A program made the position numbers and the translations under genes. Below, one piece after another: positions 1 through 64,000 of a stretch of 64,000 nucleotides of DNA. The notes beneath the pieces are model-generated. The model was given only the letters and a program-made list of their open reading frames with translations, was not told where the DNA came from and did no database searches. The first letter of the stretch is position 1. Every line of letters starts with the position of its first letter. Source of the DNA: an uncultured Nitrososphaeraceae archaeon (GTDB lineage: Archaea; Thermoproteota; Nitrososphaeria; Nitrososphaerales; Nitrososphaeraceae); NCBI GenBank assembly GCA_963729045.1, contig CAVSMN010000012.1:64001-128000 (forward strand), given 5' to 3'.

Positions 1-362
1 TATTTGTATCTAATTATTAAGAAATGGTATTCAAATTTTAAAGGAGACTACTATAATAAATGGCACCAATTCCTGGATTTACTTCTATGTATAAGAATAT
101 TGACTGTAATTGTTATTTATATTAGTAACTGAGTCATAATGACTGTCAGAATCCTATACCTGGTTATATCTTAACTTCTGATGGCAGTCTTTGACTGTCT
201 TTTAATGATCAAACTAAAAAATATGATTCATATCTTAATAAATTATATTGATTAGTCCATAAATTAAATATGTCAAAGTATAATGATATTTCAATAATCT
301 TAGCCATGATAATTTTTCTAAATCTCAGATAGAATGATATTCTGATTCAGATGGAATCAATC

Positions 363-950
363 CTAACTTAGCTTCTGAGTTTGTCTGACAAATTCATCCT
401 TAACTGTAGGCCATTCTTCTCTAATAATACTATAGCAAGCAGTATCTCTTATCCTCCCGTTTCGCATTATTTTGTGATTTCGCAAAATTCCATCCTGCTT
501 TCCTCCTATTCTTTCAATTGCTTTTCTTGATACTTGATTTAAGACATCAGTTCTAATCTCTACTGCTATGCAGTTTAGCTTTTCAAATGCGTATTGTAAC
601 ATCAAAAGTTTGGCCTCAGTATTTACAGGAGACCTGCGATAAGATTTTGCTATCCAGGTGTGGCCTATCTCTAGCCTATAATTTTGGTGATCAATATTAA
701 AAAATCTAGTTGTCCCAACTATGATTTTCAATTGCTTGTCTACTATAATGAAAGGTAAACTAGTATTATCATGTTTTATCATATTCTGCAAATAAATGGA
801 CATTTCTTCAATGCTCGGGAATGATGTGAATGGGTTTTTCCAGATTTCGCCGTCAGCAGCTGCGCTACATAAACCATTCAAATCATCAGATATGGGCGGA
901 CGAAGTACTACGTGACTGTGCTCCATAGTTATATCATGGACGTCTAGCAT
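363..950 (-). CDS. GNAT family N-acetyltransferase (RimJ/RimL-like)
   Basis: 195-aa ORF with motifs IVGTTRF, RLEIGHTW, VNTEAKLLMLQYAFE, SRKAIERIG and GRIRDT typical of this family. Confidence 0.9.
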   Translation of the reverse strand: MLDVHDITMEHSHVVLRPPISDDLNGLCSAAADGEIWKNPFTSFPSIEEMSIYLQNMIKHDNTSLPFIIVDKQLKIIVGTTRFFNIDHQNYRLEIGHTWIAKSYRRSPVNTEAKLLMLQYAFEKLNCIAVEIRTDVLNQVSRKAIERIGGKQDGILRNHKIMRNGRIRDTACYSIIREEWPTVKDEFVRQTQKLS

Positions 951-1765
951 ATACCTAACAAGATCAATAATTCATCCTTGCTTTATTAAATACAGTGCTA
1001 TTTCATATGATGATTAATTTTGTCGATCTGTAAACTCTATGGGTTTCACAATCAAATTCAACGATCTATTTTTTAAAATGGCATTATAAATAGACTATCA
1101 ACTAGAATATCAGTCTGTGGGTGGTCTGTTAGGCTGAATTTTGTCAGACAATGGATCTCATAGTACTTAAAAAACACCATTATTATAGCATTTTTATGAT
1201 TTTTAATAATATTGGGATAAAAAGATGTAAATTATGCTGATTATTATATCCTTTTTAGAAATATTTATACAATGATAATATTCCAAATATCTAAAAAGAT
1301 ACTTGAGACGTACGAGGTTTGTTTTGTGCCGTTCATCCATATACGCGAAGGGAGGTGAACTAATGTTATATAAGCAGATACTTATCATGTACACATATAT
1401 AAATGGATAATTCATTATGTTTTGGTATGCCATAGTGTCGCTTTTATATATCCGTAGAACAAATTGACTGGTGATTCTATACTTGGAATATATTCATAAC
1501 TACTTAAAAGTAAACTTTTGCTCTGACTAACGTGCTTTGATTATATACACTTGTGCTTGATATACAATATTAATTATCCATATCGGGTCAAAATAACATA
1601 GTATCATTGTTTTCTTTCAATCAGATAGTCTCTAGACAGCAATGATGAATGTCACGCTTTAGTTTTAGGACAGATTCGAGGATGCAATATTCCGCTTCAA
1701 TCTGTTGATCTTAAGAATTTTCGACGAGCCTCGGTAAGAACTGGAATTAATTATTGTGATTGGAG

Positions 1766-1790
1766 AATATTTCATAGAAACAGTATTATA
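1766..1790 (+). repeat. 25-bp direct repeat, left copy (putative att site) AATATTTCATAGAAACAGTATTATA
   Basis: Exact match to 9546-9570; flanks differ on both sides. Confidence 0.85.
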
Positions 1791-2166
1791 AAAAGGATAA
1801 GATGTATATAAACTTCTAAATATCTAGGATACACATTTTTTCTTTAACCTTAGATGAATAGTTCGTGATTATTACCTTTTCAATATGACCGTGAAATTTT
1901 TATACAAATCTCTTCAACTGCTTTTTGAGAAACATCCATCTTTGGGGTTCTTTTATCATAATAAAGTAAGTTAGTGATATGATTTATAATAACAATACCC
2001 TTTTAAATACATAAATTTACATAGAATCGTATTTGTCTATTAAATCATAAAAATTTGACGAGTTAGATATAATTTCCTTAAAACTTTTGTATATTTGTTT
2101 AGCATAATAGTCTAGTAATATCTAGTTGAAAACCCGTTTTATATATAAAATGATATTAGAATTCTA

Positions 2167-2731
2167 ATGATTAAGTTTACTATCATGATGGCCATCCTTT
2201 TGGCATCAGTAAGCCTCTATGGCGCAAACGTGGGATCAATATATGCCCAGAACAACGCCTTGAGTCAAAGTGGAAATTCAGAAGCAGAACAGACAATTGA
2301 ACAGTCACAAGCATCCGAACAAGATTCACAATGTGTATCAGGCGACATTACCGCTCTTATCATGTAACAATCTTGGTTTCCAAGTGCAAAGAAATGGTGA
2401 TGATGACGGCATGGAGGAGAAACCACCGGTACCACCAGGTGATAGATGTCCAGATGACTACGTATGGGACATAACAATACGCGGGACAGCAGATCGAGGT
2501 GGTGTTCCAGTTGGAACTGTAATATGTCTGACCCAAGGACTTGGCAATCATCTAGCAACCGTAGTTGAACCGAACGAACAACCGTACCAAACTAATGTAA
2601 ATACAAACCAGCCAGATGTAGCCAATTGTAATGCTCCAGGACAGCAGCGTGCTGAAGTAACATCAGGAGATCCTCCTACTCCACTAGAGATGGGTGACCC
2701 AGTCTGTGCAACTGTGTCCTCTCCCGCCTGA
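2167..2731 (+). CDS. Secreted Gln/Asn/Ser-rich, 6-Cys protein (one +1 frameshift near 2358)
   Basis: ORF 2167 (signal peptide, then QNNALSQSGNSEAEQTIEQSQASEQDSQCVSGDITAL) joins ORF 2270 (SCNNLGFQ...) if one base is removed; TATA-like TTTATATATAAAA at ~2138-2149; T-tract follows the stop. Confidence 0.7.
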
Positions 2732-2764
2732 GGATTAATTAGAATAAATTAATCAAAAAATCAA

Positions 2765-2779
2765 TTTTTCTTTTTTTTT
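2765..2779 (+). terminator. Oligo-T archaeal terminator
   Basis: TTTTTCTTTTTTTTT about 35 bp after the stop at 2731. Confidence 0.5.
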
Positions 2780-3360
2780 AATATTAACCAGCAAGCAATT
2801 TCTATCAGTCATTTCCAATTTTAGTCATGTTGAGTCAAGATAAGTCAAAATTATCTTAGATAATATCTGATAAACTCTAGATTTTCATGGAGATAGGGCG
2901 GCCAAGATGCTGATCGACTCAGAATCTTCCATGTCTTTTCTTTTTCTTTTTGTCTTGTTTTGCAGAATCAAAAACTGATAGGTAGGATCAAGAAGTACCC
3001 TGGGAAGATTTCTAAAACTAATATTGATTTATTATACTTCATCGAGTGAGCATATCGGAAACAGTTCCAGTTCCATTAATATTGTTGCGGCCGCATCTCT
3101 CAAACTCAACTTCAATATTTCTAATTTGTGAATATGTAGATCCTCAAAAGTGATAGTTGAGATGTGCCGTCGCCAAATTATTCATAAAATCGTTCGAATA
3201 TTTTTGATATTCTTAATCCCCAAAATCTTGTCATTAATCTCTTCAAATATAGGTTGAATTTGCAAATGAATCTTGAAAATATTACACGTTATTCATAAAG
3301 TTAAAGTTAAAGTATAACATACTAATGGAACTTAAATAGTAGAAAGTTCTATGGAAATTA

Positions 3361-3607
3361 ATGAATTCACAAACATTCGCAATCGGGATGATTGCAATAA
3401 CGGCTTTTATGCTGGTAGTAAGTAGTTTCGTTTCATCAGAGGCCATGGCTGTTAAGAACGGCGAAGGCGTAACCACAGAATCATGCGTACACAATGGAAA
3501 TGGAGACAGTTCTGATGGAGGCATGCGAAGGCAAAGGTAAGAGCTCACAGACAATAGAAGAGACAGTTTATAAGTGTAAAGGAAAATTCCAGAGCGATCC
3601 CTGTTAA
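3361..3607 (+). CDS. Small secreted 4-Cys protein (~81 aa; one +1 frameshift near 3520); not in ORF track
   Basis: MNSQTFAIGMIAITAFMLVVSSFVSSEAMA signal, then VKNGEGVTTESCVHNGNGDSSDG / ACEGKGKSSQTIEETVYKCKGKFQSDPC*; T-tract after the stop. Confidence 0.65.
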
Positions 3608-4202
3608 TATAAATTAGACCCACAATTTTTTTTTATCAAAAATGATAACAATCCTATAAATTGGATAATTGATTGATGTTTTATATTACCAACTAGAATC
3701 CTAAAAACCATTCTAAGGTAAGAAAGACCTGGAGGTAGATAACCGTCCTTTGAGATACTATAATGAGAAGGCAGGTAAATAATTTCTAATAATATAAAAA
3801 GTATTCTATAGTGGATAATATGTATATAAAATTTTCAGGATGAGTCTCCCTCGCTTATCCTTTGCATTTTAGCCGTCGCCAAACTTTTCACAACAGTATT
3901 CAAATGCCAATTTGTTGATTTTTAAATCGGATAGGTGAAAATATTTGATCACTACTCTTTAAGAAGATGATTTCATACATATTATACAGTTGATAGGTTT
4001 CATATTGTTTTTGTGTATAAATGGATGTCATTATCAATAGCATACCTTTCAAATACAGGACTCTAGATGTCTGGGCGGCCGCTTCAAAGAGTCTAGGCAT
4101 CTCAAGTTGTTTTCGGGATACGAATATATTTGATAAAACGGGAGAAATAGGCACAAATATTGATTTCGGTCTATATAGGCTGATTTAAACGAACTGAAGA
4201 AG

Positions 4203-5290
4203 ATGGCAGCATCAAGGAAAAATAATACTATAAAGCATGGAGGGGTTTTAAAGACACAAATCATACCCAAACCGATAGAAGCTTTTCAAACCCCAGAAGA
4301 CATGGTAACAGACCTATTAAAACAGAACTCTAACGGAATTCTTAACAAAAGAATACAAGAGTTTTGTGGAATACATTGCGAAAGAAAATCTATCTAACCA
4401 TTATCCTACCTCTAAAGATATTAAACTCCACTTTAAACTTGGAAAAGACTATACTAAACATGTAATTGCTGAACTTAGGAGGTATGCCTACCTAGATTCA
4501 CATAGCGAAAAAGAAGCGAAGACTCGACCAACTAATTTTATCTAATCTTTTGGTCGATTCATCAAAAGGATCCACAAAAAATATCGTTTCGCCAGAACAA
4601 ATGGCTTTTCAATTGCAAATAATAAAGGATTTCATTGAGGAAGGTAATTACTTACTCCATAACATTAGGCTTGACACAGAACTTAAAGACCGAAAATATT
4701 ATCATAACTTTCAATGGCCGATTAGAAGTATGAAGAATAGAGCAAAAGTCAAAGAAATGAACATCTCGCCCGCCGTTCATGCATTTATGTCGATAAATCC
4801 TACTGGGACTGTAAACATAATACTAGCCTGTTCAAGAAATCCTTTTGATTTGACGACGCCTGAAGGAGTCACCAATTTTCAAGCAGCATGCGGAGAAGTA
4901 CATTCAATATTGAAAGCTGATTTATGTATGAATGAACCATTGATAAGCGCACCGTCCGACTGGGAACTCTCACACTGTGATATTTCAGTTGATATTCCAA
5001 TAAAGTTACTACAAAAGGAGATTAATGGCTCAATAAAAACCGATGGAGCCAGCCAAGTTCACTGGAATTTTGGAGGAGGGATGCAACTAAAGCATTTATC
5101 TTATATATACCAATTTTATGACAAAACTACATTTAACGGTAATGTATTTCGATTAGAAGAAAAGATATCTTTTTCTCCTTCCAATAGATTAAAGCTTAAG
5201 AGAACTTGAAAAGAAATTCGTTTCGAAGGGTATCCAGGATGAGATAGAATCGACTCGGAATTAAAGACCTCGAGGAGGAAACGTGAATGT
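4203..5290 (+). CDS. Putative N-terminal wHTH plus Rep_trans-like replication initiator/relaxase (frameshifted; both ends uncertain)
   Basis: ORFs 4203 and 4550 join through +1 shifts near 4363 and 4513 via YPTSKDIKLHFKLGKDYTKHVIAELRRYAYL (HTH-like); C-terminal half has WELSHCDISVD, YQFYDK and FRLEEK, echoing Rep_trans RxDxAxD, RIYxK and RxE. Confidence 0.5.
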
Positions 5291-5378
5291 AAAATTCCTG
5301 CGTGGCCAACAGACTCCTGATGTGAAATACACAACAGATGTTAGACCTTTATCCAATAAAGTTAAATGATTCAACGAC

Positions 5379-5712
5379 AGGAAACGCTCGACTTTCATAA
5401 GCGATGGCGCCCCCAACTTTCACATAACCTACAAAAAAGAATTTCAAACTCATACATTGCCAAGAACAAGACATATCCGATACATACTAGTGACAGGCTG
5501 ACCACAACAAAATGGAAAGAATGGAAAAATTAGAGACAGGGAAAAAACCATGCGAGGGTTAAAGAAACCTGACACACCGATACTCAAAGGGTTAAGAATT
5601 TATCATAACTTCATTAGGGGTCATGAAGCCTTAGGAAAACGCCTGCTTAAAACTGCGGTATAAGGATAGAAGGACAGAACAAATGTAAGACTTTAAGTTG
5701 AGAATGCTTCAA
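5379..5712 (+). pseudogene. Degraded C-terminal fragment of a DDE transposase (IS6/IS240-like archaeal type)
   Basis: Translates in shifting frames as TFISDGAPNFH...HNKMER..GKIRDREKTMRGLKKPDTPILKGLRIYHNFIRGHEALGK.TPA*NCGIRIEGQNK; has in-frame stops and deletions; N-terminus absent. Confidence 0.75.
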
Positions 5713-6496
5713 ACGAAAATATTCATTAAAATTTGATATGGTTCACTCCGAAAATTAGAACGAAAGCAAGAAGAATACTGATTGAGGCGATAGAAAAAAG
5801 CAAGAATTTCTGACCCCATTTAATTCCATTTGCTTTTTCCAAGTTTTTATCATCAATATCTTTTAAACTTAACAAATACATATCTATCATTCTTTTGGCG
5901 AAATTGTCTTTTGAAGCATTAATGAAGTTATCAACAACATTTTTTACAATAGTAGATTGACCGGGTTGGAAGAAAACACCATGAGTAAGCGGATATTGAT
6001 GATATGCTTGATCGTCTGGGAGTACAAGATATAGAGGAAAATTAGTTAAATACTACTATAAAGTGATGAATCTTATATTCCTTATAGTATGAGAAAAGAT
6101 TATCTCAAATCATTCCAATGGTAAAGTAGATTCTATCATACAGGGACTTTATGAATCAAAGGACCGAGACCATAAGATGGTTTATAATGGTATTTTATAC
6201 CAATTCAAGGTTTTGGATAAGTATGTATAGGACAAACGGGGGAAAATTTCTTATAGGATCGCCACACGGAACAACAGAAAAGCTGCAAGAACAAACACTC
6301 CTAATAGTTATCATCAAAAAATCAAAACTATGGAAAAATATGAATATGAATAATTGGTACGCATATTCAACCACGATAAAGAGATTATATAAGTATTCTA
6401 TAATATTCAATAAATGTCAATCATTTCTATTAATACGCAATAAAACGACCCATCAATGGTAAAAGCGTAAATATTAGGAGAATGTATCCGGGTTAA

Positions 6497-7737
6497 ATGT
6501 TAGAAAACGTTTTCAATCAAAATTCTTTTAAAGTTAGACTAAAAAATCTATTCCCTAATAGAGAAGGTAATACGCTCTTTCTGACCAAAATGGTACTAGG
6601 AGCAGTCCTATTGTCTGGACTAATAAGCATTTCATCGTACGCTTCTTTCGCAAATGCAACTACGAATGCAACTACAATTGACACGAACAAGATAATCACT
6701 GGTGACACAGAGGAATATAGGATATTTGAAGGTCAGGAACCTACGCTTCAACCATCAGATGTGGGCATTGCAAACCAATCCAATGCCAGGTACCTTTGAG
6801 TGGTGGTACTTTCAGGGAAAATTAGATGATAATTCAACAACCCAAATTACATTACTTGTAAAGCCTTGGGTTGACAACAATGGGCCGCTTCAGCCCTACG
6901 CCACTATAGCCATTACAACTCCTAATGGTACGCATTTAGGGGGAGAGACGAAGGTAGATGCTACCCAATTCAGGGCTGCACACAATACATTAAACGTAAC
7001 GATGGGTGATATCTGGGCTCGTGGTGATTTGAACACCGTTAATTTGCACTTTCCACCGACGGAGAATGGAGTTGGGGCTGACCTAGTTTTTAAAAGTGCC
7101 GCTCCAGCCACAAATTTTGGCAGTGGTATATGGTATTTCGACCAATCGCTGACACGATTCAGCGCTACGAATAATCCAATGCCCTTTGCTAAAGTTCAGG
7201 GTAACTTGACCTACGGCGGCGAGTCTCACCCAGTAAATGGAACAGGGTATATAGACAAGCAGTGGGGGACAGTCAACTGGAACCAGGACTATGACGGCTG
7301 GTACTGGTCAACTGGTCATTATGGAAACTACACTATAGACCTGTTTGAACTGACCACTTCAGCGCCATTTAACCATCAGAAAACCGTGGATGCCTATTTG
7401 GCCAAAGGAAATGGGCCAAGTGAGGTCTTAGTCGAAACTATGCAGGGCGTTACTGCACACACATCAGGGAAAAACTTTACTTCTCCTTCAGGGGTACATA
7501 CATACCCAGAAGTACTAACATTACAATGGAAGAACGGCTCAAATTCAGCAACTCTGACTCTTACTAATCCTACAATCATTGCACACCCACCCACCATTGT
7601 TAATACTAATGCAACCATATACGGAACCCCTGAATATATGCGGATAGCAGGGTAAAGGTACACTTAATGTGCAGTGGAATGGGACCAACGAAACAGCAAG
7701 CGCCCCTGCAATCTGGGAGGTCAGTTATCTGCACTAA
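6497..7737 (+). CDS. Secreted CrtC/AttH-like (hydroxyneurosporene synthase/tocopherol cyclase-like lipocalin fold) protein; two +1 frameshifts near 6763 and 7651
   Basis: Hydrophobic N-terminal signal; EWWYFQG, GTGYIDKQWG and GWYW motifs; after removing the extra G bases it ends GKGTLNVQWNGTNETASAPAIWEVSYLH*. Confidence 0.7.
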
Positions 7738-8219
7738 GAACCTATCCTATCCTATTCCAAAATTATCTTTCTATAGATTTTATACAACAAGCGAAGAGAT
7801 CTGTACCTACCCAGGATAGTATGACTGGAGTGTTCTCAATCGTTCAAGCCTGTTGATATGCTTTCAAGCAATAACGGTATTTGCTCCGATAAAATTTATG
7901 GATGACCGAATTACTGAACCACATTTAACTAAATATGGTCTAGTTACAAATTTGCTACTCGACTCGGAAGATGTGTAACAACCAACCACAAAATAATGTA
8001 ATGAGTTGTTAGAAAGATAGCTACTATACTCATATTTCACTATAGTTCCTAGTGTCGAATATGATAGGATTGTGAAATGCGCCAACTAAGGTTTATATCC
8101 CATAGCATTTGCTCAAATAATAATTAAAAATAGATCTCTACGTCACCTTTTAAGAGGCCGTGATGGTATTTATCATTATGAAATAGTATTTGATCCTAGT
8201 AGAATTTCCACCTAATTGG

Positions 8220-9499
8220 CTATTCATCCATACCCCAAAGCATTCTGAAAGTTTTCTGCTGCTCAGGTTCAAGTAACTTTAAGAATTTCTCTCTATCATG
8301 TTGTGCTCGTTCAAATTTTGCATCAAGATTCTCGAGTCTATTAGCTAGTCTCTCAAACATGGTGTTATATCGTGAAAGTTTACTAGTCAAGCGAAATTCG
8401 TTACTAATAGTTAGATTGTCAATGGCCTTCAAATACTCTTGTAGAATCTCTGCCATCTGAAGGCTTGTAATATGCTGAGTCTAATCCTACACTATGACCG
8501 ACTAACATTTCCCTAATTGTTTTATCGATTTTTGACCTTTGCATGTTTGTGATAGCAAAGATTCTAAAGGAATGACATGGATGTAACTCATTCTTATGGG
8601 AGGCTCTGTAAACAGAAGAATTTTCAGTAAGAATCCATTCCTTTCTTAGATTCAATTTCTTGAGCTTTTTTACAATGTAAACGCACGGAGCCCCACTGCT
8701 GACATAGGCTCCTTGTGTAACTCACTATTTGAAGGCAATATTGGATTCATCTATATCAAATAATTTTGTAAAGAGATAAGTACTCATCAGGTCCCCAGTT
8801 TCCTGTATTCAAATCCTGAACTAAGGATTTATCAACTTTTTTTCTATAAGAGAGATAATTGTCAATGGCTTTAGCACATTCAGGGGTACAAAATGTAAAG
8901 TAACTATCTTTTCTTGATGTCGCATAGACTTGAATTCTATACACATACTTTCCATCCTCCAAATCATATCTCTGTGAGGTGCCTCAGTTTTATCGAAGGA
9001 AGCGCCCCCACTCTCATCCCTGTTGAAGCCATCAACAACACAATTGCTTTTCCTCTCTCATCACACAACGAAGCAAAGATGAAATTTCATCATGAGTATA
9101 AGATTGATATTCATACTTGTTCTCCTGCTCTCCAAGGAAATTTGAAAGCTTTTTTCTATTGAAATTATGTCATTGATGTGAAAAAAAGTGATACAGGGCG
9201 GCCAAATGGACAGAAACTGTGGAATAGGATGACCCCGCATTTTTCATTTCAATTAATTGTTGGGTTATCTCCGATTCAATGACCTTGGGATTCTTTTCCA
9301 GAATTTCGTCCAGTGATTCTAGTGACTTATTAATGGGAAGCCGCAGATATTTCTGTAAACAGCCTTCATACTTTATCTGGGTATGTTTGGACCTTAGGGC
9401 GGAAATGAAGAGAGAATATGCTGGATGAGTTTTATAATTGGCTAAAAGCGGATTGATTGAGGCTGTCGAAACTGTTGAATTATCTAAACTTGTTGTCAA
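8220..9499 (-). CDS. Tyrosine recombinase/integrase, split by several frameshifts (errors or decay)
   Basis: Fragments give a core-binding N-terminus (YSTVSVHLAALYHFF), IVLLMASTGMRVGAL (catalytic R), HSFRIF (HxxR), EMLVGH and DSAYY (catalytic Y), plus a C-terminal coiled coil. Confidence 0.85.
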
Positions 9500-9545
9500 A
9501 GTCTGTTCTCCTTTTGAAAAGACGAGTCAGTTATTATATAGACGA

Positions 9546-9570
9546 AATATTTCATAGAAACAGTATTATA
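9546..9570 (+). repeat. 25-bp direct repeat, right copy (putative att site)
   Basis: Identical to 1766-1790; lies between the divergent integrase and NUDIX starts. Confidence 0.85.
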
Positions 9571-9609
9571 TTTATTACTTTACAATCTACGTAATTAGGA
9601 TAGAGAAGA

Positions 9610-10036
9610 GTGACGATAGAGCTATCAGTGGGTGCAATAATAAGATATCAATCTATTGAATTCAATAGAGAATCATTCTGAATTTCTCCTTTTGAGAAAT
9701 AAACGTGGATTTTGGGGATTTCCCCAAGGCCATAAAGAAAGAGGGGAAAATGAAATTCAGACATTGCAGAGAGAGGTGCAGGAAGAAACTGGAATAGTTG
9801 ATCTAGATATACACCAATACATAGGCAAGATTCAATACAAATACTTTAGAGCTGATGGAATTCGATCAGAGAAGGAAGTGAAATTTTATTTTGCAACTAC
9901 TCCAGTTAGAGAAGTCACTATATCAAATGAGCACGAAGGATTCAAATGGACAACTTATCAAGATGCGCTTTCGCTTCTCGACCACCGTCAACTGAAATCA
10001 ATAATCCTAAAAGGTAGAAGAAGAGGCCTTTATTAA
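9610..10036 (+). CDS. NUDIX hydrolase, Ap4A hydrolase-like (+1 frameshift near 9655)
   Basis: Nudix box GHKERGENEIQTLQREVQEETG; upstream frame GTG-TIELSVGAIIRY supplies the usual N-terminus. Confidence 0.85.
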
Positions 10037-10139
10037 TACACATATTTCGAAAGTTACTGTCCTACTCCGCATACTCTAAATGCTATGAAAATAATTTTAT
10101 ACCTACGTTTTATTAATAGAAGCGGATATAGATTAAAAA

Positions 10140-11714
10140 ATGGTTGCTGGTAAAAGAATTGTGCTAACTGCCGATCGTAGTTTGATGACCAACTATAGAG
10201 GTAATTTTCTTTATGGGTTCATAGCATGTGGCCCATATGAACTTGTTCCTGAATTTGTATTTGATAAACTTTTTTGTCCAAGTGTTGAAACTGATAAGAA
10301 TACTGGAGAAATAAAAGTTGCCCAATGTGGTCTGCGTCGTATTGAAAGTGCATTGATTCGAGAGTACGATAAAAGCGAAGTATTTCTAGCTCATCCAGAA
10401 ATGTTGGAAAAATGTATTGGACCACAAACCAAGGTTGTAGGAATAAATGTCATGGATCCGTTGGGAATGGCTCCGGTAACAACCACCATGTCACCTGAAA
10501 AATTATCTTATGTGGCAATGAAATTTAAAAAAATGTGTGCTTCTATCATTCAATTAAAAAAGAAATATGATTTTAAAGTCGTCGTTGGGGGTAATGGCTC
10601 TTGGGAATTAGCCAAACCTGAAAGGATGAAGATTCACGGAATTGATACCGTGGTGATAGGTGAAGCAGATGAGTTAGCATTGGATTTGTTTCATGATCTA
10701 GAAGCTGGGGATGCACCAGAACTTCTTCATACGTTTGTACGCAATATAGAGAATATTCCTGTTATACGTGGTCCAACAATCAACTCATTAATTGAAGCCA
10801 TGAGAGGTTGCGGACGGGGTTGTGATTTTTGTGATGTGAATAAGAGATCTAAGAAAGATATTCCTTTAGATAGATTACAGGAAGAAGCTAAAATAAATAT
10901 AAAATATGGCTTTGATTCCATCTGGCTACAGTCAGATGAAATGTTACTTTATGGCTGTGATAATAAAGACTTTATACCAAATCAGGAAGCAATTTTAGAC
11001 GTTTGGAAGGGGCTAAAGTCGGTAGGAGCTAACTTCATAGGTACTACTCACATGACTTTGTCAGCTGTTGCTTCATCTCCTGATTTGATAAAAAATATTT
11101 CTCAGGTAAATGATATGGAAAACAATGGTCGCTGGCTTGCGACTAACTTAGGAGTTGAAACTGTCGCCCCGCGGATGGTAAAAAAACACCTTGGGGTAAA
11201 AACGAGGCCTTTCCAACCAGAGGAATGGGGATCAGTTGTAAGAGAGGGATGCAAAATACTAAATCAAAATCATTGGTTTCCAGCATTAACATTGATAATT
11301 GGATGGCCTGATGAAACACCTGATGAGACCCAATATACTATTGATTTGATCCAGGATTTCAGACAAATGAATATGAGGGGATTAGTCGCTCCATTATTAT
11401 ATCAGGATTTCTCTGAGAAAAATTCAATGCATTTTGGAAATTTGAATGAATCACAATTTGCGCTCTTTTGGACATGTTGGCAACATAATCTTAGGGTAAT
11501 AAGTGACATTATACCTATAATTATTCGTAACAAATCTTACGGGCCTGCGATGAAGGTATTTATGGCAATGTTAATAAAATTTGGAACCTGGGCCATAATG
11601 AGATATTTACGTGGCCTGTCCAAAGGCTTGTTTGAAGGTAAACCTGCTGAAGATATTGTTGCAAAGTATGTGCGACCGCGTTCTGTGACCGCACCAATGC
11701 CTCCAAAATTATAA
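10140..11714 (+). CDS. B12-binding radical SAM protein, GDGT ring synthase (GrsA/GrsB)-like
   Basis: RGCGRGCDFC (CxxxCxxC) after a cobalamin-binding-like domain; N-terminal IVLTADRSLMTNY and GLRRIESAL resemble the Grs family as recalled (radical SAM call is secure, Grs call is tentative). Confidence 0.7.
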   Translation: MVAGKRIVLTADRSLMTNYRGNFLYGFIACGPYELVPEFVFDKLFCPSVETDKNTGEIKVAQCGLRRIESALIREYDKSEVFLAHPEMLEKCIGPQTKVVGINVMDPLGMAPVTTTMSPEKLSYVAMKFKKMCASIIQLKKKYDFKVVVGGNGSWELAKPERMKIHGIDTVVIGEADELALDLFHDLEAGDAPELLHTFVRNIENIPVIRGPTINSLIEAMRGCGRGCDFCDVNKRSKKDIPLDRLQEEAKINIKYGFDSIWLQSDEMLLYGCDNKDFIPNQEAILDVWKGLKSVGANFIGTTHMTLSAVASSPDLIKNISQVNDMENNGRWLATNLGVETVAPRMVKKHLGVKTRPFQPEEWGSVVREGCKILNQNHWFPALTLIIGWPDETPDETQYTIDLIQDFRQMNMRGLVAPLLYQDFSEKNSMHFGNLNESQFALFWTCWQHNLRVISDIIPIIIRNKSYGPAMKVFMAMLIKFGTWAIMRYLRGLSKGLFEGKPAEDIVAKYVRPRSVTAPMPPKL

Positions 11715-11826
11715 AAAAGTAAGAGTTTATTTTAAAACTCTATTTTATGTCTGGTTTATATTCTAGGTTTGAACGAAAAAATAGGAATAGGTATTCCTAA
11801 AATTAGACCGTGGAGAGGTAAAAAAT

Positions 11827-12162
11827 CTAGTGTGTTGAGCTAATCTGGCTCAATGCTGCATCAGCAATGGTGTCCCTCTTAGGTGTAATGACAATAAAAT
11901 AATTCTTATCAGCTCTTTCCATGACATTGACTAGTTTGTGTTTTTTTGCTGAGATATCGAATTCGTACATTCCATGCTCAAGATTCCCCTTTGTATAAAT
12001 CATGAGTAATGTTTCCCCTGATAACGGGGTAATTGGGACCATTGAAAAAACATATCCCTTGTAAGAACTAATGGGTAGGATTTGTTTCATATAGGGTGCC
12101 ACTGAAACCAAATAAATCAAAACATCTTCGATGGTTTCGAATTCTTCAAATTCAAATTTCAT
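11827..12162 (-). CDS. Hypothetical protein
   Basis: 111-aa ATG ORF co-oriented downstream of FNR with protein-like composition. Confidence 0.7.
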   Translation of the reverse strand: MKFEFEEFETIEDVLIYLVSVAPYMKQILPISSYKGYVFSMVPITPLSGETLLMIYTKGNLEHGMYEFDISAKKHKLVNVMERADKNYFIVITPKRDTIADAALSQISSTH

Positions 12163-12210
12163 TTAAATTAACTATTTGAAAGTAGGTTAAATAAACTTTA
12201 TAAAAAAAGT

Positions 12211-13055
12211 TTATCCGTACGATTCAAATTTAACGTCAAAAGTACCATCTTTTCTCTTGTTCCTTTCAGTTACAAAACCCTTTGGTACTAGAGAATCTAG
12301 AACCCCATCTACGGTGCCCTGCCATCCACACACATAAAAAGACGTATTTTGCGGTGTAATTTTCTCACCCACTAGTTCCTCCAAGGGTGATTTATCCTTG
12401 CCTGGCTTTGGACGTAGAAAGGTTTCTACTCTCCCCTTATGTCCATTCCATGATCTATTGAACCATTCCTGGGGTCTGCTGATACTTGCTCGATATCTAA
12501 AGTTCCATTCACTACCACCCTTCTCCAAACTTTCAGCCTCCAGCTCGGTTAACAATTCTCTATAACTCAATTCATCGACATAGCTTGCGCCGTGAAGCAC
12601 TACGATTTGTCTTTTAGTCCCCTTTGATTTTAGGTGTAACGAATATGATATAAAGGGGGCTAAACCTGTTCCACCTCCAATCAAGTACTAATCTCCTATT
12701 ATCTGGACTACCATCAGGCATTTTTTCATTAATTGTAAAAATACCAGTGGGCCTCACCCAATTAATTTCGTCTCCTTCCCTCTTATCAAATAATTGAGTT
12801 GTAAGCCTTCCGGGCAGTGGTTTCTTAACCCATCGTACCTACAAGCTCAAAGTGTTTTTTTTGTTCTGGAGGTGAAGCAATCGAATATGCTCTCCTTATT
12901 ACCTTACCTTCATTAGGAACATTTAAACCCAAGGTAACAAACTGACCCGGTTTAAAGTCTGGGACTTGGCCCTCGTTTGGTTTAACATGAAAAATCGCAA
13001 GGTCTTCTTTTAGAACCCTGATATATGAAACTGTTGCCTTATTGTCTACTACCAT
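12211..13055 (-). CDS. Ferredoxin--NADP(+) reductase (two +1 frameshifts near 12840 and 12682)
   Basis: FKPGQF, RRAYSIAS, GGGTGLAPF, YVCG and C-terminal FESYG motifs; the gap translates as VRWVKKPLPGRLTTQLF. Confidence 0.85.
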
Positions 13056-13539
13056 AATATTCTCTGTTTTAAGCCAAGTTAGTTAAATATTTTGTTCTTA
13101 TTATTTTTAAAGTAACATTTACTTTCATTTTTGTATCAGGGATTACGATACTCAGAATGATTTTGCAAGGCAACTCATGAATTAATCTGAATTTTATAAG
13201 GTCATGAGGATTAGAAACTACGCATAGTATATATAAAAGTCGGTTTAGTTAAACTTTTTGATTATATTATAGTAAGGGGACCCCTTGTGTCTTTCAATAC
13301 ATTTTTGACAAATTGATTTATCGCCGTATTTTTTATGACAGGGGCAATCGCAATTCAAATTCATATTGGATCCCAAATAATACTCTATGAGAATTTGATG
13401 AAACATATAAATCGTTTTATACAGTCTTTACGAAAATACAGAAATTAAAAATGATGGAAGACCCACAGTCACTACCGGTTTCTAATTTTCTTAAGGTCAA
13501 GTTTTATGCACAAATGATATCAATGTTAGAATTTACTCG

Positions 13540-14217
13540 ATGATCTACTCGATTTTTTTGTTAAAAAGCAGATCAGAATTACTATATAGTATAAGGTACT
13601 GTCTGAATATGACTGAAAGTTTGACTGAATCGATGCATTCGTTTATTTCTAAATCTGTTATCTCTTCTACAACCTGTAAAAAATATCTGGCTTCTGATGG
13701 TATTTCATCTAATAATTTGTTGTTGAAGGATCAAACAGGAAAAGTATTGCTTAATTGCAAGAATGTTAATGTTTTAAAAGGTAAAATAGACGGGATAGGT
13801 GTTTCTTTTGCTATAACTAAAAATCTAGATGAGTATCAGTTTCTTATATGTAAATACATTCCCGCCTTACCTGATCACGATATGTTCAAGTTAAAATTTC
13901 AAAAGATGCGGTTGCTTATTACTATGTTTATAAATAAAATGGTCGATGTGTTACTTCAATCTAAAATAAACTCCAAAGCCTTGGCTGACTTGAATAAACA
14001 CGGCAATGCTATATTGTTAGAGGTTTCTGAATTAACGCATGAATTTCGTGAAAGAGACAAAGATGACAGAGTCAAATACCTTCTAAATGAGGAAAATATG
14101 GATATGCTAAATCTCAAAATGGATTATTTTATCCAATTTGGTGCTACTGAAATCCAAATTAATAGGATCCTGTTGTCCATTTATGGATATGATATAGCTG
14201 ATTCAGCAATTGAATGA
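13540..14217 (+). CDS. Hypothetical protein
   Basis: 225-aa ORF; real start may be the later Met near 13609. Confidence 0.6.
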   Translation: MIYSIFLLKSRSELLYSIRYCLNMTESLTESMHSFISKSVISSTTCKKYLASDGISSNNLLLKDQTGKVLLNCKNVNVLKGKIDGIGVSFAITKNLDEYQFLICKYIPALPDHDMFKLKFQKMRLLITMFINKMVDVLLQSKINSKALADLNKHGNAILLEVSELTHEFRERDKDDRVKYLLNEENMDMLNLKMDYFIQFGATEIQINRILLSIYGYDIADSAIE

Positions 14218-14222
14218 AGGTG

Positions 14223-14768
14223 TCATCCATCTTTAAAGAATTCAAGCACTTCTTTGCTGTGACCCCTTGGTTTGACACTTGAATATATTTTAGCAATGCT
14301 TCCAGTTTGATCAACTAAAAATGTTGACCTCGTAACGCCAAGGTATTCCTTACCCATAAATTTTTTGAGCCCATAGACCCCATATTCCTTTGAAATTTCA
14401 TTGTTCGGATCGGATGCAAGCATATAGGGGATATTCATCTTCTCTCTGAATTTTGTATGAGAATCGTTAGAATCCGGGCTGATTCCAATTATTTCGATCC
14501 CCTGTTGTTCAAATAGAGCATAGTCTTTAGTAAATTCCTCAGCCTCGGTGGTACAACCAGGAGTAAAATCTTTTGGATAAAAGTAAATAACTATCTTTTT
14601 GTGTTTTAACAGGTTTGACAATTTGAATTCATTGTTCTTTGGGTCTCTGTATTCAAAATCGAAAGGCTTGTCGCCCTCTTTAATTTTCATCATATTATGA
14701 TCTTTTTGGTTTGACATACTGTTAATTGTTAGGACACCAAAAAATACATGTTTGTTTTCATGCTCCAA
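14223..14768 (-). CDS. bcp: Peroxiredoxin, BCP/PrxQ type
   Basis: YFYPKDFTPGCTTEA, GISPD and RSTFLVD motifs; true start is probably downstream of 14768. Confidence 0.9.
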   Translation of the reverse strand: MEHENKHVFFGVLTINSMSNQKDHNMMKIKEGDKPFDFEYRDPKNNEFKLSNLLKHKKIVIYFYPKDFTPGCTTEAEEFTKDYALFEQQGIEIIGISPDSNDSHTKFREKMNIPYMLASDPNNEISKEYGVYGLKKFMGKEYLGVTRSTFLVDQTGSIAKIYSSVKPRGHSKEVLEFFKDG

Positions 14769-14815
14769 TCCTGCTCATCATATATCTTAATTTAATGTCT
14801 GCCATTGTTCAAGTA

Positions 14816-15880
14816 TTAACCAAATACAAACGTGTAAAAATAGAAATTATCTGTCTTTGGTAATATTTCAAGCACATGAATTTCAGGACTTGGCGTTTTG
14901 ACTATGTTCATAATATGTGGCCATGTGATTTCGATATAACTCGAATTACTATCCTTTTTTCCATGATATCCTAATTGTTCATCAGTTAAAAATTCACCAT
15001 CCAGCTTAACATTTGCTATTGCAGGCTCGTCGTCGGTACTACCAACTATTACGTTTACATTTGATGCCATATTGTATTTGAAGACTATTGCGGGATCTTT
15101 TTCCTTATGGTCAAATGATGCCTTTATGCCCTCTTTATCCCATCTCCATTTTCCCCTTAAATATACGGTATTATCCAACACGGTTTGAGGCGCAGTGAAC
15201 ACATTGTATTCATTAATTTTGGCTTTTTGATTATTTCCAAACCTTCTGATCCGTGAGTAACCTACGCAGATCTCAGGGGCCATGCCGTTAAAATGCATTC
15301 CGTATATCTTAGTCACCTCATTTTGGTTGCTGTTGATCTCTTGTTCCTTTTCTTTTTGGTTGTTTAAATCAGTACTTAATTCTGATTTACCATCTTGCTT
15401 TTCTTGAGGCGATTCTCTATTGGAGAATGGGAGATCAAGCAAATCGGCTAAAGCTTCTTCAAAATCATCAAATGTTCCGTATCCCGGATGTTCGTACCTA
15501 ACAAACCCATCAGTATCAATCAATATGTGCTTGGGCCAGTATGAATTCCCATATACTTCCCAAGTTTTATTATTGGTATCATATCCCGTCACATCTCCAT
15601 CCAATCCAAACTCCTTTAATGCCTTTTCGATATTAGCGATATTTTTGGCAAATTCATATTCGGCTGAATGAATCCCAAATACAACCAAACCTTTATCGGC
15701 ATATTTCTCTTTAATCTTTTTTATTGTAGGAATGGTTCTTAAGCAAAAAATGCATGTATATGTCCAAAAATCTAAAAGCACTACCTTACCCTTTAGTTCC
15801 TTTATACTATGCGTGGCGTTGTCGCTCCAATTCTTGATATCTTTGAAATCTGGTGCTGATACGGCAGGTATAATGTTCAT
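14816..15880 (-). CDS. Thioredoxin-like redoxin with DipZ-type C-terminal domain
   Basis: LLDFWTYTCIFC (CxxC), GIHSAEYEF, YGNSYWP and FYTFVFG end. Confidence 0.85.
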   Translation of the reverse strand: MNIIPAVSAPDFKDIKNWSDNATHSIKELKGKVVLLDFWTYTCIFCLRTIPTIKKIKEKYADKGLVVFGIHSAEYEFAKNIANIEKALKEFGLDGDVTGYDTNNKTWEVYGNSYWPKHILIDTDGFVRYEHPGYGTFDDFEEALADLLDLPFSNRESPQEKQDGKSELSTDLNNQKEKEQEINSNQNEVTKIYGMHFNGMAPEICVGYSRIRRFGNNQKAKINEYNVFTAPQTVLDNTVYLRGKWRWDKEGIKASFDHKEKDPAIVFKYNMASNVNVIVGSTDDEPAIANVKLDGEFLTDEQLGYHGKKDSNSSYIEITWPHIMNIVKTPSPEIHVLEILPKTDNFYFYTFVFG

Positions 15881-15955
15881 TTAATGACTATTTTCATCAT
15901 GTAATTTATGTCTGTTTTCTGTAGTATTCTATTTATTTGAAAATGTCAAATCAGA

Positions 15956-16040
15956 TGCGGGAGATGGGATTTGAACCCACGAACCCCTAAGGGATAAGGC
16001 CCTCAACCTTACGCCTTTGGCCAAGCTGGGCGACTCCCGC
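15956..16040 (-). tRNA. tRNA-Leu (anticodon GAG), intronless, no encoded CCA
   Basis: Reverse complement GCGGGAGTCGCCCAGCTTGGCCAAAGGCGTAAGGTTGAGGGCCTTATCCCTTAGGGGTTCGTGGGTTCAAATCCCATCTCCCGCA folds to a cloverleaf with long variable arm and TTCAAAT T-loop. Confidence 0.95.
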
Positions 16041-16137
16041 TTTGACATTTTATTATTGGAGGGATAATTTGAATATTCCCACTAATATCATAATGGCATT
16101 TGAATGATTTTTATTATGGAGTTCATTTTTTTATAGC

Positions 16138-16374
16138 ATGCTTGTTCCAGTAAGATGCTTTACATGTGGAAAACTGATAGCTAATATCTATAATGAATAT
16201 TTAACCCAGTTAAAACAAGGAGAAGAACCAAATAAAATTATGGATTCTTTGAAAATTACACGTTATTGTTGTAGAAGGATGTTCGTTTCAAGCGTAGAGA
16301 CCATATATCAGGTCATTCCCTATTATGAAGCTTTGAGGAAACGACGGGCGGAGATTCAATCTGAGATGGAATGA
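16138..16374 (+). CDS. rpoN: DNA-directed RNA polymerase subunit N (Rpo10)
   Basis: MLVPVRCFTCGK and RYCCRRM signature. Confidence 0.97.
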   Translation: MLVPVRCFTCGKLIANIYNEYLTQLKQGEEPNKIMDSLKITRYCCRRMFVSSVETIYQVIPYYEALRKRRAEIQSEME

Positions 16375-16380
16375 TAAACA

Positions 16381-17636
16381 TTGCCTGAAATCACTTCTAT
16401 TGAGGAAAGGCTAGTTTTCAATAGCCGAGGAGATAAAACTATCGAAATTGATGTACAGTCTGACAACAAGTACCAAGGTAGGGCCTGTGCACCATCAGGC
16501 GCCAGCGTCGGGATGTATGAGGCACAAAGCTTTATTCAAAACGATCCCAGAATTAACCATTAGAAATTTTAACAGTATAAAGAATAAATTTATTGGGATT
16601 GACAGCGCAGACCTCAAAAATCTGCACAATGTGATTAAAACAGTGGATCCTTCGGATAATTATTCAAATATTGGGGGTTCTGTGGCTTACGCCCTTTCTA
16701 TAGCGAGCGTAGATTCAGCTGCAAAGGCCATGAACATTCCATTCTATAAAGTTTTGAACCCTAAATTGGAAAAGATTAGTTTCCCGTACCCTCTTGGAAA
16801 TGTGTTGGGTGGAGGTGCTCATGCTGGTCCAGGAACCCCTGACTTGCAAGAATTTTTGATTTGTCCTGTAAAATCACTATCGATCTCCGAAGCAATCTCT
16901 TTGAATTCACAAATTCATAAGGAGGTAAAAAAAAGTATCGAAAAAATCGACAGTAAATTTACATATGGAAAGGGAGACGAAGGAGGATGGGCCCCTGCTA
17001 TTGTAAATGATCTCGCCATTGAGTTAGTTGAAAATGCAATTATTCAGTGTGGATATGATCCAAAGAAAGAGATCAGAATGGGTATAGACTTTGCAAGCTC
17101 CTCAATGTGGGATACTGACAAGAAGGTATATGATTACCAAGCGGGAGGGAATTTTTAGAACAACAGAGCAGCAAATAGAGTACGTTAACAAATTGATCCG
17201 TGACTACAACCTCATATATGCTGAAGATCCATTGCATGAAGAGGATTTTGAGAATATGTCGATTATCACTAAAGATAACCCTACGTGCCTTGTTACGGGT
17301 GATGATTTGCTAGTAACAAATACAAATAGAGCCACCCTGGCTGCTAAAAAAAAGGCCTGTTCTGGAGCAATTTTGAAGGTAAATCAAGCAGGCACTTTAT
17401 ACGACGCGATGTTATTTGCAGAAGAATGCACCAAGAATAACATCAAAATCATTACTTCTCATAGATCGGGTGAGTCAGTTGACAGTCATATTTCTCATAT
17501 TTCTATCGCTACAAATTCAATAATGATAAAAACTGGTATCGTAGGCGGAGAAAGAATTTCCAAATTAAATGAATTATTAAGAGTTTCAGAGTATGGTTTA
17601 ATAGAAGGAATGGCTAAATGGAGCAATATATCATGA
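16381..17636 (+). CDS. eno: Enolase (two +1 frameshifts near 16547 and 17138)
   Basis: NSRG, APSGASVG, GGGAHA, GDEGG, EDPL, GDDL, LKVNQ and SHRSGE across three consecutive ORFs. Confidence 0.92.
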
Positions 17637-18475
17637 ATATGAATACTGAGGAAATGGATTCTCTTAATAATTCTAATAATGAAAACATAGATAAAACTGT
17701 TAACGATGATGCTTCCACAACTGAGGGAGAAGATTCAAAAAATACAACTAGCAACTCAGAAGAATCTCCTGAAAACTATGGGGAATCTGATGAAACTGAA
17801 CAAACAAGTATTGGCGATGAGGAATCGAACAGTTCGTCTGATATCGTAGAACAATCAGAATCATTGGAAGATCCTAATAACCTAGAGAAAATGATATTGT
17901 CAACTGGAATCAGGGTAGGAACTCCGATCAAAACTAAATTTATGACATCATTCATAACTCGTGCTAATCCCGAAGGCTTGTATATCCTTGATATTAGTAA
18001 AACTCTTGCAAGAATTGACGTTGCCGCCAAATTTATTGGTAGAACGAATATTGCAAATGTTGCGGTAACATCTGCTAGGGAGTACGGAAAAACACCAATC
18101 GAAAAATTTTGTGAACTAACAGGCGCTCGTGGTATTTTTGGAAGATTTATGCCAGGTACATTTACTAATCCTTCATTACCCAAATATTTGGAGCCCGAAA
18201 TAGTTATAGTCACAGATCCGCAGGCCGATGAACAGGCCGTATTGGAAGCAACAAGAGCTGGGGTCCCTGTAATCGCATTATCAAATAGTGACAATATTAC
18301 TTCTAAAGTTGATTTGGTAATTCCATCAAATAACAGAGGCAGAAAAGCCCTTGCTACGGTTTATTGGCTCTTGACAAAAGAAGTCCTCAAAAAACAAGGA
18401 AAGATAAAATCTGATTCTGAGATGCCATTGACAATAGATGATTTCGAAGCAAAACTAGTTGAAGAATTGATTTAA
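17633..18475 (+). CDS. rps2: 30S ribosomal protein S2 with acidic N-terminal extension
   Basis: GRFMPGTFTNP, DPQADEQAVLEA and PSNNRGRKAL motifs; start codon uncertain (17618 or 17633). Confidence 0.95.
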   Translation: MNMNTEEMDSLNNSNNENIDKTVNDDASTTEGEDSKNTTSNSEESPENYGESDETEQTSIGDEESNSSSDIVEQSESLEDPNNLEKMILSTGIRVGTPIKTKFMTSFITRANPEGLYILDISKTLARIDVAAKFIGRTNIANVAVTSAREYGKTPIEKFCELTGARGIFGRFMPGTFTNPSLPKYLEPEIVIVTDPQADEQAVLEATRAGVPVIALSNSDNITSKVDLVIPSNNRGRKALATVYWLLTKEVLKKQGKIKSDSEMPLTIDDFEAKLVEELI

Positions 18476-18482
18476 TTAAATA

Positions 18483-19346
18483 TTGACACGTGAACATAAC
18501 TTTAGTGGAGTTTTTTATCCTAAAGATTATGGGAAATTGAATGCTTCAATTCAAAGCTTTTTTTCACTCTTGAATTCCTCTTCTGAAGATAGCAAATTCC
18601 TACAAATGGTAAATGAATATATTCAAGATAAAAAGATTCTGAGTTTTATAGTTCCTCATGGTTCATACGATTACTCTGGTTATGTGTCATCATTCACTTA
18701 TTACCTAATAGACAAGATAGAATGTCAGAATTTCATAATATTATCTTCCGATCATCGTGGAACTAGTCCTGGCATTTCGGTGTTGGATCATGGTACCTGG
18801 AATACCCCCTTGGGTCCAGCACAAATCAACGAGACAATGGCACATGATTTGATAAAGAAAAGTAATGATGGCTTTTTAGAGATAGATTCATTTTCTTTTG
18901 AAATTGATTACACAATTGAAACACAGTTGCCATTTATTCAAGTATTAAAGAAGAATAATTTCAGATTTTTACCTATACTTCAAAGAAAACAGGACAAAAA
19001 GACTTGTATACAACTAGCAAAGTTATTAGCAAGTATAGTACCTCAAAATGAAAAAGTTATACTAATATCTACCACTAATTTTACTCACTATCTAGATTAT
19101 GAAGAATGCTATGCCATCGATAAAAAACTGATATCAGCAATTTCAAAGATGGATATCGATTCATTTTATGATACTTTGAAAAACTATTTTCAATATATCT
19201 GCGGATACGGTTGTGTAGGTACTGCAATAGAATTTTCTAAATTATTAGGAAACTTTGACGTAATTTTATTAAAGCATCTTACAAGTGGCGATATTGATGG
19301 CAAAAAGTCTTCGGTCGTGGGTTATTCATCGATTCTAATGCTTTAG
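18483..19346 (+). CDS. MEMO1 / AmmeMemoRadiSam protein B family
   Basis: GVFYP, VPHGSYDYSG, WNTPLG, ETQLPF, CGYG and SVVGYSS; conserved position after rps2. Confidence 0.85.
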   Translation: MTREHNFSGVFYPKDYGKLNASIQSFFSLLNSSSEDSKFLQMVNEYIQDKKILSFIVPHGSYDYSGYVSSFTYYLIDKIECQNFIILSSDHRGTSPGISVLDHGTWNTPLGPAQINETMAHDLIKKSNDGFLEIDSFSFEIDYTIETQLPFIQVLKKNNFRFLPILQRKQDKKTCIQLAKLLASIVPQNEKVILISTTNFTHYLDYEECYAIDKKLISAISKMDIDSFYDTLKNYFQYICGYGCVGTAIEFSKLLGNFDVILLKHLTSGDIDGKKSSVVGYSSILML

Positions 19347-19397
19347 AGGGCTTGAGGATGAGGAGGAGTACTAATAGTAGTAGGAATGGGAGTTTGA

Positions 19398-20439
19398 TTG
19401 TATTCAAATACTAACACTTTTGAACGCCAAATAGAAGCAGTAGCTCCAGGAAAGGTAATTCTTTTTGGGGAGCACTTTGTGGTTTATGGATATCCATCGT
19501 TAATCGCATCAATAGATAAATTCTTTAAGGTAAAAGTAGATATCTCGCCATCTACAGCCGATGAAATCAAAATTGAATCAAATCTAGGTTTTAGAGCCAC
19601 TTTACAAAACTCGGTGCTTTCCTTCCCAGTGGGACAGGATAACACATATCATGAAATTATCAAGAAGCTGTACAGCGTTATCCAATATCTGGTGACTCAT
19701 GTCAGCATTGATGTTAGATCAAAGTATAGTATTTTGATTCGTTTGGACTCTGAAATCCCGTTAGGCGGAGGACTTGGATCCTCTTCAGCTTTTTGTGTTG
19801 CATTAACAGCTGCTCTTTACCATTTCATAGATAAGATGCTAAATAAGGACAAGATTTGTTATGAATCTATTCAACGCGGAGAAGATACTCAATAGAGATA
19901 CTTCGGGAGCAGATTGTAGTATTTGCACATTTGGGGGGTTGGGACAATTCGACAGATTGAATGGTTTTAAGAGGATCTCAGCAGATTTTAGTGATTATCG
20001 GTTCTTGATAATAAATAGCGGAATTACACATGATACCTTTTCTATGATAGAGAAGGTAGCCAAAATTAAAAATAATTATCCCAATGATTTTAACAATCTA
20101 TGTAACCAGTATGGAGATATCTATAATCAAGTTTTCAGCTACCTTGAGCATAACGATATTGGAAACATTGGTGAACTTTTAAATAGGAATCACGAATTGT
20201 TAGTCAGCCTTTCTTTGTCTAATCCCATAATAGATAAGATAATTAATATTTGTAATTCTGAGGGTTCGTTGGGAACAAAAATTACCGGGGCTGGGGGTGG
20301 GGGTTCAGTTTTGTCTTTCCTGCATAAGGATGATCTTTCAGTAATCAAGAATATTCTAAAAAGATTAGATTTATTAAATTTAAAATATTTCTTTGCAAAG
20401 ATTGATCCAGAAGGCCTGAGGATAGGTCGCAATAACTAG
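19398..20439 (+). CDS. mvk: Mevalonate kinase (+1 frameshift near 19870)
   Basis: APGKVILFGEHFVVYG, PLGGGLGSSSA, SGAD and KITGAGGGG GHMP motifs. Confidence 0.92.
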
Positions 20440-20539
20440 ATACCTCAGCGCCTTTGGCCATAGTACCAAGATCCCAAAAAATTTTAATAAATCACACAAT
20501 TAATAATGTCTTGATATTTCACTAGTCTAGTACGTCTTC

Positions 20540-21352
20540 ATGGCTAGCAATTTAATAATCATAAAGTTAGGCGGATCGGTAGTTACATTCAAAGACAAAC
20601 CTTTATCTCCAAACTACGAGGGGATCGATAAAATATTAAAAGTGTTAGGTGAAATCAAGAAAAATTTTAAGATTATCATTGTTCATGGTGGAGGTTCTTT
20701 TGGTCACTATTGGTCTGTAAAATATGATATGCATACCAAGCCATACCCATATTCGGATCTAGGTGTATCTGTAGTCCATGAATCCATGATCAAACTAAAT
20801 CACATAATTATCAATAAATTTATAGAGTCCAAATTAAAACCTTATTCGATTCAACCATCTGCATTCGTATTTAACAGCGCCGCGGATCCTGCGAGAATAC
20901 ATGATATCCTTGCCATGACCACTGGGAATGATTTGATACCTATTACGTTTGGAGATGTAATACATACCTCTGAAAATAAATTTTCAATTCTTTCTGGAGA
21001 TACTATAATGTCTATGTTATGCACAGAATTACATCCAGATTTCTCCATTTTTACCACAAATGTAGATGGATTATACAATGATATGAATAAAGGGGAAATA
21101 GTCCGGGAAATTCGAGTAGACAAGACAGATAATAACAATATTTTTCTAAAAGGTGAGATGCAAAAGGATAACCCTGACTCTTCTTTTGATGTTACAGGAG
21201 GAATGAAACGGAAAATAACTGAATCTATTCAAATTGCAAAATCAGGAACACCAGCATATTTGATTAATGGTTTCCATCCAGAAAGGATATTAGATATAAT
21301 TCACGATCGTGAATATATTGGCACATGTATAAGAAAGGGCTCTGGGAGTTAG
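20540..21352 (+). CDS. ipk: Isopentenyl phosphate kinase
   Basis: IKLGGSVVT, VHGGGSFGH, SGD and DVTGGM; located between mvk and fni. Confidence 0.9.
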   Translation: MASNLIIIKLGGSVVTFKDKPLSPNYEGIDKILKVLGEIKKNFKIIIVHGGGSFGHYWSVKYDMHTKPYPYSDLGVSVVHESMIKLNHIIINKFIESKLKPYSIQPSAFVFNSAADPARIHDILAMTTGNDLIPITFGDVIHTSENKFSILSGDTIMSMLCTELHPDFSIFTTNVDGLYNDMNKGEIVREIRVDKTDNNNIFLKGEMQKDNPDSSFDVTGGMKRKITESIQIAKSGTPAYLINGFHPERILDIIHDREYIGTCIRKGSGS

Positions 21353-21393
21353 GACGGAAATGAAATATTCAGATTTCTGGGAGGGAGTTAGAT

Positions 21394-22512
21394 ATGGATA
21401 GCGAAGACCATTCAATCTCCGAAAAACAAATTGAAATGATAAAGAGGAGAAAAAAAGAAGGAATAGACATTCCTCTGAAACAAAAGGTTCAGGGCAAAGA
21501 AACTACAACTCTTTTGGAGGATGTATATTTGATCCACAATGCGTTGCCCGAAATCAATATAGAAGATATAAAATTGAATACAGTTTTCCTTGGCAGGAAC
21601 TTTTCTGCTCCCATTATCATTGACTCGATGACTGGCGGTACTGATGAAGCACTAGTTATAAACAAAAGATTGGGTCAAATAGCTGAGAAGTATGGATTAG
21701 CAATGGGACTTGGAAGTCAAAGGGCTGGACTAAAAAGTGACAAGCTGGTTCAGAGTTATGCTGTTGCTCGCAGCGTTGCCCCAAATGCTTTTTTGATTGC
21801 AAATATAGGTGGGGCCCAACTTGCTGAAGGATTATCAAAAGATGATGTGAAAAAAATCATAAAAATGATTGATGCTGACGCATTAGCCATACATTTGAAC
21901 CCACTTCAAGAACTGATTCAACCCGAAGGGGAACCAAATTTTAAGGGAATTCTACAAAAAATAACCTCTCTAGTAAATGAAATAGAGATTCCTGTCATAG
22001 TAAAAGAAGTGGGCTCTGGAATTTCGCCTGAGGTTGCTCTCAAACTCCAAAGTGCTGGAATTGGGGCTATTAACGTGGCAGGATCGGGAGGTACCAGCTG
22101 GGCCGGAATTGAAAAAATAAGAGCGGATAATGCCAACAGTGATATAAAATCTAATTTGGGCACCCTTTTTTGGGATTGGGGCATTCCAACTGCTCTGTGC
22201 GTATTGTTGACTTCAAGATCAGTAAAAATCCCTGTGATTGCTTCGGGTGGACTCCGCAACGGCCTAGAAATAGCCAAGTGTTTGATGCTTGGAGCTAAAA
22301 TGTGTGCAATGGCCTTTCCTTTCTTAAGAAAGGCTGCAGAATCCGAATATGAGTTAGACAAGTTTACACAGTTGATTTTAGCGCAGCTGAGAGGTACGAT
22401 GTTTTTGTTAGGTTCATCTGATATTGATTCCTTGGTGAATACAAGATATATATTGAAAGATAAATTAGCAAGTATGTTGAATAGTTATGAGTTCAGAAGA
22501 CATAAAAACTGA
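21394..22512 (+). CDS. fni: Type 2 isopentenyl-diphosphate delta-isomerase
   Basis: MTGG, GSQRA, HLNPLQELIQPEG, KEVGSG, GGTSW and SGGLRNG. Confidence 0.95.
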   Translation: MDSEDHSISEKQIEMIKRRKKEGIDIPLKQKVQGKETTTLLEDVYLIHNALPEINIEDIKLNTVFLGRNFSAPIIIDSMTGGTDEALVINKRLGQIAEKYGLAMGLGSQRAGLKSDKLVQSYAVARSVAPNAFLIANIGGAQLAEGLSKDDVKKIIKMIDADALAIHLNPLQELIQPEGEPNFKGILQKITSLVNEIEIPVIVKEVGSGISPEVALKLQSAGIGAINVAGSGGTSWAGIEKIRADNANSDIKSNLGTLFWDWGIPTALCVLLTSRSVKIPVIASGGLRNGLEIAKCLMLGAKMCAMAFPFLRKAAESEYELDKFTQLILAQLRGTMFLLGSSDIDSLVNTRYILKDKLASMLNSYEFRRHKN

Positions 22513-23494
22513 AATCAATCTTGTTGCTTCTAAAATAAATCAATTTATTCTCAATAATATTTCCGGCGAGCCTTTTGGCTTGTATACGGCTTCTTTGCAC
22601 TATATTAATAGTGGGGGTAAGAGGCTGAGACCTTTTATGACTATAAAATCCAGCGAACTTCTTAATGGGAATTTACAATCTTCGCTTCCGGCCGCTGCTT
22701 CTGTAGAATTAATTCATAATTTTACATTGGTTCACGACGACATAATGGATAATGATAACGTTAGGCATAACGTAACTACAGTACATCAGCAATTTGGAAT
22801 TCCTTTGGCAATTCTAGCTGGAGATGTCCTCTTTTCAAAAGCATTCCAAGTGATATCTATTCATGGAAAGAAGGTTGGACTTGATCAATCCGTTCTGTTG
22901 AGGATGGTGGACTTGTTATCCACTTCTTGTATTGATGTCTGCGAGGGACAAGCCTTGGATATACAAATGGCTCAGGACGACGAGTTTTCATCAACAGGAT
23001 CATATATTAAAATGATTGAAAAAAAAACGGCCGCCCTGTTTAGGGTTTCCTGCGAATTGGGCACTCTTTCATCACCTGATTTTACCGAAAATGATTTAGG
23101 AAATATGTCTAGATACGGAGAAAAAATCGGCATTGCATTCCAACTAATTGATGATTTGATAGGAATTCATGGAGATTCAAAACTAACTGGCAAATTTGTA
23201 GGAAATGATATACGAGAAGGTAAAAAAACTCTGCCTATTTTATTAGCTTTTCAGAATCTAAATTCTACAGATAAGGATTTATTAAGACAACTGTTTGGCA
23301 GTAAGAATGCGAAAGATTCTGAGATTGCAGAAATGGTGAAAAAAATTGCTGAAATTAGAGTCGATATGGAAGTCCGTGATATTGCAAACAGTTATGCTGA
23401 GGAGGCATTTAAGACATTAAAAAGTTATGATCGGTCTCCTGCCTTAATTTCATTAGAAAATTCTGCAAAATACATTGTAGAACGGAGTTTGTAA
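22487..23494 (+). CDS. Geranylgeranyl diphosphate synthase (polyprenyl synthetase)
   Basis: GGKRLRP, LVHDDIMD, GQALD, KTAALF and FQLIDD. Confidence 0.93.
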   Translation: MSSEDIKTEINLVASKINQFILNNISGEPFGLYTASLHYINSGGKRLRPFMTIKSSELLNGNLQSSLPAAASVELIHNFTLVHDDIMDNDNVRHNVTTVHQQFGIPLAILAGDVLFSKAFQVISIHGKKVGLDQSVLLRMVDLLSTSCIDVCEGQALDIQMAQDDEFSSTGSYIKMIEKKTAALFRVSCELGTLSSPDFTENDLGNMSRYGEKIGIAFQLIDDLIGIHGDSKLTGKFVGNDIREGKKTLPILLAFQNLNSTDKDLLRQLFGSKNAKDSEIAEMVKKIAEIRVDMEVRDIANSYAEEAFKTLKSYDRSPALISLENSAKYIVERSL

Positions 23495-23500
23495 TTTTAA

Positions 23501-25345
23501 ATGATTGCTGATCAGAAATTTGTCAATACTGTTAAGTTGATAGCATTGAAGAATGCTCTGGAGTTTAACAACACAATAAAAATTGACGTTGTTATTTCAA
23601 AGACTTTTTCAATTTCTAAGGACATGGGAGCGAATATTAATATAAAAGAATTGATTCCAGAAATTAAAGAAATTACTAGTGAATTAAGAGATCTTTCAGT
23701 TCATGAAAAAAAGACACTTTATGACTCTATTATCTTGGAAAATAATCATTATTTAAAACATGTCAAAAGTGAAATGGGGGCAACCGATAATATCCAAAAG
23801 GATTCAGAAAATAAAAAGACCAAAACCTCAACTGGAAAGGATATCGAATTTGAACTCCCAAATCTGGAAGGGGCAGTTCAAGGTAAAGTAGTAACAAGAT
23901 TTCCTCCCGAACCCAATGGCTATCCTCATATCGGTCATGCTAAAGCTGCGGTAATTGACGAAGAATATGCTAGGAAATATGGAGGAAAGTTGATCTTGCG
24001 ATATGATGATACTAATCCTCAAAAAGAAAAAATTGAATATTATAGTGCTATAAAAGATGGTCTTGACTGGCTTCAAGTAAGACCAGACGAGATTAAGAAT
24101 ACTTCTGATGATATTGTTAAAATTTATGAATATGGGAAGGAGTTAATCCGGAGAAATTTTGCTTACGTTTGTTCTTGTTCACCAGAAGACATAAAGAGTA
24201 ACCGCCTAAATGCGATTGCGTGTGAATGTACTAATAAATCGATTGAAAATAACTTGTCTGAATTTGAAAGTATGATCGCAGGAAATTACGACCAGAATCA
24301 AGCAATCCTGAGGTACAGGGGTAATATGGCCAGTCTAAACACGGCAATGCGGGATCCAACCCTTTTTAGGGTCATAAAAGGTGGTCAACACCCTAAGGTT
24401 GGATCAAAATATTCATTATGGCCTACTTATGATTTTGCTGCACCTATAGAGGATAGCCTCGACGGCGTCACTCATGCCTTTAGGACAAAAGAATACGAAT
24501 TACGAAATGAACTGTATTTTTCCATCTTAGATAATTTGTCTTTAACAAAACCAAAACTGATTGAATTCTCTAGGTTGGAATTTGAAGGCATTCCAGTTTC
24601 TAAGAGGAAAATTACGCCCTTGATTGAAAAGGGAATAATAAAGAATTGGGATGATCCCAGATTGCCTACCCTCTTGGGATTGAGAAGACGTGGGATCCTG
24701 CCTGAAGCTATAAGGAAATTTGTTCTTTCCCTCAGTATTACACTATCAGAAACAAAACCCTCAATGGAAATATTGGAATCATTTAATAGGAAATTGCTGG
24801 ACTCCAAAGCACAAAGACTCTTTTTTGTCAAGTGTCCAGTCAGAGTGAAAATAGACACGCTTGATATCGATACAGTTGAGATAAGAAATCATCCTACTCT
24901 TGACATGGGCAAGAGGAAGGTGCGGGTAGGAAATATAATTTATATATCTAACGATGATGCAATTAAACTAAAAATCGGAGATACATTAAGATTAATGGAC
25001 TTATGCAATATAGAAATTTTGTCAATTGAAAAAAATCTCAGCAAGGATGATAACGGCGAAAATGAGCCTAATATTGTTATTAATGCAAAAAATAAGGGAA
25101 ATGTAATTTCTCATAATATACCAAAGGTTCAGTGGGTATCAAAGTCCGACTCTCAAAATTATAGGATTTTAAGGCCATTACCTCTTTACGAAGGAGACAA
25201 ATACAATGAAAATAATTTAATAGTGGATTGTGGATTAGCTGAATCCTATATATCAAAACTTGACATTGGAACTGTGATTCAATTTGTTAGATATGGATTC
25301 TGTAAGATTGATGACAACTCTACTGCAATATTTACACATAGGTGA
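23501..25345 (+). CDS. gltX: Glutamate--tRNA ligase
   Basis: TRFPPEPNGYPHIGH (HIGH), VSKRK and WDDPRLPTL. Confidence 0.96.
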   Translation: MIADQKFVNTVKLIALKNALEFNNTIKIDVVISKTFSISKDMGANINIKELIPEIKEITSELRDLSVHEKKTLYDSIILENNHYLKHVKSEMGATDNIQKDSENKKTKTSTGKDIEFELPNLEGAVQGKVVTRFPPEPNGYPHIGHAKAAVIDEEYARKYGGKLILRYDDTNPQKEKIEYYSAIKDGLDWLQVRPDEIKNTSDDIVKIYEYGKELIRRNFAYVCSCSPEDIKSNRLNAIACECTNKSIENNLSEFESMIAGNYDQNQAILRYRGNMASLNTAMRDPTLFRVIKGGQHPKVGSKYSLWPTYDFAAPIEDSLDGVTHAFRTKEYELRNELYFSILDNLSLTKPKLIEFSRLEFEGIPVSKRKITPLIEKGIIKNWDDPRLPTLLGLRRRGILPEAIRKFVLSLSITLSETKPSMEILESFNRKLLDSKAQRLFFVKCPVRVKIDTLDIDTVEIRNHPTLDMGKRKVRVGNIIYISNDDAIKLKIGDTLRLMDLCNIEILSIEKNLSKDDNGENEPNIVINAKNKGNVISHNIPKVQWVSKSDSQNYRILRPLPLYEGDKYNENNLIVDCGLAESYISKLDIGTVIQFVRYGFCKIDDNSTAIFTHR

Positions 25346-25354
25346 TATTAAAAA

Positions 25355-26224
25355 ATGAAAATAGCAAGGATTAGATTGAAAAATTCAGTAGAATCATATG
25401 GAATTGTCTCTGAAGACGGGAAGAAAATAATTACTAAGGAACAAATACAGGAAAAGACTGGAGTTCCTATCCCACCTCGAATCAAGGAATTCTTGTTTGG
25501 TGGTTGGCTGGCAGAAGTAAATTCTGTTGGAGCTAAACTTACTTACGATTTACCAATAAATGAAGTTGATTTGTTGGCTCCACTTCCCAATCCGCCTAAA
25601 ATTATTTGTTTAGCTTTTAATTACTATGATCATGCTCGAGATGCAGGATTAACTCCTTCTGAAGAACCTGTAATATTCCTAAAACCCAGAACGGCGTTAA
25701 ATTCACCTCATGGAAATGTCATCTCCCCCTCTTATGTAAAGCGACTAGATTATGAAGCCGAAATAGCCGTCATTATCGGAAGACAAGTCAAAAAAATTTC
25801 TGAAGAAGATTCATTAGATGCCGTATTTGGTTACATGATATTCCATGATGTTTCTGCGCGAGATATCCAGTTTAGAGATAAGCAGTTCACACGAGGTAAA
25901 AGTATTGATACATTTGCTCCATGCGGCCCTTGGATAACGACTAAGGATGAGATTCAAGATCCTCAAAAACTACGCATTACGACCAAAGTAAATGGCGAAT
26001 TAAGACAAAATTCGTCAAGTAGCAACATGGTAATTCCGATTAGAAAAATAATATCTTCTTTGAGTGATCTCATCACAATCGAACCCGGAGATATCATATC
26101 TACTGGTACCCCTGCGGGAGTAGCTATGTCAATGAAAGAGCCTAGGTATTTGAAACATGATGATATAGTAGAGATTTCTATTGAGGGATTGGGAACGATC
26201 CGAAATCGGATCCTGTTTAGTTAA
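25355..26224 (+). CDS. Fumarylacetoacetate hydrolase family protein
   Basis: KIICLAFNYYDH, LDYEAE, DVSARD, GKSIDTF and TGTPAGV. Confidence 0.92.
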   Translation: MKIARIRLKNSVESYGIVSEDGKKIITKEQIQEKTGVPIPPRIKEFLFGGWLAEVNSVGAKLTYDLPINEVDLLAPLPNPPKIICLAFNYYDHARDAGLTPSEEPVIFLKPRTALNSPHGNVISPSYVKRLDYEAEIAVIIGRQVKKISEEDSLDAVFGYMIFHDVSARDIQFRDKQFTRGKSIDTFAPCGPWITTKDEIQDPQKLRITTKVNGELRQNSSSSNMVIPIRKIISSLSDLITIEPGDIISTGTPAGVAMSMKEPRYLKHDDIVEISIEGLGTIRNRILFS

Positions 26225-26306
26225 TTAGAGTATATTAAAAATCTAACCCGAAATATGATATTTGTCGTAATCTCTTGTGATTATTCCTATCCTATAGTTT
26301 CAGATT

Positions 26307-26618
26307 CTAAGGTTTTTCGTACAACGCCTTTTTTAACTCATTCTCTAATAGTAAACAATATTGTTTGTAAGTTTCTACCAATTGTTCCCTGATATTAGCT
26401 AACTGCATTGACTGGTTGAGAGTTTGTACGCAACTCTCAAGTGATCTCTCAGAGGCGAATAGTTCCATATTTAATTTAAATTTCTTTACCAGTTCTCTCT
26501 GCTCATCACTGATTTCTTCAATTGATTTAATAATTGACTCGATATTTTCATTTAATTGCCTCGTCTCCCTGCCGTCATCCACATTGAGGTGTTTTCGCAA
26601 AAATATCAAACTAAACAC
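26307..26618 (-). CDS. Hypothetical coiled-coil protein
   Basis: Helical, charged ORF; start probably later than called. Confidence 0.55.
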   Translation of the reverse strand: MFSLIFLRKHLNVDDGRETRQLNENIESIIKSIEEISDEQRELVKKFKLNMELFASERSLESCVQTLNQSMQLANIREQLVETYKQYCLLLENELKKALYEKP

Positions 26619-26913
26619 TGGTTGTGCGCATATTTAATTATTTATTTGTTAAGAAGTTCCATGATGCAATTTACCACAAATCTATGACATGTTTAATTCA
26701 CTAGTCTGCAAGTCACATTGTAACTAATATCGGCACAGAAATTCAATTGGTATGATGTATATTCTTGTCTCTTAATCGACATTGCTGTAGAGTCGCAAGG
26801 TGTAGGAAAGTAAAACATGGCATCCTAAACTCAACAGGAGGGTTTTCATATGATTTACAACATATAACAAAGAAATATGTATAATACCCTTTGGCGACTA
26901 AATAATTTAGTTA

Positions 26914-28111
26914 TTGAAATTTGATATAGCTATTGTAGGAGGAGGACCAGCGGGATTATCTGCTGCATATTCTGCATCTAAACAGGGTGCAAAGGTAATC
27001 CTTTTTGAAAAGGATCCTTCGTTTGGTCATAATATTAGGACCAGCGGCGTTACCTGGATCAAAGAAATTGAAAAATTCGATATTACGGAGGAATATTATA
27101 ATCCAATCAGAAATTATTCCTTCGTCTCTCCGACTAATCAAATTAAGATTTCTGGGACACTTAATTCTGCATGTGTCCTTGATGTCAGAAAGACCTATCA
27201 ATATTTAGCATCTAGCGCAGCTTCTGAAGGTAGTACTTTGATGGTTAAAAGCCAAGTCATTGATGTTAAAAAAAATTCACAAGGACATTCAAGCATTTTG
27301 AAAGTAAATTCTCCTAATGGACCATTGGATGTGGAGGCAACTTTAGTAATAGATGCATCTGGCTTTACAAGTTTTGTATCACAGGAAATTAGGATATGTT
27401 GGATCGTGGGGGCGATATGGCATAGGTGCGGAATATGAGTGTTATTGTGATGATGTGGACAAAGAAACTTTATGCCTTATGGTAGGGCAGATTTATTCTG
27501 ACGCCGGTTATGCATGGGTTTTTCCTCTGTCTAAAAATCGCATTAGAATAGGGGTGGGTATCGGGAAGCCAAATTCAGACACCGACCCATTATCCAAATT
27601 AAACCAAATCATCAAAAGTCGTTTGCCTCCACTGAATACACTTGGGAAAATTCAACCTTTGGAGCTTCATTACGGTATGATTCCAAATGAAGGATTGCGT
27701 ACAAATAGTGTCTTTGATGGCTTGATTATGGTTGGAGATACTGTGGGTCAGGCAAATCCCCTGGTTCTAGAAGGCATAAGATACGCCATAGAGTTTGGAC
27801 GTTTGGCTGGGAGGGTAGGAGCTGAATCATTGCAATACAATTCATCCAGAGATTCTTTAAGGCCCTACGAAGTAGCAAACAAGAATCTCCTTGAAAAAAA
27901 AATAAAGTCCGCTTTAAAGGTTCAGTCAAGATGGCTTGGTTTATCTGATTCAGAATGGGACAAAGAAATTGAAATAATAAAAGAATTATCAATAGATGAA
28001 TTTTTAGATTTCATAAAGTCAGATTTTACTTATACTAAAATGGCTAAATTAGCTCTTAATCATCCCAAAATGATGGTTAAGCAATTGTTTAATCTCGTAT
28101 TAAACAAATAG
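26914..28111 (+). CDS. Geranylgeranyl reductase family flavoprotein (+1 frameshift near 27381)
   Basis: VGGGPAG, IDASG, GYAWVFP and VGDTVGQANPLVLEGIRYA. Confidence 0.88.
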
Positions 28112-28153
28112 TTTTTTTATGAACATCAAATAAGAAGATATAAATATCTTATA

Positions 28154-28546
28154 TTGTCAGCCACATTTAATTTGGCAGGAGAAACCGCTACACAATTTCT
28201 TCCAATATTATATTTATTTGGATTTGGGATTTTAGTTGGGGTACCCGCAATAATCATGTCGCGGTTGTTTATGACAAGAAGAAGGTATAATCCAGTAAAA
28301 TTCCTTCCAATGGAATGTGGTCAAGTACCTTCAGGCGAAGGACGATCTCATTTTATGATGCAGTATTATTCTTATATCCTAATGTTTGTCGTCTTTGATG
28401 TAATGTCAATTTTTCTGTATGCTTGGGGTGTTACCTTTTTTTCCATCCCTAAAGAAGCGACTTTGCCTATGATAGGATTTTTGGGAATTATGTTTGCTGC
28501 AATGGGGTATGCATTATTCTTGGCAGGGAGAAAAGGAATCTGGTAA
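28154..28546 (+). CDS. nuoA: NADH-quinone oxidoreductase subunit A
   Basis: MECG and FVVFDV; three TM helices. Confidence 0.93.
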   Translation: MSATFNLAGETATQFLPILYLFGFGILVGVPAIIMSRLFMTRRRYNPVKFLPMECGQVPSGEGRSHFMMQYYSYILMFVVFDVMSIFLYAWGVTFFSIPKEATLPMIGFLGIMFAAMGYALFLAGRKGIW

Positions 28547-28607
28547 TCATGTTGAACCCAATAGATATTAATAACTTGAATTGTAATTATCTATCAAGTG
28601 TAGAGGT

Positions 28608-29123
28608 ATGATAAAGGATCTCGTTAACCCTACCCATTTTAATGTTTTAGTGTCAAAGCTAGGTGATGTTTTGGTCAAAGCTTTGGAGGAACCATTAGGC
28701 TACGCAATTAACTGGGGCCGTGTTTGGTCACTATGGCCCGTTCACTTGGAAACTGCTTGTTGTAGTGTAGAATTTGGTGCTGTTTCAAGTCCGCGCTATG
28801 ACGCTGAACGGTTTGGAATACTGGAAGCTTTTGGTTCATTAAGACAGTGCGATTTGATAGTAGTTCAAGGAACAGTAACCAGGAAAATGGCACCTAGGCT
28901 CAGGATGGTTTATGATCAAATGCCTGAGCCAAAATATGTTATTGCTATGGGAGCCTGTGCGATAACGGGGGGACTATATCTAGATTCATACAATGTTTTG
29001 CCTGGGATAGATAGCATTGTGCCCGTAGATGTTTATGTCCCAGGCTGTCCTCCTAGACCTGAAACTTTAATTCAAGGTACAATGTTGTTGCAAGAAAAAA
29101 TTAAAAGGTCGAAAATAAAATAA
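28608..29123 (+). CDS. nuoB: Complex I subunit B
   Basis: TACCSVE, QMPEPKYVIAMGAC and VPGCPPRPE. Confidence 0.96.
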   Translation: MIKDLVNPTHFNVLVSKLGDVLVKALEEPLGYAINWGRVWSLWPVHLETACCSVEFGAVSSPRYDAERFGILEAFGSLRQCDLIVVQGTVTRKMAPRLRMVYDQMPEPKYVIAMGACAITGGLYLDSYNVLPGIDSIVPVDVYVPGCPPRPETLIQGTMLLQEKIKRSKIK

Positions 29124-29653
29124 TGGAAAAAGACAATACTCAAAATAATCAAACGAACTTGATGGAAGTAAAAGAAGAAAAGAGTAATTTACTATCTAAT
29201 AGTCTCATTAATTCTATTACTACTAATTTTGGAGATCAAGTTAAACTCGTATATAAAAAGGAAAACCGATCCAAGATAATGGTGAGCCCAGAAAATCTTG
29301 TAGAAACGGCTCTATATTTAAGAAATAATCATGGATTTGATCATGCTGAATCAGCTTCAGGGACTGACTATCCCGCTGACAATCAAATTGAAATTAATTA
29401 TCATTTGGGTTCGTATAGTAATACAGATTATTATCCTTACATTGTAGTGTTATCAACGAGAGTCGATCGAACCGATCCCAAGTCGAATAGCTTGATAAAT
29501 ATATTTCCAAGTGTAGAATACCATGAACGGGAAACATATGAAATGCTGGGTGTATATTTTTTGGGACATCCACGTAATGAACGCTTTATATTGCCTGAAG
29601 ATTGGGCGGATATGCCACCTCTCAGAAAGGATTTCCGCATAAAGGGAAGATGA
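29123..29653 (+). CDS. nuoC: Complex I subunit C
   Basis: ERETYEMLGVYFLGHP and PLRKDF. Confidence 0.95.
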   Translation: MEKDNTQNNQTNLMEVKEEKSNLLSNSLINSITTNFGDQVKLVYKKENRSKIMVSPENLVETALYLRNNHGFDHAESASGTDYPADNQIEINYHLGSYSNTDYYPYIVVLSTRVDRTDPKSNSLINIFPSVEYHERETYEMLGVYFLGHPRNERFILPEDWADMPPLRKDFRIKGR

Positions 29654-29660
29654 TAATGAA

Positions 29661-30821
29661 ATGAGCAGTCTGGAAGAAAAAATCGATGAGGCAAAGAAAT
29701 TATCACTTCAAATAACAAAGGAAACTGAAGATGATAAGTTAATGACTTTGAGTGTTGGTCCACAGCATCCAGGGTCCGGCCATTTTAGATTTACCATTAA
29801 AGTAGATGGAGACTATATTGTATTTGTAGATCCTGACCCCGGCTATGTTCATAGGGGGCATGAAAAAATGTGCGAATATAGAAATCACTTTCAAAACATA
29901 CCCCATTTAGAGCGCCCCGTGATTCATGATTCTTGTAACATTACATATTCATACAGTTTGGCTGTGGAGGATCTTGTGGGCATCACAGTTCCTAGAAGGG
30001 GTCAATTTATTAGAGCACTTGCATCGGAGCTTAGTAGACTTTCTTACACATTGTATTGGCTAGCAATATATGGAATATTCTTGGGACATTCAACAATGTT
30101 TATGTGGCCTGCAGGAGATAGAGAATTACTTATCGATTTATTAGAGCGATTGAGTGGGGCAAGAGTAACTAATGCTTTCAATATTCCAGGTGGAGTCAGA
30201 AATGATATTCCATACAATTTTAAAGAAAAATGTTTAGCCCAAGTCAATTATTTTGAAACACGGCTAAAAGAATATGATGATATTTTTTATAACAATCCTT
30301 TGCTAAGACAAAGAACTGAGGGTGTTGGAATATTAACCAAAGAAGATGCGATTAAACTAGGGGTAACAGGATCTGTTCTAAGGGCATCGGGAGTACCATT
30401 TGATGTCAGGAAAGTGGAGCCATATGACGTTTATGATGAAATCGATTTTAATGTTCAATACATGAAAACATGCGATTCTTTTGCAAGAGCATACGTTCCT
30501 GTACTGGATATGCGTGAGTCATGTCACATAATCAGACAATTATTAGATAAGATGCCAGAGTCAGGAGACGTAAGAGAAAAATTGCAATTTAATATTAAAA
30601 GCTCCCCTGGAGAAACATACAAGAGGGTGGAATCAGGACGAGGCGCGTTGGGATATCACGTAGTGAGTGATGGGAGTCCAAGGCCATATAGGGTAAAGGC
30701 ATCGGTAGGTTCATTTAGGAATTTGCTTGCTTTACCTTTCTTGTTAACTGGATCGAAATTAGGTGATATGCCTGCAATATATTGGTCTCTAAATTATTGG
30801 CCGGTGGAGGCTGACAGATAG
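29661..30821 (+). CDS. nuoD: Complex I subunit D
   Basis: GPQHP, GYVHRGHEK and C-terminal EADR; lacks the NiFe Cys ligands. Confidence 0.96.
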   Translation: MSSLEEKIDEAKKLSLQITKETEDDKLMTLSVGPQHPGSGHFRFTIKVDGDYIVFVDPDPGYVHRGHEKMCEYRNHFQNIPHLERPVIHDSCNITYSYSLAVEDLVGITVPRRGQFIRALASELSRLSYTLYWLAIYGIFLGHSTMFMWPAGDRELLIDLLERLSGARVTNAFNIPGGVRNDIPYNFKEKCLAQVNYFETRLKEYDDIFYNNPLLRQRTEGVGILTKEDAIKLGVTGSVLRASGVPFDVRKVEPYDVYDEIDFNVQYMKTCDSFARAYVPVLDMRESCHIIRQLLDKMPESGDVREKLQFNIKSSPGETYKRVESGRGALGYHVVSDGSPRPYRVKASVGSFRNLLALPFLLTGSKLGDMPAIYWSLNYWPVEADR

Positions 30822-32122
30822 TGGGTTCGCTGACTCCCGATTTTAGATTCGGGAATTTCGTAGCTAGTATTGTTTGGCTCTTATTTGTAGTGCTAGCATT
30901 AGTTACCGTACTCATTCTTCCGATAATCTTTTTTACGTTATTTTATGTTCCATTGCCCGTAGTTGAAGGAGAAGTTTTGACCCCCTATCTTTTCTTTTCA
31001 ATGATGGTTGATCCGTCTAGGACACTACCTATCCTTCAATTTTTCATGCATACCGACCTCTTTAGAGCAGCAGTTTTTCCTGGGTTTGTATTTGCGGCTC
31101 TGATAGCAGCAGTTACAATATTTGTCGAACGTAAATTGCTAGCTAAAATGCAATTGCGTGTAGGACCACTATACGCTGGTAAAGTTGAAGGTATTTTCCA
31201 ATTATTAGCGGATGGGCTAAAACTTCTTACAAAGGAGATTATAGTACCTTCGGGAGCTGATAAGCCCATATTCTGGTTGGCTCCAATAATGTTTGTGGCT
31301 ACTGCCGCGGCGGTAGTGGCGTTAATTCCAGTAGCCCCAGGTTGGGTAGTTGCTGATGTTGACGTAGGGTTAATAGCTGCCTTTGCAATACTTGGGTTCT
31401 TTCCATTAATCGCGTTGTTATTTTCATGGGCAAGTAACAGCAAATATCCATTCATAGGCGGATTAAGGGCCCTCCACCAGATGATCGCCTTTGAGATACC
31501 GTTTTTCTTATCCGCCTTGCCGGTTGTTCTTTTATCATCATCTCTTAATCTCACGGAGATTGCCAGGTCACAATATATGATCTGGAATATTTTTTTACTT
31601 CCGATTAACGCTTTTGTATTTTTCATATCTTCTTTGGCTGAATTAGAAAGGATCCCATTCGATTTGCCCGAAGCCGAAAGTGAAATAGTTGCAGGCTGGT
31701 TAACTGAGACTACTGGAATGATTTATGGATTAATACAGCTTGGTAGCTATTTGAAACTATACGCTCTTGCAGGATTGTTTGTAACCCTCTTTTTAGGTGG
31801 ATGGTATGGACCACAAATATTTCCTCCCGAATTAATTCCTGGGGCTCATGAATCTAATTTACCGTTGCTGCAAATGTTAGCCTTAGATGGGGTATACAAT
31901 GCGATTACAGTAAACGGCGTATTCTGGTTTTTGGTGAAAACAATTGTGATCATCTTTTTGATGTTGATAATTAGAGGTATCAATCCGAGAATTAGAATTG
32001 ATATTTTACTTCATACAGGATGGTACAAGCTAATAGTTTTAACATTCATAAATCTGTTCGTCGTATTGATGTTGATTTACGGTGGAATTATTGGACCGGA
32101 GGGAGTGATTTCGATAAGATGA
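30821..32122 (+). CDS. nuoH: Complex I subunit H
   Basis: ERKLLAKMQLRVGP, ADGLKLLTKE and RIPFDLPEAESE. Confidence 0.96.
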   Translation: MGSLTPDFRFGNFVASIVWLLFVVLALVTVLILPIIFFTLFYVPLPVVEGEVLTPYLFFSMMVDPSRTLPILQFFMHTDLFRAAVFPGFVFAALIAAVTIFVERKLLAKMQLRVGPLYAGKVEGIFQLLADGLKLLTKEIIVPSGADKPIFWLAPIMFVATAAAVVALIPVAPGWVVADVDVGLIAAFAILGFFPLIALLFSWASNSKYPFIGGLRALHQMIAFEIPFFLSALPVVLLSSSLNLTEIARSQYMIWNIFLLPINAFVFFISSLAELERIPFDLPEAESEIVAGWLTETTGMIYGLIQLGSYLKLYALAGLFVTLFLGGWYGPQIFPPELIPGAHESNLPLLQMLALDGVYNAITVNGVFWFLVKTIVIIFLMLIIRGINPRIRIDILLHTGWYKLIVLTFINLFVVLMLIYGGIIGPEGVISIR

Positions 32123-32620
32123 ACACTGCAACAGGATTCATAAAAGCTCTAGAGTCTGGAACTAAGCACCTAGTTTTAAAAAGATTTACATTCCGTTATC
32201 CTGAGGAAAAGCTGAAATTTGTGGGCGATGGATACCAATTTGACCCCAAAAAAGGTGTCGGAATTGCTGGGACTAGAGGTAGACATATTTTATTTCATGA
32301 CAAATGTACTGGATGTCAGCTTTGTGCTATAGCTTGTGAGGGAATAGCAGAGGCAATCACTATGGTGAAAGTTGATGAGCAGTGGAAGCAAAATAAAAAA
32401 TCTATAATGCCTCAAATAGATTATGGAAAGTGTGTTTTTTGTGGCTTGTGCGTCGATGCTTGTCCCTTTTATGCCTTGTACATGACAAATGACTATGAGT
32501 TGTCTTCTTTCACCAAATCTGCATTTAATATACACACCAGCCCAGTTGGCTGTAAAACCAAAATATGACGGTGAGGTCGAAATAAAAATAGGCTCACGAG
32601 GTGCATATCATGGTAGATAG
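32119..32620 (+). CDS. nuoI: Complex I subunit I (2x[4Fe-4S]); +1 frameshift near 32524
   Basis: CTGCQLCAIAC and CVFCGLCVDACP; corrected C-terminus ALIYTPAQLAVKPKYDGEVEIKIGSRGAYHGR*. Confidence 0.92.
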
Positions 32621-33131
32621 TATTTTTGTAGGTTTATCTGTTATCACCATTGGATCAGCTATTTTGTCTCTTGAGAGCCGGGAATTATTGTACGGAGGGA
32701 TAGCTTTGGCAGTTTCTATGCTTGGGATAGCAGGCTACTTTATTATTTTGGACGCTCCTTTTGTTGCAATGTTTCAAATAGCTGTATACGTAGGTGCTGT
32801 TGCAGTTCTTATTATATTCACAGTGATGCTAGTACGGGCTCCAAATACAGTTACAAAAAAAGAAACGAGGAAAAGAAAGATTGCAGGTATTTTGCTAGGA
32901 TTAGCATTTCTTGTTTTAGCAGGATCCATATTAGGAAATTCTGCTGCAACCCAACTGAAATTTAATGACACGGTTCCAATATTTGATGTACAGGCAATAG
33001 GGAAAGAATTATTAACATACTATTCACCGGTATTGTTAGTATTGGCATTAACACTGGCTGCAGCGGTAATAGGTGCCCTGGCCTTGGCACGCAGAGAGGA
33101 TATTGAGGAAAGAAATGAACCAACCAACTGA
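32610..33131 (+). CDS. nuoJ: Complex I subunit J
   Basis: APFVAMFQIAVYVGAV. Confidence 0.93.
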   Translation: MVDSIFVGLSVITIGSAILSLESRELLYGGIALAVSMLGIAGYFIILDAPFVAMFQIAVYVGAVAVLIIFTVMLVRAPNTVTKKETRKRKIAGILLGLAFLVLAGSILGNSAATQLKFNDTVPIFDVQAIGKELLTYYSPVLLVLALTLAAAVIGALALARREDIEERNEPTN

Positions 33132-33417
33132 TTTTTTATATATAGCTATAATCCTCATTTCCATTGGAATTTATGGACTAGTTGTAAAAAGAAATGCACT
33201 ACGATTAATATTCTCAATCGAGTTAATTGCAAATGCTGTAAATCTTGTACTTATTGCCTTTTCAAGGATGCTACCTAGTCCTCAGGGCCAAGTCTTTGTG
33301 CTTTTCTCAATAGCAATTTCTGCTGCTGAGGTTGCTGTAGGCTTAGGAATCATAATTATAGCGTATAGGTTCTACAAAGATATAGATATTACTGAATATA
33401 AGAACCTAAAGAATTAA
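33115..33417 (+). CDS. nuoK: Complex I subunit K
   Basis: SIELIANAVNL and AAEVAVGL. Confidence 0.93.
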   Translation: MNQPTDFLYIAIILISIGIYGLVVKRNALRLIFSIELIANAVNLVLIAFSRMLPSPQGQVFVLFSIAISAAEVAVGLGIIIIAYRFYKDIDITEYKNLKN

Positions 33418-33514
33418 TTTTATTCAAAAAGTATTTTTTTTAAAAATTCAACCGTATAATATATAAAAGGAGTTAATGTCGTTGTGGTAGGGGTATTCGG
33501 AGCAAGAGATGTAG

Positions 33515-35302
33515 ATGGTGGATTCTTCCTATTATCTTATGGTGGCAACATTTATGCCCTTGATATTATCTCCGGTAGTGTATTTTTTGGGAAAACGAAA
33601 GGGAATAAACATTACAACGTGGTTGACTTTTGGAATTTTAGCTATCTCCACTGCGCTAGTGATTATTCCATCTATAGGCCTAGGTTCTGGAGGATCATAT
33701 CAAGAAGTCTTTGATTGGAGTCAATTGGGTCATTTCGGGTTAAAATTAGATGGTTTGAGCATTCCTTTTGCTATTACGATTTATCTGCTATCAACTATTG
33801 TGGTGATTTATTCAAAACCCTATATGGTAAGAAAAATTCTTCTTCAGTATGAACAGGTTAAGAGTTCCTCTAATCTGCAAATGAATGATGCTGAAAGCGA
33901 GTTATATTCTAATAAGGACGGAAAATCTTTATCCTCTTTAATTTTATCGACCGATCAAAAGTCCTACTTAAATAGTCAACTAGGCCTTTATTATTCTCTT
34001 TATCTTGTTTTCGCGATGGGTATGCTTGGTACAGTTTTGGCAACCAATTTGTTCGAATTTTATGTATTTTTTGAACTGATGTTGGTTCCATCATTCTTTT
34101 TGATTGCCTTTTTTGGATACGGAAACAAGAAAAGAACATCATTAATGTTCTTTTTCTGGGCTCACGTCGGTGCAGTTATCCTGCTGTTGGGTTTAATGGC
34201 GATGGGTTTTCTGACTGGTGGGTTTGATTATGATATAGTTAGGGCAAATGCGTCTCAAATTCCACAAGCATGGATTGCTGTCATTGTGGCAGCGCTTATT
34301 ATTGGATTTGGTGTAAAACTAGCTGCTTTCCTTGTCCACGTTTGGTTACCAGATACTTATACAGATGCTCCCACTCCTATTTCTGTACTGATATCCTCAG
34401 CAATGACGGGGATAGGTGCGTATGGTCTGATAAGAATTTGGATTGAACTGTTGTCGGGCCCTGGAAACTATACCGATTATAGTATTTACATAAGCATCTG
34501 GGGGGTTGCAACAATGATATATGGAGGTGCCATGGCTCTAATGCAAAAAGATATCAAAAGAGTTTTGGCCTACTCTAGCATAAGTTCGATGGGGTATCTG
34601 CTTTTTGGTATAGGATCAGAAAGTGTCCTAGGTATTAGTGGTGCAATCTTTATGTATGTCACCCATGCTTTAGGTAAAGGACTATTGTTTATGATGGCAG
34701 GTTCCATTATCTTACAAACAGGAACAAGAAGCATGGATAAATTAGGTGGATTGGGTGGGAAAATGCCATATACTGCTGTATTCGCAATGATTGGTGGATT
34801 AACAATCATTGGTGTACCAATAACAAGCGGTTTTATGTCTGAATGGGTCCTCTTTAATGGTGCGTTACAAAATGCTGTAGTTAGCGAGAGCGCTCTTAAG
34901 GCTGTCTTATTTGCATTGGCTATTACGACTACTATACTGACATCTGCTTATATATTGTGGATGTACAAAAGAATCTTCTATGGTATTACCCCAGAAACAT
35001 TAAAAAATGTACGTGATTCGAGTAAGTATGTTTTAGTAACCATGGGGATTTTAGCTTCATTAACATTGATACTGGGATTATATCCTGATTTATTTTATAA
35101 ACCGATTATAGGATATGTTGAAAATCTCTATAATAATTCAGACGAGCTGATACCCGTAAAGATCACGCCTGGAACAGCACAATTAGATGAAAAACCCATT
35201 AACAATACAAAGGTTAGTAATGTTGCTTCTCCAGGTGGAACTGAATTCCAGAGGACATATCTGATATCTGAAAATTATGTGGATCATCCCATTACTTTAT
35301 AG
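33515..35302 (+). CDS. nuoM: Complex I subunit M
   Basis: FYVFFELMLVP, HVWLPD and DIKRVLAYSSIS. Confidence 0.93.
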   Translation: MVDSSYYLMVATFMPLILSPVVYFLGKRKGINITTWLTFGILAISTALVIIPSIGLGSGGSYQEVFDWSQLGHFGLKLDGLSIPFAITIYLLSTIVVIYSKPYMVRKILLQYEQVKSSSNLQMNDAESELYSNKDGKSLSSLILSTDQKSYLNSQLGLYYSLYLVFAMGMLGTVLATNLFEFYVFFELMLVPSFFLIAFFGYGNKKRTSLMFFFWAHVGAVILLLGLMAMGFLTGGFDYDIVRANASQIPQAWIAVIVAALIIGFGVKLAAFLVHVWLPDTYTDAPTPISVLISSAMTGIGAYGLIRIWIELLSGPGNYTDYSIYISIWGVATMIYGGAMALMQKDIKRVLAYSSISSMGYLLFGIGSESVLGISGAIFMYVTHALGKGLLFMMAGSIILQTGTRSMDKLGGLGGKMPYTAVFAMIGGLTIIGVPITSGFMSEWVLFNGALQNAVVSESALKAVLFALAITTTILTSAYILWMYKRIFYGITPETLKNVRDSSKYVLVTMGILASLTLILGLYPDLFYKPIIGYVENLYNNSDELIPVKITPGTAQLDEKPINNTKVSNVASPGGTEFQRTYLISENYVDHPITL

Positions 35303-35312
35303 GTGAATAAAT

Positions 35313-37427
35313 GTGGTTGAAGTTTTAGGTTTTGAAGGAATAGGGGTAAATGCATGGTTAATCTGGATGACTCCATTTATTGGAGCTGCCTTTATTCCAA
35401 TTTTAAGAAAAAAAAGTGAAAAATTCAAAAGTTATGTTGCTGTTGCATTTTCAATTATTAGTGCCTTATTGGCTTTGAGTATCCTGCCTCTAGGCTTGAC
35501 AAATGGGGAAATACATAGTCAAATCCCATGGTTTTCTGCCTTAGATATAGACGCAGGTGTTTTGGCTGATCCACTTGCCATAATCATGAGTAATCTAGTA
35601 GCTTGGATTTCGGTAGCTATCTTTGTGTATTCTATTTCCTACATGCACGGACAAAGATCGCTGATAAGGTATTGGTTCTTTATGCTGTTCTTCATAGGAT
35701 CAATGCAACTTATTGTATTATCCGACAATTTGTTGATGGTATTTTTCGGTTGGGAAGGAGTGGGACTTGCATCTTATGCCCTGATAGGATTCTGGTACAC
35801 CGATAGAAAGAAAGATTATGTTGGCAAAGAAGGGCATACAGCTTGGGGCATACCTCAGTGGACATCGCCTACACACGCTGGGATAAAGGCATTCTTACTT
35901 AACAGGGCCGGGGATGTCATGATGCTGTCTGGCATGTTTATGATCTTTATGTATTCTGGTACCTTTGGCTTTAGGGAGTTATTGGCCGACCAAACCTGGG
36001 CTCATGTGATGATGCAACAAAATCTATTGGTACCCGCGGCCGTTTTAATATTTGGAGGGGCTATAGGTAAATCAGCTCAGTTTCCGCTAAATGAATGGTT
36101 ATTGGAGGCAATGACAGGGCCTACATCCGTTTCGGCTCTTATCCATGCTGCAACAATGGTAAAAGCAGGAGTGTTCCTTGTTGCTAGAATAGGTCCTCTA
36201 TTTTTCGCCTTATCTGTATTTAATATGAATCAGTTTTTTGAAATTGTTACATGGGTTGGAGCGATAACTGCTCTGTTGTTAGCCACTCAAGCAATAGTTA
36301 ATCCTGAAATAAAAAAAGTCTTGGCTTATTCCACAGGTTCGCAGATTGGCTATATGATGATGGCTTTGGGAATTGCAGGTCTTTCTACAAACTTTGTTGA
36401 CGGATACACTGCAGGGTTCTTTCACCTGATTAGCCATGCACTGTTTAAAGCTTCGTTGTTTATGGCCGCCGGTGCGATATTACATACCGTACATTCTAGA
36501 TTTATGAACGATATGGGTGGGCTAAAAAAGAATATGAGAAAAACTTACATATTCTTCCTGCTAGCAAGCCTGTCGCTAGCGAGTGCTCCATTGATAACAC
36601 TTGGATTCTGGAGTAAAGATGCAATTTTTGCTTCTATCCTTGAATCTAACTATGAGTTCTCTTCTTATGTCTTTTTGATTGCTGTCACCGTAGCCATTAT
36701 GACCGCCTTCTATACGTTCAGGATGGTGGGCCTAGTATTTTTTGGAAAACCAAGCCAAAATGTAGTCAATATTGAAAATAAAGGACATCGTATACGTGAA
36801 GTCGATAAAATCATGTGGCTTCCATTCGCCGCATTGGCAATAGCATCTATTGCATTTGGTGTTGTGGGCTTTGCTTTTGAGGGTCAACTGCATCATATAT
36901 TTGCAACATACCTTGACACTTATTTTGGAATCACTGAGAACGGAGTAGTACCATTAGGAGGATCTGAAGCCATACAAAGCTCACCCGAATTAACCGGATC
37001 CGATGCAACTACTACCGGAGGGTCTGAACAGGATGCATTGGAACTCAATCCATTTGCGGTTGTTTCATCAGTAGCTGCGTTTGGAATAGGAGGATTTCTT
37101 GGCTATTTGTTTTACATCAAGAGAATTGCGGACCCAAAGAAGATCAGCGACAACGTTGTTTCCAAGGCGTTATGGAAGTTCCTATACAACCGATGGTATC
37201 TTAATTCACTTCTTTATTGGATAGGCGTTGTCATACCATTGGCAGCTTACAGACGAATTTACAAGTATTTTGAAAACATCTTAATGTATGGAATTAATCC
37301 TTCAGTACAACAATCAATGGTATTGATGTCAAGAGTGGCAAAAGCAGTACAAACAGGTAACGTACAGACTTATCTTTATGTATTTTCAGCTGGTATAATT
37401 CTAATTACCATGCTATTATTGAGTTAA
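35313..37427 (+). CDS. nuoL: Complex I subunit L
   Basis: GWEGVGLASY, GKSAQFPL, AMTGPTSVSALIHAATMV and QTGNVQTY. Confidence 0.95.
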   Translation: MVEVLGFEGIGVNAWLIWMTPFIGAAFIPILRKKSEKFKSYVAVAFSIISALLALSILPLGLTNGEIHSQIPWFSALDIDAGVLADPLAIIMSNLVAWISVAIFVYSISYMHGQRSLIRYWFFMLFFIGSMQLIVLSDNLLMVFFGWEGVGLASYALIGFWYTDRKKDYVGKEGHTAWGIPQWTSPTHAGIKAFLLNRAGDVMMLSGMFMIFMYSGTFGFRELLADQTWAHVMMQQNLLVPAAVLIFGGAIGKSAQFPLNEWLLEAMTGPTSVSALIHAATMVKAGVFLVARIGPLFFALSVFNMNQFFEIVTWVGAITALLLATQAIVNPEIKKVLAYSTGSQIGYMMMALGIAGLSTNFVDGYTAGFFHLISHALFKASLFMAAGAILHTVHSRFMNDMGGLKKNMRKTYIFFLLASLSLASAPLITLGFWSKDAIFASILESNYEFSSYVFLIAVTVAIMTAFYTFRMVGLVFFGKPSQNVVNIENKGHRIREVDKIMWLPFAALAIASIAFGVVGFAFEGQLHHIFATYLDTYFGITENGVVPLGGSEAIQSSPELTGSDATTTGGSEQDALELNPFAVVSSVAAFGIGGFLGYLFYIKRIADPKKISDNVVSKALWKFLYNRWYLNSLLYWIGVVIPLAAYRRIYKYFENILMYGINPSVQQSMVLMSRVAKAVQTGNVQTYLYVFSAGIILITMLLLS

Positions 37428-37444
37428 GGAGAGAATGAGAAACT

Positions 37445-38944
37445 ATGATTGATATATTTTCGACCCCTGCTTTAGTAACCATCATCCTAGGGAGCGTAGC
37501 TTTGTTAATTCCAATAATAGATGCCTTGAATAAGGAGCGAGGCTCTAAGAATAAAGTTTATAGCGCTATAGCCTTTGGGGCTCTAACTTTAGCCCTTATT
37601 GTTGTGATATATCGGATATTTTCTGGAGAAAATCTTCCCGCATTATCATTAGCAAATACTGGAGTCATAGGAGACGATATTTTTGGTGCATTCTTTTCTA
37701 TAGCATTTCTTATAGTATCCATTATGGTAACCGTTTCTTCATGGAGTTACATGAAGAAAAAAAGCAATCATGCTGCATATTATTCTTTGATATTATTATC
37801 AAGCATTGGAATGATCCTCATAGGTTATTCAACTGATTTCGTAATGCTGCTAGTTGCTTGGGAACTAATGTCTATCCCTACATATGCGTTAGCTGCTTTT
37901 AATAAAAAAGATCCCATATCAAACGAGGCTTCAATCAAATACTTTTTGTTTGGAGCTCTATCGTCGGCAATCATCGTTTTGGCAATGGGAATTGTGTATG
38001 GATTAACTGGTACTACAAATATTTACGATTCAATTGTGGCAATGTCGCAATTGAATCCAGATTTGATCCCATTTGGCTTGCTGGCAGTGGGGCTTTTTAT
38101 CGCTGGCTTTGGATTCAAAATGGGTCTGGTTCCATTCCACATGTGGTTGCCTGATACCTACTCTGGAGCTCCAACTACGATTGCTGCGCTGCTTGCAGCT
38201 GGAACGAAAAAAGCCGGATTTGCAGCTGCCATTAGGGTGATAGTTATTGGTATGATCGCCCTTAATGTCCACTGGACATTTACTCTTGCAATAATAGCCA
38301 TTTTTACTATGACACTAGGGAATTTAGGAGCACTGACACAGAAAAGTATTCCGAGAATCCTTGCGTATTCAAGTATTGCGCAGGCTGGGTATATCTTGAT
38401 CGGACTTGCAGTTGCTCCATATTCTGACTATGGGTTAGATGCCTCATTGTTGCAAATATTGAATCATGCAGTAATGAAATCTGCTGCATTTATTGCTGCT
38501 GCGGGTGTAATTATAACCATAGCCGGCTATACACTCGAAAAGTATAAGGGATTGGGATTTAGAATGCCTATCACAGCGTTTGTGTTCGCGATTTCGTTAC
38601 TTGCACTTGCTGGAGTCCCTCCCCTAAGCGGTTTTTGGGGTAAGTATTTGATATTTGGAGCTGCCATAGATAGTGGTCAAGTAATATGGTGGGGACCTTA
38701 TCTTGCAATAGCTGGTATTCTAAACAGTGCATTATCTTTGGGTTATTACGCTTGGATTATAAGGAAAATGTACATGGAAGAGGGCGAAAATAGGGTAAGA
38801 CAGAAGGAACCAAAATCGATAGTTGCTGTATTGCTATTTGCATTGGGTTTTATGATAATATTTGGTATCTGGTACGGACCATTGCTAGACCTAGCGTCAA
38901 TGGCTGTGCCCAATGACTTGATTCATTTGATAAGTGCGAAATAG
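37445..38944 (+). CDS. nuoN: Complex I subunit N
   Basis: EASIKYF, PFHMWLPDTY, RILAYSSIAQAGY and GVPPLSGFWGK. Confidence 0.95.
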   Translation: MIDIFSTPALVTIILGSVALLIPIIDALNKERGSKNKVYSAIAFGALTLALIVVIYRIFSGENLPALSLANTGVIGDDIFGAFFSIAFLIVSIMVTVSSWSYMKKKSNHAAYYSLILLSSIGMILIGYSTDFVMLLVAWELMSIPTYALAAFNKKDPISNEASIKYFLFGALSSAIIVLAMGIVYGLTGTTNIYDSIVAMSQLNPDLIPFGLLAVGLFIAGFGFKMGLVPFHMWLPDTYSGAPTTIAALLAAGTKKAGFAAAIRVIVIGMIALNVHWTFTLAIIAIFTMTLGNLGALTQKSIPRILAYSSIAQAGYILIGLAVAPYSDYGLDASLLQILNHAVMKSAAFIAAAGVIITIAGYTLEKYKGLGFRMPITAFVFAISLLALAGVPPLSGFWGKYLIFGAAIDSGQVIWWGPYLAIAGILNSALSLGYYAWIIRKMYMEEGENRVRQKEPKSIVAVLLFALGFMIIFGIWYGPLLDLASMAVPNDLIHLISAK

Positions 38945-39242
38945 CGTATCTGTTTTTCAATCCCTTTCCTTATCCATCCTATTCCTTCCTCTGCTGTAGT
39001 TCCTCGTTGTGTTCCTCAATCATATCTTATTTCTAGATCCAGTTCTAGATCCTATTATGTTACCTTCTTTGAAACTGTTGATTTAGGTAATACTTCTTGG
39101 ATACTATTCAAACGCTTAATCTAAAAAATGTTCAAAAATGATCAATGGACTATTACTACTAAATTCTTGTTACTATAAGTAGAAAAATTACTTTAGAATC
39201 TGCAAGTCCAATTTTTCATGTATAATTCATCTTTTTTCTCAG

Positions 39243-39836
39243 CTAGGCTGGAAAAAATTTATCTATCCTCTGATCCTGAGCATTCACTATTTTTGCGAGT
39301 TTTTGGATATCTTCAAAGAAAATTTGTTTTAATTTGTTATTGTATATAGTAGCTGCTGGATGATAAGTTATAAAATATTTCAATGGTGGGCGATTAACTA
39401 TTTGCCCACGATATGGTGTCATATATTTTAGTCCAAGTAATGACTTTAAAGCCGTTGCGCCCAAAATACAAATGATTTTAGGTGAAATAATATCGATTTC
39501 TTTTTTGAGATATTCACTGGTGCATATTCTGATTTCTTCGTCAGTTGGAACCCTATTATTAGGTGGCCTGCATTTGACCACATTTGTAATGTAAATCTCT
39601 TTTCTTTCTATTCGTGCGTCGATTAATGCTTGATCCAATATTTTACCAGCGCTTCCCACAAAGGGACTACCAGTCTCATCTTCGTTTTTTCCTGGGGCCT
39701 CGCCTATCAATATTATTTTTCTATTTATACTCCCACTACCTGGTACAGCATTCTTCCTGGTTATTGATAGTCCGCACAGGACACATTGAATAACTTCTTT
39801 CTTTATTGATTCTAATGATTCATTTTGAGGACTCAA
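39243..39836 (-). CDS. udg: Uracil-DNA glycosylase, family 4
   Basis: CxxC, GEAPGKNED, PFVG, NVVKCRPPNNR and YHPAA. Confidence 0.93.
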   Translation of the reverse strand: MSPQNESLESIKKEVIQCVLCGLSITRKNAVPGSGSINRKIILIGEAPGKNEDETGSPFVGSAGKILDQALIDARIERKEIYITNVVKCRPPNNRVPTDEEIRICTSEYLKKEIDIISPKIICILGATALKSLLGLKYMTPYRGQIVNRPPLKYFITYHPAATIYNNKLKQIFFEDIQKLAKIVNAQDQRIDKFFPA

Positions 39837-39876
39837 GTTGGGTACAAAACTAAACTAAGGAAGAATTACTTGAAAA

Positions 39877-40242
39877 TCAATACTTTGATTCAGTTACCGA
39901 TTCTGATGATAATCCTCCAGTGGCATTTTGTGCATCTTCTGCTGGGGACGAGGAATTAACTATCAAATTTGCAGGACTCGAGGTGGAGTTTGTAATTGCA
40001 GAAACTACCGATTCTGATGATAATCCTCCAGTGGCATTTTGTGCATCTTCTGCTGGGGACGAGGAATTAACTATCAAATTTGCAGGACTCGAGGTGGAGT
40101 TTGTAATTGCAGAAACTACCGATTCTGATGATAATCCTCCAGTGGTATTACTTATGCTGGTATTGTTAGATTGAGCAAACACGGTTGGAAGTCCAATCAT
40201 TAATAGGGGCAAAACAAGAATAACCAATTTAGAACTCTTCAT
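39877..40242 (-). CDS. Secreted Ser/Thr/Asn-rich protein with 37-aa tandem repeats
   Basis: MKSSKLVILVLPLLMIGLPTVFA signal followed by repeats of TGGLSSESVVSAITNSTSSPANLIVNSSSPAEDAQNA. Confidence 0.75.
   Translation of the reverse strand: MKSSKLVILVLPLLMIGLPTVFAQSNNTSISNTTGGLSSESVVSAITNSTSSPANLIVNSSSPAEDAQNATGGLSSESVVSAITNSTSSPANLIVNSSSPAEDAQNATGGLSSESVTESKY
39895..40145. repeat. Perfect 111-bp tandem repeat, ~2.3 copies
   Basis: TACCGATTCTGATGATAATCCTCCAGTGG recurs at 39895, 40006 and 40117 with identical intervening sequence. Confidence 0.95.
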
Positions 40243-41201
40243 ATCACTTTCTATAATTTTGTAATATAAAATAATTTCGTTAGATTCGTATACAGACCTA
40301 ACAAGGTCAATTATAACTACAATCATCAGGGCGAAATCAATTATCTTGGATTTGACAAAAATAATTTAATAGTATTGATAATTTCAACTCTAGACCTACA
40401 ACAGTAGGTTGGTTCCTTAACTATAATAAACATGATAATGACAGAAACTTAATGCTTTTATCGATTGGTATCTAAAATGGGATTCACTAGTAATGATAAA
40501 TCGATGAGTATAGTATCGAATCCATTTGGTTATTTTGATAAGAACACTCTCTCAGCAACATCCCAGAAAAAGTAAATGTTTGAGAGAATCAACAACTTTG
40601 ATTAAACTGAGTTCTCAGATCCATTTTTTTTTTCTAACATCAGGGTTGCTGGTCTGATTTCATATACATTTTTGTATTCTATTTGTTCCGTCAACTTCTT
40701 ATTCATGCTCTTAAAAAAAGTCGTTTATTTTATTTCCGATGCATAATTAATCAATCCTATCTTATCTATGTCTGTCTTTTGGACTATAAAACTTAAAGTA
40801 TCTTCTTATCCAATACAATTCCTTATATCAATTTTGTATTTTTAATAGAACTGCCCTGTTTCTAATCAACTTTAATATCATCCAAATTCAATTTAACAAG
40901 ATAAAACGTACATATTTGGATATCAATGCTGTCTGGGGAGATCAAAAAACAACTATAAAGGGCAATTTCCGTAAGAAAAATAGTATAGACATCTACTTTC
41001 CTATCTAGAAATGCTTTAAAATCAATACATCTTGTCATGATTTATTATGTCATATTTTTAGTCTTTGACGACCAATATTATCAATATTTTATATCTTAGT
41101 ATTTAAAACTTGTATATTCCTATTCTTTATTTCGATAACTTAATGATTATTTCATTAGAAACGATAAAATGAAGGATAAGCATTATAATAAGAACTAAAA
41201 T

Positions 41202-42137
41202 GTGGTGGAAAAAAACAAAATGACTCAAAAATTAATTAATTCGTATTTATCAGTATTATGTCCTTTATGTAATAAGCACTCTAATATAATTACCGATCAG
41301 AATTCTGGTGAATTGATTTGTACTACTTGTGGGAGTGTTATAATTGATAATGCTGAGGCAGCAAGGTCTGAATGGACATCTTCAAATATTCAGGAATTAG
41401 ATTTCAGGGATAGAACCGGTGCGCCAACTTCTCTGGCCAAGTACGATCGTGGACTTTCTACAGTTATAGGCAAGATAGATAAAGATGCATCTGGTCGTCA
41501 AATTGACCTGGCAATGAAAAGTAGAATAGGTAGGTGGAGAACTTGGGACGCCAGATCACAAACAAATGATTCTTCAAAGAGAAATCTTCAATCTGCGTTT
41601 ATTCAGTTATACACGATGAAAGATGTACTGGGCTTGCCCGAACCAGCAATTGAAAAGATCGCATATCTATACAGGAAAATACAGGAACGGAAATTGATAA
41701 AAGGAAGAACAATAAAAGGGGCTTTGGCTGTTGCTTCTTATATTGCATGTAGAGAATTAGGGATACCAAGAACGTTAAAGGAAATTGCAAAAATTACTAA
41801 TCTAAAAGAAAAGGAAATAGCGAGAATATACAGAAAGGTAATGTTTGAACTAGATCTCAAAGTCCCTCAAGTCGATGCATTAAAAGAAATAATAAAGATA
41901 GGAAATATTTGCGGAATTTCAGAAAGATCAAAAAGACGTGCCATAAAAATGATGATGACTGTGATGAAAACAGAGATTTCTGCTGGGAAAAATCCAATGG
42001 GATTGGCCGGCGCTGTTCTTTACCTGTCATGTAAGGAATATGATGAGGAAATTACTCAAAACAAGATTGCAGAGGTTGCGGGTGTAACTGAAGTTACTTT
42101 AAGGCATGATTTAGATATAATATTAGAATTTGACTAA
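41202..42137 (+). CDS. tfb: Transcription initiation factor IIB
   Basis: Zn ribbon CPLC...CTTC, RTGAP, GLSTVIG, PRTLKEIA, GKNPMGLA and AGVTEVTLR. Confidence 0.95.
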   Translation: MVEKNKMTQKLINSYLSVLCPLCNKHSNIITDQNSGELICTTCGSVIIDNAEAARSEWTSSNIQELDFRDRTGAPTSLAKYDRGLSTVIGKIDKDASGRQIDLAMKSRIGRWRTWDARSQTNDSSKRNLQSAFIQLYTMKDVLGLPEPAIEKIAYLYRKIQERKLIKGRTIKGALAVASYIACRELGIPRTLKEIAKITNLKEKEIARIYRKVMFELDLKVPQVDALKEIIKIGNICGISERSKRRAIKMMMTVMKTEISAGKNPMGLAGAVLYLSCKEYDEEITQNKIAEVAGVTEVTLRHDLDIILEFD

Positions 42138-43188
42138 AACCCTGTCAAGTAATTAAAACGAATATCTAAACTACGTATCATCTTTTTTTGCAAATATAGA
42201 AATATTGCGGATAAGTACTACGAAAATTAATATTCCCAAAAATTGTATCAAGTTAAGTAACATGATCTTTTTATTAATAAAGTACAAATTATTTTTTTGA
42301 ATAAGCCTACCAATTTGTACTATAGATAATTATCTTGCCTGTTTAAGTAAAATGATATTTAGAAACATTTGTACAATTTCTAAGAAAAGAAGTTGCATGT
42401 TAGAACAAATGTTCTTTCAGATGATTTAAAAGATTTTTCAAAAAAAATGGTAGCAATAAATGGTTTATTATTGCTTTGATTTTGTAACCAATAATCTCAA
42501 ATTTAAATCAATATTCTTTAGCAGTGTTATTTATTCTCAAAAGATAGGGGAGCTATTATCAGCCAATTCCGTGTTTGGCCTTTCTCCCCTACCACAATAA
42601 TGAACCGGTGAACGGAATAGAAACCCGACTCATCCTTTTGTATATTAACATGTTCAACATTTTATTTAAGCTATATGTATTTTTTTTCAACTATGGTATG
42701 GCTACAAGCTCATAGAGATATGTTCTAGATCGAAATCCAGTTCTTATCAACCTCTCCCTAATTTTGATTTAGATATAGTTACCATTGAAGATATTTGTTT
42801 TCCAATAGATTGATTATTTTTCGAACTTTATTGAGATAAATTATCAAAGCGATAGATTGAGAAGGAAAATGCATATTATTCAAACACTACTTTTGAATAA
42901 TAAATCGAGCATGGATTTTGACTATTTGAATATGTAAGCATCCTTAAAAAAATATTGAATGATTTTATTCAAAATTATGCCAATAACCAAGGCACGAGAA
43001 ACAATACTATACCCGTCAGACAAGTTGATTTTGAATTAATATCACTTTCGTTACGTAACAAAGACGTTCTGCGTTTGCACTGCGAGAGCATCAAAACTCC
43101 AAGGTGAGTGATATGATCTTTAAACGAATCTATTCTTAATTTGCCAATAAATTAAGACATCGTGTATCGGTCTTTAACGGCCCTATTT

Positions 43189-43320
43189 TCAGGTAGTCCA
43201 TTGACCAATTCTTTCGCATTTAGGACACTGTCTTCTATTGATAAATTGCTCTACGGTTTCGTCGATTTCTGGCTCAATAATAATTTGTTCTCCACAATAA
43301 CATTTCATCATTTCAAGCAT
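43189..43320 (-). CDS. Zinc-ribbon microprotein (43 aa); not in ORF track
   Basis: MLEMMKCYCGEQIIIEPEIDETVEQFINRRQCPKCERIGQWTT* has CxCG and CPKC. Confidence 0.6.
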   Translation of the reverse strand: MLEMMKCYCGEQIIIEPEIDETVEQFINRRQCPKCERIGQWTT

Positions 43321-43626
43321 ATACATAGCCAAACTTCCTATGTATTATAGTTTATTTCAAATATCGACTATATGGACACTAATAGCAGAGGTTATTCTAA
43401 AACAAGGAAATGATCCAAATGCACGACCTTAATAATCCGAGGGCATTCTATCTTGAAGAGAATACAATTACCATCACAATTTGACAAATCATGAAAACCC
43501 TGGTGCTATTCTTGTAAAAATTTTGCCATTTAAGACTTGACAGGTGTTTTGCAAGCTCTTTGTTTAACCGTGTTAAATCAATTATCGAAACTAAACAGCT
43601 TATTATATTTTGTTGAACATTTAAAT

Positions 43627-43800
43627 ATGAACAGCAGATTGTCAAACGAAAATAATGAAAATCTAGAGGAATCGCAAGAGAACCAAAAAAAAATTGGTTC
43701 TGCTGAGAAAGACCCACAAACAACTGGCCCATCTGAAAACCTTAGAGAAGAAGCACTCGAAGAGACCGATACAGAAAACACGGATAAGGAGCCAGCTTAA
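43627..43800 (+). CDS. Small acidic hydrophilic protein
   Basis: MNSRLSNENNENLEESQEN...EKDPQTTGPSENLREEALEE; T-tract follows. Confidence 0.6.
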   Translation: MNSRLSNENNENLEESQENQKKIGSAEKDPQTTGPSENLREEALEETDTENTDKEPA

Positions 43801-44288
43801 TCTTTTTTTAGCTTACATCACCGCAGTGTTGATGCGCGTAATCATATAATTGGTAAAGATATATGAAATAGTAAAGAATTGATACCAAAATAAACTAAAT
43901 TCAATTGATGAGCCATTTTTATTGATATTGATAATAGTGTTTGACTATACCTTATTATTTACCTGCCTCTACTTTCTTGATTTTACATATACAGAAAATA
44001 ATTATTGTATGTTGAATTTAATTCTGAAATTAATAGTCGAGGCTAAATACTGTAAAATGTTAATTGTTAATCTAGGTTTTTTAATAAAATAACATCTATT
44101 TTATTAATTTCTTGCTTAAGCAAAAATTTTGATATTTTTATATCTACTCTGAAGATGATATGTAAGATCGTGATATCGATATCAAGTATCATCTATAAAG
44201 AGCACATCCAAATAGGTAGGGTTAAGCACAACAGATTTAAATAAACCGTCGATGCTCCTTTCAAAGATAAGAAATTTTTAACTTAGAC

Positions 44289-45494
44289 TTGTACAAGATT
44301 AAGGAGGCTCAAAACCTACTAACAAAATATGACATCAGGAGGACAGATTTGATAAAATCTGCAACTTTTTCTAAATTAAATGGTAACAACGTATATCTGA
44401 AACTTGAATGCCTTCAGAAAACTGGGTCTTTTAAAGTTAGAGGTGCGATGGTAAAAATTCATAATATGTCAGATGAGTTAAAAAAGAATGGGGTAATTGC
44501 AGCGTCGGCTGGAAATCATGCTCAAGCAGTAGCTTTTGCTTCTAAATTTTATAATATTTCTTGCACTATTATTATGCCCAAAAATGCATCTCCTAGTAAA
44601 ATTGTTGCCACAAAGTCATACGGGGCCAAAGTGATTTTGGAAGGAAACAACTACGATGAGTCTGCTAGTTCTGTCAAAGATTATGCAGAAAAGGAAAATA
44701 AAACTATTATTCCTGCTTTTGAAGATCCAGACATAATTTCTGGACAAGGAACAATCGGCTTGGAAATTATGGAAGACTTAGAAGAAGTAGATGAGGTTTA
44801 TGTTCCTATAGGAGGCGGCGGTTTGATTGCGGGAATATCGATTGCAATAAAATCAATCAATCCGAGAGTCAAAATTATTGGTGTTGAATCTACTGCTTTT
44901 CCGACTATGAAAAAATCAATTTCTACAAATAAGATAACAAAAGCAAAAGAAGGTTACACAATAGCTGATGGTATATCTATCAAATCTCCTGGTAAACTTA
45001 CTTTTGAAATCGTAAAAAAACATGTTGATAATATTGTATTGATAGATGATAGTGCAATTGTAAAGACGATGTTTTTATTGATGGAACGATCAAAAATCGT
45101 ATCAGAACCTGCTGGTGCAGCTGCTCTTGCTTACCTTATTTCGAAGAAGAAAAGCAGGGAACAAGGTAAGAATTTGGTCTCTATCATTTCTGGTGGAAAT
45201 GTAGACATGTATCTTTTGGGACAAATCGTTGCAAAAGGCTTGATGCAAACAGGTAGATTATTGAAAATATTTGTAGATCTTAATGACAAACCTGGAGCCC
45301 TGAAAAAAATTGTTGATGAAATTTCAAAGGCTAGTGTGAATATAGTGGAAGTAGAACATGATCGACTTAGTTCAAATATTCCTGCTGGTACTGCAGGTGT
45401 ATACTTGAGTTTGGAGTTAGAGAGCAAGAACCAAGCCAATACATTATTAGATTTATTTAGAAAAGAAAAAATAAATTTTGAAATAGTACAATAG
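44289..45494 (+). CDS. ilvA: Threonine ammonia-lyase with C-terminal ACT domain
   Basis: LQKTGSFKVRGA, ASAGNHAQ, PIGGGGL, ISGGN and DKPGAL. Confidence 0.93.
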   Translation: MYKIKEAQNLLTKYDIRRTDLIKSATFSKLNGNNVYLKLECLQKTGSFKVRGAMVKIHNMSDELKKNGVIAASAGNHAQAVAFASKFYNISCTIIMPKNASPSKIVATKSYGAKVILEGNNYDESASSVKDYAEKENKTIIPAFEDPDIISGQGTIGLEIMEDLEEVDEVYVPIGGGGLIAGISIAIKSINPRVKIIGVESTAFPTMKKSISTNKITKAKEGYTIADGISIKSPGKLTFEIVKKHVDNIVLIDDSAIVKTMFLLMERSKIVSEPAGAAALAYLISKKKSREQGKNLVSIISGGNVDMYLLGQIVAKGLMQTGRLLKIFVDLNDKPGALKKIVDEISKASVNIVEVEHDRLSSNIPAGTAGVYLSLELESKNQANTLLDLFRKEKINFEIVQ

Positions 45495-45549
45495 GACTAA
45501 AAGTCCTACACTTATTATATGTGCTCACAAAAAATATGATTTTTGGCTA

Positions 45550-46350
45550 CTAAATTAGTACCGTTCCACCATCTATAACGATTGTATTCCCAGTTGCATA
45601 GGAGAAATTATCGTCTGCTAGGGTCGCAGCAACCTTTGCGACTTCTTTAGGTTTACCCCATCTTTTCATAGGTGATTCCAGAGCGGCCTTTATTATTATT
45701 TGTTCAGTCATTGAATCTAATGTAGCAGGTGTAGCAATATTGCCTAAAGCCAGGGTATATGCTCTTATGCCAAAGCTACTGTACTCCTTGGCGATACATT
45801 TTGTCAATGTTATGTTTCCAGATTTTGCGATGGAATATGGGAAACCTCCCACACGTCCGGAAATAGCCGGAGTAGAGGAAATATTAATTATAACACCGCC
45901 GCCGGCTTTTCTATCTCCTGTTATGTTACCATTTTGGCTTTCATTAGATGAATTTTTTATCATTATTGGAAGGACAGCTCGACAAAGTCTTATTGACCCA
46001 AACAAGTCGACGCTAATTATCTTTTCAAGCTCGTCATTTGATCCCTCATGTATTTTCTTGTTCCATATTGTATCGTCATATGGATAGCCAGAATTATTTA
46101 CCAGGATGTCAATCTTATGATATCTGTTCATAACGATTTTGATAAATTCTGTTACGCTTGATTCATTGGTGACGTCGACTTCGAGTGCAAGTGCTGTACC
46201 TCCTATCTTTGCGGCAGCAGTCTTGGATTGATCTAGATTTCGAGAACATACTATGACTATAGCGCCTCTCTCTGAAAATTCCTTTGCTATCTCAAATCCA
46301 ATACCTTTACTTGAACCAGTAACTATGGCTACTTTGTCTAAAAGTGACAT
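45550..46350 (-). CDS. SDR family NAD(P)-dependent oxidoreductase
   Basis: TGSSKGIG, LVNNSG, YSIAK (YxxxK) and IDGG. Confidence 0.92.
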   Translation of the reverse strand: MSLLDKVAIVTGSSKGIGFEIAKEFSERGAIVIVCSRNLDQSKTAAAKIGGTALALEVDVTNESSVTEFIKIVMNRYHKIDILVNNSGYPYDDTIWNKKIHEGSNDELEKIISVDLFGSIRLCRAVLPIMIKNSSNESQNGNITGDRKAGGGVIINISSTPAISGRVGGFPYSIAKSGNITLTKCIAKEYSSFGIRAYTLALGNIATPATLDSMTEQIIIKAALESPMKRWGKPKEVAKVAATLADDNFSYATGNTIVIDGGTVLI

Positions 46351-46597
46351 TTTACTAATATGATCATATAATCTTTATATTTGATACTTTACCAATTACT
46401 CCAATAGCTGATACAACAAGTCTCTGATGGATAATAATAAAGTTTAGTCAAAAACAAAGGATGTTTGAATAAAGAAAATCATGCTAAATTAAAAAGTTTC
46501 ACTGCAGTGAAATCTTTAGCAATGGAATTGGCCAACCTTTGATGTGGTTACGGTCTTAAATCCAACAAACTAATATTTAAAAAAAGCATCCAAACAG

Positions 46598-47605
46598 CTA
46601 ATCCTTTGAAGTAGGGCTAGTATTTGAATTGTTAAATATGTCCTCTTTAGTAAAAATCCATTGTTTACGCTTAAAAAAAATCAATAGCAATATCGAAATT
46701 AATGCCATTGTAACTAGGACTATTAACAACCCTTGAGGGATATCACTTAATTTTGTCAAGTCCAATCCGTTCATTCCGTATATTCCTGCTATAAGGGTTA
46801 AGGGTAGAAGTATTACACTAAAAACGGTTAGGATCCGCATTGTATCATTAAGTTGTAACGAGATATTTGCCATGTATAGATCTCGTGTTGAATTAATAGT
46901 ATCTCCATATGATTCTACCAAGTCAATCAGCTGTCCTATGTCATCATATGCAATTTGTAAATACCTAATTTCATTGTCTTGGTTCTGCGTATGAGTTAGA
47001 AAGTTTATAGCGTCTCTTGTATACCAAAAATGCCTTCTTATTACTATAGTTTGTTTTGCCACCACATCCAAATAATTGAGCATATTTTTTGAAGGCTTTT
47101 TGTATAATGATTTTTGTTCAAAATCTGTGATAGTAAGCTCAATTGCAGTTAATATCTGTTCATATCTTGATATTATTTCGTCTATAATTGTATAATAAAG
47201 TGCATTAATATTTGAGGCAAATAATTTTGTGTTCTTCTTTTCTAGAATATCTTTAACGGTTGAAAATATTTTGACTTCAGATGAATGTATAGTAATTATC
47301 CAATTCTGGCCAACATAAATATAGATACCTTCTACTATCAATTGTTTAATAGTTTTAAACCGGATATCTAATATTATGCTAAATATGTAATTATCAAGCA
47401 TTCTTATTTGAGGTTTCTTTGTTTTTTGACCAATCAGCCTTAGACTATCTTCATCTAGATCATATTCTTTCGCAATAGATTGAAGGTCTTCAGGGGATGG
47501 ATCACATATATCAATCCATAATTTGTCGGATTCTGAGTCTGATGATCTTACCTGTTCTTTTCTTATTCCCTTCGAATTATAGTAAATATGTTGCTTTGCT
47601 TGCAA
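46598..47605 (-). CDS. corA: CorA family Mg2+/Co2+ transporter
   Basis: LPLTLIAGIYGMN signature with two C-terminal TM helices. Confidence 0.92.
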   Translation of the reverse strand: MQAKQHIYYNSKGIRKEQVRSSDSESDKLWIDICDPSPEDLQSIAKEYDLDEDSLRLIGQKTKKPQIRMLDNYIFSIILDIRFKTIKQLIVEGIYIYVGQNWIITIHSSEVKIFSTVKDILEKKNTKLFASNINALYYTIIDEIISRYEQILTAIELTITDFEQKSLYKKPSKNMLNYLDVVAKQTIVIRRHFWYTRDAINFLTHTQNQDNEIRYLQIAYDDIGQLIDLVESYGDTINSTRDLYMANISLQLNDTMRILTVFSVILLPLTLIAGIYGMNGLDLTKLSDIPQGLLIVLVTMALISILLLIFFKRKQWIFTKEDIFNNSNTSPTSKD

Positions 47606-47700
47606 GGATTTGGTTTCTGATGGTATAGGATAAGAACATCTGATATTAACATGTCGTTTCTTGGTTGCATTTCTTTTATATTCACTTTTTTTATTTTAGA

Positions 47701-48072
47701 TTATTTATCAGGATACTTTTCTTTTAAATTATTCATAAATTGACTGTAGTCATCCTTGGACATTTCTAACTCCAATAGTTTCTCTAAAATTTTCTCTTTT
47801 CTTTCTTCACCTATTCTGTCTTGCGGAGAAGCCACAGCAAACAAAATCATGAGGCCACCTATCTGCCATGATAACTGTAAAAATTCAGATTGCCAATTCT
47901 CCATAGTTTGTCTAATGAACTCATTCCAAAAGAGATTCATTGCAACTGGTTGACCATGTTCGTACTGTTCTTCTATAAATTGATTATATGCAGTAATTCC
48001 GTGTAGAAGCCATGTTATTGCAAAAAACATAATAGTAACGTACAGATAACCTCGTTTCTTGAATTCTCTCAT
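47701..48072 (-). CDS. Small membrane protein, DUF6766-like
   Basis: ENWQSEFLQ motif between hydrophobic segments. Confidence 0.65.
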   Translation of the reverse strand: MREFKKRGYLYVTIMFFAITWLLHGITAYNQFIEEQYEHGQPVAMNLFWNEFIRQTMENWQSEFLQLSWQIGGLMILFAVASPQDRIGEERKEKILEKLLELEMSKDDYSQFMNNLKEKYPDK

Positions 48073-48252
48073 GTAAAATAAATATCAACTTTGTTAAAAT
48101 ACTGTTATGAAAATTTATTTATCGGCAACAAGGCCACATTGCTAAAAATATTAGTTTATCAAATTAGTTATTTTGTCTTAAACATTAAAAAATCGAAAAA
48201 GAATTAGAAATATAGAAAAGGTGTTGATGAATGTATATTTTAGTTCCTATAG

Positions 48253-48696
48253 TTATCTTAATCCTAATGCATCCTTCAAATCTATCTCGTGATCTTGTTC
48301 TTGGGCAATAATTCCTCTCAGAATTTCTGATAAAGCATATTCACCTGCTTGTTCGGCCTGTCTGATTCTTTCTCTGTAGTTTTTTATGGTTTCCTGTTCT
48401 GCACGAAGATCAATTTCTAACATTTCTTTTGGATTCTCAGATGATTCAGCTTCTTTACCCTTTGTTGTAGGGGTTCCACCCAAATAATCAATTTGTTTTG
48501 CAACCTTTAACGCATGTTGTAATTCATCAGATGCATGCTTTTCTAATTGAGCTGCAATATTTCCATATTCTGCACCTTTTAAAGTAGAACTAAATACTAC
48601 ATACTGAATTATTGCTTTATATTCTCTGGCAAGATCCTCATTTAGTCCATTAATAATTGACTTCTTATCTGTAGATGAAATATTTTCGCTAGTCAC
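48253..48696 (-). CDS. Ferritin-like (bacterioferritin/Dps-like) protein
   Basis: EYKAIIQY, DELQHA, LGGTP, EQETIKNY and QEQDH di-iron motifs. Confidence 0.88.
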   Translation of the reverse strand: MTSENISSTDKKSIINGLNEDLAREYKAIIQYVVFSSTLKGAEYGNIAAQLEKHASDELQHALKVAKQIDYLGGTPTTKGKEAESSENPKEMLEIDLRAEQETIKNYRERIRQAEQAGEYALSEILRGIIAQEQDHEIDLKDALGLR

Positions 48697-49147
48697 GGAT
48701 CACCATATATCACAAACAATATAAACACCATATAACAAAAAAATTAAGATTAATTAATCCTTCTATTTTTTCAATCTTGTTCAAATTGATTTAGCTTTAT
48801 ATGCTCAGAAGGTTCTGTAAGACAGAATCTTTAGTTTGTTAATGGCATAATTAAGCAACTTCGTCTGTATGTTGATATGTTTTAATGTTGTCAGAAAAAA
48901 ATTCCCTCAGGAGGGTTAAATTAAAAGTGACAAGTAGAATTTATATTATAATTGGATTCTAATACAGTTTATCTACACCATCCTATTTCTCCAAACTGGC
49001 ATGCATTTTGTAAATATGACTAAGTATTAGGATTATAGGATATTCAAAAAAGATAATCATAGGGGTAGTAGATCATTAAACCCATAATCTTTAGACCATG
49101 ATTATAAAGCCATCGGAGGCATCAATAATATGGGTTCAAATATTCCA

Positions 49148-50941
49148 TTAAACATCTGACACCGGAAGTTTGGTATTAGCTGGTCCATTTATTACTTCAC
49201 CATTATTATAGAACCGCGATCCATGACAAGGACAATCAAATGATGTTTCTAGGGGATTCCATGTTAAGGTACATCCTAGATGAGTGCATTTAGCTGAATA
49301 TGCATGAATTTGTCCGTGTTTATCTTTGAAGATTGCAATTGGATTTTTTGGATCGTCATCAATAATAGCTCCTTCGTTTAATAAAAGAGATTCAATTTTG
49401 GATTTGTTTTGGAAATTATTAATTGAAGTGGGATTATCCTCAGACTTCTGATTTGATTTGCTATTGCTGTTGTTGGTGTCCTTTTTTGTAGATTTGTTAT
49501 CTTCCTTGTTATCGATATTTCTAATTGTTCTAGAAGGATTGTACAACCAAGTCCATTTATTTTGTTTTTCCAGTATTAAATCAGACAATAGAATTCCTGC
49601 TATTGTTCCATAGGTCATTCCGTTACCAGAATCTCCGGTAGCAATATAGATTTTCTTATTCTTGACTTCGTTTTCACCATTAGGATTTTCACCTATAAAA
49701 GCTAATGAATCGATAGGTTCCATAACTTGTCCAGACCATTTATACAAAATCTTCTCAATTGGGAAGCGTTCTTTTGCCCATGCTTCAAGGAAAGTGTGTC
49801 TATCTTCAATGTCGTTTTCGTTACCCGTTTTATGATCTTCACCCCCTATAATTAGCAATTCATATTCATCAGTATTATTTTTCTTTTTCTCATTGTTGGA
49901 TTCCAGTTCATTGTTACTAGGATTGTTCGAAGAGTAAGCGTTCCGATCTTTTTCTAATTTTTGAATTCGAACATAATGATAGGGTTTGATAGTGTTTGTT
50001 GAATTCATATTCCCTGTATCCCAGTATAGGCCTTTTGGTACAGAACCCTTCTTTATCATCGCTCCAATCGCATAAGTTCTATATGGAATTTGTTTATCGT
50101 AAATTTTACTAACTTTATCTACAATGGGAGCGTTGGTTGCTATGATTATGTTTTTGGTATTGATCTGATAATCATCTGAAGTTTTTATACAATTTTCAGA
50201 AACTTCGTGTACATGAGTTTCCGTAAAGATTTCCCCATTATTAGTTAAAATTGATTTAGATAATCCTCGAAGATATTTTAACGGATGAAATTGAGCCTGA
50301 TGTGGAAACTTGACGCAAGGTCCTGTATCAAAAGAAGTCAATGGAGATCTGGGAATTAATTCAGTCAAAATCCCAGACCGACGGGTAGCTTCATATTCTT
50401 TTTCTAATGTTTCTCTATCATCTTCAGAGCTTAAGAACAGATACCCGTTTAGCCTCTCAAAATCACATTCTATTTTTTCATCCTCAACCACCGATTCTAT
50501 AAAATTAATGGCTTTAGTATGACTTTCAGCTGCCAAGACCGCTCCGTCTTTACCAAACAATTTCTCTAAATTAAAATATCTGTCATCTAGAGCATGAGTA
50601 AGATGAGCAGTAGTATGTCCAGTTTCACCACTACCAATATACCCATCTTCCAAAACAGCTACACTTTTACCTGCTTTTGATAGGTTATATGCCGCTGATA
50701 AACCGGCTATACCTCCTCCTATTATGGCAACATCTACTGTAATATTTCTCCTTAATTTATCAAATTTAAGGGGTTCATCAACCCCGGAAAACCAGGAAGA
50801 TAATTCATTGACATTAGTAGATGATTCTTTAAGGCTATCAACCATTTTCATGCTCAAATCTAATAGCATAACAAACTTTTTATGATCCATTCTTTTCTTA
50901 TCTTGAGGATCATTCAAAATACGAGATCTAAGATAAAGCAA
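49148..50941 (-). CDS. FAD-dependent oxidoreductase with C-terminal Rieske [2Fe-2S] domain (YhfW-like)
   Basis: [39 protein letters not shown] and DCPCHGSRF; true start probably near 50850. Confidence 0.9.
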
Positions 50942-51451
50942 CTGTTAATGATATTTGTTTAATTAAATAGACAAGTATACAATCGGCTTCCAAAAAGTCA
51001 TTTTTCTACTGCCAATATAGTTTAAACAATCCATATGCAATCGGCTGATGATAATTATCTGATTCTATCATCTTTAATTAGCACTCATCTGCCACAAGGA
51101 ATTTAAATTCCACAAACGAGGACTATGCCGAATGCAGAGCCAATTTAATAGATTCGCCATAAATCTAAAATCTTGATGTGAATTGGGTAAATATTCCTCA
51201 TGTTTGTTACTGAAAACGAATTTGTCATATACATATATTTATCTCGTCAAATTTGATATTGCCGCACAAGGGCTCATTTTCGAAACCCCAGATCTATAAA
51301 GAAGGATGATGGAACCTAAAAATGTGATCCAATAATTCAATTAGCATGCATAGCAGTAAAGAAAACAAGCGGTTACTATGATGCTTTAATCCAATAATAT
51401 AGCACCATGATATTTGTTGTCATATTTATAATATGTTTAATAAATGAGATC

Positions 51452-52061
51452 ATGAGCTCAAATATTGATTGGATGGATGTAATAAAAAAAGAAGCAAGGG
51501 GATTAAACGATGCTGACTTTGGGGAAGTTCAAGAAGTTTCTAATGGTCTGGTTTTAACTCAAAGGGGTATTAGTAAATAGGGAACTTTTCAGTATTCCAC
51601 AAAGTGTAGTAGAAAGTTATGATGGAAAAGTTCTTAGATTTAATATATCTGAGATCGAAGCAGTCGACAAATATAAAAAACTTTTCGAGCCAAAACCACC
51701 AGAAGTTGCCACAAGGGCTGACGCTGAACTTGACAAAGCATCTATTAATACCGATTCAACGAAAATAGATGTAGCAATAGATGAGGCTGTAGATGATACT
51801 GTTAAGGATGCTCTTATCCAACCAACAAAAGAAGAAGCAGAATTAGAAACAGAAAAAGAAGTGGAAAAAGAAGTTGCGGCATTAAATAAGGAAACCGATA
51901 TAGAAAATGAGGCTGTTGACTCTACCACAACCAAGGACCAGATTCCTCCTGATAATACTTTCCAAGTTCCTACGCGTAAGAACGACAAGTCATCAAAACT
52001 TTTAATAGAAGATAATGAAGAAGAAACCCCCTTAAAGAAAGAAGAAGCAGGAATAGCCTGA
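51452..52061 (+). CDS. PRC-barrel-like domain plus acidic tail (+1 frameshift near 51573); only the tail is in the ORF track
   Basis: MSSNIDWMDVIKKEARGLNDADFGEVQEV...SIPQSVVESYDG is a paralog of 55117-55356; continues in frame into ORF 51861-52061. Confidence 0.7.
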
Positions 52062-52658
52062 AAATACATTTTATCATCGTTTATTTAGATACTCATCTAT
52101 TTCATTTACATTATCAATAGACCCATGCAAAGTTTAAATTAGAAAACAAATTTGGATTAGAAAGTATCAGATAAGAGGTCCCATTTAATTCTTTTAGAGA
52201 ATTTGCATAAAGGGATTTTTCATCCTCAATAGATGTTAACTCCCATTTCCTTGTTCAATCAATATTAAATAGCATTGAGAAAGATTCCTCTATCTTTGAC
52301 TGAAAGCCAAAGGCGTATGCTACGTATTATATCCTAATGACCTTAATTACATTTGCGCACAGAATTTTCTATTATATTAACTAGTATACAAGATAGATTC
52401 GCTATTTCAATGAGGGCTTAAAGTTAAATTGTCTCGGTTAATATTATCTTATATTTTATATAAAGTAAGGATTCATCATGGAATTTCTCAAAATTTTTAT
52501 TGGATGATACGCGATCAAGGTACGACACAAATCCCAGTCCTATATTACATTAAGAAAAAAATTAATTCGTATCAATAGTTTCATATTTTCTGCAGGCTGT
52601 CTATTAGTATTATAAGGAATAATTTAGAAGATTATAAGTCAATACTGTATTTATATTT

Positions 52659-54555
52659 TCATTTAGGTATACTAAACACAAAAGTAGAGCCAATTCCGTC
52701 ATTATTATTAAACGCCCAAATTCTTCCCCCATGAGCCTCGACTAATTTTCTGGTAATATACAGTCCTAGACCGGTTCCAAAATCAGAATCTGTAGTAAAC
52801 TTTTGAAATAATTTTGGCATCATCTTTGAAGATATTCCTTTACCAGTATCAGATATGCCAACATATACCATGTCCTTTCTTTTTCTTTCTTCATTTTCAA
52901 TTCTTTCTTGAATCAAGTTGTCTGGAGTTGTTACTATTATTAGTACTACCAGTGGTAGAGTTTGTATGATCTAATTCTTTCCTATCCATGTTAAAGCCAA
53001 AACTGTCGTTATCTTTGATAATTATATTAATGTCATCATCTTTTTTAGAAAACTTGATAGCATTATCTACCAAATTAATTAGGATTTGATTTAGTCTCAT
53101 TTTATCCGCATGAGCCCAACAATTCTCATCTAGACTATCGTTTATAAAATTTATTTTGATTCCTTTACCTCTTATTTTTTGGCTAAATTCAAACTCAACA
53201 ATATCATTAATCTCTTTAACTAATTCTATTTTCTCTCTTTGTAGTAATATATCACCACCATTATTTGACTCAAATCTTGCTACGTCCAAAAGATTATTTG
53301 TTAAAGTATTTAATCTGAATGCATTTCTGGAAATATTTTCATGGTGCTCATGAAGTTTTACCATGATTCTTGTTAGTTCCTCAACTGTCATATTTTTTCT
53401 ATTGCTCAGGTAATTATCAAACAATTCATCATTCATTTCAGAATATCCTGTAATGGCTTGGGTGGGAGTTCGCAATTCATGTGCTGCAGTGTTGATAAAT
53501 TCATCTTTAATATCGCCTTGTTGTTTTAGTTCTTCAGAAAGAACACTTTGATTATATATCAATTCAAATATAGAGGAATAAGATAACACTGTTGATGTAC
53601 TGTTAGAATAGATTGAGAAGCCTATTGAAGCAGTAGAATCATCTTTCTGTAAATGCTTTAGTTCAATAACTATTGCTTCTTTTTTGTCTACCACCAACGA
53701 TTTTATTTTAATGTCGATGCTTGGTGCAATGTCTTGAATTTGAATATTGTTGTTAATGGTCTGGGCTAAGAGGCGATGAGATAAAGATTCTCTAATCGAA
53801 GAATCCATTGGTACGAGAATATTTATATGAAGGTTTTTTTCTATGTCCGCCTTTTCTTTCAAAAGTTCCAGCACTCCCCTTTTCTCCTGAAAATGAAATG
53901 CACTAACAGTAGAATAAATTATTAGTATTTCATTAACTGCTTTTCTAATCATTTCAAATTCTTTTTTCTCTGCTTCATTGTAGTCATTTAAAATAGTGGT
54001 AACAGAAGAGATTACTCCTTCCTCTATTTCCCTTATCCTTTGTTCTGCGGGTATCCCCTTTTCCCAGAAACTTTCAAAAACGAATTGCTGTTGTTCTACT
54101 ATTTCAGGTACATTACTAAATATAAGTTGAGATATGGGTTGGGATTTCTTAAGAGTTGCAACCCCAATGTATTCTTTTTCATCTGATACTTCAAAGTTTC
54201 CTTTCATTCCTCCTAAATGCCTAATTTCAGAAAATGCTATCATATCTTTACAATATTTTAAATTGTCTGCGGTTATCTCTGTCACATATCTGAGTTTCAC
54301 GCCTCTCTTTTTGAATGCCGCAATTCTTGCATTCTTAATTGCTTGTGTTTCTATAATTACAGAAGGTGCATCAGCACTTACACAAGAATAAATCTTCTGA
54401 TTGGATCTGTTAATAAACTCTATGATTTGATGATTTGCTATTTCTGAACCATGAAATACTTTAGTAAATGTAATTTCTTCTTCAATACTTGAATTATCTA
54501 AATCTTTAATTTCAGAGTAATCAAATGCATCAGTATTTTTACTTTTTTTAATTAT
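52659..54555 (-). CDS. Soluble sensor histidine kinase (frameshift near 52900; 5' end uncertain)
   Basis: AAHELRTP H-box, NLVDNAIKF, DTGKG and GTGLGL; reading frame stays open ~85 codons upstream of 54300 without a canonical start. Confidence 0.85.
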
Positions 54556-55116
54556 TAATGCACACTCAAATCATTAGCATGATATACAGGATTAGTACTT
54601 TGGCACATACTATTTTATAACAATCGTATTATAATAATATATTAGCGAGACTTACAATCCGCACTTTTTTTATTGGAATACTCGATAGCTTTAACTCAAG
54701 CAACTAAGAGTTTCAAAGTAGTAAATGTATAATCAGTCTTGTATTATTCCCTTCGATCATATAAACAACTGGAAAATGAATGATATTGAACATTTATTTA
54801 ATTCAATTGTTAGTTCATTTCTATTGTATTTCTCTCATAATCACTGGACCCATATGTCAACAAAATTCATCTAATTACTATCTATTTAATATTATCAAAC
54901 TCCTACAGAAAACATAGTCGCTCGTTATTATTTGGGCTTAATATAATAAGGCCAATAATTTATACGTTATATTCGTACTTGCTATCATTGTAATCTTTTT
55001 GAAAACTTCAGAAATGAAATGGAAATGTCAGATTTGAATATTAACCTGATTTTGGATTATTATCTCTATTAAAGATTATGGTGTATCTATTTAAATGATA
55101 TTAAATAATATCAATC

Positions 55117-55356
55117 ATGAGTAACACCAATATTGACTGGAACGATGTAATTAAGAAAGAGGCCAGAGGTATCAATGACGCTGATCTTGGAGAAGTACAG
55201 GAAATCCGACTAGATAATGTTATTACAAAAGCTGGTGTAGTGGACAAAGAAGTATATTCAATTCCTAAAAATCTAGTTGAAAGATATGATGGACATAATT
55301 TATGGTTTAGGGTAACAAAGGAAGACGCTGAGAATATCTATAAAATAAAAGATTAG
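55117..55356 (+). CDS. Small PRC-barrel-like protein
   Basis: DWNDVIKKEARGINDADLGEVQE...YSIPKNLVERYDG; fold call is an inference. Confidence 0.75.
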   Translation: MSNTNIDWNDVIKKEARGINDADLGEVQEIRLDNVITKAGVVDKEVYSIPKNLVERYDGHNLWFRVTKEDAENIYKIKD

Positions 55357-55925
55357 GATTTACATAAATCATTATTTATTTTCTTTCAATAATTAAAATT
55401 ATCAAACATATAGAAATATCTTATGATGGGTCCTAACAGAGAACCGTATCTATATAATTTTATTATTGTTGAATTCGATGCCACTTTAACTTACCGGTAA
55501 ATATAAGAGATCTAGAAATTTAAAATTTAATTTGGAAAAACTATTGGAACCTTACTATTACTATGATCTTTATTTCAATCGATGAGGACTGACAAAATAT
55601 AAAATTTTATGAATCATTTATTTCTGTCCAATTCAATTCAACCTTTTCAAATATTTATTTATATTAATACGCTTTAGAATGGGGTATTATCTTATATGGT
55701 TTTAAAACAAGTGTAATAAAATTAAATCTAAGTTCAGAATGTTCCATTTTATTTGTTAAATACAATGAACGATCCGATTCATTACACTGAAAAATTGATA
55801 AATTTAAAGATCAATGACTTGTGGGCACATAAGATATGAAATGAAAAACTTATCAGTGTGTTGATAAGGAATTCGAATCAAGATCAATTGTTTAACCTAA
55901 TAAAACATAATATACTAAAAAATCT

Positions 55926-56936
55926 GTGTCAAAATCATCAGAAATTAGAACAAAATTAAGCATTCAAGCTTCGCATGAGCAAATTAATCCTATTGACTTG
56001 TTAGATGATGTGATATATCTAGATAAAAAGGGGATAAAACGTTGTTGGACTAGCGATCATTATATGCCTTGGTGGAATACAGGAGCTTCAGGAGGGGCTG
56101 CATGGCCTTGGATGGGAGCTGCATTAGCAAAAACTACAAAATTGGTAATCGGAACCGGAGTAACAGCTCCTATCCTAAGATACCATCCTGCAATTGTTGC
56201 ACAAGTATTTGCAACATTGGCTTATATGTTTCCAAAAAGAGTGTTTTTAGGAATAGGAAGAGGAGAAGCATTAAACGAAGTGCCTTCTGGAAATGTTTGG
56301 CCAACAAATAAAGAAAAACTAAAGCGTTTAAAAGAATCCATTAAACTAATAAAAAAATTATGGTCAGAAGATTGGGTTAATTTTAGTGGAGAATTTTATT
56401 CGGTTAAAGATTCTAATTTATATACTAAACCCAATTATCCAATTCCAATATATATTGCTGGTCTAGGTATACAATCAGCTCAATTAGCCGGTGAAGAAGG
56501 AAATGGATTTGTCACTAACGAATTAGACATAAACAAGATAAAAGATTCCCTATTACCGGCGGTAAAAAAAGGATGTTTTAAATCAGGAAAAGACTATGAG
56601 AAACTAGAAAAGATATTATTTATTCCTGCTTCATATGATGAAAATAAACAAAAGGCATTAGAATCGATTAGATTTTGGAGAGGATCTATGATTAAAGCGT
56701 TCTTTGACGTTGATGTACATGATCCAAGAAAGATTGAAGAAAATGGTCAGGTTATTGATGATGATTCTCTGGAAAAAAAATTATTTGTTATATCTGATGA
56801 GGAAGAAGGAATCAAGAAACTACAAAAATATGTAGACATTGGATTTACTGAAATTGTATTTACTAATTCTAGTCCTGACAGAAAGAAATTTGTAGATATG
56901 TTACCAAAAATATCTAATATTATAAACTATCAGTAA
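55926..56936 (+). CDS. F420-dependent LLM-class oxidoreductase (G6PDH-like family)
   Basis: SHEQ, SDHYMPW, GTGVTAPILRYHPAIVAQ and GRGEALNE. Confidence 0.9.
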   Translation: MSKSSEIRTKLSIQASHEQINPIDLLDDVIYLDKKGIKRCWTSDHYMPWWNTGASGGAAWPWMGAALAKTTKLVIGTGVTAPILRYHPAIVAQVFATLAYMFPKRVFLGIGRGEALNEVPSGNVWPTNKEKLKRLKESIKLIKKLWSEDWVNFSGEFYSVKDSNLYTKPNYPIPIYIAGLGIQSAQLAGEEGNGFVTNELDINKIKDSLLPAVKKGCFKSGKDYEKLEKILFIPASYDENKQKALESIRFWRGSMIKAFFDVDVHDPRKIEENGQVIDDDSLEKKLFVISDEEEGIKKLQKYVDIGFTEIVFTNSSPDRKKFVDMLPKISNIINYQ

Positions 56937-57255
56937 GCATTTCATCTAATTATATTACTTTAAATGTATCCTTTAATCAAAATTCTATAATATGAATCTA
57001 GAATCAATTAATACATGAATTTTACTAAAAGGATTCTTTTGACTTTCAATTTGCATATAATGGAAAAATAAAAATCAGCAAGCTTGTTAATTATTATAAT
57101 ATTTAGCCTTATCATTTTCTATTACGTTTACAAAAAGCATTTTTTAATACTCTTTTACCATTATCTTATTATATTCTCGAATATGTGAGGTCTATATCCC
57201 TTTATCCTCTGCGTGTTCTAATATCTATTTAAAGTTTACAGTACAATAGATATCA

Positions 57256-57459
57256 GTGAACAAGATTAACTTTATTATGTTTTTATGTATTGGGATAGGT
57301 ATAATCGCATCAACTAACATAGTGATGACATTTGCAATAGCCCAAGAAAATATATCAAAGGAAATGCCCAATGCTCCGAAGGGAATGAAGAATATGTCAA
57401 TGTCGGTAAATGATATAAGAAATGCAACTATCGGAATGGACAACTCGCCATTTAGCTGA
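57256..57459 (+). CDS. Small secreted Met-rich protein
   Basis: Hydrophobic N-terminus ending FAIAQ, then a Met/Asn-rich tail. Confidence 0.45.
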   Translation: MNKINFIMFLCIGIGIIASTNIVMTFAIAQENISKEMPNAPKGMKNMSMSVNDIRNATIGMDNSPFS

Positions 57460-57829
57460 AAAAAGAATATTTCAAAAATTTAATAATAAAATTAGTAACC
57501 TTTGTATTAGTTAGTTTAGAAAGACATTCTCAATTTGCCAGTATACTGATAATTATTACAAGGAGATAATTTAATTAGTTTGCATTAGTTGTTTAAAAAA
57601 ATAAATATTGTTTCATTTCAAAATAGTTAATGGAAGCATGATAGGTCATATTGGATATTTCTATTGGCTATTCTTTAATTCAATATATTGCAATTACAGT
57701 AAATCGTATCTTAAGATGATTTGGAATATTTAAAAGCGTTTGATTTCTAATTTCATGAGGATTAAATTACCACATGAAGGTAATAAAAGTCAATACAAAT
57801 TCACACAACTTTTCAAGGAAAAGGAAAAT

Positions 57830-58102
57830 CTACTTCGTTGTATTTTGCCTCATTTCAGATACTATTGAATGATTATAAGTATCTGAAGTAGTATTAGTAA
57901 GACAATTTACCATTGACACATTTATACCCATATCCGGAGTACATTTATACATCGTAGTTTGACCTTCAACAGGATTCTGATATGAAAAGTCGATAACATT
58001 TAATGTTACGGATACAAAAAATAGAATCAAACTTACTTTGAGAATTTGAGGATTGGTGAATTCGATTTTTGGGTGAGATCTATACTCTTGATTTTTAACC
58101 AT
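57830..58102 (-). CDS. Small exported protein with two Cys
   Basis: Signal/TM segment, then VEGQTTMYKCTPDMGINVSMVNC. Confidence 0.5.
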   Translation of the reverse strand: MVKNQEYRSHPKIEFTNPQILKVSLILFFVSVTLNVIDFSYQNPVEGQTTMYKCTPDMGINVSMVNCLTNTTSDTYNHSIVSEMRQNTTK

Positions 58103-58465
58103 GGATAAAATATGTATAACAAAGTATTTTAATTACGATAGAGTAAATCACTAGAATACTCAACAGTTAGAATCATGAGACTTAGCAGACAAACGAACCT
58201 ATTCTAATATTTGTACTCTTCATTTGAGGGGTTAAAATTGATAATAACATATTCTTATAGATACAGTTCAAAAGTCTACGATATTAAAAATGGAACAATG
58301 TTAGACATACTTTTGAGAAACTTACCTTTCATGGCAAGTATCCCTCTATCTGATTGAAAAATAAAATTGAATTAATTCTAGCAAGTCCGTATTATACATA
58401 CAATCATACAAATCGAAAAACAAATCGAATTCGTGAATTCTCTAATTGTCCATGATTTTTAACTC

Positions 58466-60940
58466 TTGTTGACATTAATAACATGGCGCCATAAAACTTT
58501 GTTAAATCCTGATGATAAAAGAGATACGGTTGAGCAATTGAATGATTCGGCTAAAAGTCCAGAATCATCAAACATATTTGATTCCTATCGGTCTGTTACA
58601 AACTTCAATGATAAATTGAGTCAAGAAAAAGAAGAACGAACGAATATTCATGAATTCCAAATAATACAGGGTGAGGAAAAGGTAAAAAGAGTCCTTGATC
58701 ATATTACAACAAACTGCAAAAGTGGACTCTTACTTTATGGGACAAAAAATTTACTTTCTGTTATCTTGGAAATACCATCATACCGAGAATTATTCACAGT
58801 TTTAAAAAACAGCAATGTAAATATAAAATTGTTAACAGAAATAACAGCCGACAATTTGGAATACTGTAAACAATTTATGAAAGACTTTGATGCTGAAATT
58901 CGACATTTAAAAGAGATAAGAGGCAATTTTGCTGTATCTAGTGAATTATATATTGCAATTAATAAGTTGGAAGAAAAAAAACCAATTATTGAATTAATAC
59001 GTAGTAATAGTAAAGATGTTGTCGAACAGAATCTCTACATATTTGATACTCTTTGGAAAAATGCAATACCTGTAGGGCAAAAAATGCAACAATTTGAGGA
59101 GAATCTCTCACTTCCCGAACCTTATTCTATAGAAAATACCACCAATATCCTTAATTATGTTATAGATTTAGTTCATAATGTTAAGGCCGGTCTTTCAAGT
59201 TGTACTTCGCAAGGCTACTTTAAAGTATTAGATCAAAATGAAAAACTTTTTCATGCATACTCTAAACTACTTTCCAAACATAAAGAAGGAAAAGTAAAGA
59301 CAGGAATTAGATGGATAACACACTTGGAGGACAAGAAAGAAGACCTTGATTTGATAAAAAAATTTCTAGATATGGGTATCAAAATAAGACATACTAACAA
59401 TCTACCCCCGTTAAACTTTCTATTATCGGAAATACAGTTTGCTAGTACTGTAGAAAACGGTGATAACAAAAAGATGTTTGAAAAACTTCTTCATACCGCT
59501 GAGCCTCTCTATATCGAACATTTCCAGACGATCTTTGAGGAACTGTGGAAGAATTCAATAGATGCACATGAACGAATCGATCAAATAGAGAAAGGGATTG
59601 GCTCAGAAACTACAAAATTAATTGATAATCCTTCTCAGACTAAAATGCTGTTGCTAAATACCATAGAAAATGCAAAACAGGAAATATTGATGATCTTTCC
59701 GTCCATTAATGCAGTAAAGAGAAAAAACAACATAGGTGTAATAGATATAATTAAACAAAAAAGCCAGAAGGACGTTAAGGTTAAAGTCTTGTCACCAATC
59801 GATAGTGAGGTTAAAAAGGTCTTGATGTATCTGTCGGATGATATCAATAATCGAGATTCACCTTATATTGTCAGAGAAATCGCAAAACAGAAAGACTTTA
59901 AACGAACCATATTACTAGTAGATAGAAAATATTTTCTAGCTATAGAACCTAGGGACGATTCAAAAGACGCCTTTGAACAGGCCACCGCTGTATCTACATA
60001 TTCTACAAGCCAACCCACAGTATACTCCTACATCTCTATCTTTGAAAGCCTTTGGGAACAAACAGAGATGGCGAATAATTTAAGGACAGCAAATGAAAAA
60101 CTAATTGAAAGTGAAGAAACAGAGCGAGAGTTTATTAATGTCGCCGCACATGAACTTCGAACTCCTACACAAGCCATTACAGGATATTCTGAAATAAATG
60201 ATGAAATATTTAAAATTTTGTTAAATGATGAAAATGTGACTAAACAGGTTGAATTGAAACAAATTCTTGATAGTCTTCACAATCATCACGTAAGCATTTC
60301 TAGAAACGCAGAGAGGTTAGATAATTTGATAAACAATCTATTAGATGTTGCACGGATAGATTCTAGTCAGAAAAACATGATAATACTGCATAAGAAAGAA
60401 TTTGATCTCATTAGTGAAATAAAAGATATTGTTAAGAACCAATTGAATCAAAAATTAAAAGTCAAAAACATCAAAATAAGTTTTGCTAATGACACCTTGG
60501 ATGAAACTTGTTATATCTATGCTGATAAATCTAGATTAGATCAGATATTGATTAACCTTCTAGAGAATGCTATCAAGTTTTCTGCCACGGATGGCTCTAT
60601 AGATATCAAGGTCCAAGAAAATATCTCTGAAATAATTAAGAAAGGAGAAAACACGAGAACTAATAATTCTTCTGAGAATTTAAAATCTACCTCTGTAGAC
60701 AAAGAAGATAAGAGAGAAATATATATTTCCGTATCTGATTCTGGTAAAGGCATTTCTTCCATCATGTTACCTAGACTATTTCAAAAGTTTTTTACAGATT
60801 CTAACTATGGAACCGGTCTTGGACTGTATATTACCAAAAAATTAGTTGAGGCCATGGGAGGTAGAATATGGGCGTTTAATAATAATGACGGAATTGGCTC
60901 TACTTTTGTATTTAGTTTACCTGTGACAGATACAAAATAA
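58466..60940 (+). CDS. Soluble sensor histidine kinase with repeated N-terminal input domains
   Basis: AAHELRTP, NLLENAIKF, DSGKG and GTGLGL; no TM helix. Confidence 0.92.
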   Translation: MLTLITWRHKTLLNPDDKRDTVEQLNDSAKSPESSNIFDSYRSVTNFNDKLSQEKEERTNIHEFQIIQGEEKVKRVLDHITTNCKSGLLLYGTKNLLSVILEIPSYRELFTVLKNSNVNIKLLTEITADNLEYCKQFMKDFDAEIRHLKEIRGNFAVSSELYIAINKLEEKKPIIELIRSNSKDVVEQNLYIFDTLWKNAIPVGQKMQQFEENLSLPEPYSIENTTNILNYVIDLVHNVKAGLSSCTSQGYFKVLDQNEKLFHAYSKLLSKHKEGKVKTGIRWITHLEDKKEDLDLIKKFLDMGIKIRHTNNLPPLNFLLSEIQFASTVENGDNKKMFEKLLHTAEPLYIEHFQTIFEELWKNSIDAHERIDQIEKGIGSETTKLIDNPSQTKMLLLNTIENAKQEILMIFPSINAVKRKNNIGVIDIIKQKSQKDVKVKVLSPIDSEVKKVLMYLSDDINNRDSPYIVREIAKQKDFKRTILLVDRKYFLAIEPRDDSKDAFEQATAVSTYSTSQPTVYSYISIFESLWEQTEMANNLRTANEKLIESEETEREFINVAAHELRTPTQAITGYSEINDEIFKILLNDENVTKQVELKQILDSLHNHHVSISRNAERLDNLINNLLDVARIDSSQKNMIILHKKEFDLISEIKDIVKNQLNQKLKVKNIKISFANDTLDETCYIYADKSRLDQILINLLENAIKFSATDGSIDIKVQENISEIIKKGENTRTNNSSENLKSTSVDKEDKREIYISVSDSGKGISSIMLPRLFQKFFTDSNYGTGLGLYITKKLVEAMGGRIWAFNNNDGIGSTFVFSLPVTDTK

Positions 60941-61212
60941 TTCGATGGAATAAAAATATCCTAAATAAAATGATCAAAATCATCATCCTATATATTTTGT
61001 GCTAATTTTTATACCTTTAATCTAATACTTTATGGAATTCTAATTCAAAATTGATTCCGCAAATGATTATTTTAGAAGCGGGTTACCAATATCGAAGGTA
61101 CGCAAAAGTTCTGTCTTATTCCTTTTATGGTGTTAATAGACTTTGAAAATTACAAACTTTTGTCCTTTGCAAGTAATATAACCCATTATTAGTTCCCAAA
61201 TGTATCGATATT

Positions 61213-62432
61213 CTAACTTGCTAATCTTCTTTGAGCGATTTCCATCGATACCTTTTGTTTTTCTAATATGTTTTCGTAAATTAAACAATGTTGTCTTGCT
61301 ATAGTATTCCAATCGATATTGTGTCTAAATTCTTTGACATTTAGTTCAAAACTTTCATAGTTTTTTTCCAGTTCAACAAATGCTTTTTCAAAAGAACGAG
61401 GCTTTCCTATTTGATACTATACCTAGGTTCAATTCTGAAAACTCCTTGAAAAAACCCAGGTTAGAAGAGATAAAGGGTTTTCCGTGACCTAACCCATCAA
61501 ACATTATGCCTGAACCAGAAGAAACTTTGTAAGGTAGAAATACTGCGTCGCAAGAAAAAAATAATAGTGATAGTTCTTCCTCTGAAAGATATTGCTTGCT
61601 TAGGTTAATGATTTGATTATTAATTTTGCTATTCTTTAAATCTAAACCAGCATTTTCTGTATTATAAAAATTTTTAGAATAATTAACAATTAGTTTCCAA
61701 TTCATTGGCATCTTCATATTTTTTATTATATCCCATCCCTTTGTGGATGTAAAGAAGCCTTGTGCTAATGCTAGTCTTCCTTGTGGAGGTAATCCTAGTT
61801 TTTCCCTTGCATCTTTCTGCGTAATACCAATAGTAGTTGGCCAGGGGTCTGAGCCATGATATATTAAGATTGGTTCCGGGTATCAAAGTCTTCATATAAT
61901 TAGAAAGTACTATTCCATATGCACTTTTTGACATTATTTGTTTATTTATTCGATGCAATGATGGATAATTAATAAGTTGTTTCCAAATTTTGTAAAAAAC
62001 ATGCAGTCTTAGTATATCTTTACTATTGCTTTCTTTTGTATTTAGTAATTGCATCCATTGTTTGAAATACATTGAAGTATGAAACGTAGTAACAATTGGG
62101 ATAGTACATTTATCATAAAATTTATCCAACCATGTGCTGGTTTTAGGAGGAAACAATGGATTAAGATAAAAGCCATATAGTCCATGCTCATGTTGAATAT
62201 GTACTATATCTGGATTGTACTCTTGTATTATATTTAGGAGTAACTCGGAATTTTGCTTATTATGTGGAGATAATCCATGGTAGTCTCCAGAACCATGAGA
62301 ATCAGACACAACTTTAACATCTAAATTATTTGAACGTAAAGATTTTACCAAGTTGCAAGTGTAGCGACCAACACCACCATGCATGGGAGGGTATTCAGTG
62401 CTAACCATTAAAATTTTTAAATTTGGGTGCAA
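61213..62432 (-). CDS. Glycosyltransferase family 4 (frameshifts near 61865 and 61390)
   Basis: EYPPMHGGVGRY, HIQHEHGLY, TTFH, FLPY and GKPFISS; corrected end FRHNIDWNTIARQH...RLAS*. Confidence 0.85.
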
Positions 62433-62733
62433 TATTTAATGCAATTATTAATGTGTATAATAGTTAAAATACATCTAACATATACTTTTTCTTATGATTA
62501 TTAATTAGTCCTATACGATGTTTATTATTGTTCCTGAACATGGTATGTGATAATTTACCAAAAAAAATCATTACGAAAATTTAAATTAATTATTTCTCAT
62601 AGATCTTAAAAACTAGAGTTCTCGAAATAGATAAGATTTCTATTTTCTATATTATGCTGTCTATTATTGACTTAAATGACTTTAATTGATCCTTAAATAC
62701 ATTGTTAAACAATAACAGTTATGTAAAACTAAA

Positions 62734-62919
62734 GTGACAATAAAAAAATACAGTAGTGAGGAATTCTAAACAAGTGCTGATGAAGTTGAAGACACACTTG
62801 AAGAAACAGGAGATAAAATTAAAGCAGGTGCAAAAGCTGTCGGAAATAAAATAAAAGATCCCAATAGAGATTTAGATACTGAATACGATAAAGAAAAGTT
62901 AAAGGAAAATCTCAATTAA
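62734..62919 (+). CDS. Small hydrophilic LEA/CsbD-like protein with in-frame TAA at 62767 (error or pseudogene); not in ORF track
   Basis: GTG-TIKKYSSEEF*TSADEVEDTLEETGDKIKAGAKAVGNKIKDPNRDLDTEYDKEKLKENLN*. Confidence 0.5.
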
Positions 62920-63324
62920 TTACAAGTTTTCTATTTATTATTCAAATTCATTTATTTACTAGTCACTAGGCTATTTTTCCTATATCTTGTATGTTAAAAA
63001 TACCGGGAAAAAGTTAGGAATATCCTGGTTAGCCAAGAGTAAATAATCAAGGTCAATATGTCTCCGATTCAAGATAACTATATTCAACATGAGAAATATT
63101 TGGTTCCTTCGTAAATGTATTACTTGAGTATGATGAAGTAATAAAATTATTATTGCATGGGATAGGATGAGCAACCCTGAGAATGGTTCTCATAACCTTT
63201 GCGTCCCAATTGGTCACAAAACGATGTCTTTTCTGTGAGGAATTAGGTTTTGGCCTATTTGGGTAAGCATTGCGACTTTTTCCTTTATATCACCTATTTA
63301 TAGTTTGAACAATAGATCTTTACA

Positions 63325-63765
63325 ATGTCTAAAATAAATATATCGTTATTTGGAATTGTGATTGCAACTATATTTTCAATGACTCTTGGTTTACAATCAG
63401 CCAATGCCGAACCCATGACTATGGATATTAATAAAGCTAAAGATCCTGGTCCTGGATTTGGTACAGAAAAGATAGGGACACTCTCAATCGATACCCAAAA
63501 TAAAACATTAGATATTTCAGTAAATATGACTGCAACGCCTAAACAGGATAAAGTCTTTGAAGCATGGCTGGTTGACGCAGACGGATCTAACTACAAGTTA
63601 AGCTTAGGTTCACTTGATGGAAATAGCTTGAAAGTCTCAGATAACATGGTAAATCCTTATACCTATACACAATTTATTATAACTGAAGAACCAGTTGATG
63701 ATGTTGACCCTAATGCAGCAGGTACATATGGTGGAGCTGAATTACAGGCACCATTCGGACAATAA
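63325..63765 (+). CDS. Secreted protein with anti-sigma-K (RskA) C-terminal-like domain
   Basis: Signal peptide ending ANA-E; VFEAWLVD...LSLG and IITEEP motifs; oligo-T after the stop. Confidence 0.7.
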   Translation: MSKINISLFGIVIATIFSMTLGLQSANAEPMTMDINKAKDPGPGFGTEKIGTLSIDTQNKTLDISVNMTATPKQDKVFEAWLVDADGSNYKLSLGSLDGNSLKVSDNMVNPYTYTQFIITEEPVDDVDPNAAGTYGGAELQAPFGQ

Positions 63766-64000
63766 TACCTTTTTTTCTTTTTAGACCTATTAGTTAATCA
63801 TGATCAACCATGAGCATTTATGTACTAAATTTTGATAGAGCATGTCGACTGTTAGTATATGAAACACCTACAAATATTGCTTAAGTGTTAATGGCACCAA
63901 TAAATCAAGTAATATGCACAAAGCATTGCCGAACAAATAGAAGCCAAGCGTTTGAATATTTGAATTACCGCCCTTGGGAAAATAGATATAACCGATCCTT

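Follow-up and report, generated by a model that had tools for sequence, protein, structure and literature searches.

Positions 1766-9570 of the window, by which we mean the whole 64,000-nucleotide stretch of DNA analysed here, very probably constitute a 7.8-kb cryptic integrated, integrative plasmid-like element of a soil ammonia-oxidising archaeon. The genome carries archaeal amoA, in line with the ammonia-oxidising host proposed in a preliminary description of this DNA. That account also called the element the best candidate for an undescribed system: this stands for the family and its putative replicase, which have no description in the main texts of the papers compared below, and falls for the kind of element, since small integrase-plus-wHTH elements of Thaumarchaeota are already described (PMC6563490). 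Entry into the chromosome would have occurred by site-specific recombination through a tyrosine recombinase, with crossover within a core of ~15-18 bp (CATAGAAACAGTATT[ATA]) that precedes a NUDIX gene by 40 nt. The element and its flanks hold these features:

363-950, minus strand: GNAT acetyltransferase gene of the left host flank (Pfam Acetyltransf_3, E 1.5e-17)
1131-1610, no strand: dispersed repeat in the left flank, outside the element, with copies also in congeners
1766-1790, plus strand: attL, left copy of the 25-bp repeat, with the 15-nt core CATAGAAACAGTATT at 1773-1787
1791-1835, plus strand: P' arm beside attL, inside the element, homologous to its counterpart in congener G020 and to an internal copy at 3809-3835
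2167-2731, plus strand: gene for a small secreted-type protein, as ORFs 2167-2367 and 2270-2731 split by a +1 shift
2888-3218, no strand: gene relic, 73% identical to C11:89477-89815 and repeated elsewhere in the genome and genus
3361-3540, plus strand: 59-aa ORF with a signal-peptide-like N-terminus and no Pfam match
3791-3835, plus strand: internal degenerate att-like site, a core with 3 mismatches in 15 followed by the P' arm
4203-5218, plus strand: Rep-like gene, N-terminal wHTH and C-terminal TBP/Rep_trans-like domain, in three frames as assembled
5292-5695, plus strand: transposase relic, from the 3' part of a gene of the SWIM-finger/DDE type
6482-7734, plus strand: secreted hydrolase-type cargo gene with CrtC N-terminal lipocalin and AsqO_C domains (Pfam PF07143, PF25581)
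7751-7820, no strand: 66-70-bp piece of a multicopy repeat, with 80-91% matches in many congeners
8220-9499, minus strand: tyrosine integrase gene, 46 bp from the right repeat and broken by 8 small indels in the assembly
9500-9545, no strand: P arm on the element side of attR, upstream of the integrase start, conserved beside attR in G020 and G004
9546-9570, plus strand: attR, right copy of the 25-bp repeat, with the core at 9553-9567
9611-10036, plus strand: NUDIX hydrolase gene of the right host flank (Pfam NUDIX, E 4.4e-17)

The perfect 25-bp direct repeat reported earlier (AATATTTCATAGAAACAGTATTATA) is present as two identical copies, the only two in the genome: allowing at most 3 mismatches, we found 2 matches in the window compared to 0.00 expected (100 shuffles), and allowing at most 2 mismatches, the entire assembly (2,847,185 bp) gave 2, with 0 for the reversed control. 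We then ran the empty-site comparison suggested in the preliminary description and observed a single core copy without insert on five congener contigs, which supports its reading as a small integrated plasmid or integrative element. Four of these (G022:C98, G013:C395, G014:C375 and G002:C169) have the single core between the same GNAT gene and NUDIX flank, ~550 bp apart; the GNAT gene also neighbours the empty site in G022, G013 and G014. The fifth contig (G008:C259) carries left-flank sequence as in G014 and stops before the GNAT gene. The core of the congeners' empty sites lies 40 nt upstream of the NUDIX gene, and the window's NUDIX GTG start likewise lies 40 nt from the repeat, with the 141-aa orthologues in G020 and G004 beginning at a homologous GTG. 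Duplication of the core at both ends thus restores the sequence preceding the NUDIX gene. On the host side of attL, 1745-1765 shares homology with the sequence left of the core at the congeners' empty sites, and 1745-1811 matches locus L027 of G020 at 80.6%. No tRNA lies at the att site, the sole tRNA or Rfam match in positions 1-17000 being a tRNA-Leu at 15956-16040. As a separate matter, the idea that the repeat is a chance or generic motif in ordinary chromosome is refuted: we found nothing in its favour, and the shuffles gave 0 matches in 100, the 25-mer is confined to the element's two ends genome-wide, and empty sites exist in relatives.

The same site is occupied in other congeners. In G020 the cores are 8,712 bp apart and enclose a fully open 8.7-kb element in which both the integrase (424 aa) and the Rep-like gene (361 aa) are open, G004 has perfect 15-bp cores spaced 26,282 bp, and G048 has an open 437-aa integrase, then the core, then the NUDIX gene. 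Integrase pieces also lie within ~150 bp of the NUDIX flank in G019, G016, G005 and G023, such that a related integrase occupies the NUDIX site in 8 of the 34 genus genomes searched, the window's genome included (at least 7 other congeners). We saw neither a close relative that keeps the internal genes yet lacks the repeat nor reads of this strain in which the two repeats are detached from the assembled flanks. In both G020 and G004, the core is preceded on its left by 7 nt of host type at attL and of element type at attR, so that the crossover can be placed inside the 15-nt core. At attL of the window, these 7 nt are the element-type AATATTT where relatives have the host-type AAAAATC, which is unexpected under a simple single integration and counts against our best explanation. 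Homology between 3791-3835 and the G020 attL begins exactly at the core and extends rightwards, with none left of the core, and this internal site is a possible junction of two tandem elements. We give even odds to the leftmost 2 kb (1791-3790) being what survives of another element, accreted in tandem at this site; PMC6563490 describes tandem arrays at a single site. The preliminary description had missed this internal site, as well as the split frames considered below and the location of the att site outside a tRNA.

The integrase was said to abut the right copy of the repeat, and its reading frames indeed run on the minus strand from 9499 to ~8220. The window's gene is 89% identical in nucleotides to the open 424-aa G020 gene, and the motifs R, HxxR and H...Y are readable in its pieces. 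An intact orthologue matches Pfam PF00589 at E 2.6e-6, barely over the cut-off (27.8 vs 27.1 bits), and the PHROG 1 integrase at 4.7e-10. Loci with the same integrase belong to Nitrososphaeraceae MAGs and one Candidatus Nitrosocosmicus sp. The gene lies wholly inside the element and is thus unsplit by integration. Archaeal tyrosine integrases of the pNOB8 type are non-splitting, as opposed to those of the SSV type. The window's integrase resembles the pNOB8 type in layout, with the att core outside the integrase ORF and the gene whole after integration.

Clustering of ORFs from 15 loci gave two families present in more than 4 loci, the integrase (15) and the Rep-like protein (14), and no others. 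The family's sole common backbone is the integrase plus a wHTH/TBP-like-fold protein of 320-410 aa, the rest being variable cargo. The element family is common in the genus, probably Nitrosocosmicus, with Rep-like matches in 17 of 34 genus genomes, and a profile search of 1.84 billion representatives returned 449 Rep-like proteins at E<=1e-3, of which 70 reach E<=1e-30. Among 8 profile matches looked up, three are named 'hypothetical protein', two 'DNA repair protein RadA', and the rest are unnamed. Among the most similar described systems are the cryptic integrated elements of Thaumarchaeota surveyed by Krupovic et al. (2019, PMC6563490), which share with the window element a tyrosine integrase, short direct-repeat att sites, small size and a lack of viral or conjugation hallmark genes. 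Intergenic targets account for 15 of the 68 elements in that survey, and the smallest, NitUzo-E2 (2.6 kb), holds an integrase, a wHTH protein and two unknowns. As described there, such elements have no signature gene beyond the integrase, whereas the window's family has a second conserved protein of wHTH plus TBP fold; the word 'Nitrosocosmicus' is absent from the survey's main text.

The wHTH/Rep-like gene named earlier was recovered at 4203-5218 on the plus strand. Residues 1-56, 48-106 and 102-340 of the intact 361-aa G020 protein align by tblastn to its three frames, which are separated by two +1 shifts near 4350 and 4515. When the C-domain model (pLDDT 87.5, pTM 0.81) was compared structurally, VIA-align matched it to TBP (Z 7.1 over 141 aligned residues, rmsd 4.4) and to 4cwc_A, the rolling-circle initiator RepDE (Z 5.6 over 145 aligned residues, 15% identity), with Z values in a range that the tool terms common. 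Foldseek returned TBP (E 5.6e-5) and the Rep_trans chains 4cij_B (3.0e-4) and 4cwe_A (2.5e-3). Clusters with Phage_CRI made up 25 of the 30 feature hits in the ESM Atlas (best score 0.94), whose structure rows include a Rep_trans cluster (TM 0.51). The C-domain thus structurally resembles both Rep_trans (PF02486: RepD/RepDE of pT181-family plasmids; 4cwc_A, 4cij_B and the Atlas rows) and Phage_CRI (PF05144: filamentous-phage gene II protein), whose hosts are bacterial whereas that of the Rep-like protein is archaeal. Residue spacing is similar, D166-D262-Y307-E320 being 96/45/13 apart compared to 96/49/23 for D46-D142-Y191-E214 of RepDE (numbering from PMC13107129), although motif III of Rep_trans is YxxK (PMC13107129) and that of the Rep-like protein YxK. 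Rep-Arvir (DUF7845, PF25227; e.g. RepSNJ2) likewise combines TBP-like-fold and wHTH domains, sits beside a tyrosine integrase in small integrating archaeal elements, and has an absolutely conserved Tyr with conserved acidic residues either side; RepSNJ2, a proven archaeal initiator, shows the same search pattern, TBP first and Rep_trans second (PMC13107129). The domain order of the Rep-like protein is however the reverse, wHTH first, and the motif at the Tyr is Q-x-Y-x-K rather than the KHYYM of RepSNJ2 (PMC13107129). The PF25227 model matched none of 5 genomes that hold the Rep-like family at E<=1 and did match the control genome, Haloferax volcanii; 'Nitroso' and 'Thaumarch' are absent from the main text of PMC13107129.

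On balance these structural models favour, with moderate confidence, a rolling-circle initiator of the Rep_trans/Phage_CRI/Rep-Arvir structural superfamily, in which case the excised circle would replicate by rolling circle. It is less likely, though a serious alternative, that the protein is a DNA-binding regulator (an element repressor or promoter-binding factor) and the element an integrative island depending on host replication or a helper element. Both structure searches rank TBP over RepDE, the winged helix of the N-terminal domain is MarR/Fur-like (Z 9-10), the C-terminal domain matches no Pfam family, and none of 31 Rep-like members matched Rep_trans, Phage_CRI, DUF7845 or TBP at sequence level (E<=10). 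We also found no conserved origin-like hairpin near the Rep-like gene in five loci, and PMC6563490 warns that the wHTH proteins encoded by small elements of Thaumarchaeota may have a regulatory role. A regulator would nevertheless sit poorly with residues H153, D166, Y167, K182, D262, Y307, R318 and E320, invariant across thirteen full-length members at a mean column identity of 25-35%, which resemble an active site and not a DNA saddle. Rolling-circle initiators (RepDE, RepSTK1, Phage_CRI) come up in three independent searches, weak PHROG matches of the N-terminal part are replication initiators (E 4.5e-5 to 5e-3), and conservation across 14 loci as the sole protein beyond the integrase is the usual position of a replicase. 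Pleolipoviruses and inoviruses use Rep-Arvir and Phage_CRI initiators (PMC13107129), and the window and G020 elements each encode three exported-type proteins, as might the provirus of a pleomorphic or filamentous virus that lacks a capsid, these proteins then being the membrane or spike proteins of the virion. We regard this as very improbable: the two elements' exported proteins share no homology, no cargo family occurs in more than 4 of 15 loci and no window cargo ORF falls in a shared family, one cargo gene encodes a secreted hydrolase of cellular type that has many homologues outside such elements, and 13 scanned proteins gave 0 PHROG structural families. The integrase has no IMG/VR relative with the query used, and the Rep-like protein none in the phage collection.

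As assembled, the integrase, Rep-like, 2167-2731 and 6482-7734 genes are each split over two or more frames, by 8, 2, 1 and 2 frameshifting indels, respectively. We think it likely that consensus errors of the assembly, rather than decay, broke the frames of the integrase, Rep-like and hydrolase genes and that the element is intact or nearly so, because the same kind of 1-nt insertion splits enolase and further genes of the host. Of 23 long host ORFs in the window, 4 are frame-split (enolase, twice; GHMP kinase; a geranylgeranyl-reductase-like oxidoreductase; an FNR-like gene), through eight 1-nt insertions in non-homopolymer contexts. That the element is instead a dead relic, its integrase, Rep-like and cargo genes true pseudogenes and its excision and replication lost, appears unlikely but draws on several observations. 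The element's indels amount to ~3 per kb vs ~0.35 per kb in host genes, and those of the integrase (8 per 1.28 kb) to ~18 times the host coding density (~8 per 22 kb), so uniform assembly error is insufficient as an explanation; either local read support is poor or some breaks are real. A truly decayed transposase fragment lies inside the element, and the same-site integrases of G004, G016, G005 and G019 have in-frame stops or are truncated, which indicates that decay in place is common for the family. Among contigs of four public runs, none joins 1790 to 9571 and none carries a circular junction, and these contigs thus give no direct sign of excision for the window copy. Against decay, the integrase differs from that of G020 by 6 insertions and 2 deletions with no in-register stop, and its 420 aligned codons hold 89 synonymous and 50 non-synonymous differences and no nonsense substitution. 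Conserved residues show no excess of change in the window lineage, with 5 polarised changes compared to 6 in G020, and both 25-bp repeats remain perfect. Every shift in the Rep-like, hydrolase and 2167 genes is +1, and nearly all breaks are +1 insertions outside homopolymers, a signature shared with enolase and GHMP kinase. Neither G020 and G004 nor the contigs of runs X1 and X2 have the extra base that frameshifts the NUDIX gene at 9671, and contigs of three public runs lack the one at 7649 in the hydrolase gene.

The three signal-peptide proteins of the preliminary description correspond to the ORFs at 2167, 3361 and 6497, whose N-termini, judged by eye, lead from a basic residue through a hydrophobic segment to an ending that resembles A-x-A. 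Cargo is predicted from sequence to be mostly exported-type in both the window copy and the intact G020 relative; 'all-secreted cargo' omits the relics (the transposase fragment and the 2888-3218 repeat). By Pfam and PHROGs we found no capsid, packaging or conjugation families among the ORFs of the window or of the intact relative, in line with the earlier statement that no capsid or conjugation genes are visible in the element. The 2167-2731 gene has no Pfam match, a GC of 0.43 compared to ~0.30-0.35 nearby, and paralogues of its N-terminal part on eight other contigs of the genome. The hydrolase gene (GC 0.44-0.47) spans three frames with +1 shifts near 6768 and 7650, and a full-length 417-aa homologue, P0155, aligns at 99% identity in frames 2, 3 and 1. 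The transposase relic is real and certainly decayed: 58% identical to residues 216-353 of a 365-aa congener transposase ORF (G002), it is single-copy in the genome, is truncated at its 5' end and is interrupted by three in-frame stops and one frameshift. The 2888-3218 relic has several copies in G004, and its C11 copy overlaps two ORFs; congener matches of the 7751-7820 repeat often lie ~50-130 bp from contig ends, and the flanking 1131-1610 repeat has copies at 75-82% identity on C11, C19, C12 and C13 of the same genome.

The interval 1766-9570 is a genuine element inserted by site-specific integration, and its kind is already known. Its bounding copies of a 25-mer, AATATTTCATAGAAACAGTATTATA, lie at 1766-1790 (attL) and 9546-9570 (attR) with zero mismatches between them, and at up to three mismatches this sequence matches twice in the window and never in 100 shuffles. 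It is not the generic genome-wide motif that the preliminary description had named as a way for its reading to fail, as at up to two mismatches the whole 2.85-Mb, 22-contig assembly holds two matches. No tRNA or Rfam family was found at either copy. The transposase fragment among the features of the interval is truly dead.

Features of the integrated element (window positions)
2167-2731: small gene with a signal-peptide-like start (ORF reading)
3361-3540: 59-aa ORF with a signal-peptide-like start (ORF reading)
3791-3835: internal core (3 mismatches in 15) with arm
4203-5218 (+): Rep-like gene
5292-5695: transposase fragment with three in-frame stops and a 5' truncation
6482-7734: secreted-hydrolase-type gene (Pfam CrtC lipocalin and AsqO_C)
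9499 down to ~8220 (-): tyrosine-integrase gene, start 46 bp from the right repeat

We searched both element flanks in 40 relatives and fetched and aligned the loci. A GNAT acetyltransferase gene lies to the left of the element and a NUDIX gene, followed by a radical-SAM gene, to the right. The empty site predicted in the preliminary description exists in relatives' contigs as a single core with no insert: in G022:C98, G013:C395 and G014:C375 the GNAT gene to NUDIX flank interval spans ~550 bp and holds one core, G002:C169 has the same arrangement, and G008:C259, which carries left-flank sequence as in G014 and stops short of the GNAT gene, was counted as an empty-site contig. The core is thus repeated at both ends of the element and present once at the relatives' empty sites, the pattern of site-specific integration. 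All sites share CATAGAAACAGTATT, with ATA next to it on the right-hand host side, and this sequence lies 40 nt upstream of the NUDIX GTG start, which was set by homology with 141-aa orthologues. Because the core is duplicated, the sequence ahead of the NUDIX gene is unchanged by insertion; an A+T-rich, TATA-like run crosses the right edge of the core, which may therefore overlap a putative NUDIX promoter.

The same site is occupied in other relatives. In G020, cores 8,712 bp apart enclose an open 424-aa integrase gene, an open 361-aa Rep-like gene, an AbrB/MazE-like gene and genes for three exported-type proteins, two of them PsbP-like, and this genome matches the window at 89% nucleotide identity across 7936-12500. 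In G004 (C25:494885-521191; loci L028/L029), 26,282 bp separate two perfect 15-bp cores, and the integrase gene beside attR is broken; the 26.3-kb insert encodes proteins of 1448, 929 and 561 aa, those scanned against Pfam giving no match, and is a different, larger tenant of the att site. The order in G048 is an open 437-aa integrase gene, a one-mismatch core and the NUDIX gene, and G019, G016, G005 and G023 each have pieces of an integrase no more than ~150 bp from the NUDIX flank. Counting the window's own genome, an integrase at the NUDIX site was found in 8 of 34 genomes searched within the genus. G002 contributes both an empty-site contig (C169, locus L019) and a contig with the core preceded by an element-type arm (C74, locus L007), each ending at or near the core, which suggests that occupancy is polymorphic in its sample.

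The junctions of G020 and G004 place strand exchange inside the 15-nt core: immediately left of it, attL carries a host-type 7-nt sequence and attR an element-type one. The window departs from this pattern: its attL carries the element-type AATATTT at 1766-1772, as at 9546-9552, whereas G020, G004 and all empty sites have the host-type (A/C)AAAATC or CTAAATC, and the repeat is consequently 25 bp long instead of 15-18 bp. This AATATTT is not accounted for by one canonical integration. A heterologous overlap region, gene conversion and tandem integration were weighed as its origin, and none fits cleanly.

A second irregularity lies within the element, where the arm at 3791-3835 resembles the G020 attL arm (44 nt) more than the window's own attL arm does. 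Homology here starts exactly at the core, and the sequence to its left is unrelated to either flank; apart from the two small exported-type genes, the 2 kb from attL to 3791 contain just the relic of a gene that has further copies elsewhere. The simplest reading, to which we give an even chance, is that this left 2 kb is a second element, now devoid of an integrase, that accreted in tandem. As a separate observation, many congeners carry copies, 80-91% identical, of the 66-70-bp sequence at 7751-7820; these often lie ~50-130 bp from the end of a contig, a placement like that of the end of a multicopy insertion sequence, and the sequence had no match in the loci that hold an intact transposase.

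The integrase assignment was tested with the intact G020 orthologue standing in for the window gene, to which it is 89% identical in nucleotides. This protein scored 27.8 bits against PF00589 (cut-off 27.1, E 2.6e-6) and also matched the PHROG 1 integrase (4.7e-10), while the four separate pieces of the window integrase gave no Pfam match at E<=0.01. The window frames nevertheless read the motifs TGMRVGAL, HSFRIFAIT and LVGHSVGLDSAYYKP, all present in G020, which we take to hold the catalytic R ... HxxR ... H/W ... Y residues. A search of IMG/VR with the single integrase protein returned no relative.

We considered whether the frame breaks reflect decay of the element or errors of assembly. 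Relative to the open G020 gene, the window integrase has two 1-nt deletions and six insertions, of which five add 1 nt and one adds 2 nt, and as assembled the Rep-like and hydrolase genes each fall into three frames and the gene at 2167 into two. Integrase codons differ from those of G020 at 89 synonymous and 50 non-synonymous positions with no in-register stop; where six outgroups conserve a residue, changes number 5 in the window lineage and 6 in G020. The shifts are nearly all +1 insertions outside homopolymers. Host genes are broken in the same way: of 23 long ORFs in the syntenic region of G004, four have window counterparts spread over two or three frames, and eight 1-nt insertions cause these splits, in genes for enolase (twice), GHMP kinase, a geranylgeranyl-reductase (GGR)-like oxidoreductase and an FNR-like protein. 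Relative to G004, single-base insertions in conserved host genes, again outside homopolymers, lie at 9671, 12686, 12840, 16548, 17141, 19872, 22089 and 27383; the genes hit are NUDIX, FNR-like, enolase (twice), GHMP kinase, an additional one at 22089 and the GGR-like oxidoreductase. They look like assembly consensus errors, and such errors may also lower the 87% completeness estimate of the assembly. The extra base at 9671 (NUDIX) is absent from contigs of public runs X1 and X2, that at 7649 (hydrolase gene) is absent from contigs of X1, X2 and X5, and a 99%-identical 417-aa hydrolase was found elsewhere.

Together, the lack of an in-register stop, the +1 signature outside homopolymers, the similarly broken host genes and the public contigs free of the extra bases argue against decay. 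Across the integrase, indels number 8 per 1.28 kb, ~18 times the density of host coding sequence, so uniform error is insufficient: read support must have been thin or mixed at this place, or some of the breaks are real. We regard it as quite probable that the frame breaks are mostly assembly error.

The element belongs to an undescribed, genus-wide family. When the ORFs of 15 loci carrying the integrase gene, the Rep-like gene or both were clustered, the only families spanning more than four loci were the integrase, in all 15, and the Rep-like protein, in 14; no cargo family was common to more than 4 of the 15, and no window cargo ORF fell into a shared family. In most loci the two genes lie on the same strand, 2-4 kb apart with a few small ORFs between them, and in the window and G020 they are convergent. 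Cargo varies by locus, and the window and G020 have in common only the left arm, the Rep-like gene (~40% amino-acid identity between the proteins) and the integrase end. A second integrase and Rep-like locus lies elsewhere in the window's genome (G000:C14:115100-119070; ~7135-11207 of locus L103), with a homologue of the G004 element's 396-aa protein between the two genes. With 3 TAG and 3 TAA stops within the match to its Rep-like gene, this copy looks truly decayed.

Pfam scans of 20 window ORFs and 12 relatives' ORFs, and PHROG scans of 13, bore out the earlier statement that no capsid or conjugation genes are visible: no capsid, packaging or conjugation family was matched, and the only matches were integrase, wHTH/replication-initiator-like, AbrB/MazE-like, PsbP-like and CrtC-like. 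PHROG structural families were likewise unmatched when a pleolipovirus- or inovirus-like provirus was considered, in a test of low sensitivity for small membrane proteins. The family thus falls into the cryptic integrated element class of a 2019 thaumarchaeal survey (PMC6563490), marked by an integrase and no capsid, packaging or conjugation hallmark gene, and the elements described there resemble this family in their short att repeats, intergenic targets and tandem arrays. The survey includes a 2.6-kb element bearing only an integrase and a wHTH protein, and by its account most small integrating elements of ammonia-oxidising archaea carry no recognisable replication protein (PMC6563490). The earlier proposal of an undescribed system accordingly stands for the family, according to our literature search, but not for the kind of element. 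Searches on Nitrosocosmicus integrases and on Nitrososphaer rolling-circle or integrated elements found no description of the family, and Nitrosocosmicus papers, in the sections cited, touch on integrases and islands only in passing (PMC6657660, PMC13245735).

The Rep-like protein has matches in 17 of 34 genus genomes, frequently with more than one copy per genome, and an exhaustive search with a profile of 13 full-length members retrieved 449 proteins at E<=1e-3 among 1.84 billion representatives. A word-index search with the G020 protein returned one match only, a 90% cluster with a 361-aa member that is a hypothetical protein of Candidatus Nitrosocosmicus arcticus. Eight of the 449 were looked up, and the five that carry a name are three entries called 'hypothetical protein' and two called 'DNA repair protein RadA'. 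In 3 of 18 Pfam-scanned members (P0030, P0143 and P0127; E to 9e-67) the Rep-like region is fused to a Rad51/RadA-type ATPase, which could be a real replicase-ATPase fusion or gene-call read-through beside radA. Tblastn against plasmid and phage collections gave no match to the Rep-like protein, and among sequences of solved structures a profile search found wHTH matches alone, all weak (best E 0.0056).

Structural modelling resolved two domains. In the full-length model (pLDDT 73.8), residues ~30-117 form a winged helix similar to MarR/Fur-type regulators (Z 9-10), and the N-terminal part weakly matches DnaD_N and phage replication-initiator PHROGs. The C-domain (~143-352), modelled alone from 31 sequences (pLDDT 87.5, pTM 0.81), forms a two-repeat sheet-and-helix domain with TBP as its top structural match (Z 7.1, 141 aligned, rmsd 4.4; Foldseek E 5.6e-5, probability 1.0) and Rep_trans rolling-circle initiators second (RepDE, 4cwc_A, Z 5.6, 145 aligned; 4cij_B, E 3e-4; 4cwe_A, E 2.5e-3). 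The model thus has the TBP-like pseudo-dimeric fold of the Rep_trans/Rep-Arvir superfamily. In the ESM Atlas, 25 of 30 feature matches to the C-domain were Phage_CRI clusters (best score 0.94), and the structure matches included Phage_CRI, Rep_trans and TBP clusters. None of the 31 C-domains matched any Pfam family at E<=10, PF25227 and the TATA-binding protein family (PF00352) included, and on the predicted structure the likeness to TBP is one of fold only. Residues D166, D262, Y307 and E320, possible counterparts of the catalytic Tyr and three metal-binding acidic residues of the superfamily, are invariant among the 13 members, and their spacing of 96/45/13 resembles that of D46, D142, Y191 and E214 in RepDE, 96/49/23 (PMC13107129).

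Rep-Arvir (DUF7845), reported in 2026, combines a TBP-fold endonuclease with a wHTH and is encoded by archaeal viruses and plasmids that integrate; mutations proved what its conserved Tyr and acidic residues do (PMC13107129). Its structure-search pattern is the same as that of the C-domain, and both domains are present here; however, the order is reversed, as Rep-Arvir has an N-terminal TBP-fold catalytic domain and then a central wHTH (PMC13107129), whereas the wHTH at ~30-117 precedes the TBP-like domain at ~143-352 in the Rep-like protein. The PF25227 model matched none of five genomes carrying the Rep-like gene at E<=1, with control matches in Haloferax volcanii, and scans of five loci for short inverted repeats or a hairpin origin near the gene found nothing conserved. 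Due to the PF25227 and Pfam nulls, the reversed order and the lack of a conserved hairpin, we file the protein in neither Rep_trans nor Rep-Arvir. The conserved second gene most likely represents a new relative of TBP-fold rolling-circle initiators, with its domains permuted, and on balance we favour the prediction that its product works like a Rep_trans/Rep-Arvir initiator.

More tentatively, and with somewhat less than an even chance in our estimation, these elements may be active plasmids of ammonia-oxidising soil archaea that integrate and replicate by rolling circle, with an initiator that forms a third, domain-permuted branch of Rep_trans/Rep-Arvir and a live hotspot upstream of the NUDIX gene, which different family members would enter and leave. 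The open 8.7-kb G020 copy would then be a ready-made replicon with an integrase/att cassette. If the replicase reading is right, a replication protein would be supplied for a whole genus-wide family of small integrating elements, the family would be tied to a replicase superfamily recognised in archaea only in 2026, and that superfamily would extend to Nitrososphaeria with a new domain order. We know of no genetic system for ammonia-oxidising archaea. Haloarchaeal shuttle vectors were built by the SNJ2 authors from such parts, namely an att site, an integrase and a small replicon (PMC13107129).

Parts of the window occur in 22 of the 23 public runs listed, at most 0.31 of its words in any one, and related contigs are present in four soil, rhizosphere or sediment runs. 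Three of these contigs bridge attR with the integrase attached, and several bins inside the element are uncovered in some runs. No contig in the four runs joins the flanks across the element or carries a circular junction; the contigs come from related strains and say nothing firm on excision. One contig, L070, with a core and arm-like sequence on both sides, was considered as an excised circle and rejected, as it has no terminal overlap, a fragmented integrase and no Rep-like gene that we could find. In three of the four soil or rhizosphere runs, depth over the hydrolase gene (6673-7923) is 30-130 against ~1-20 for the flanks. This gene has a GC content of 44-47%, compared with ~30-36% around it, and is present in only 2 of 34 genus genomes; its main carriers are probably other organisms or elements. 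The mostly exported-type cargo and a hydrolase depth several times that of the flanks suggest that soil strains acquire surface or extracellular functions from one another through these elements.

The window's genome holds archaeal amoA, and records with the same integrase at this site are titled as Nitrososphaeraceae MAGs and, in one case, as Candidatus Nitrosocosmicus sp. Just left of attL, at 1131-1610, lies a dispersed repeat of ~480 bp in which no long ORF was found; copies at 75-82% identity occur at C11:66693-67135, C19:34432-34739 and C12:362520-362677, on C13 and in several congeners, and the repeat may be a MITE-like element.
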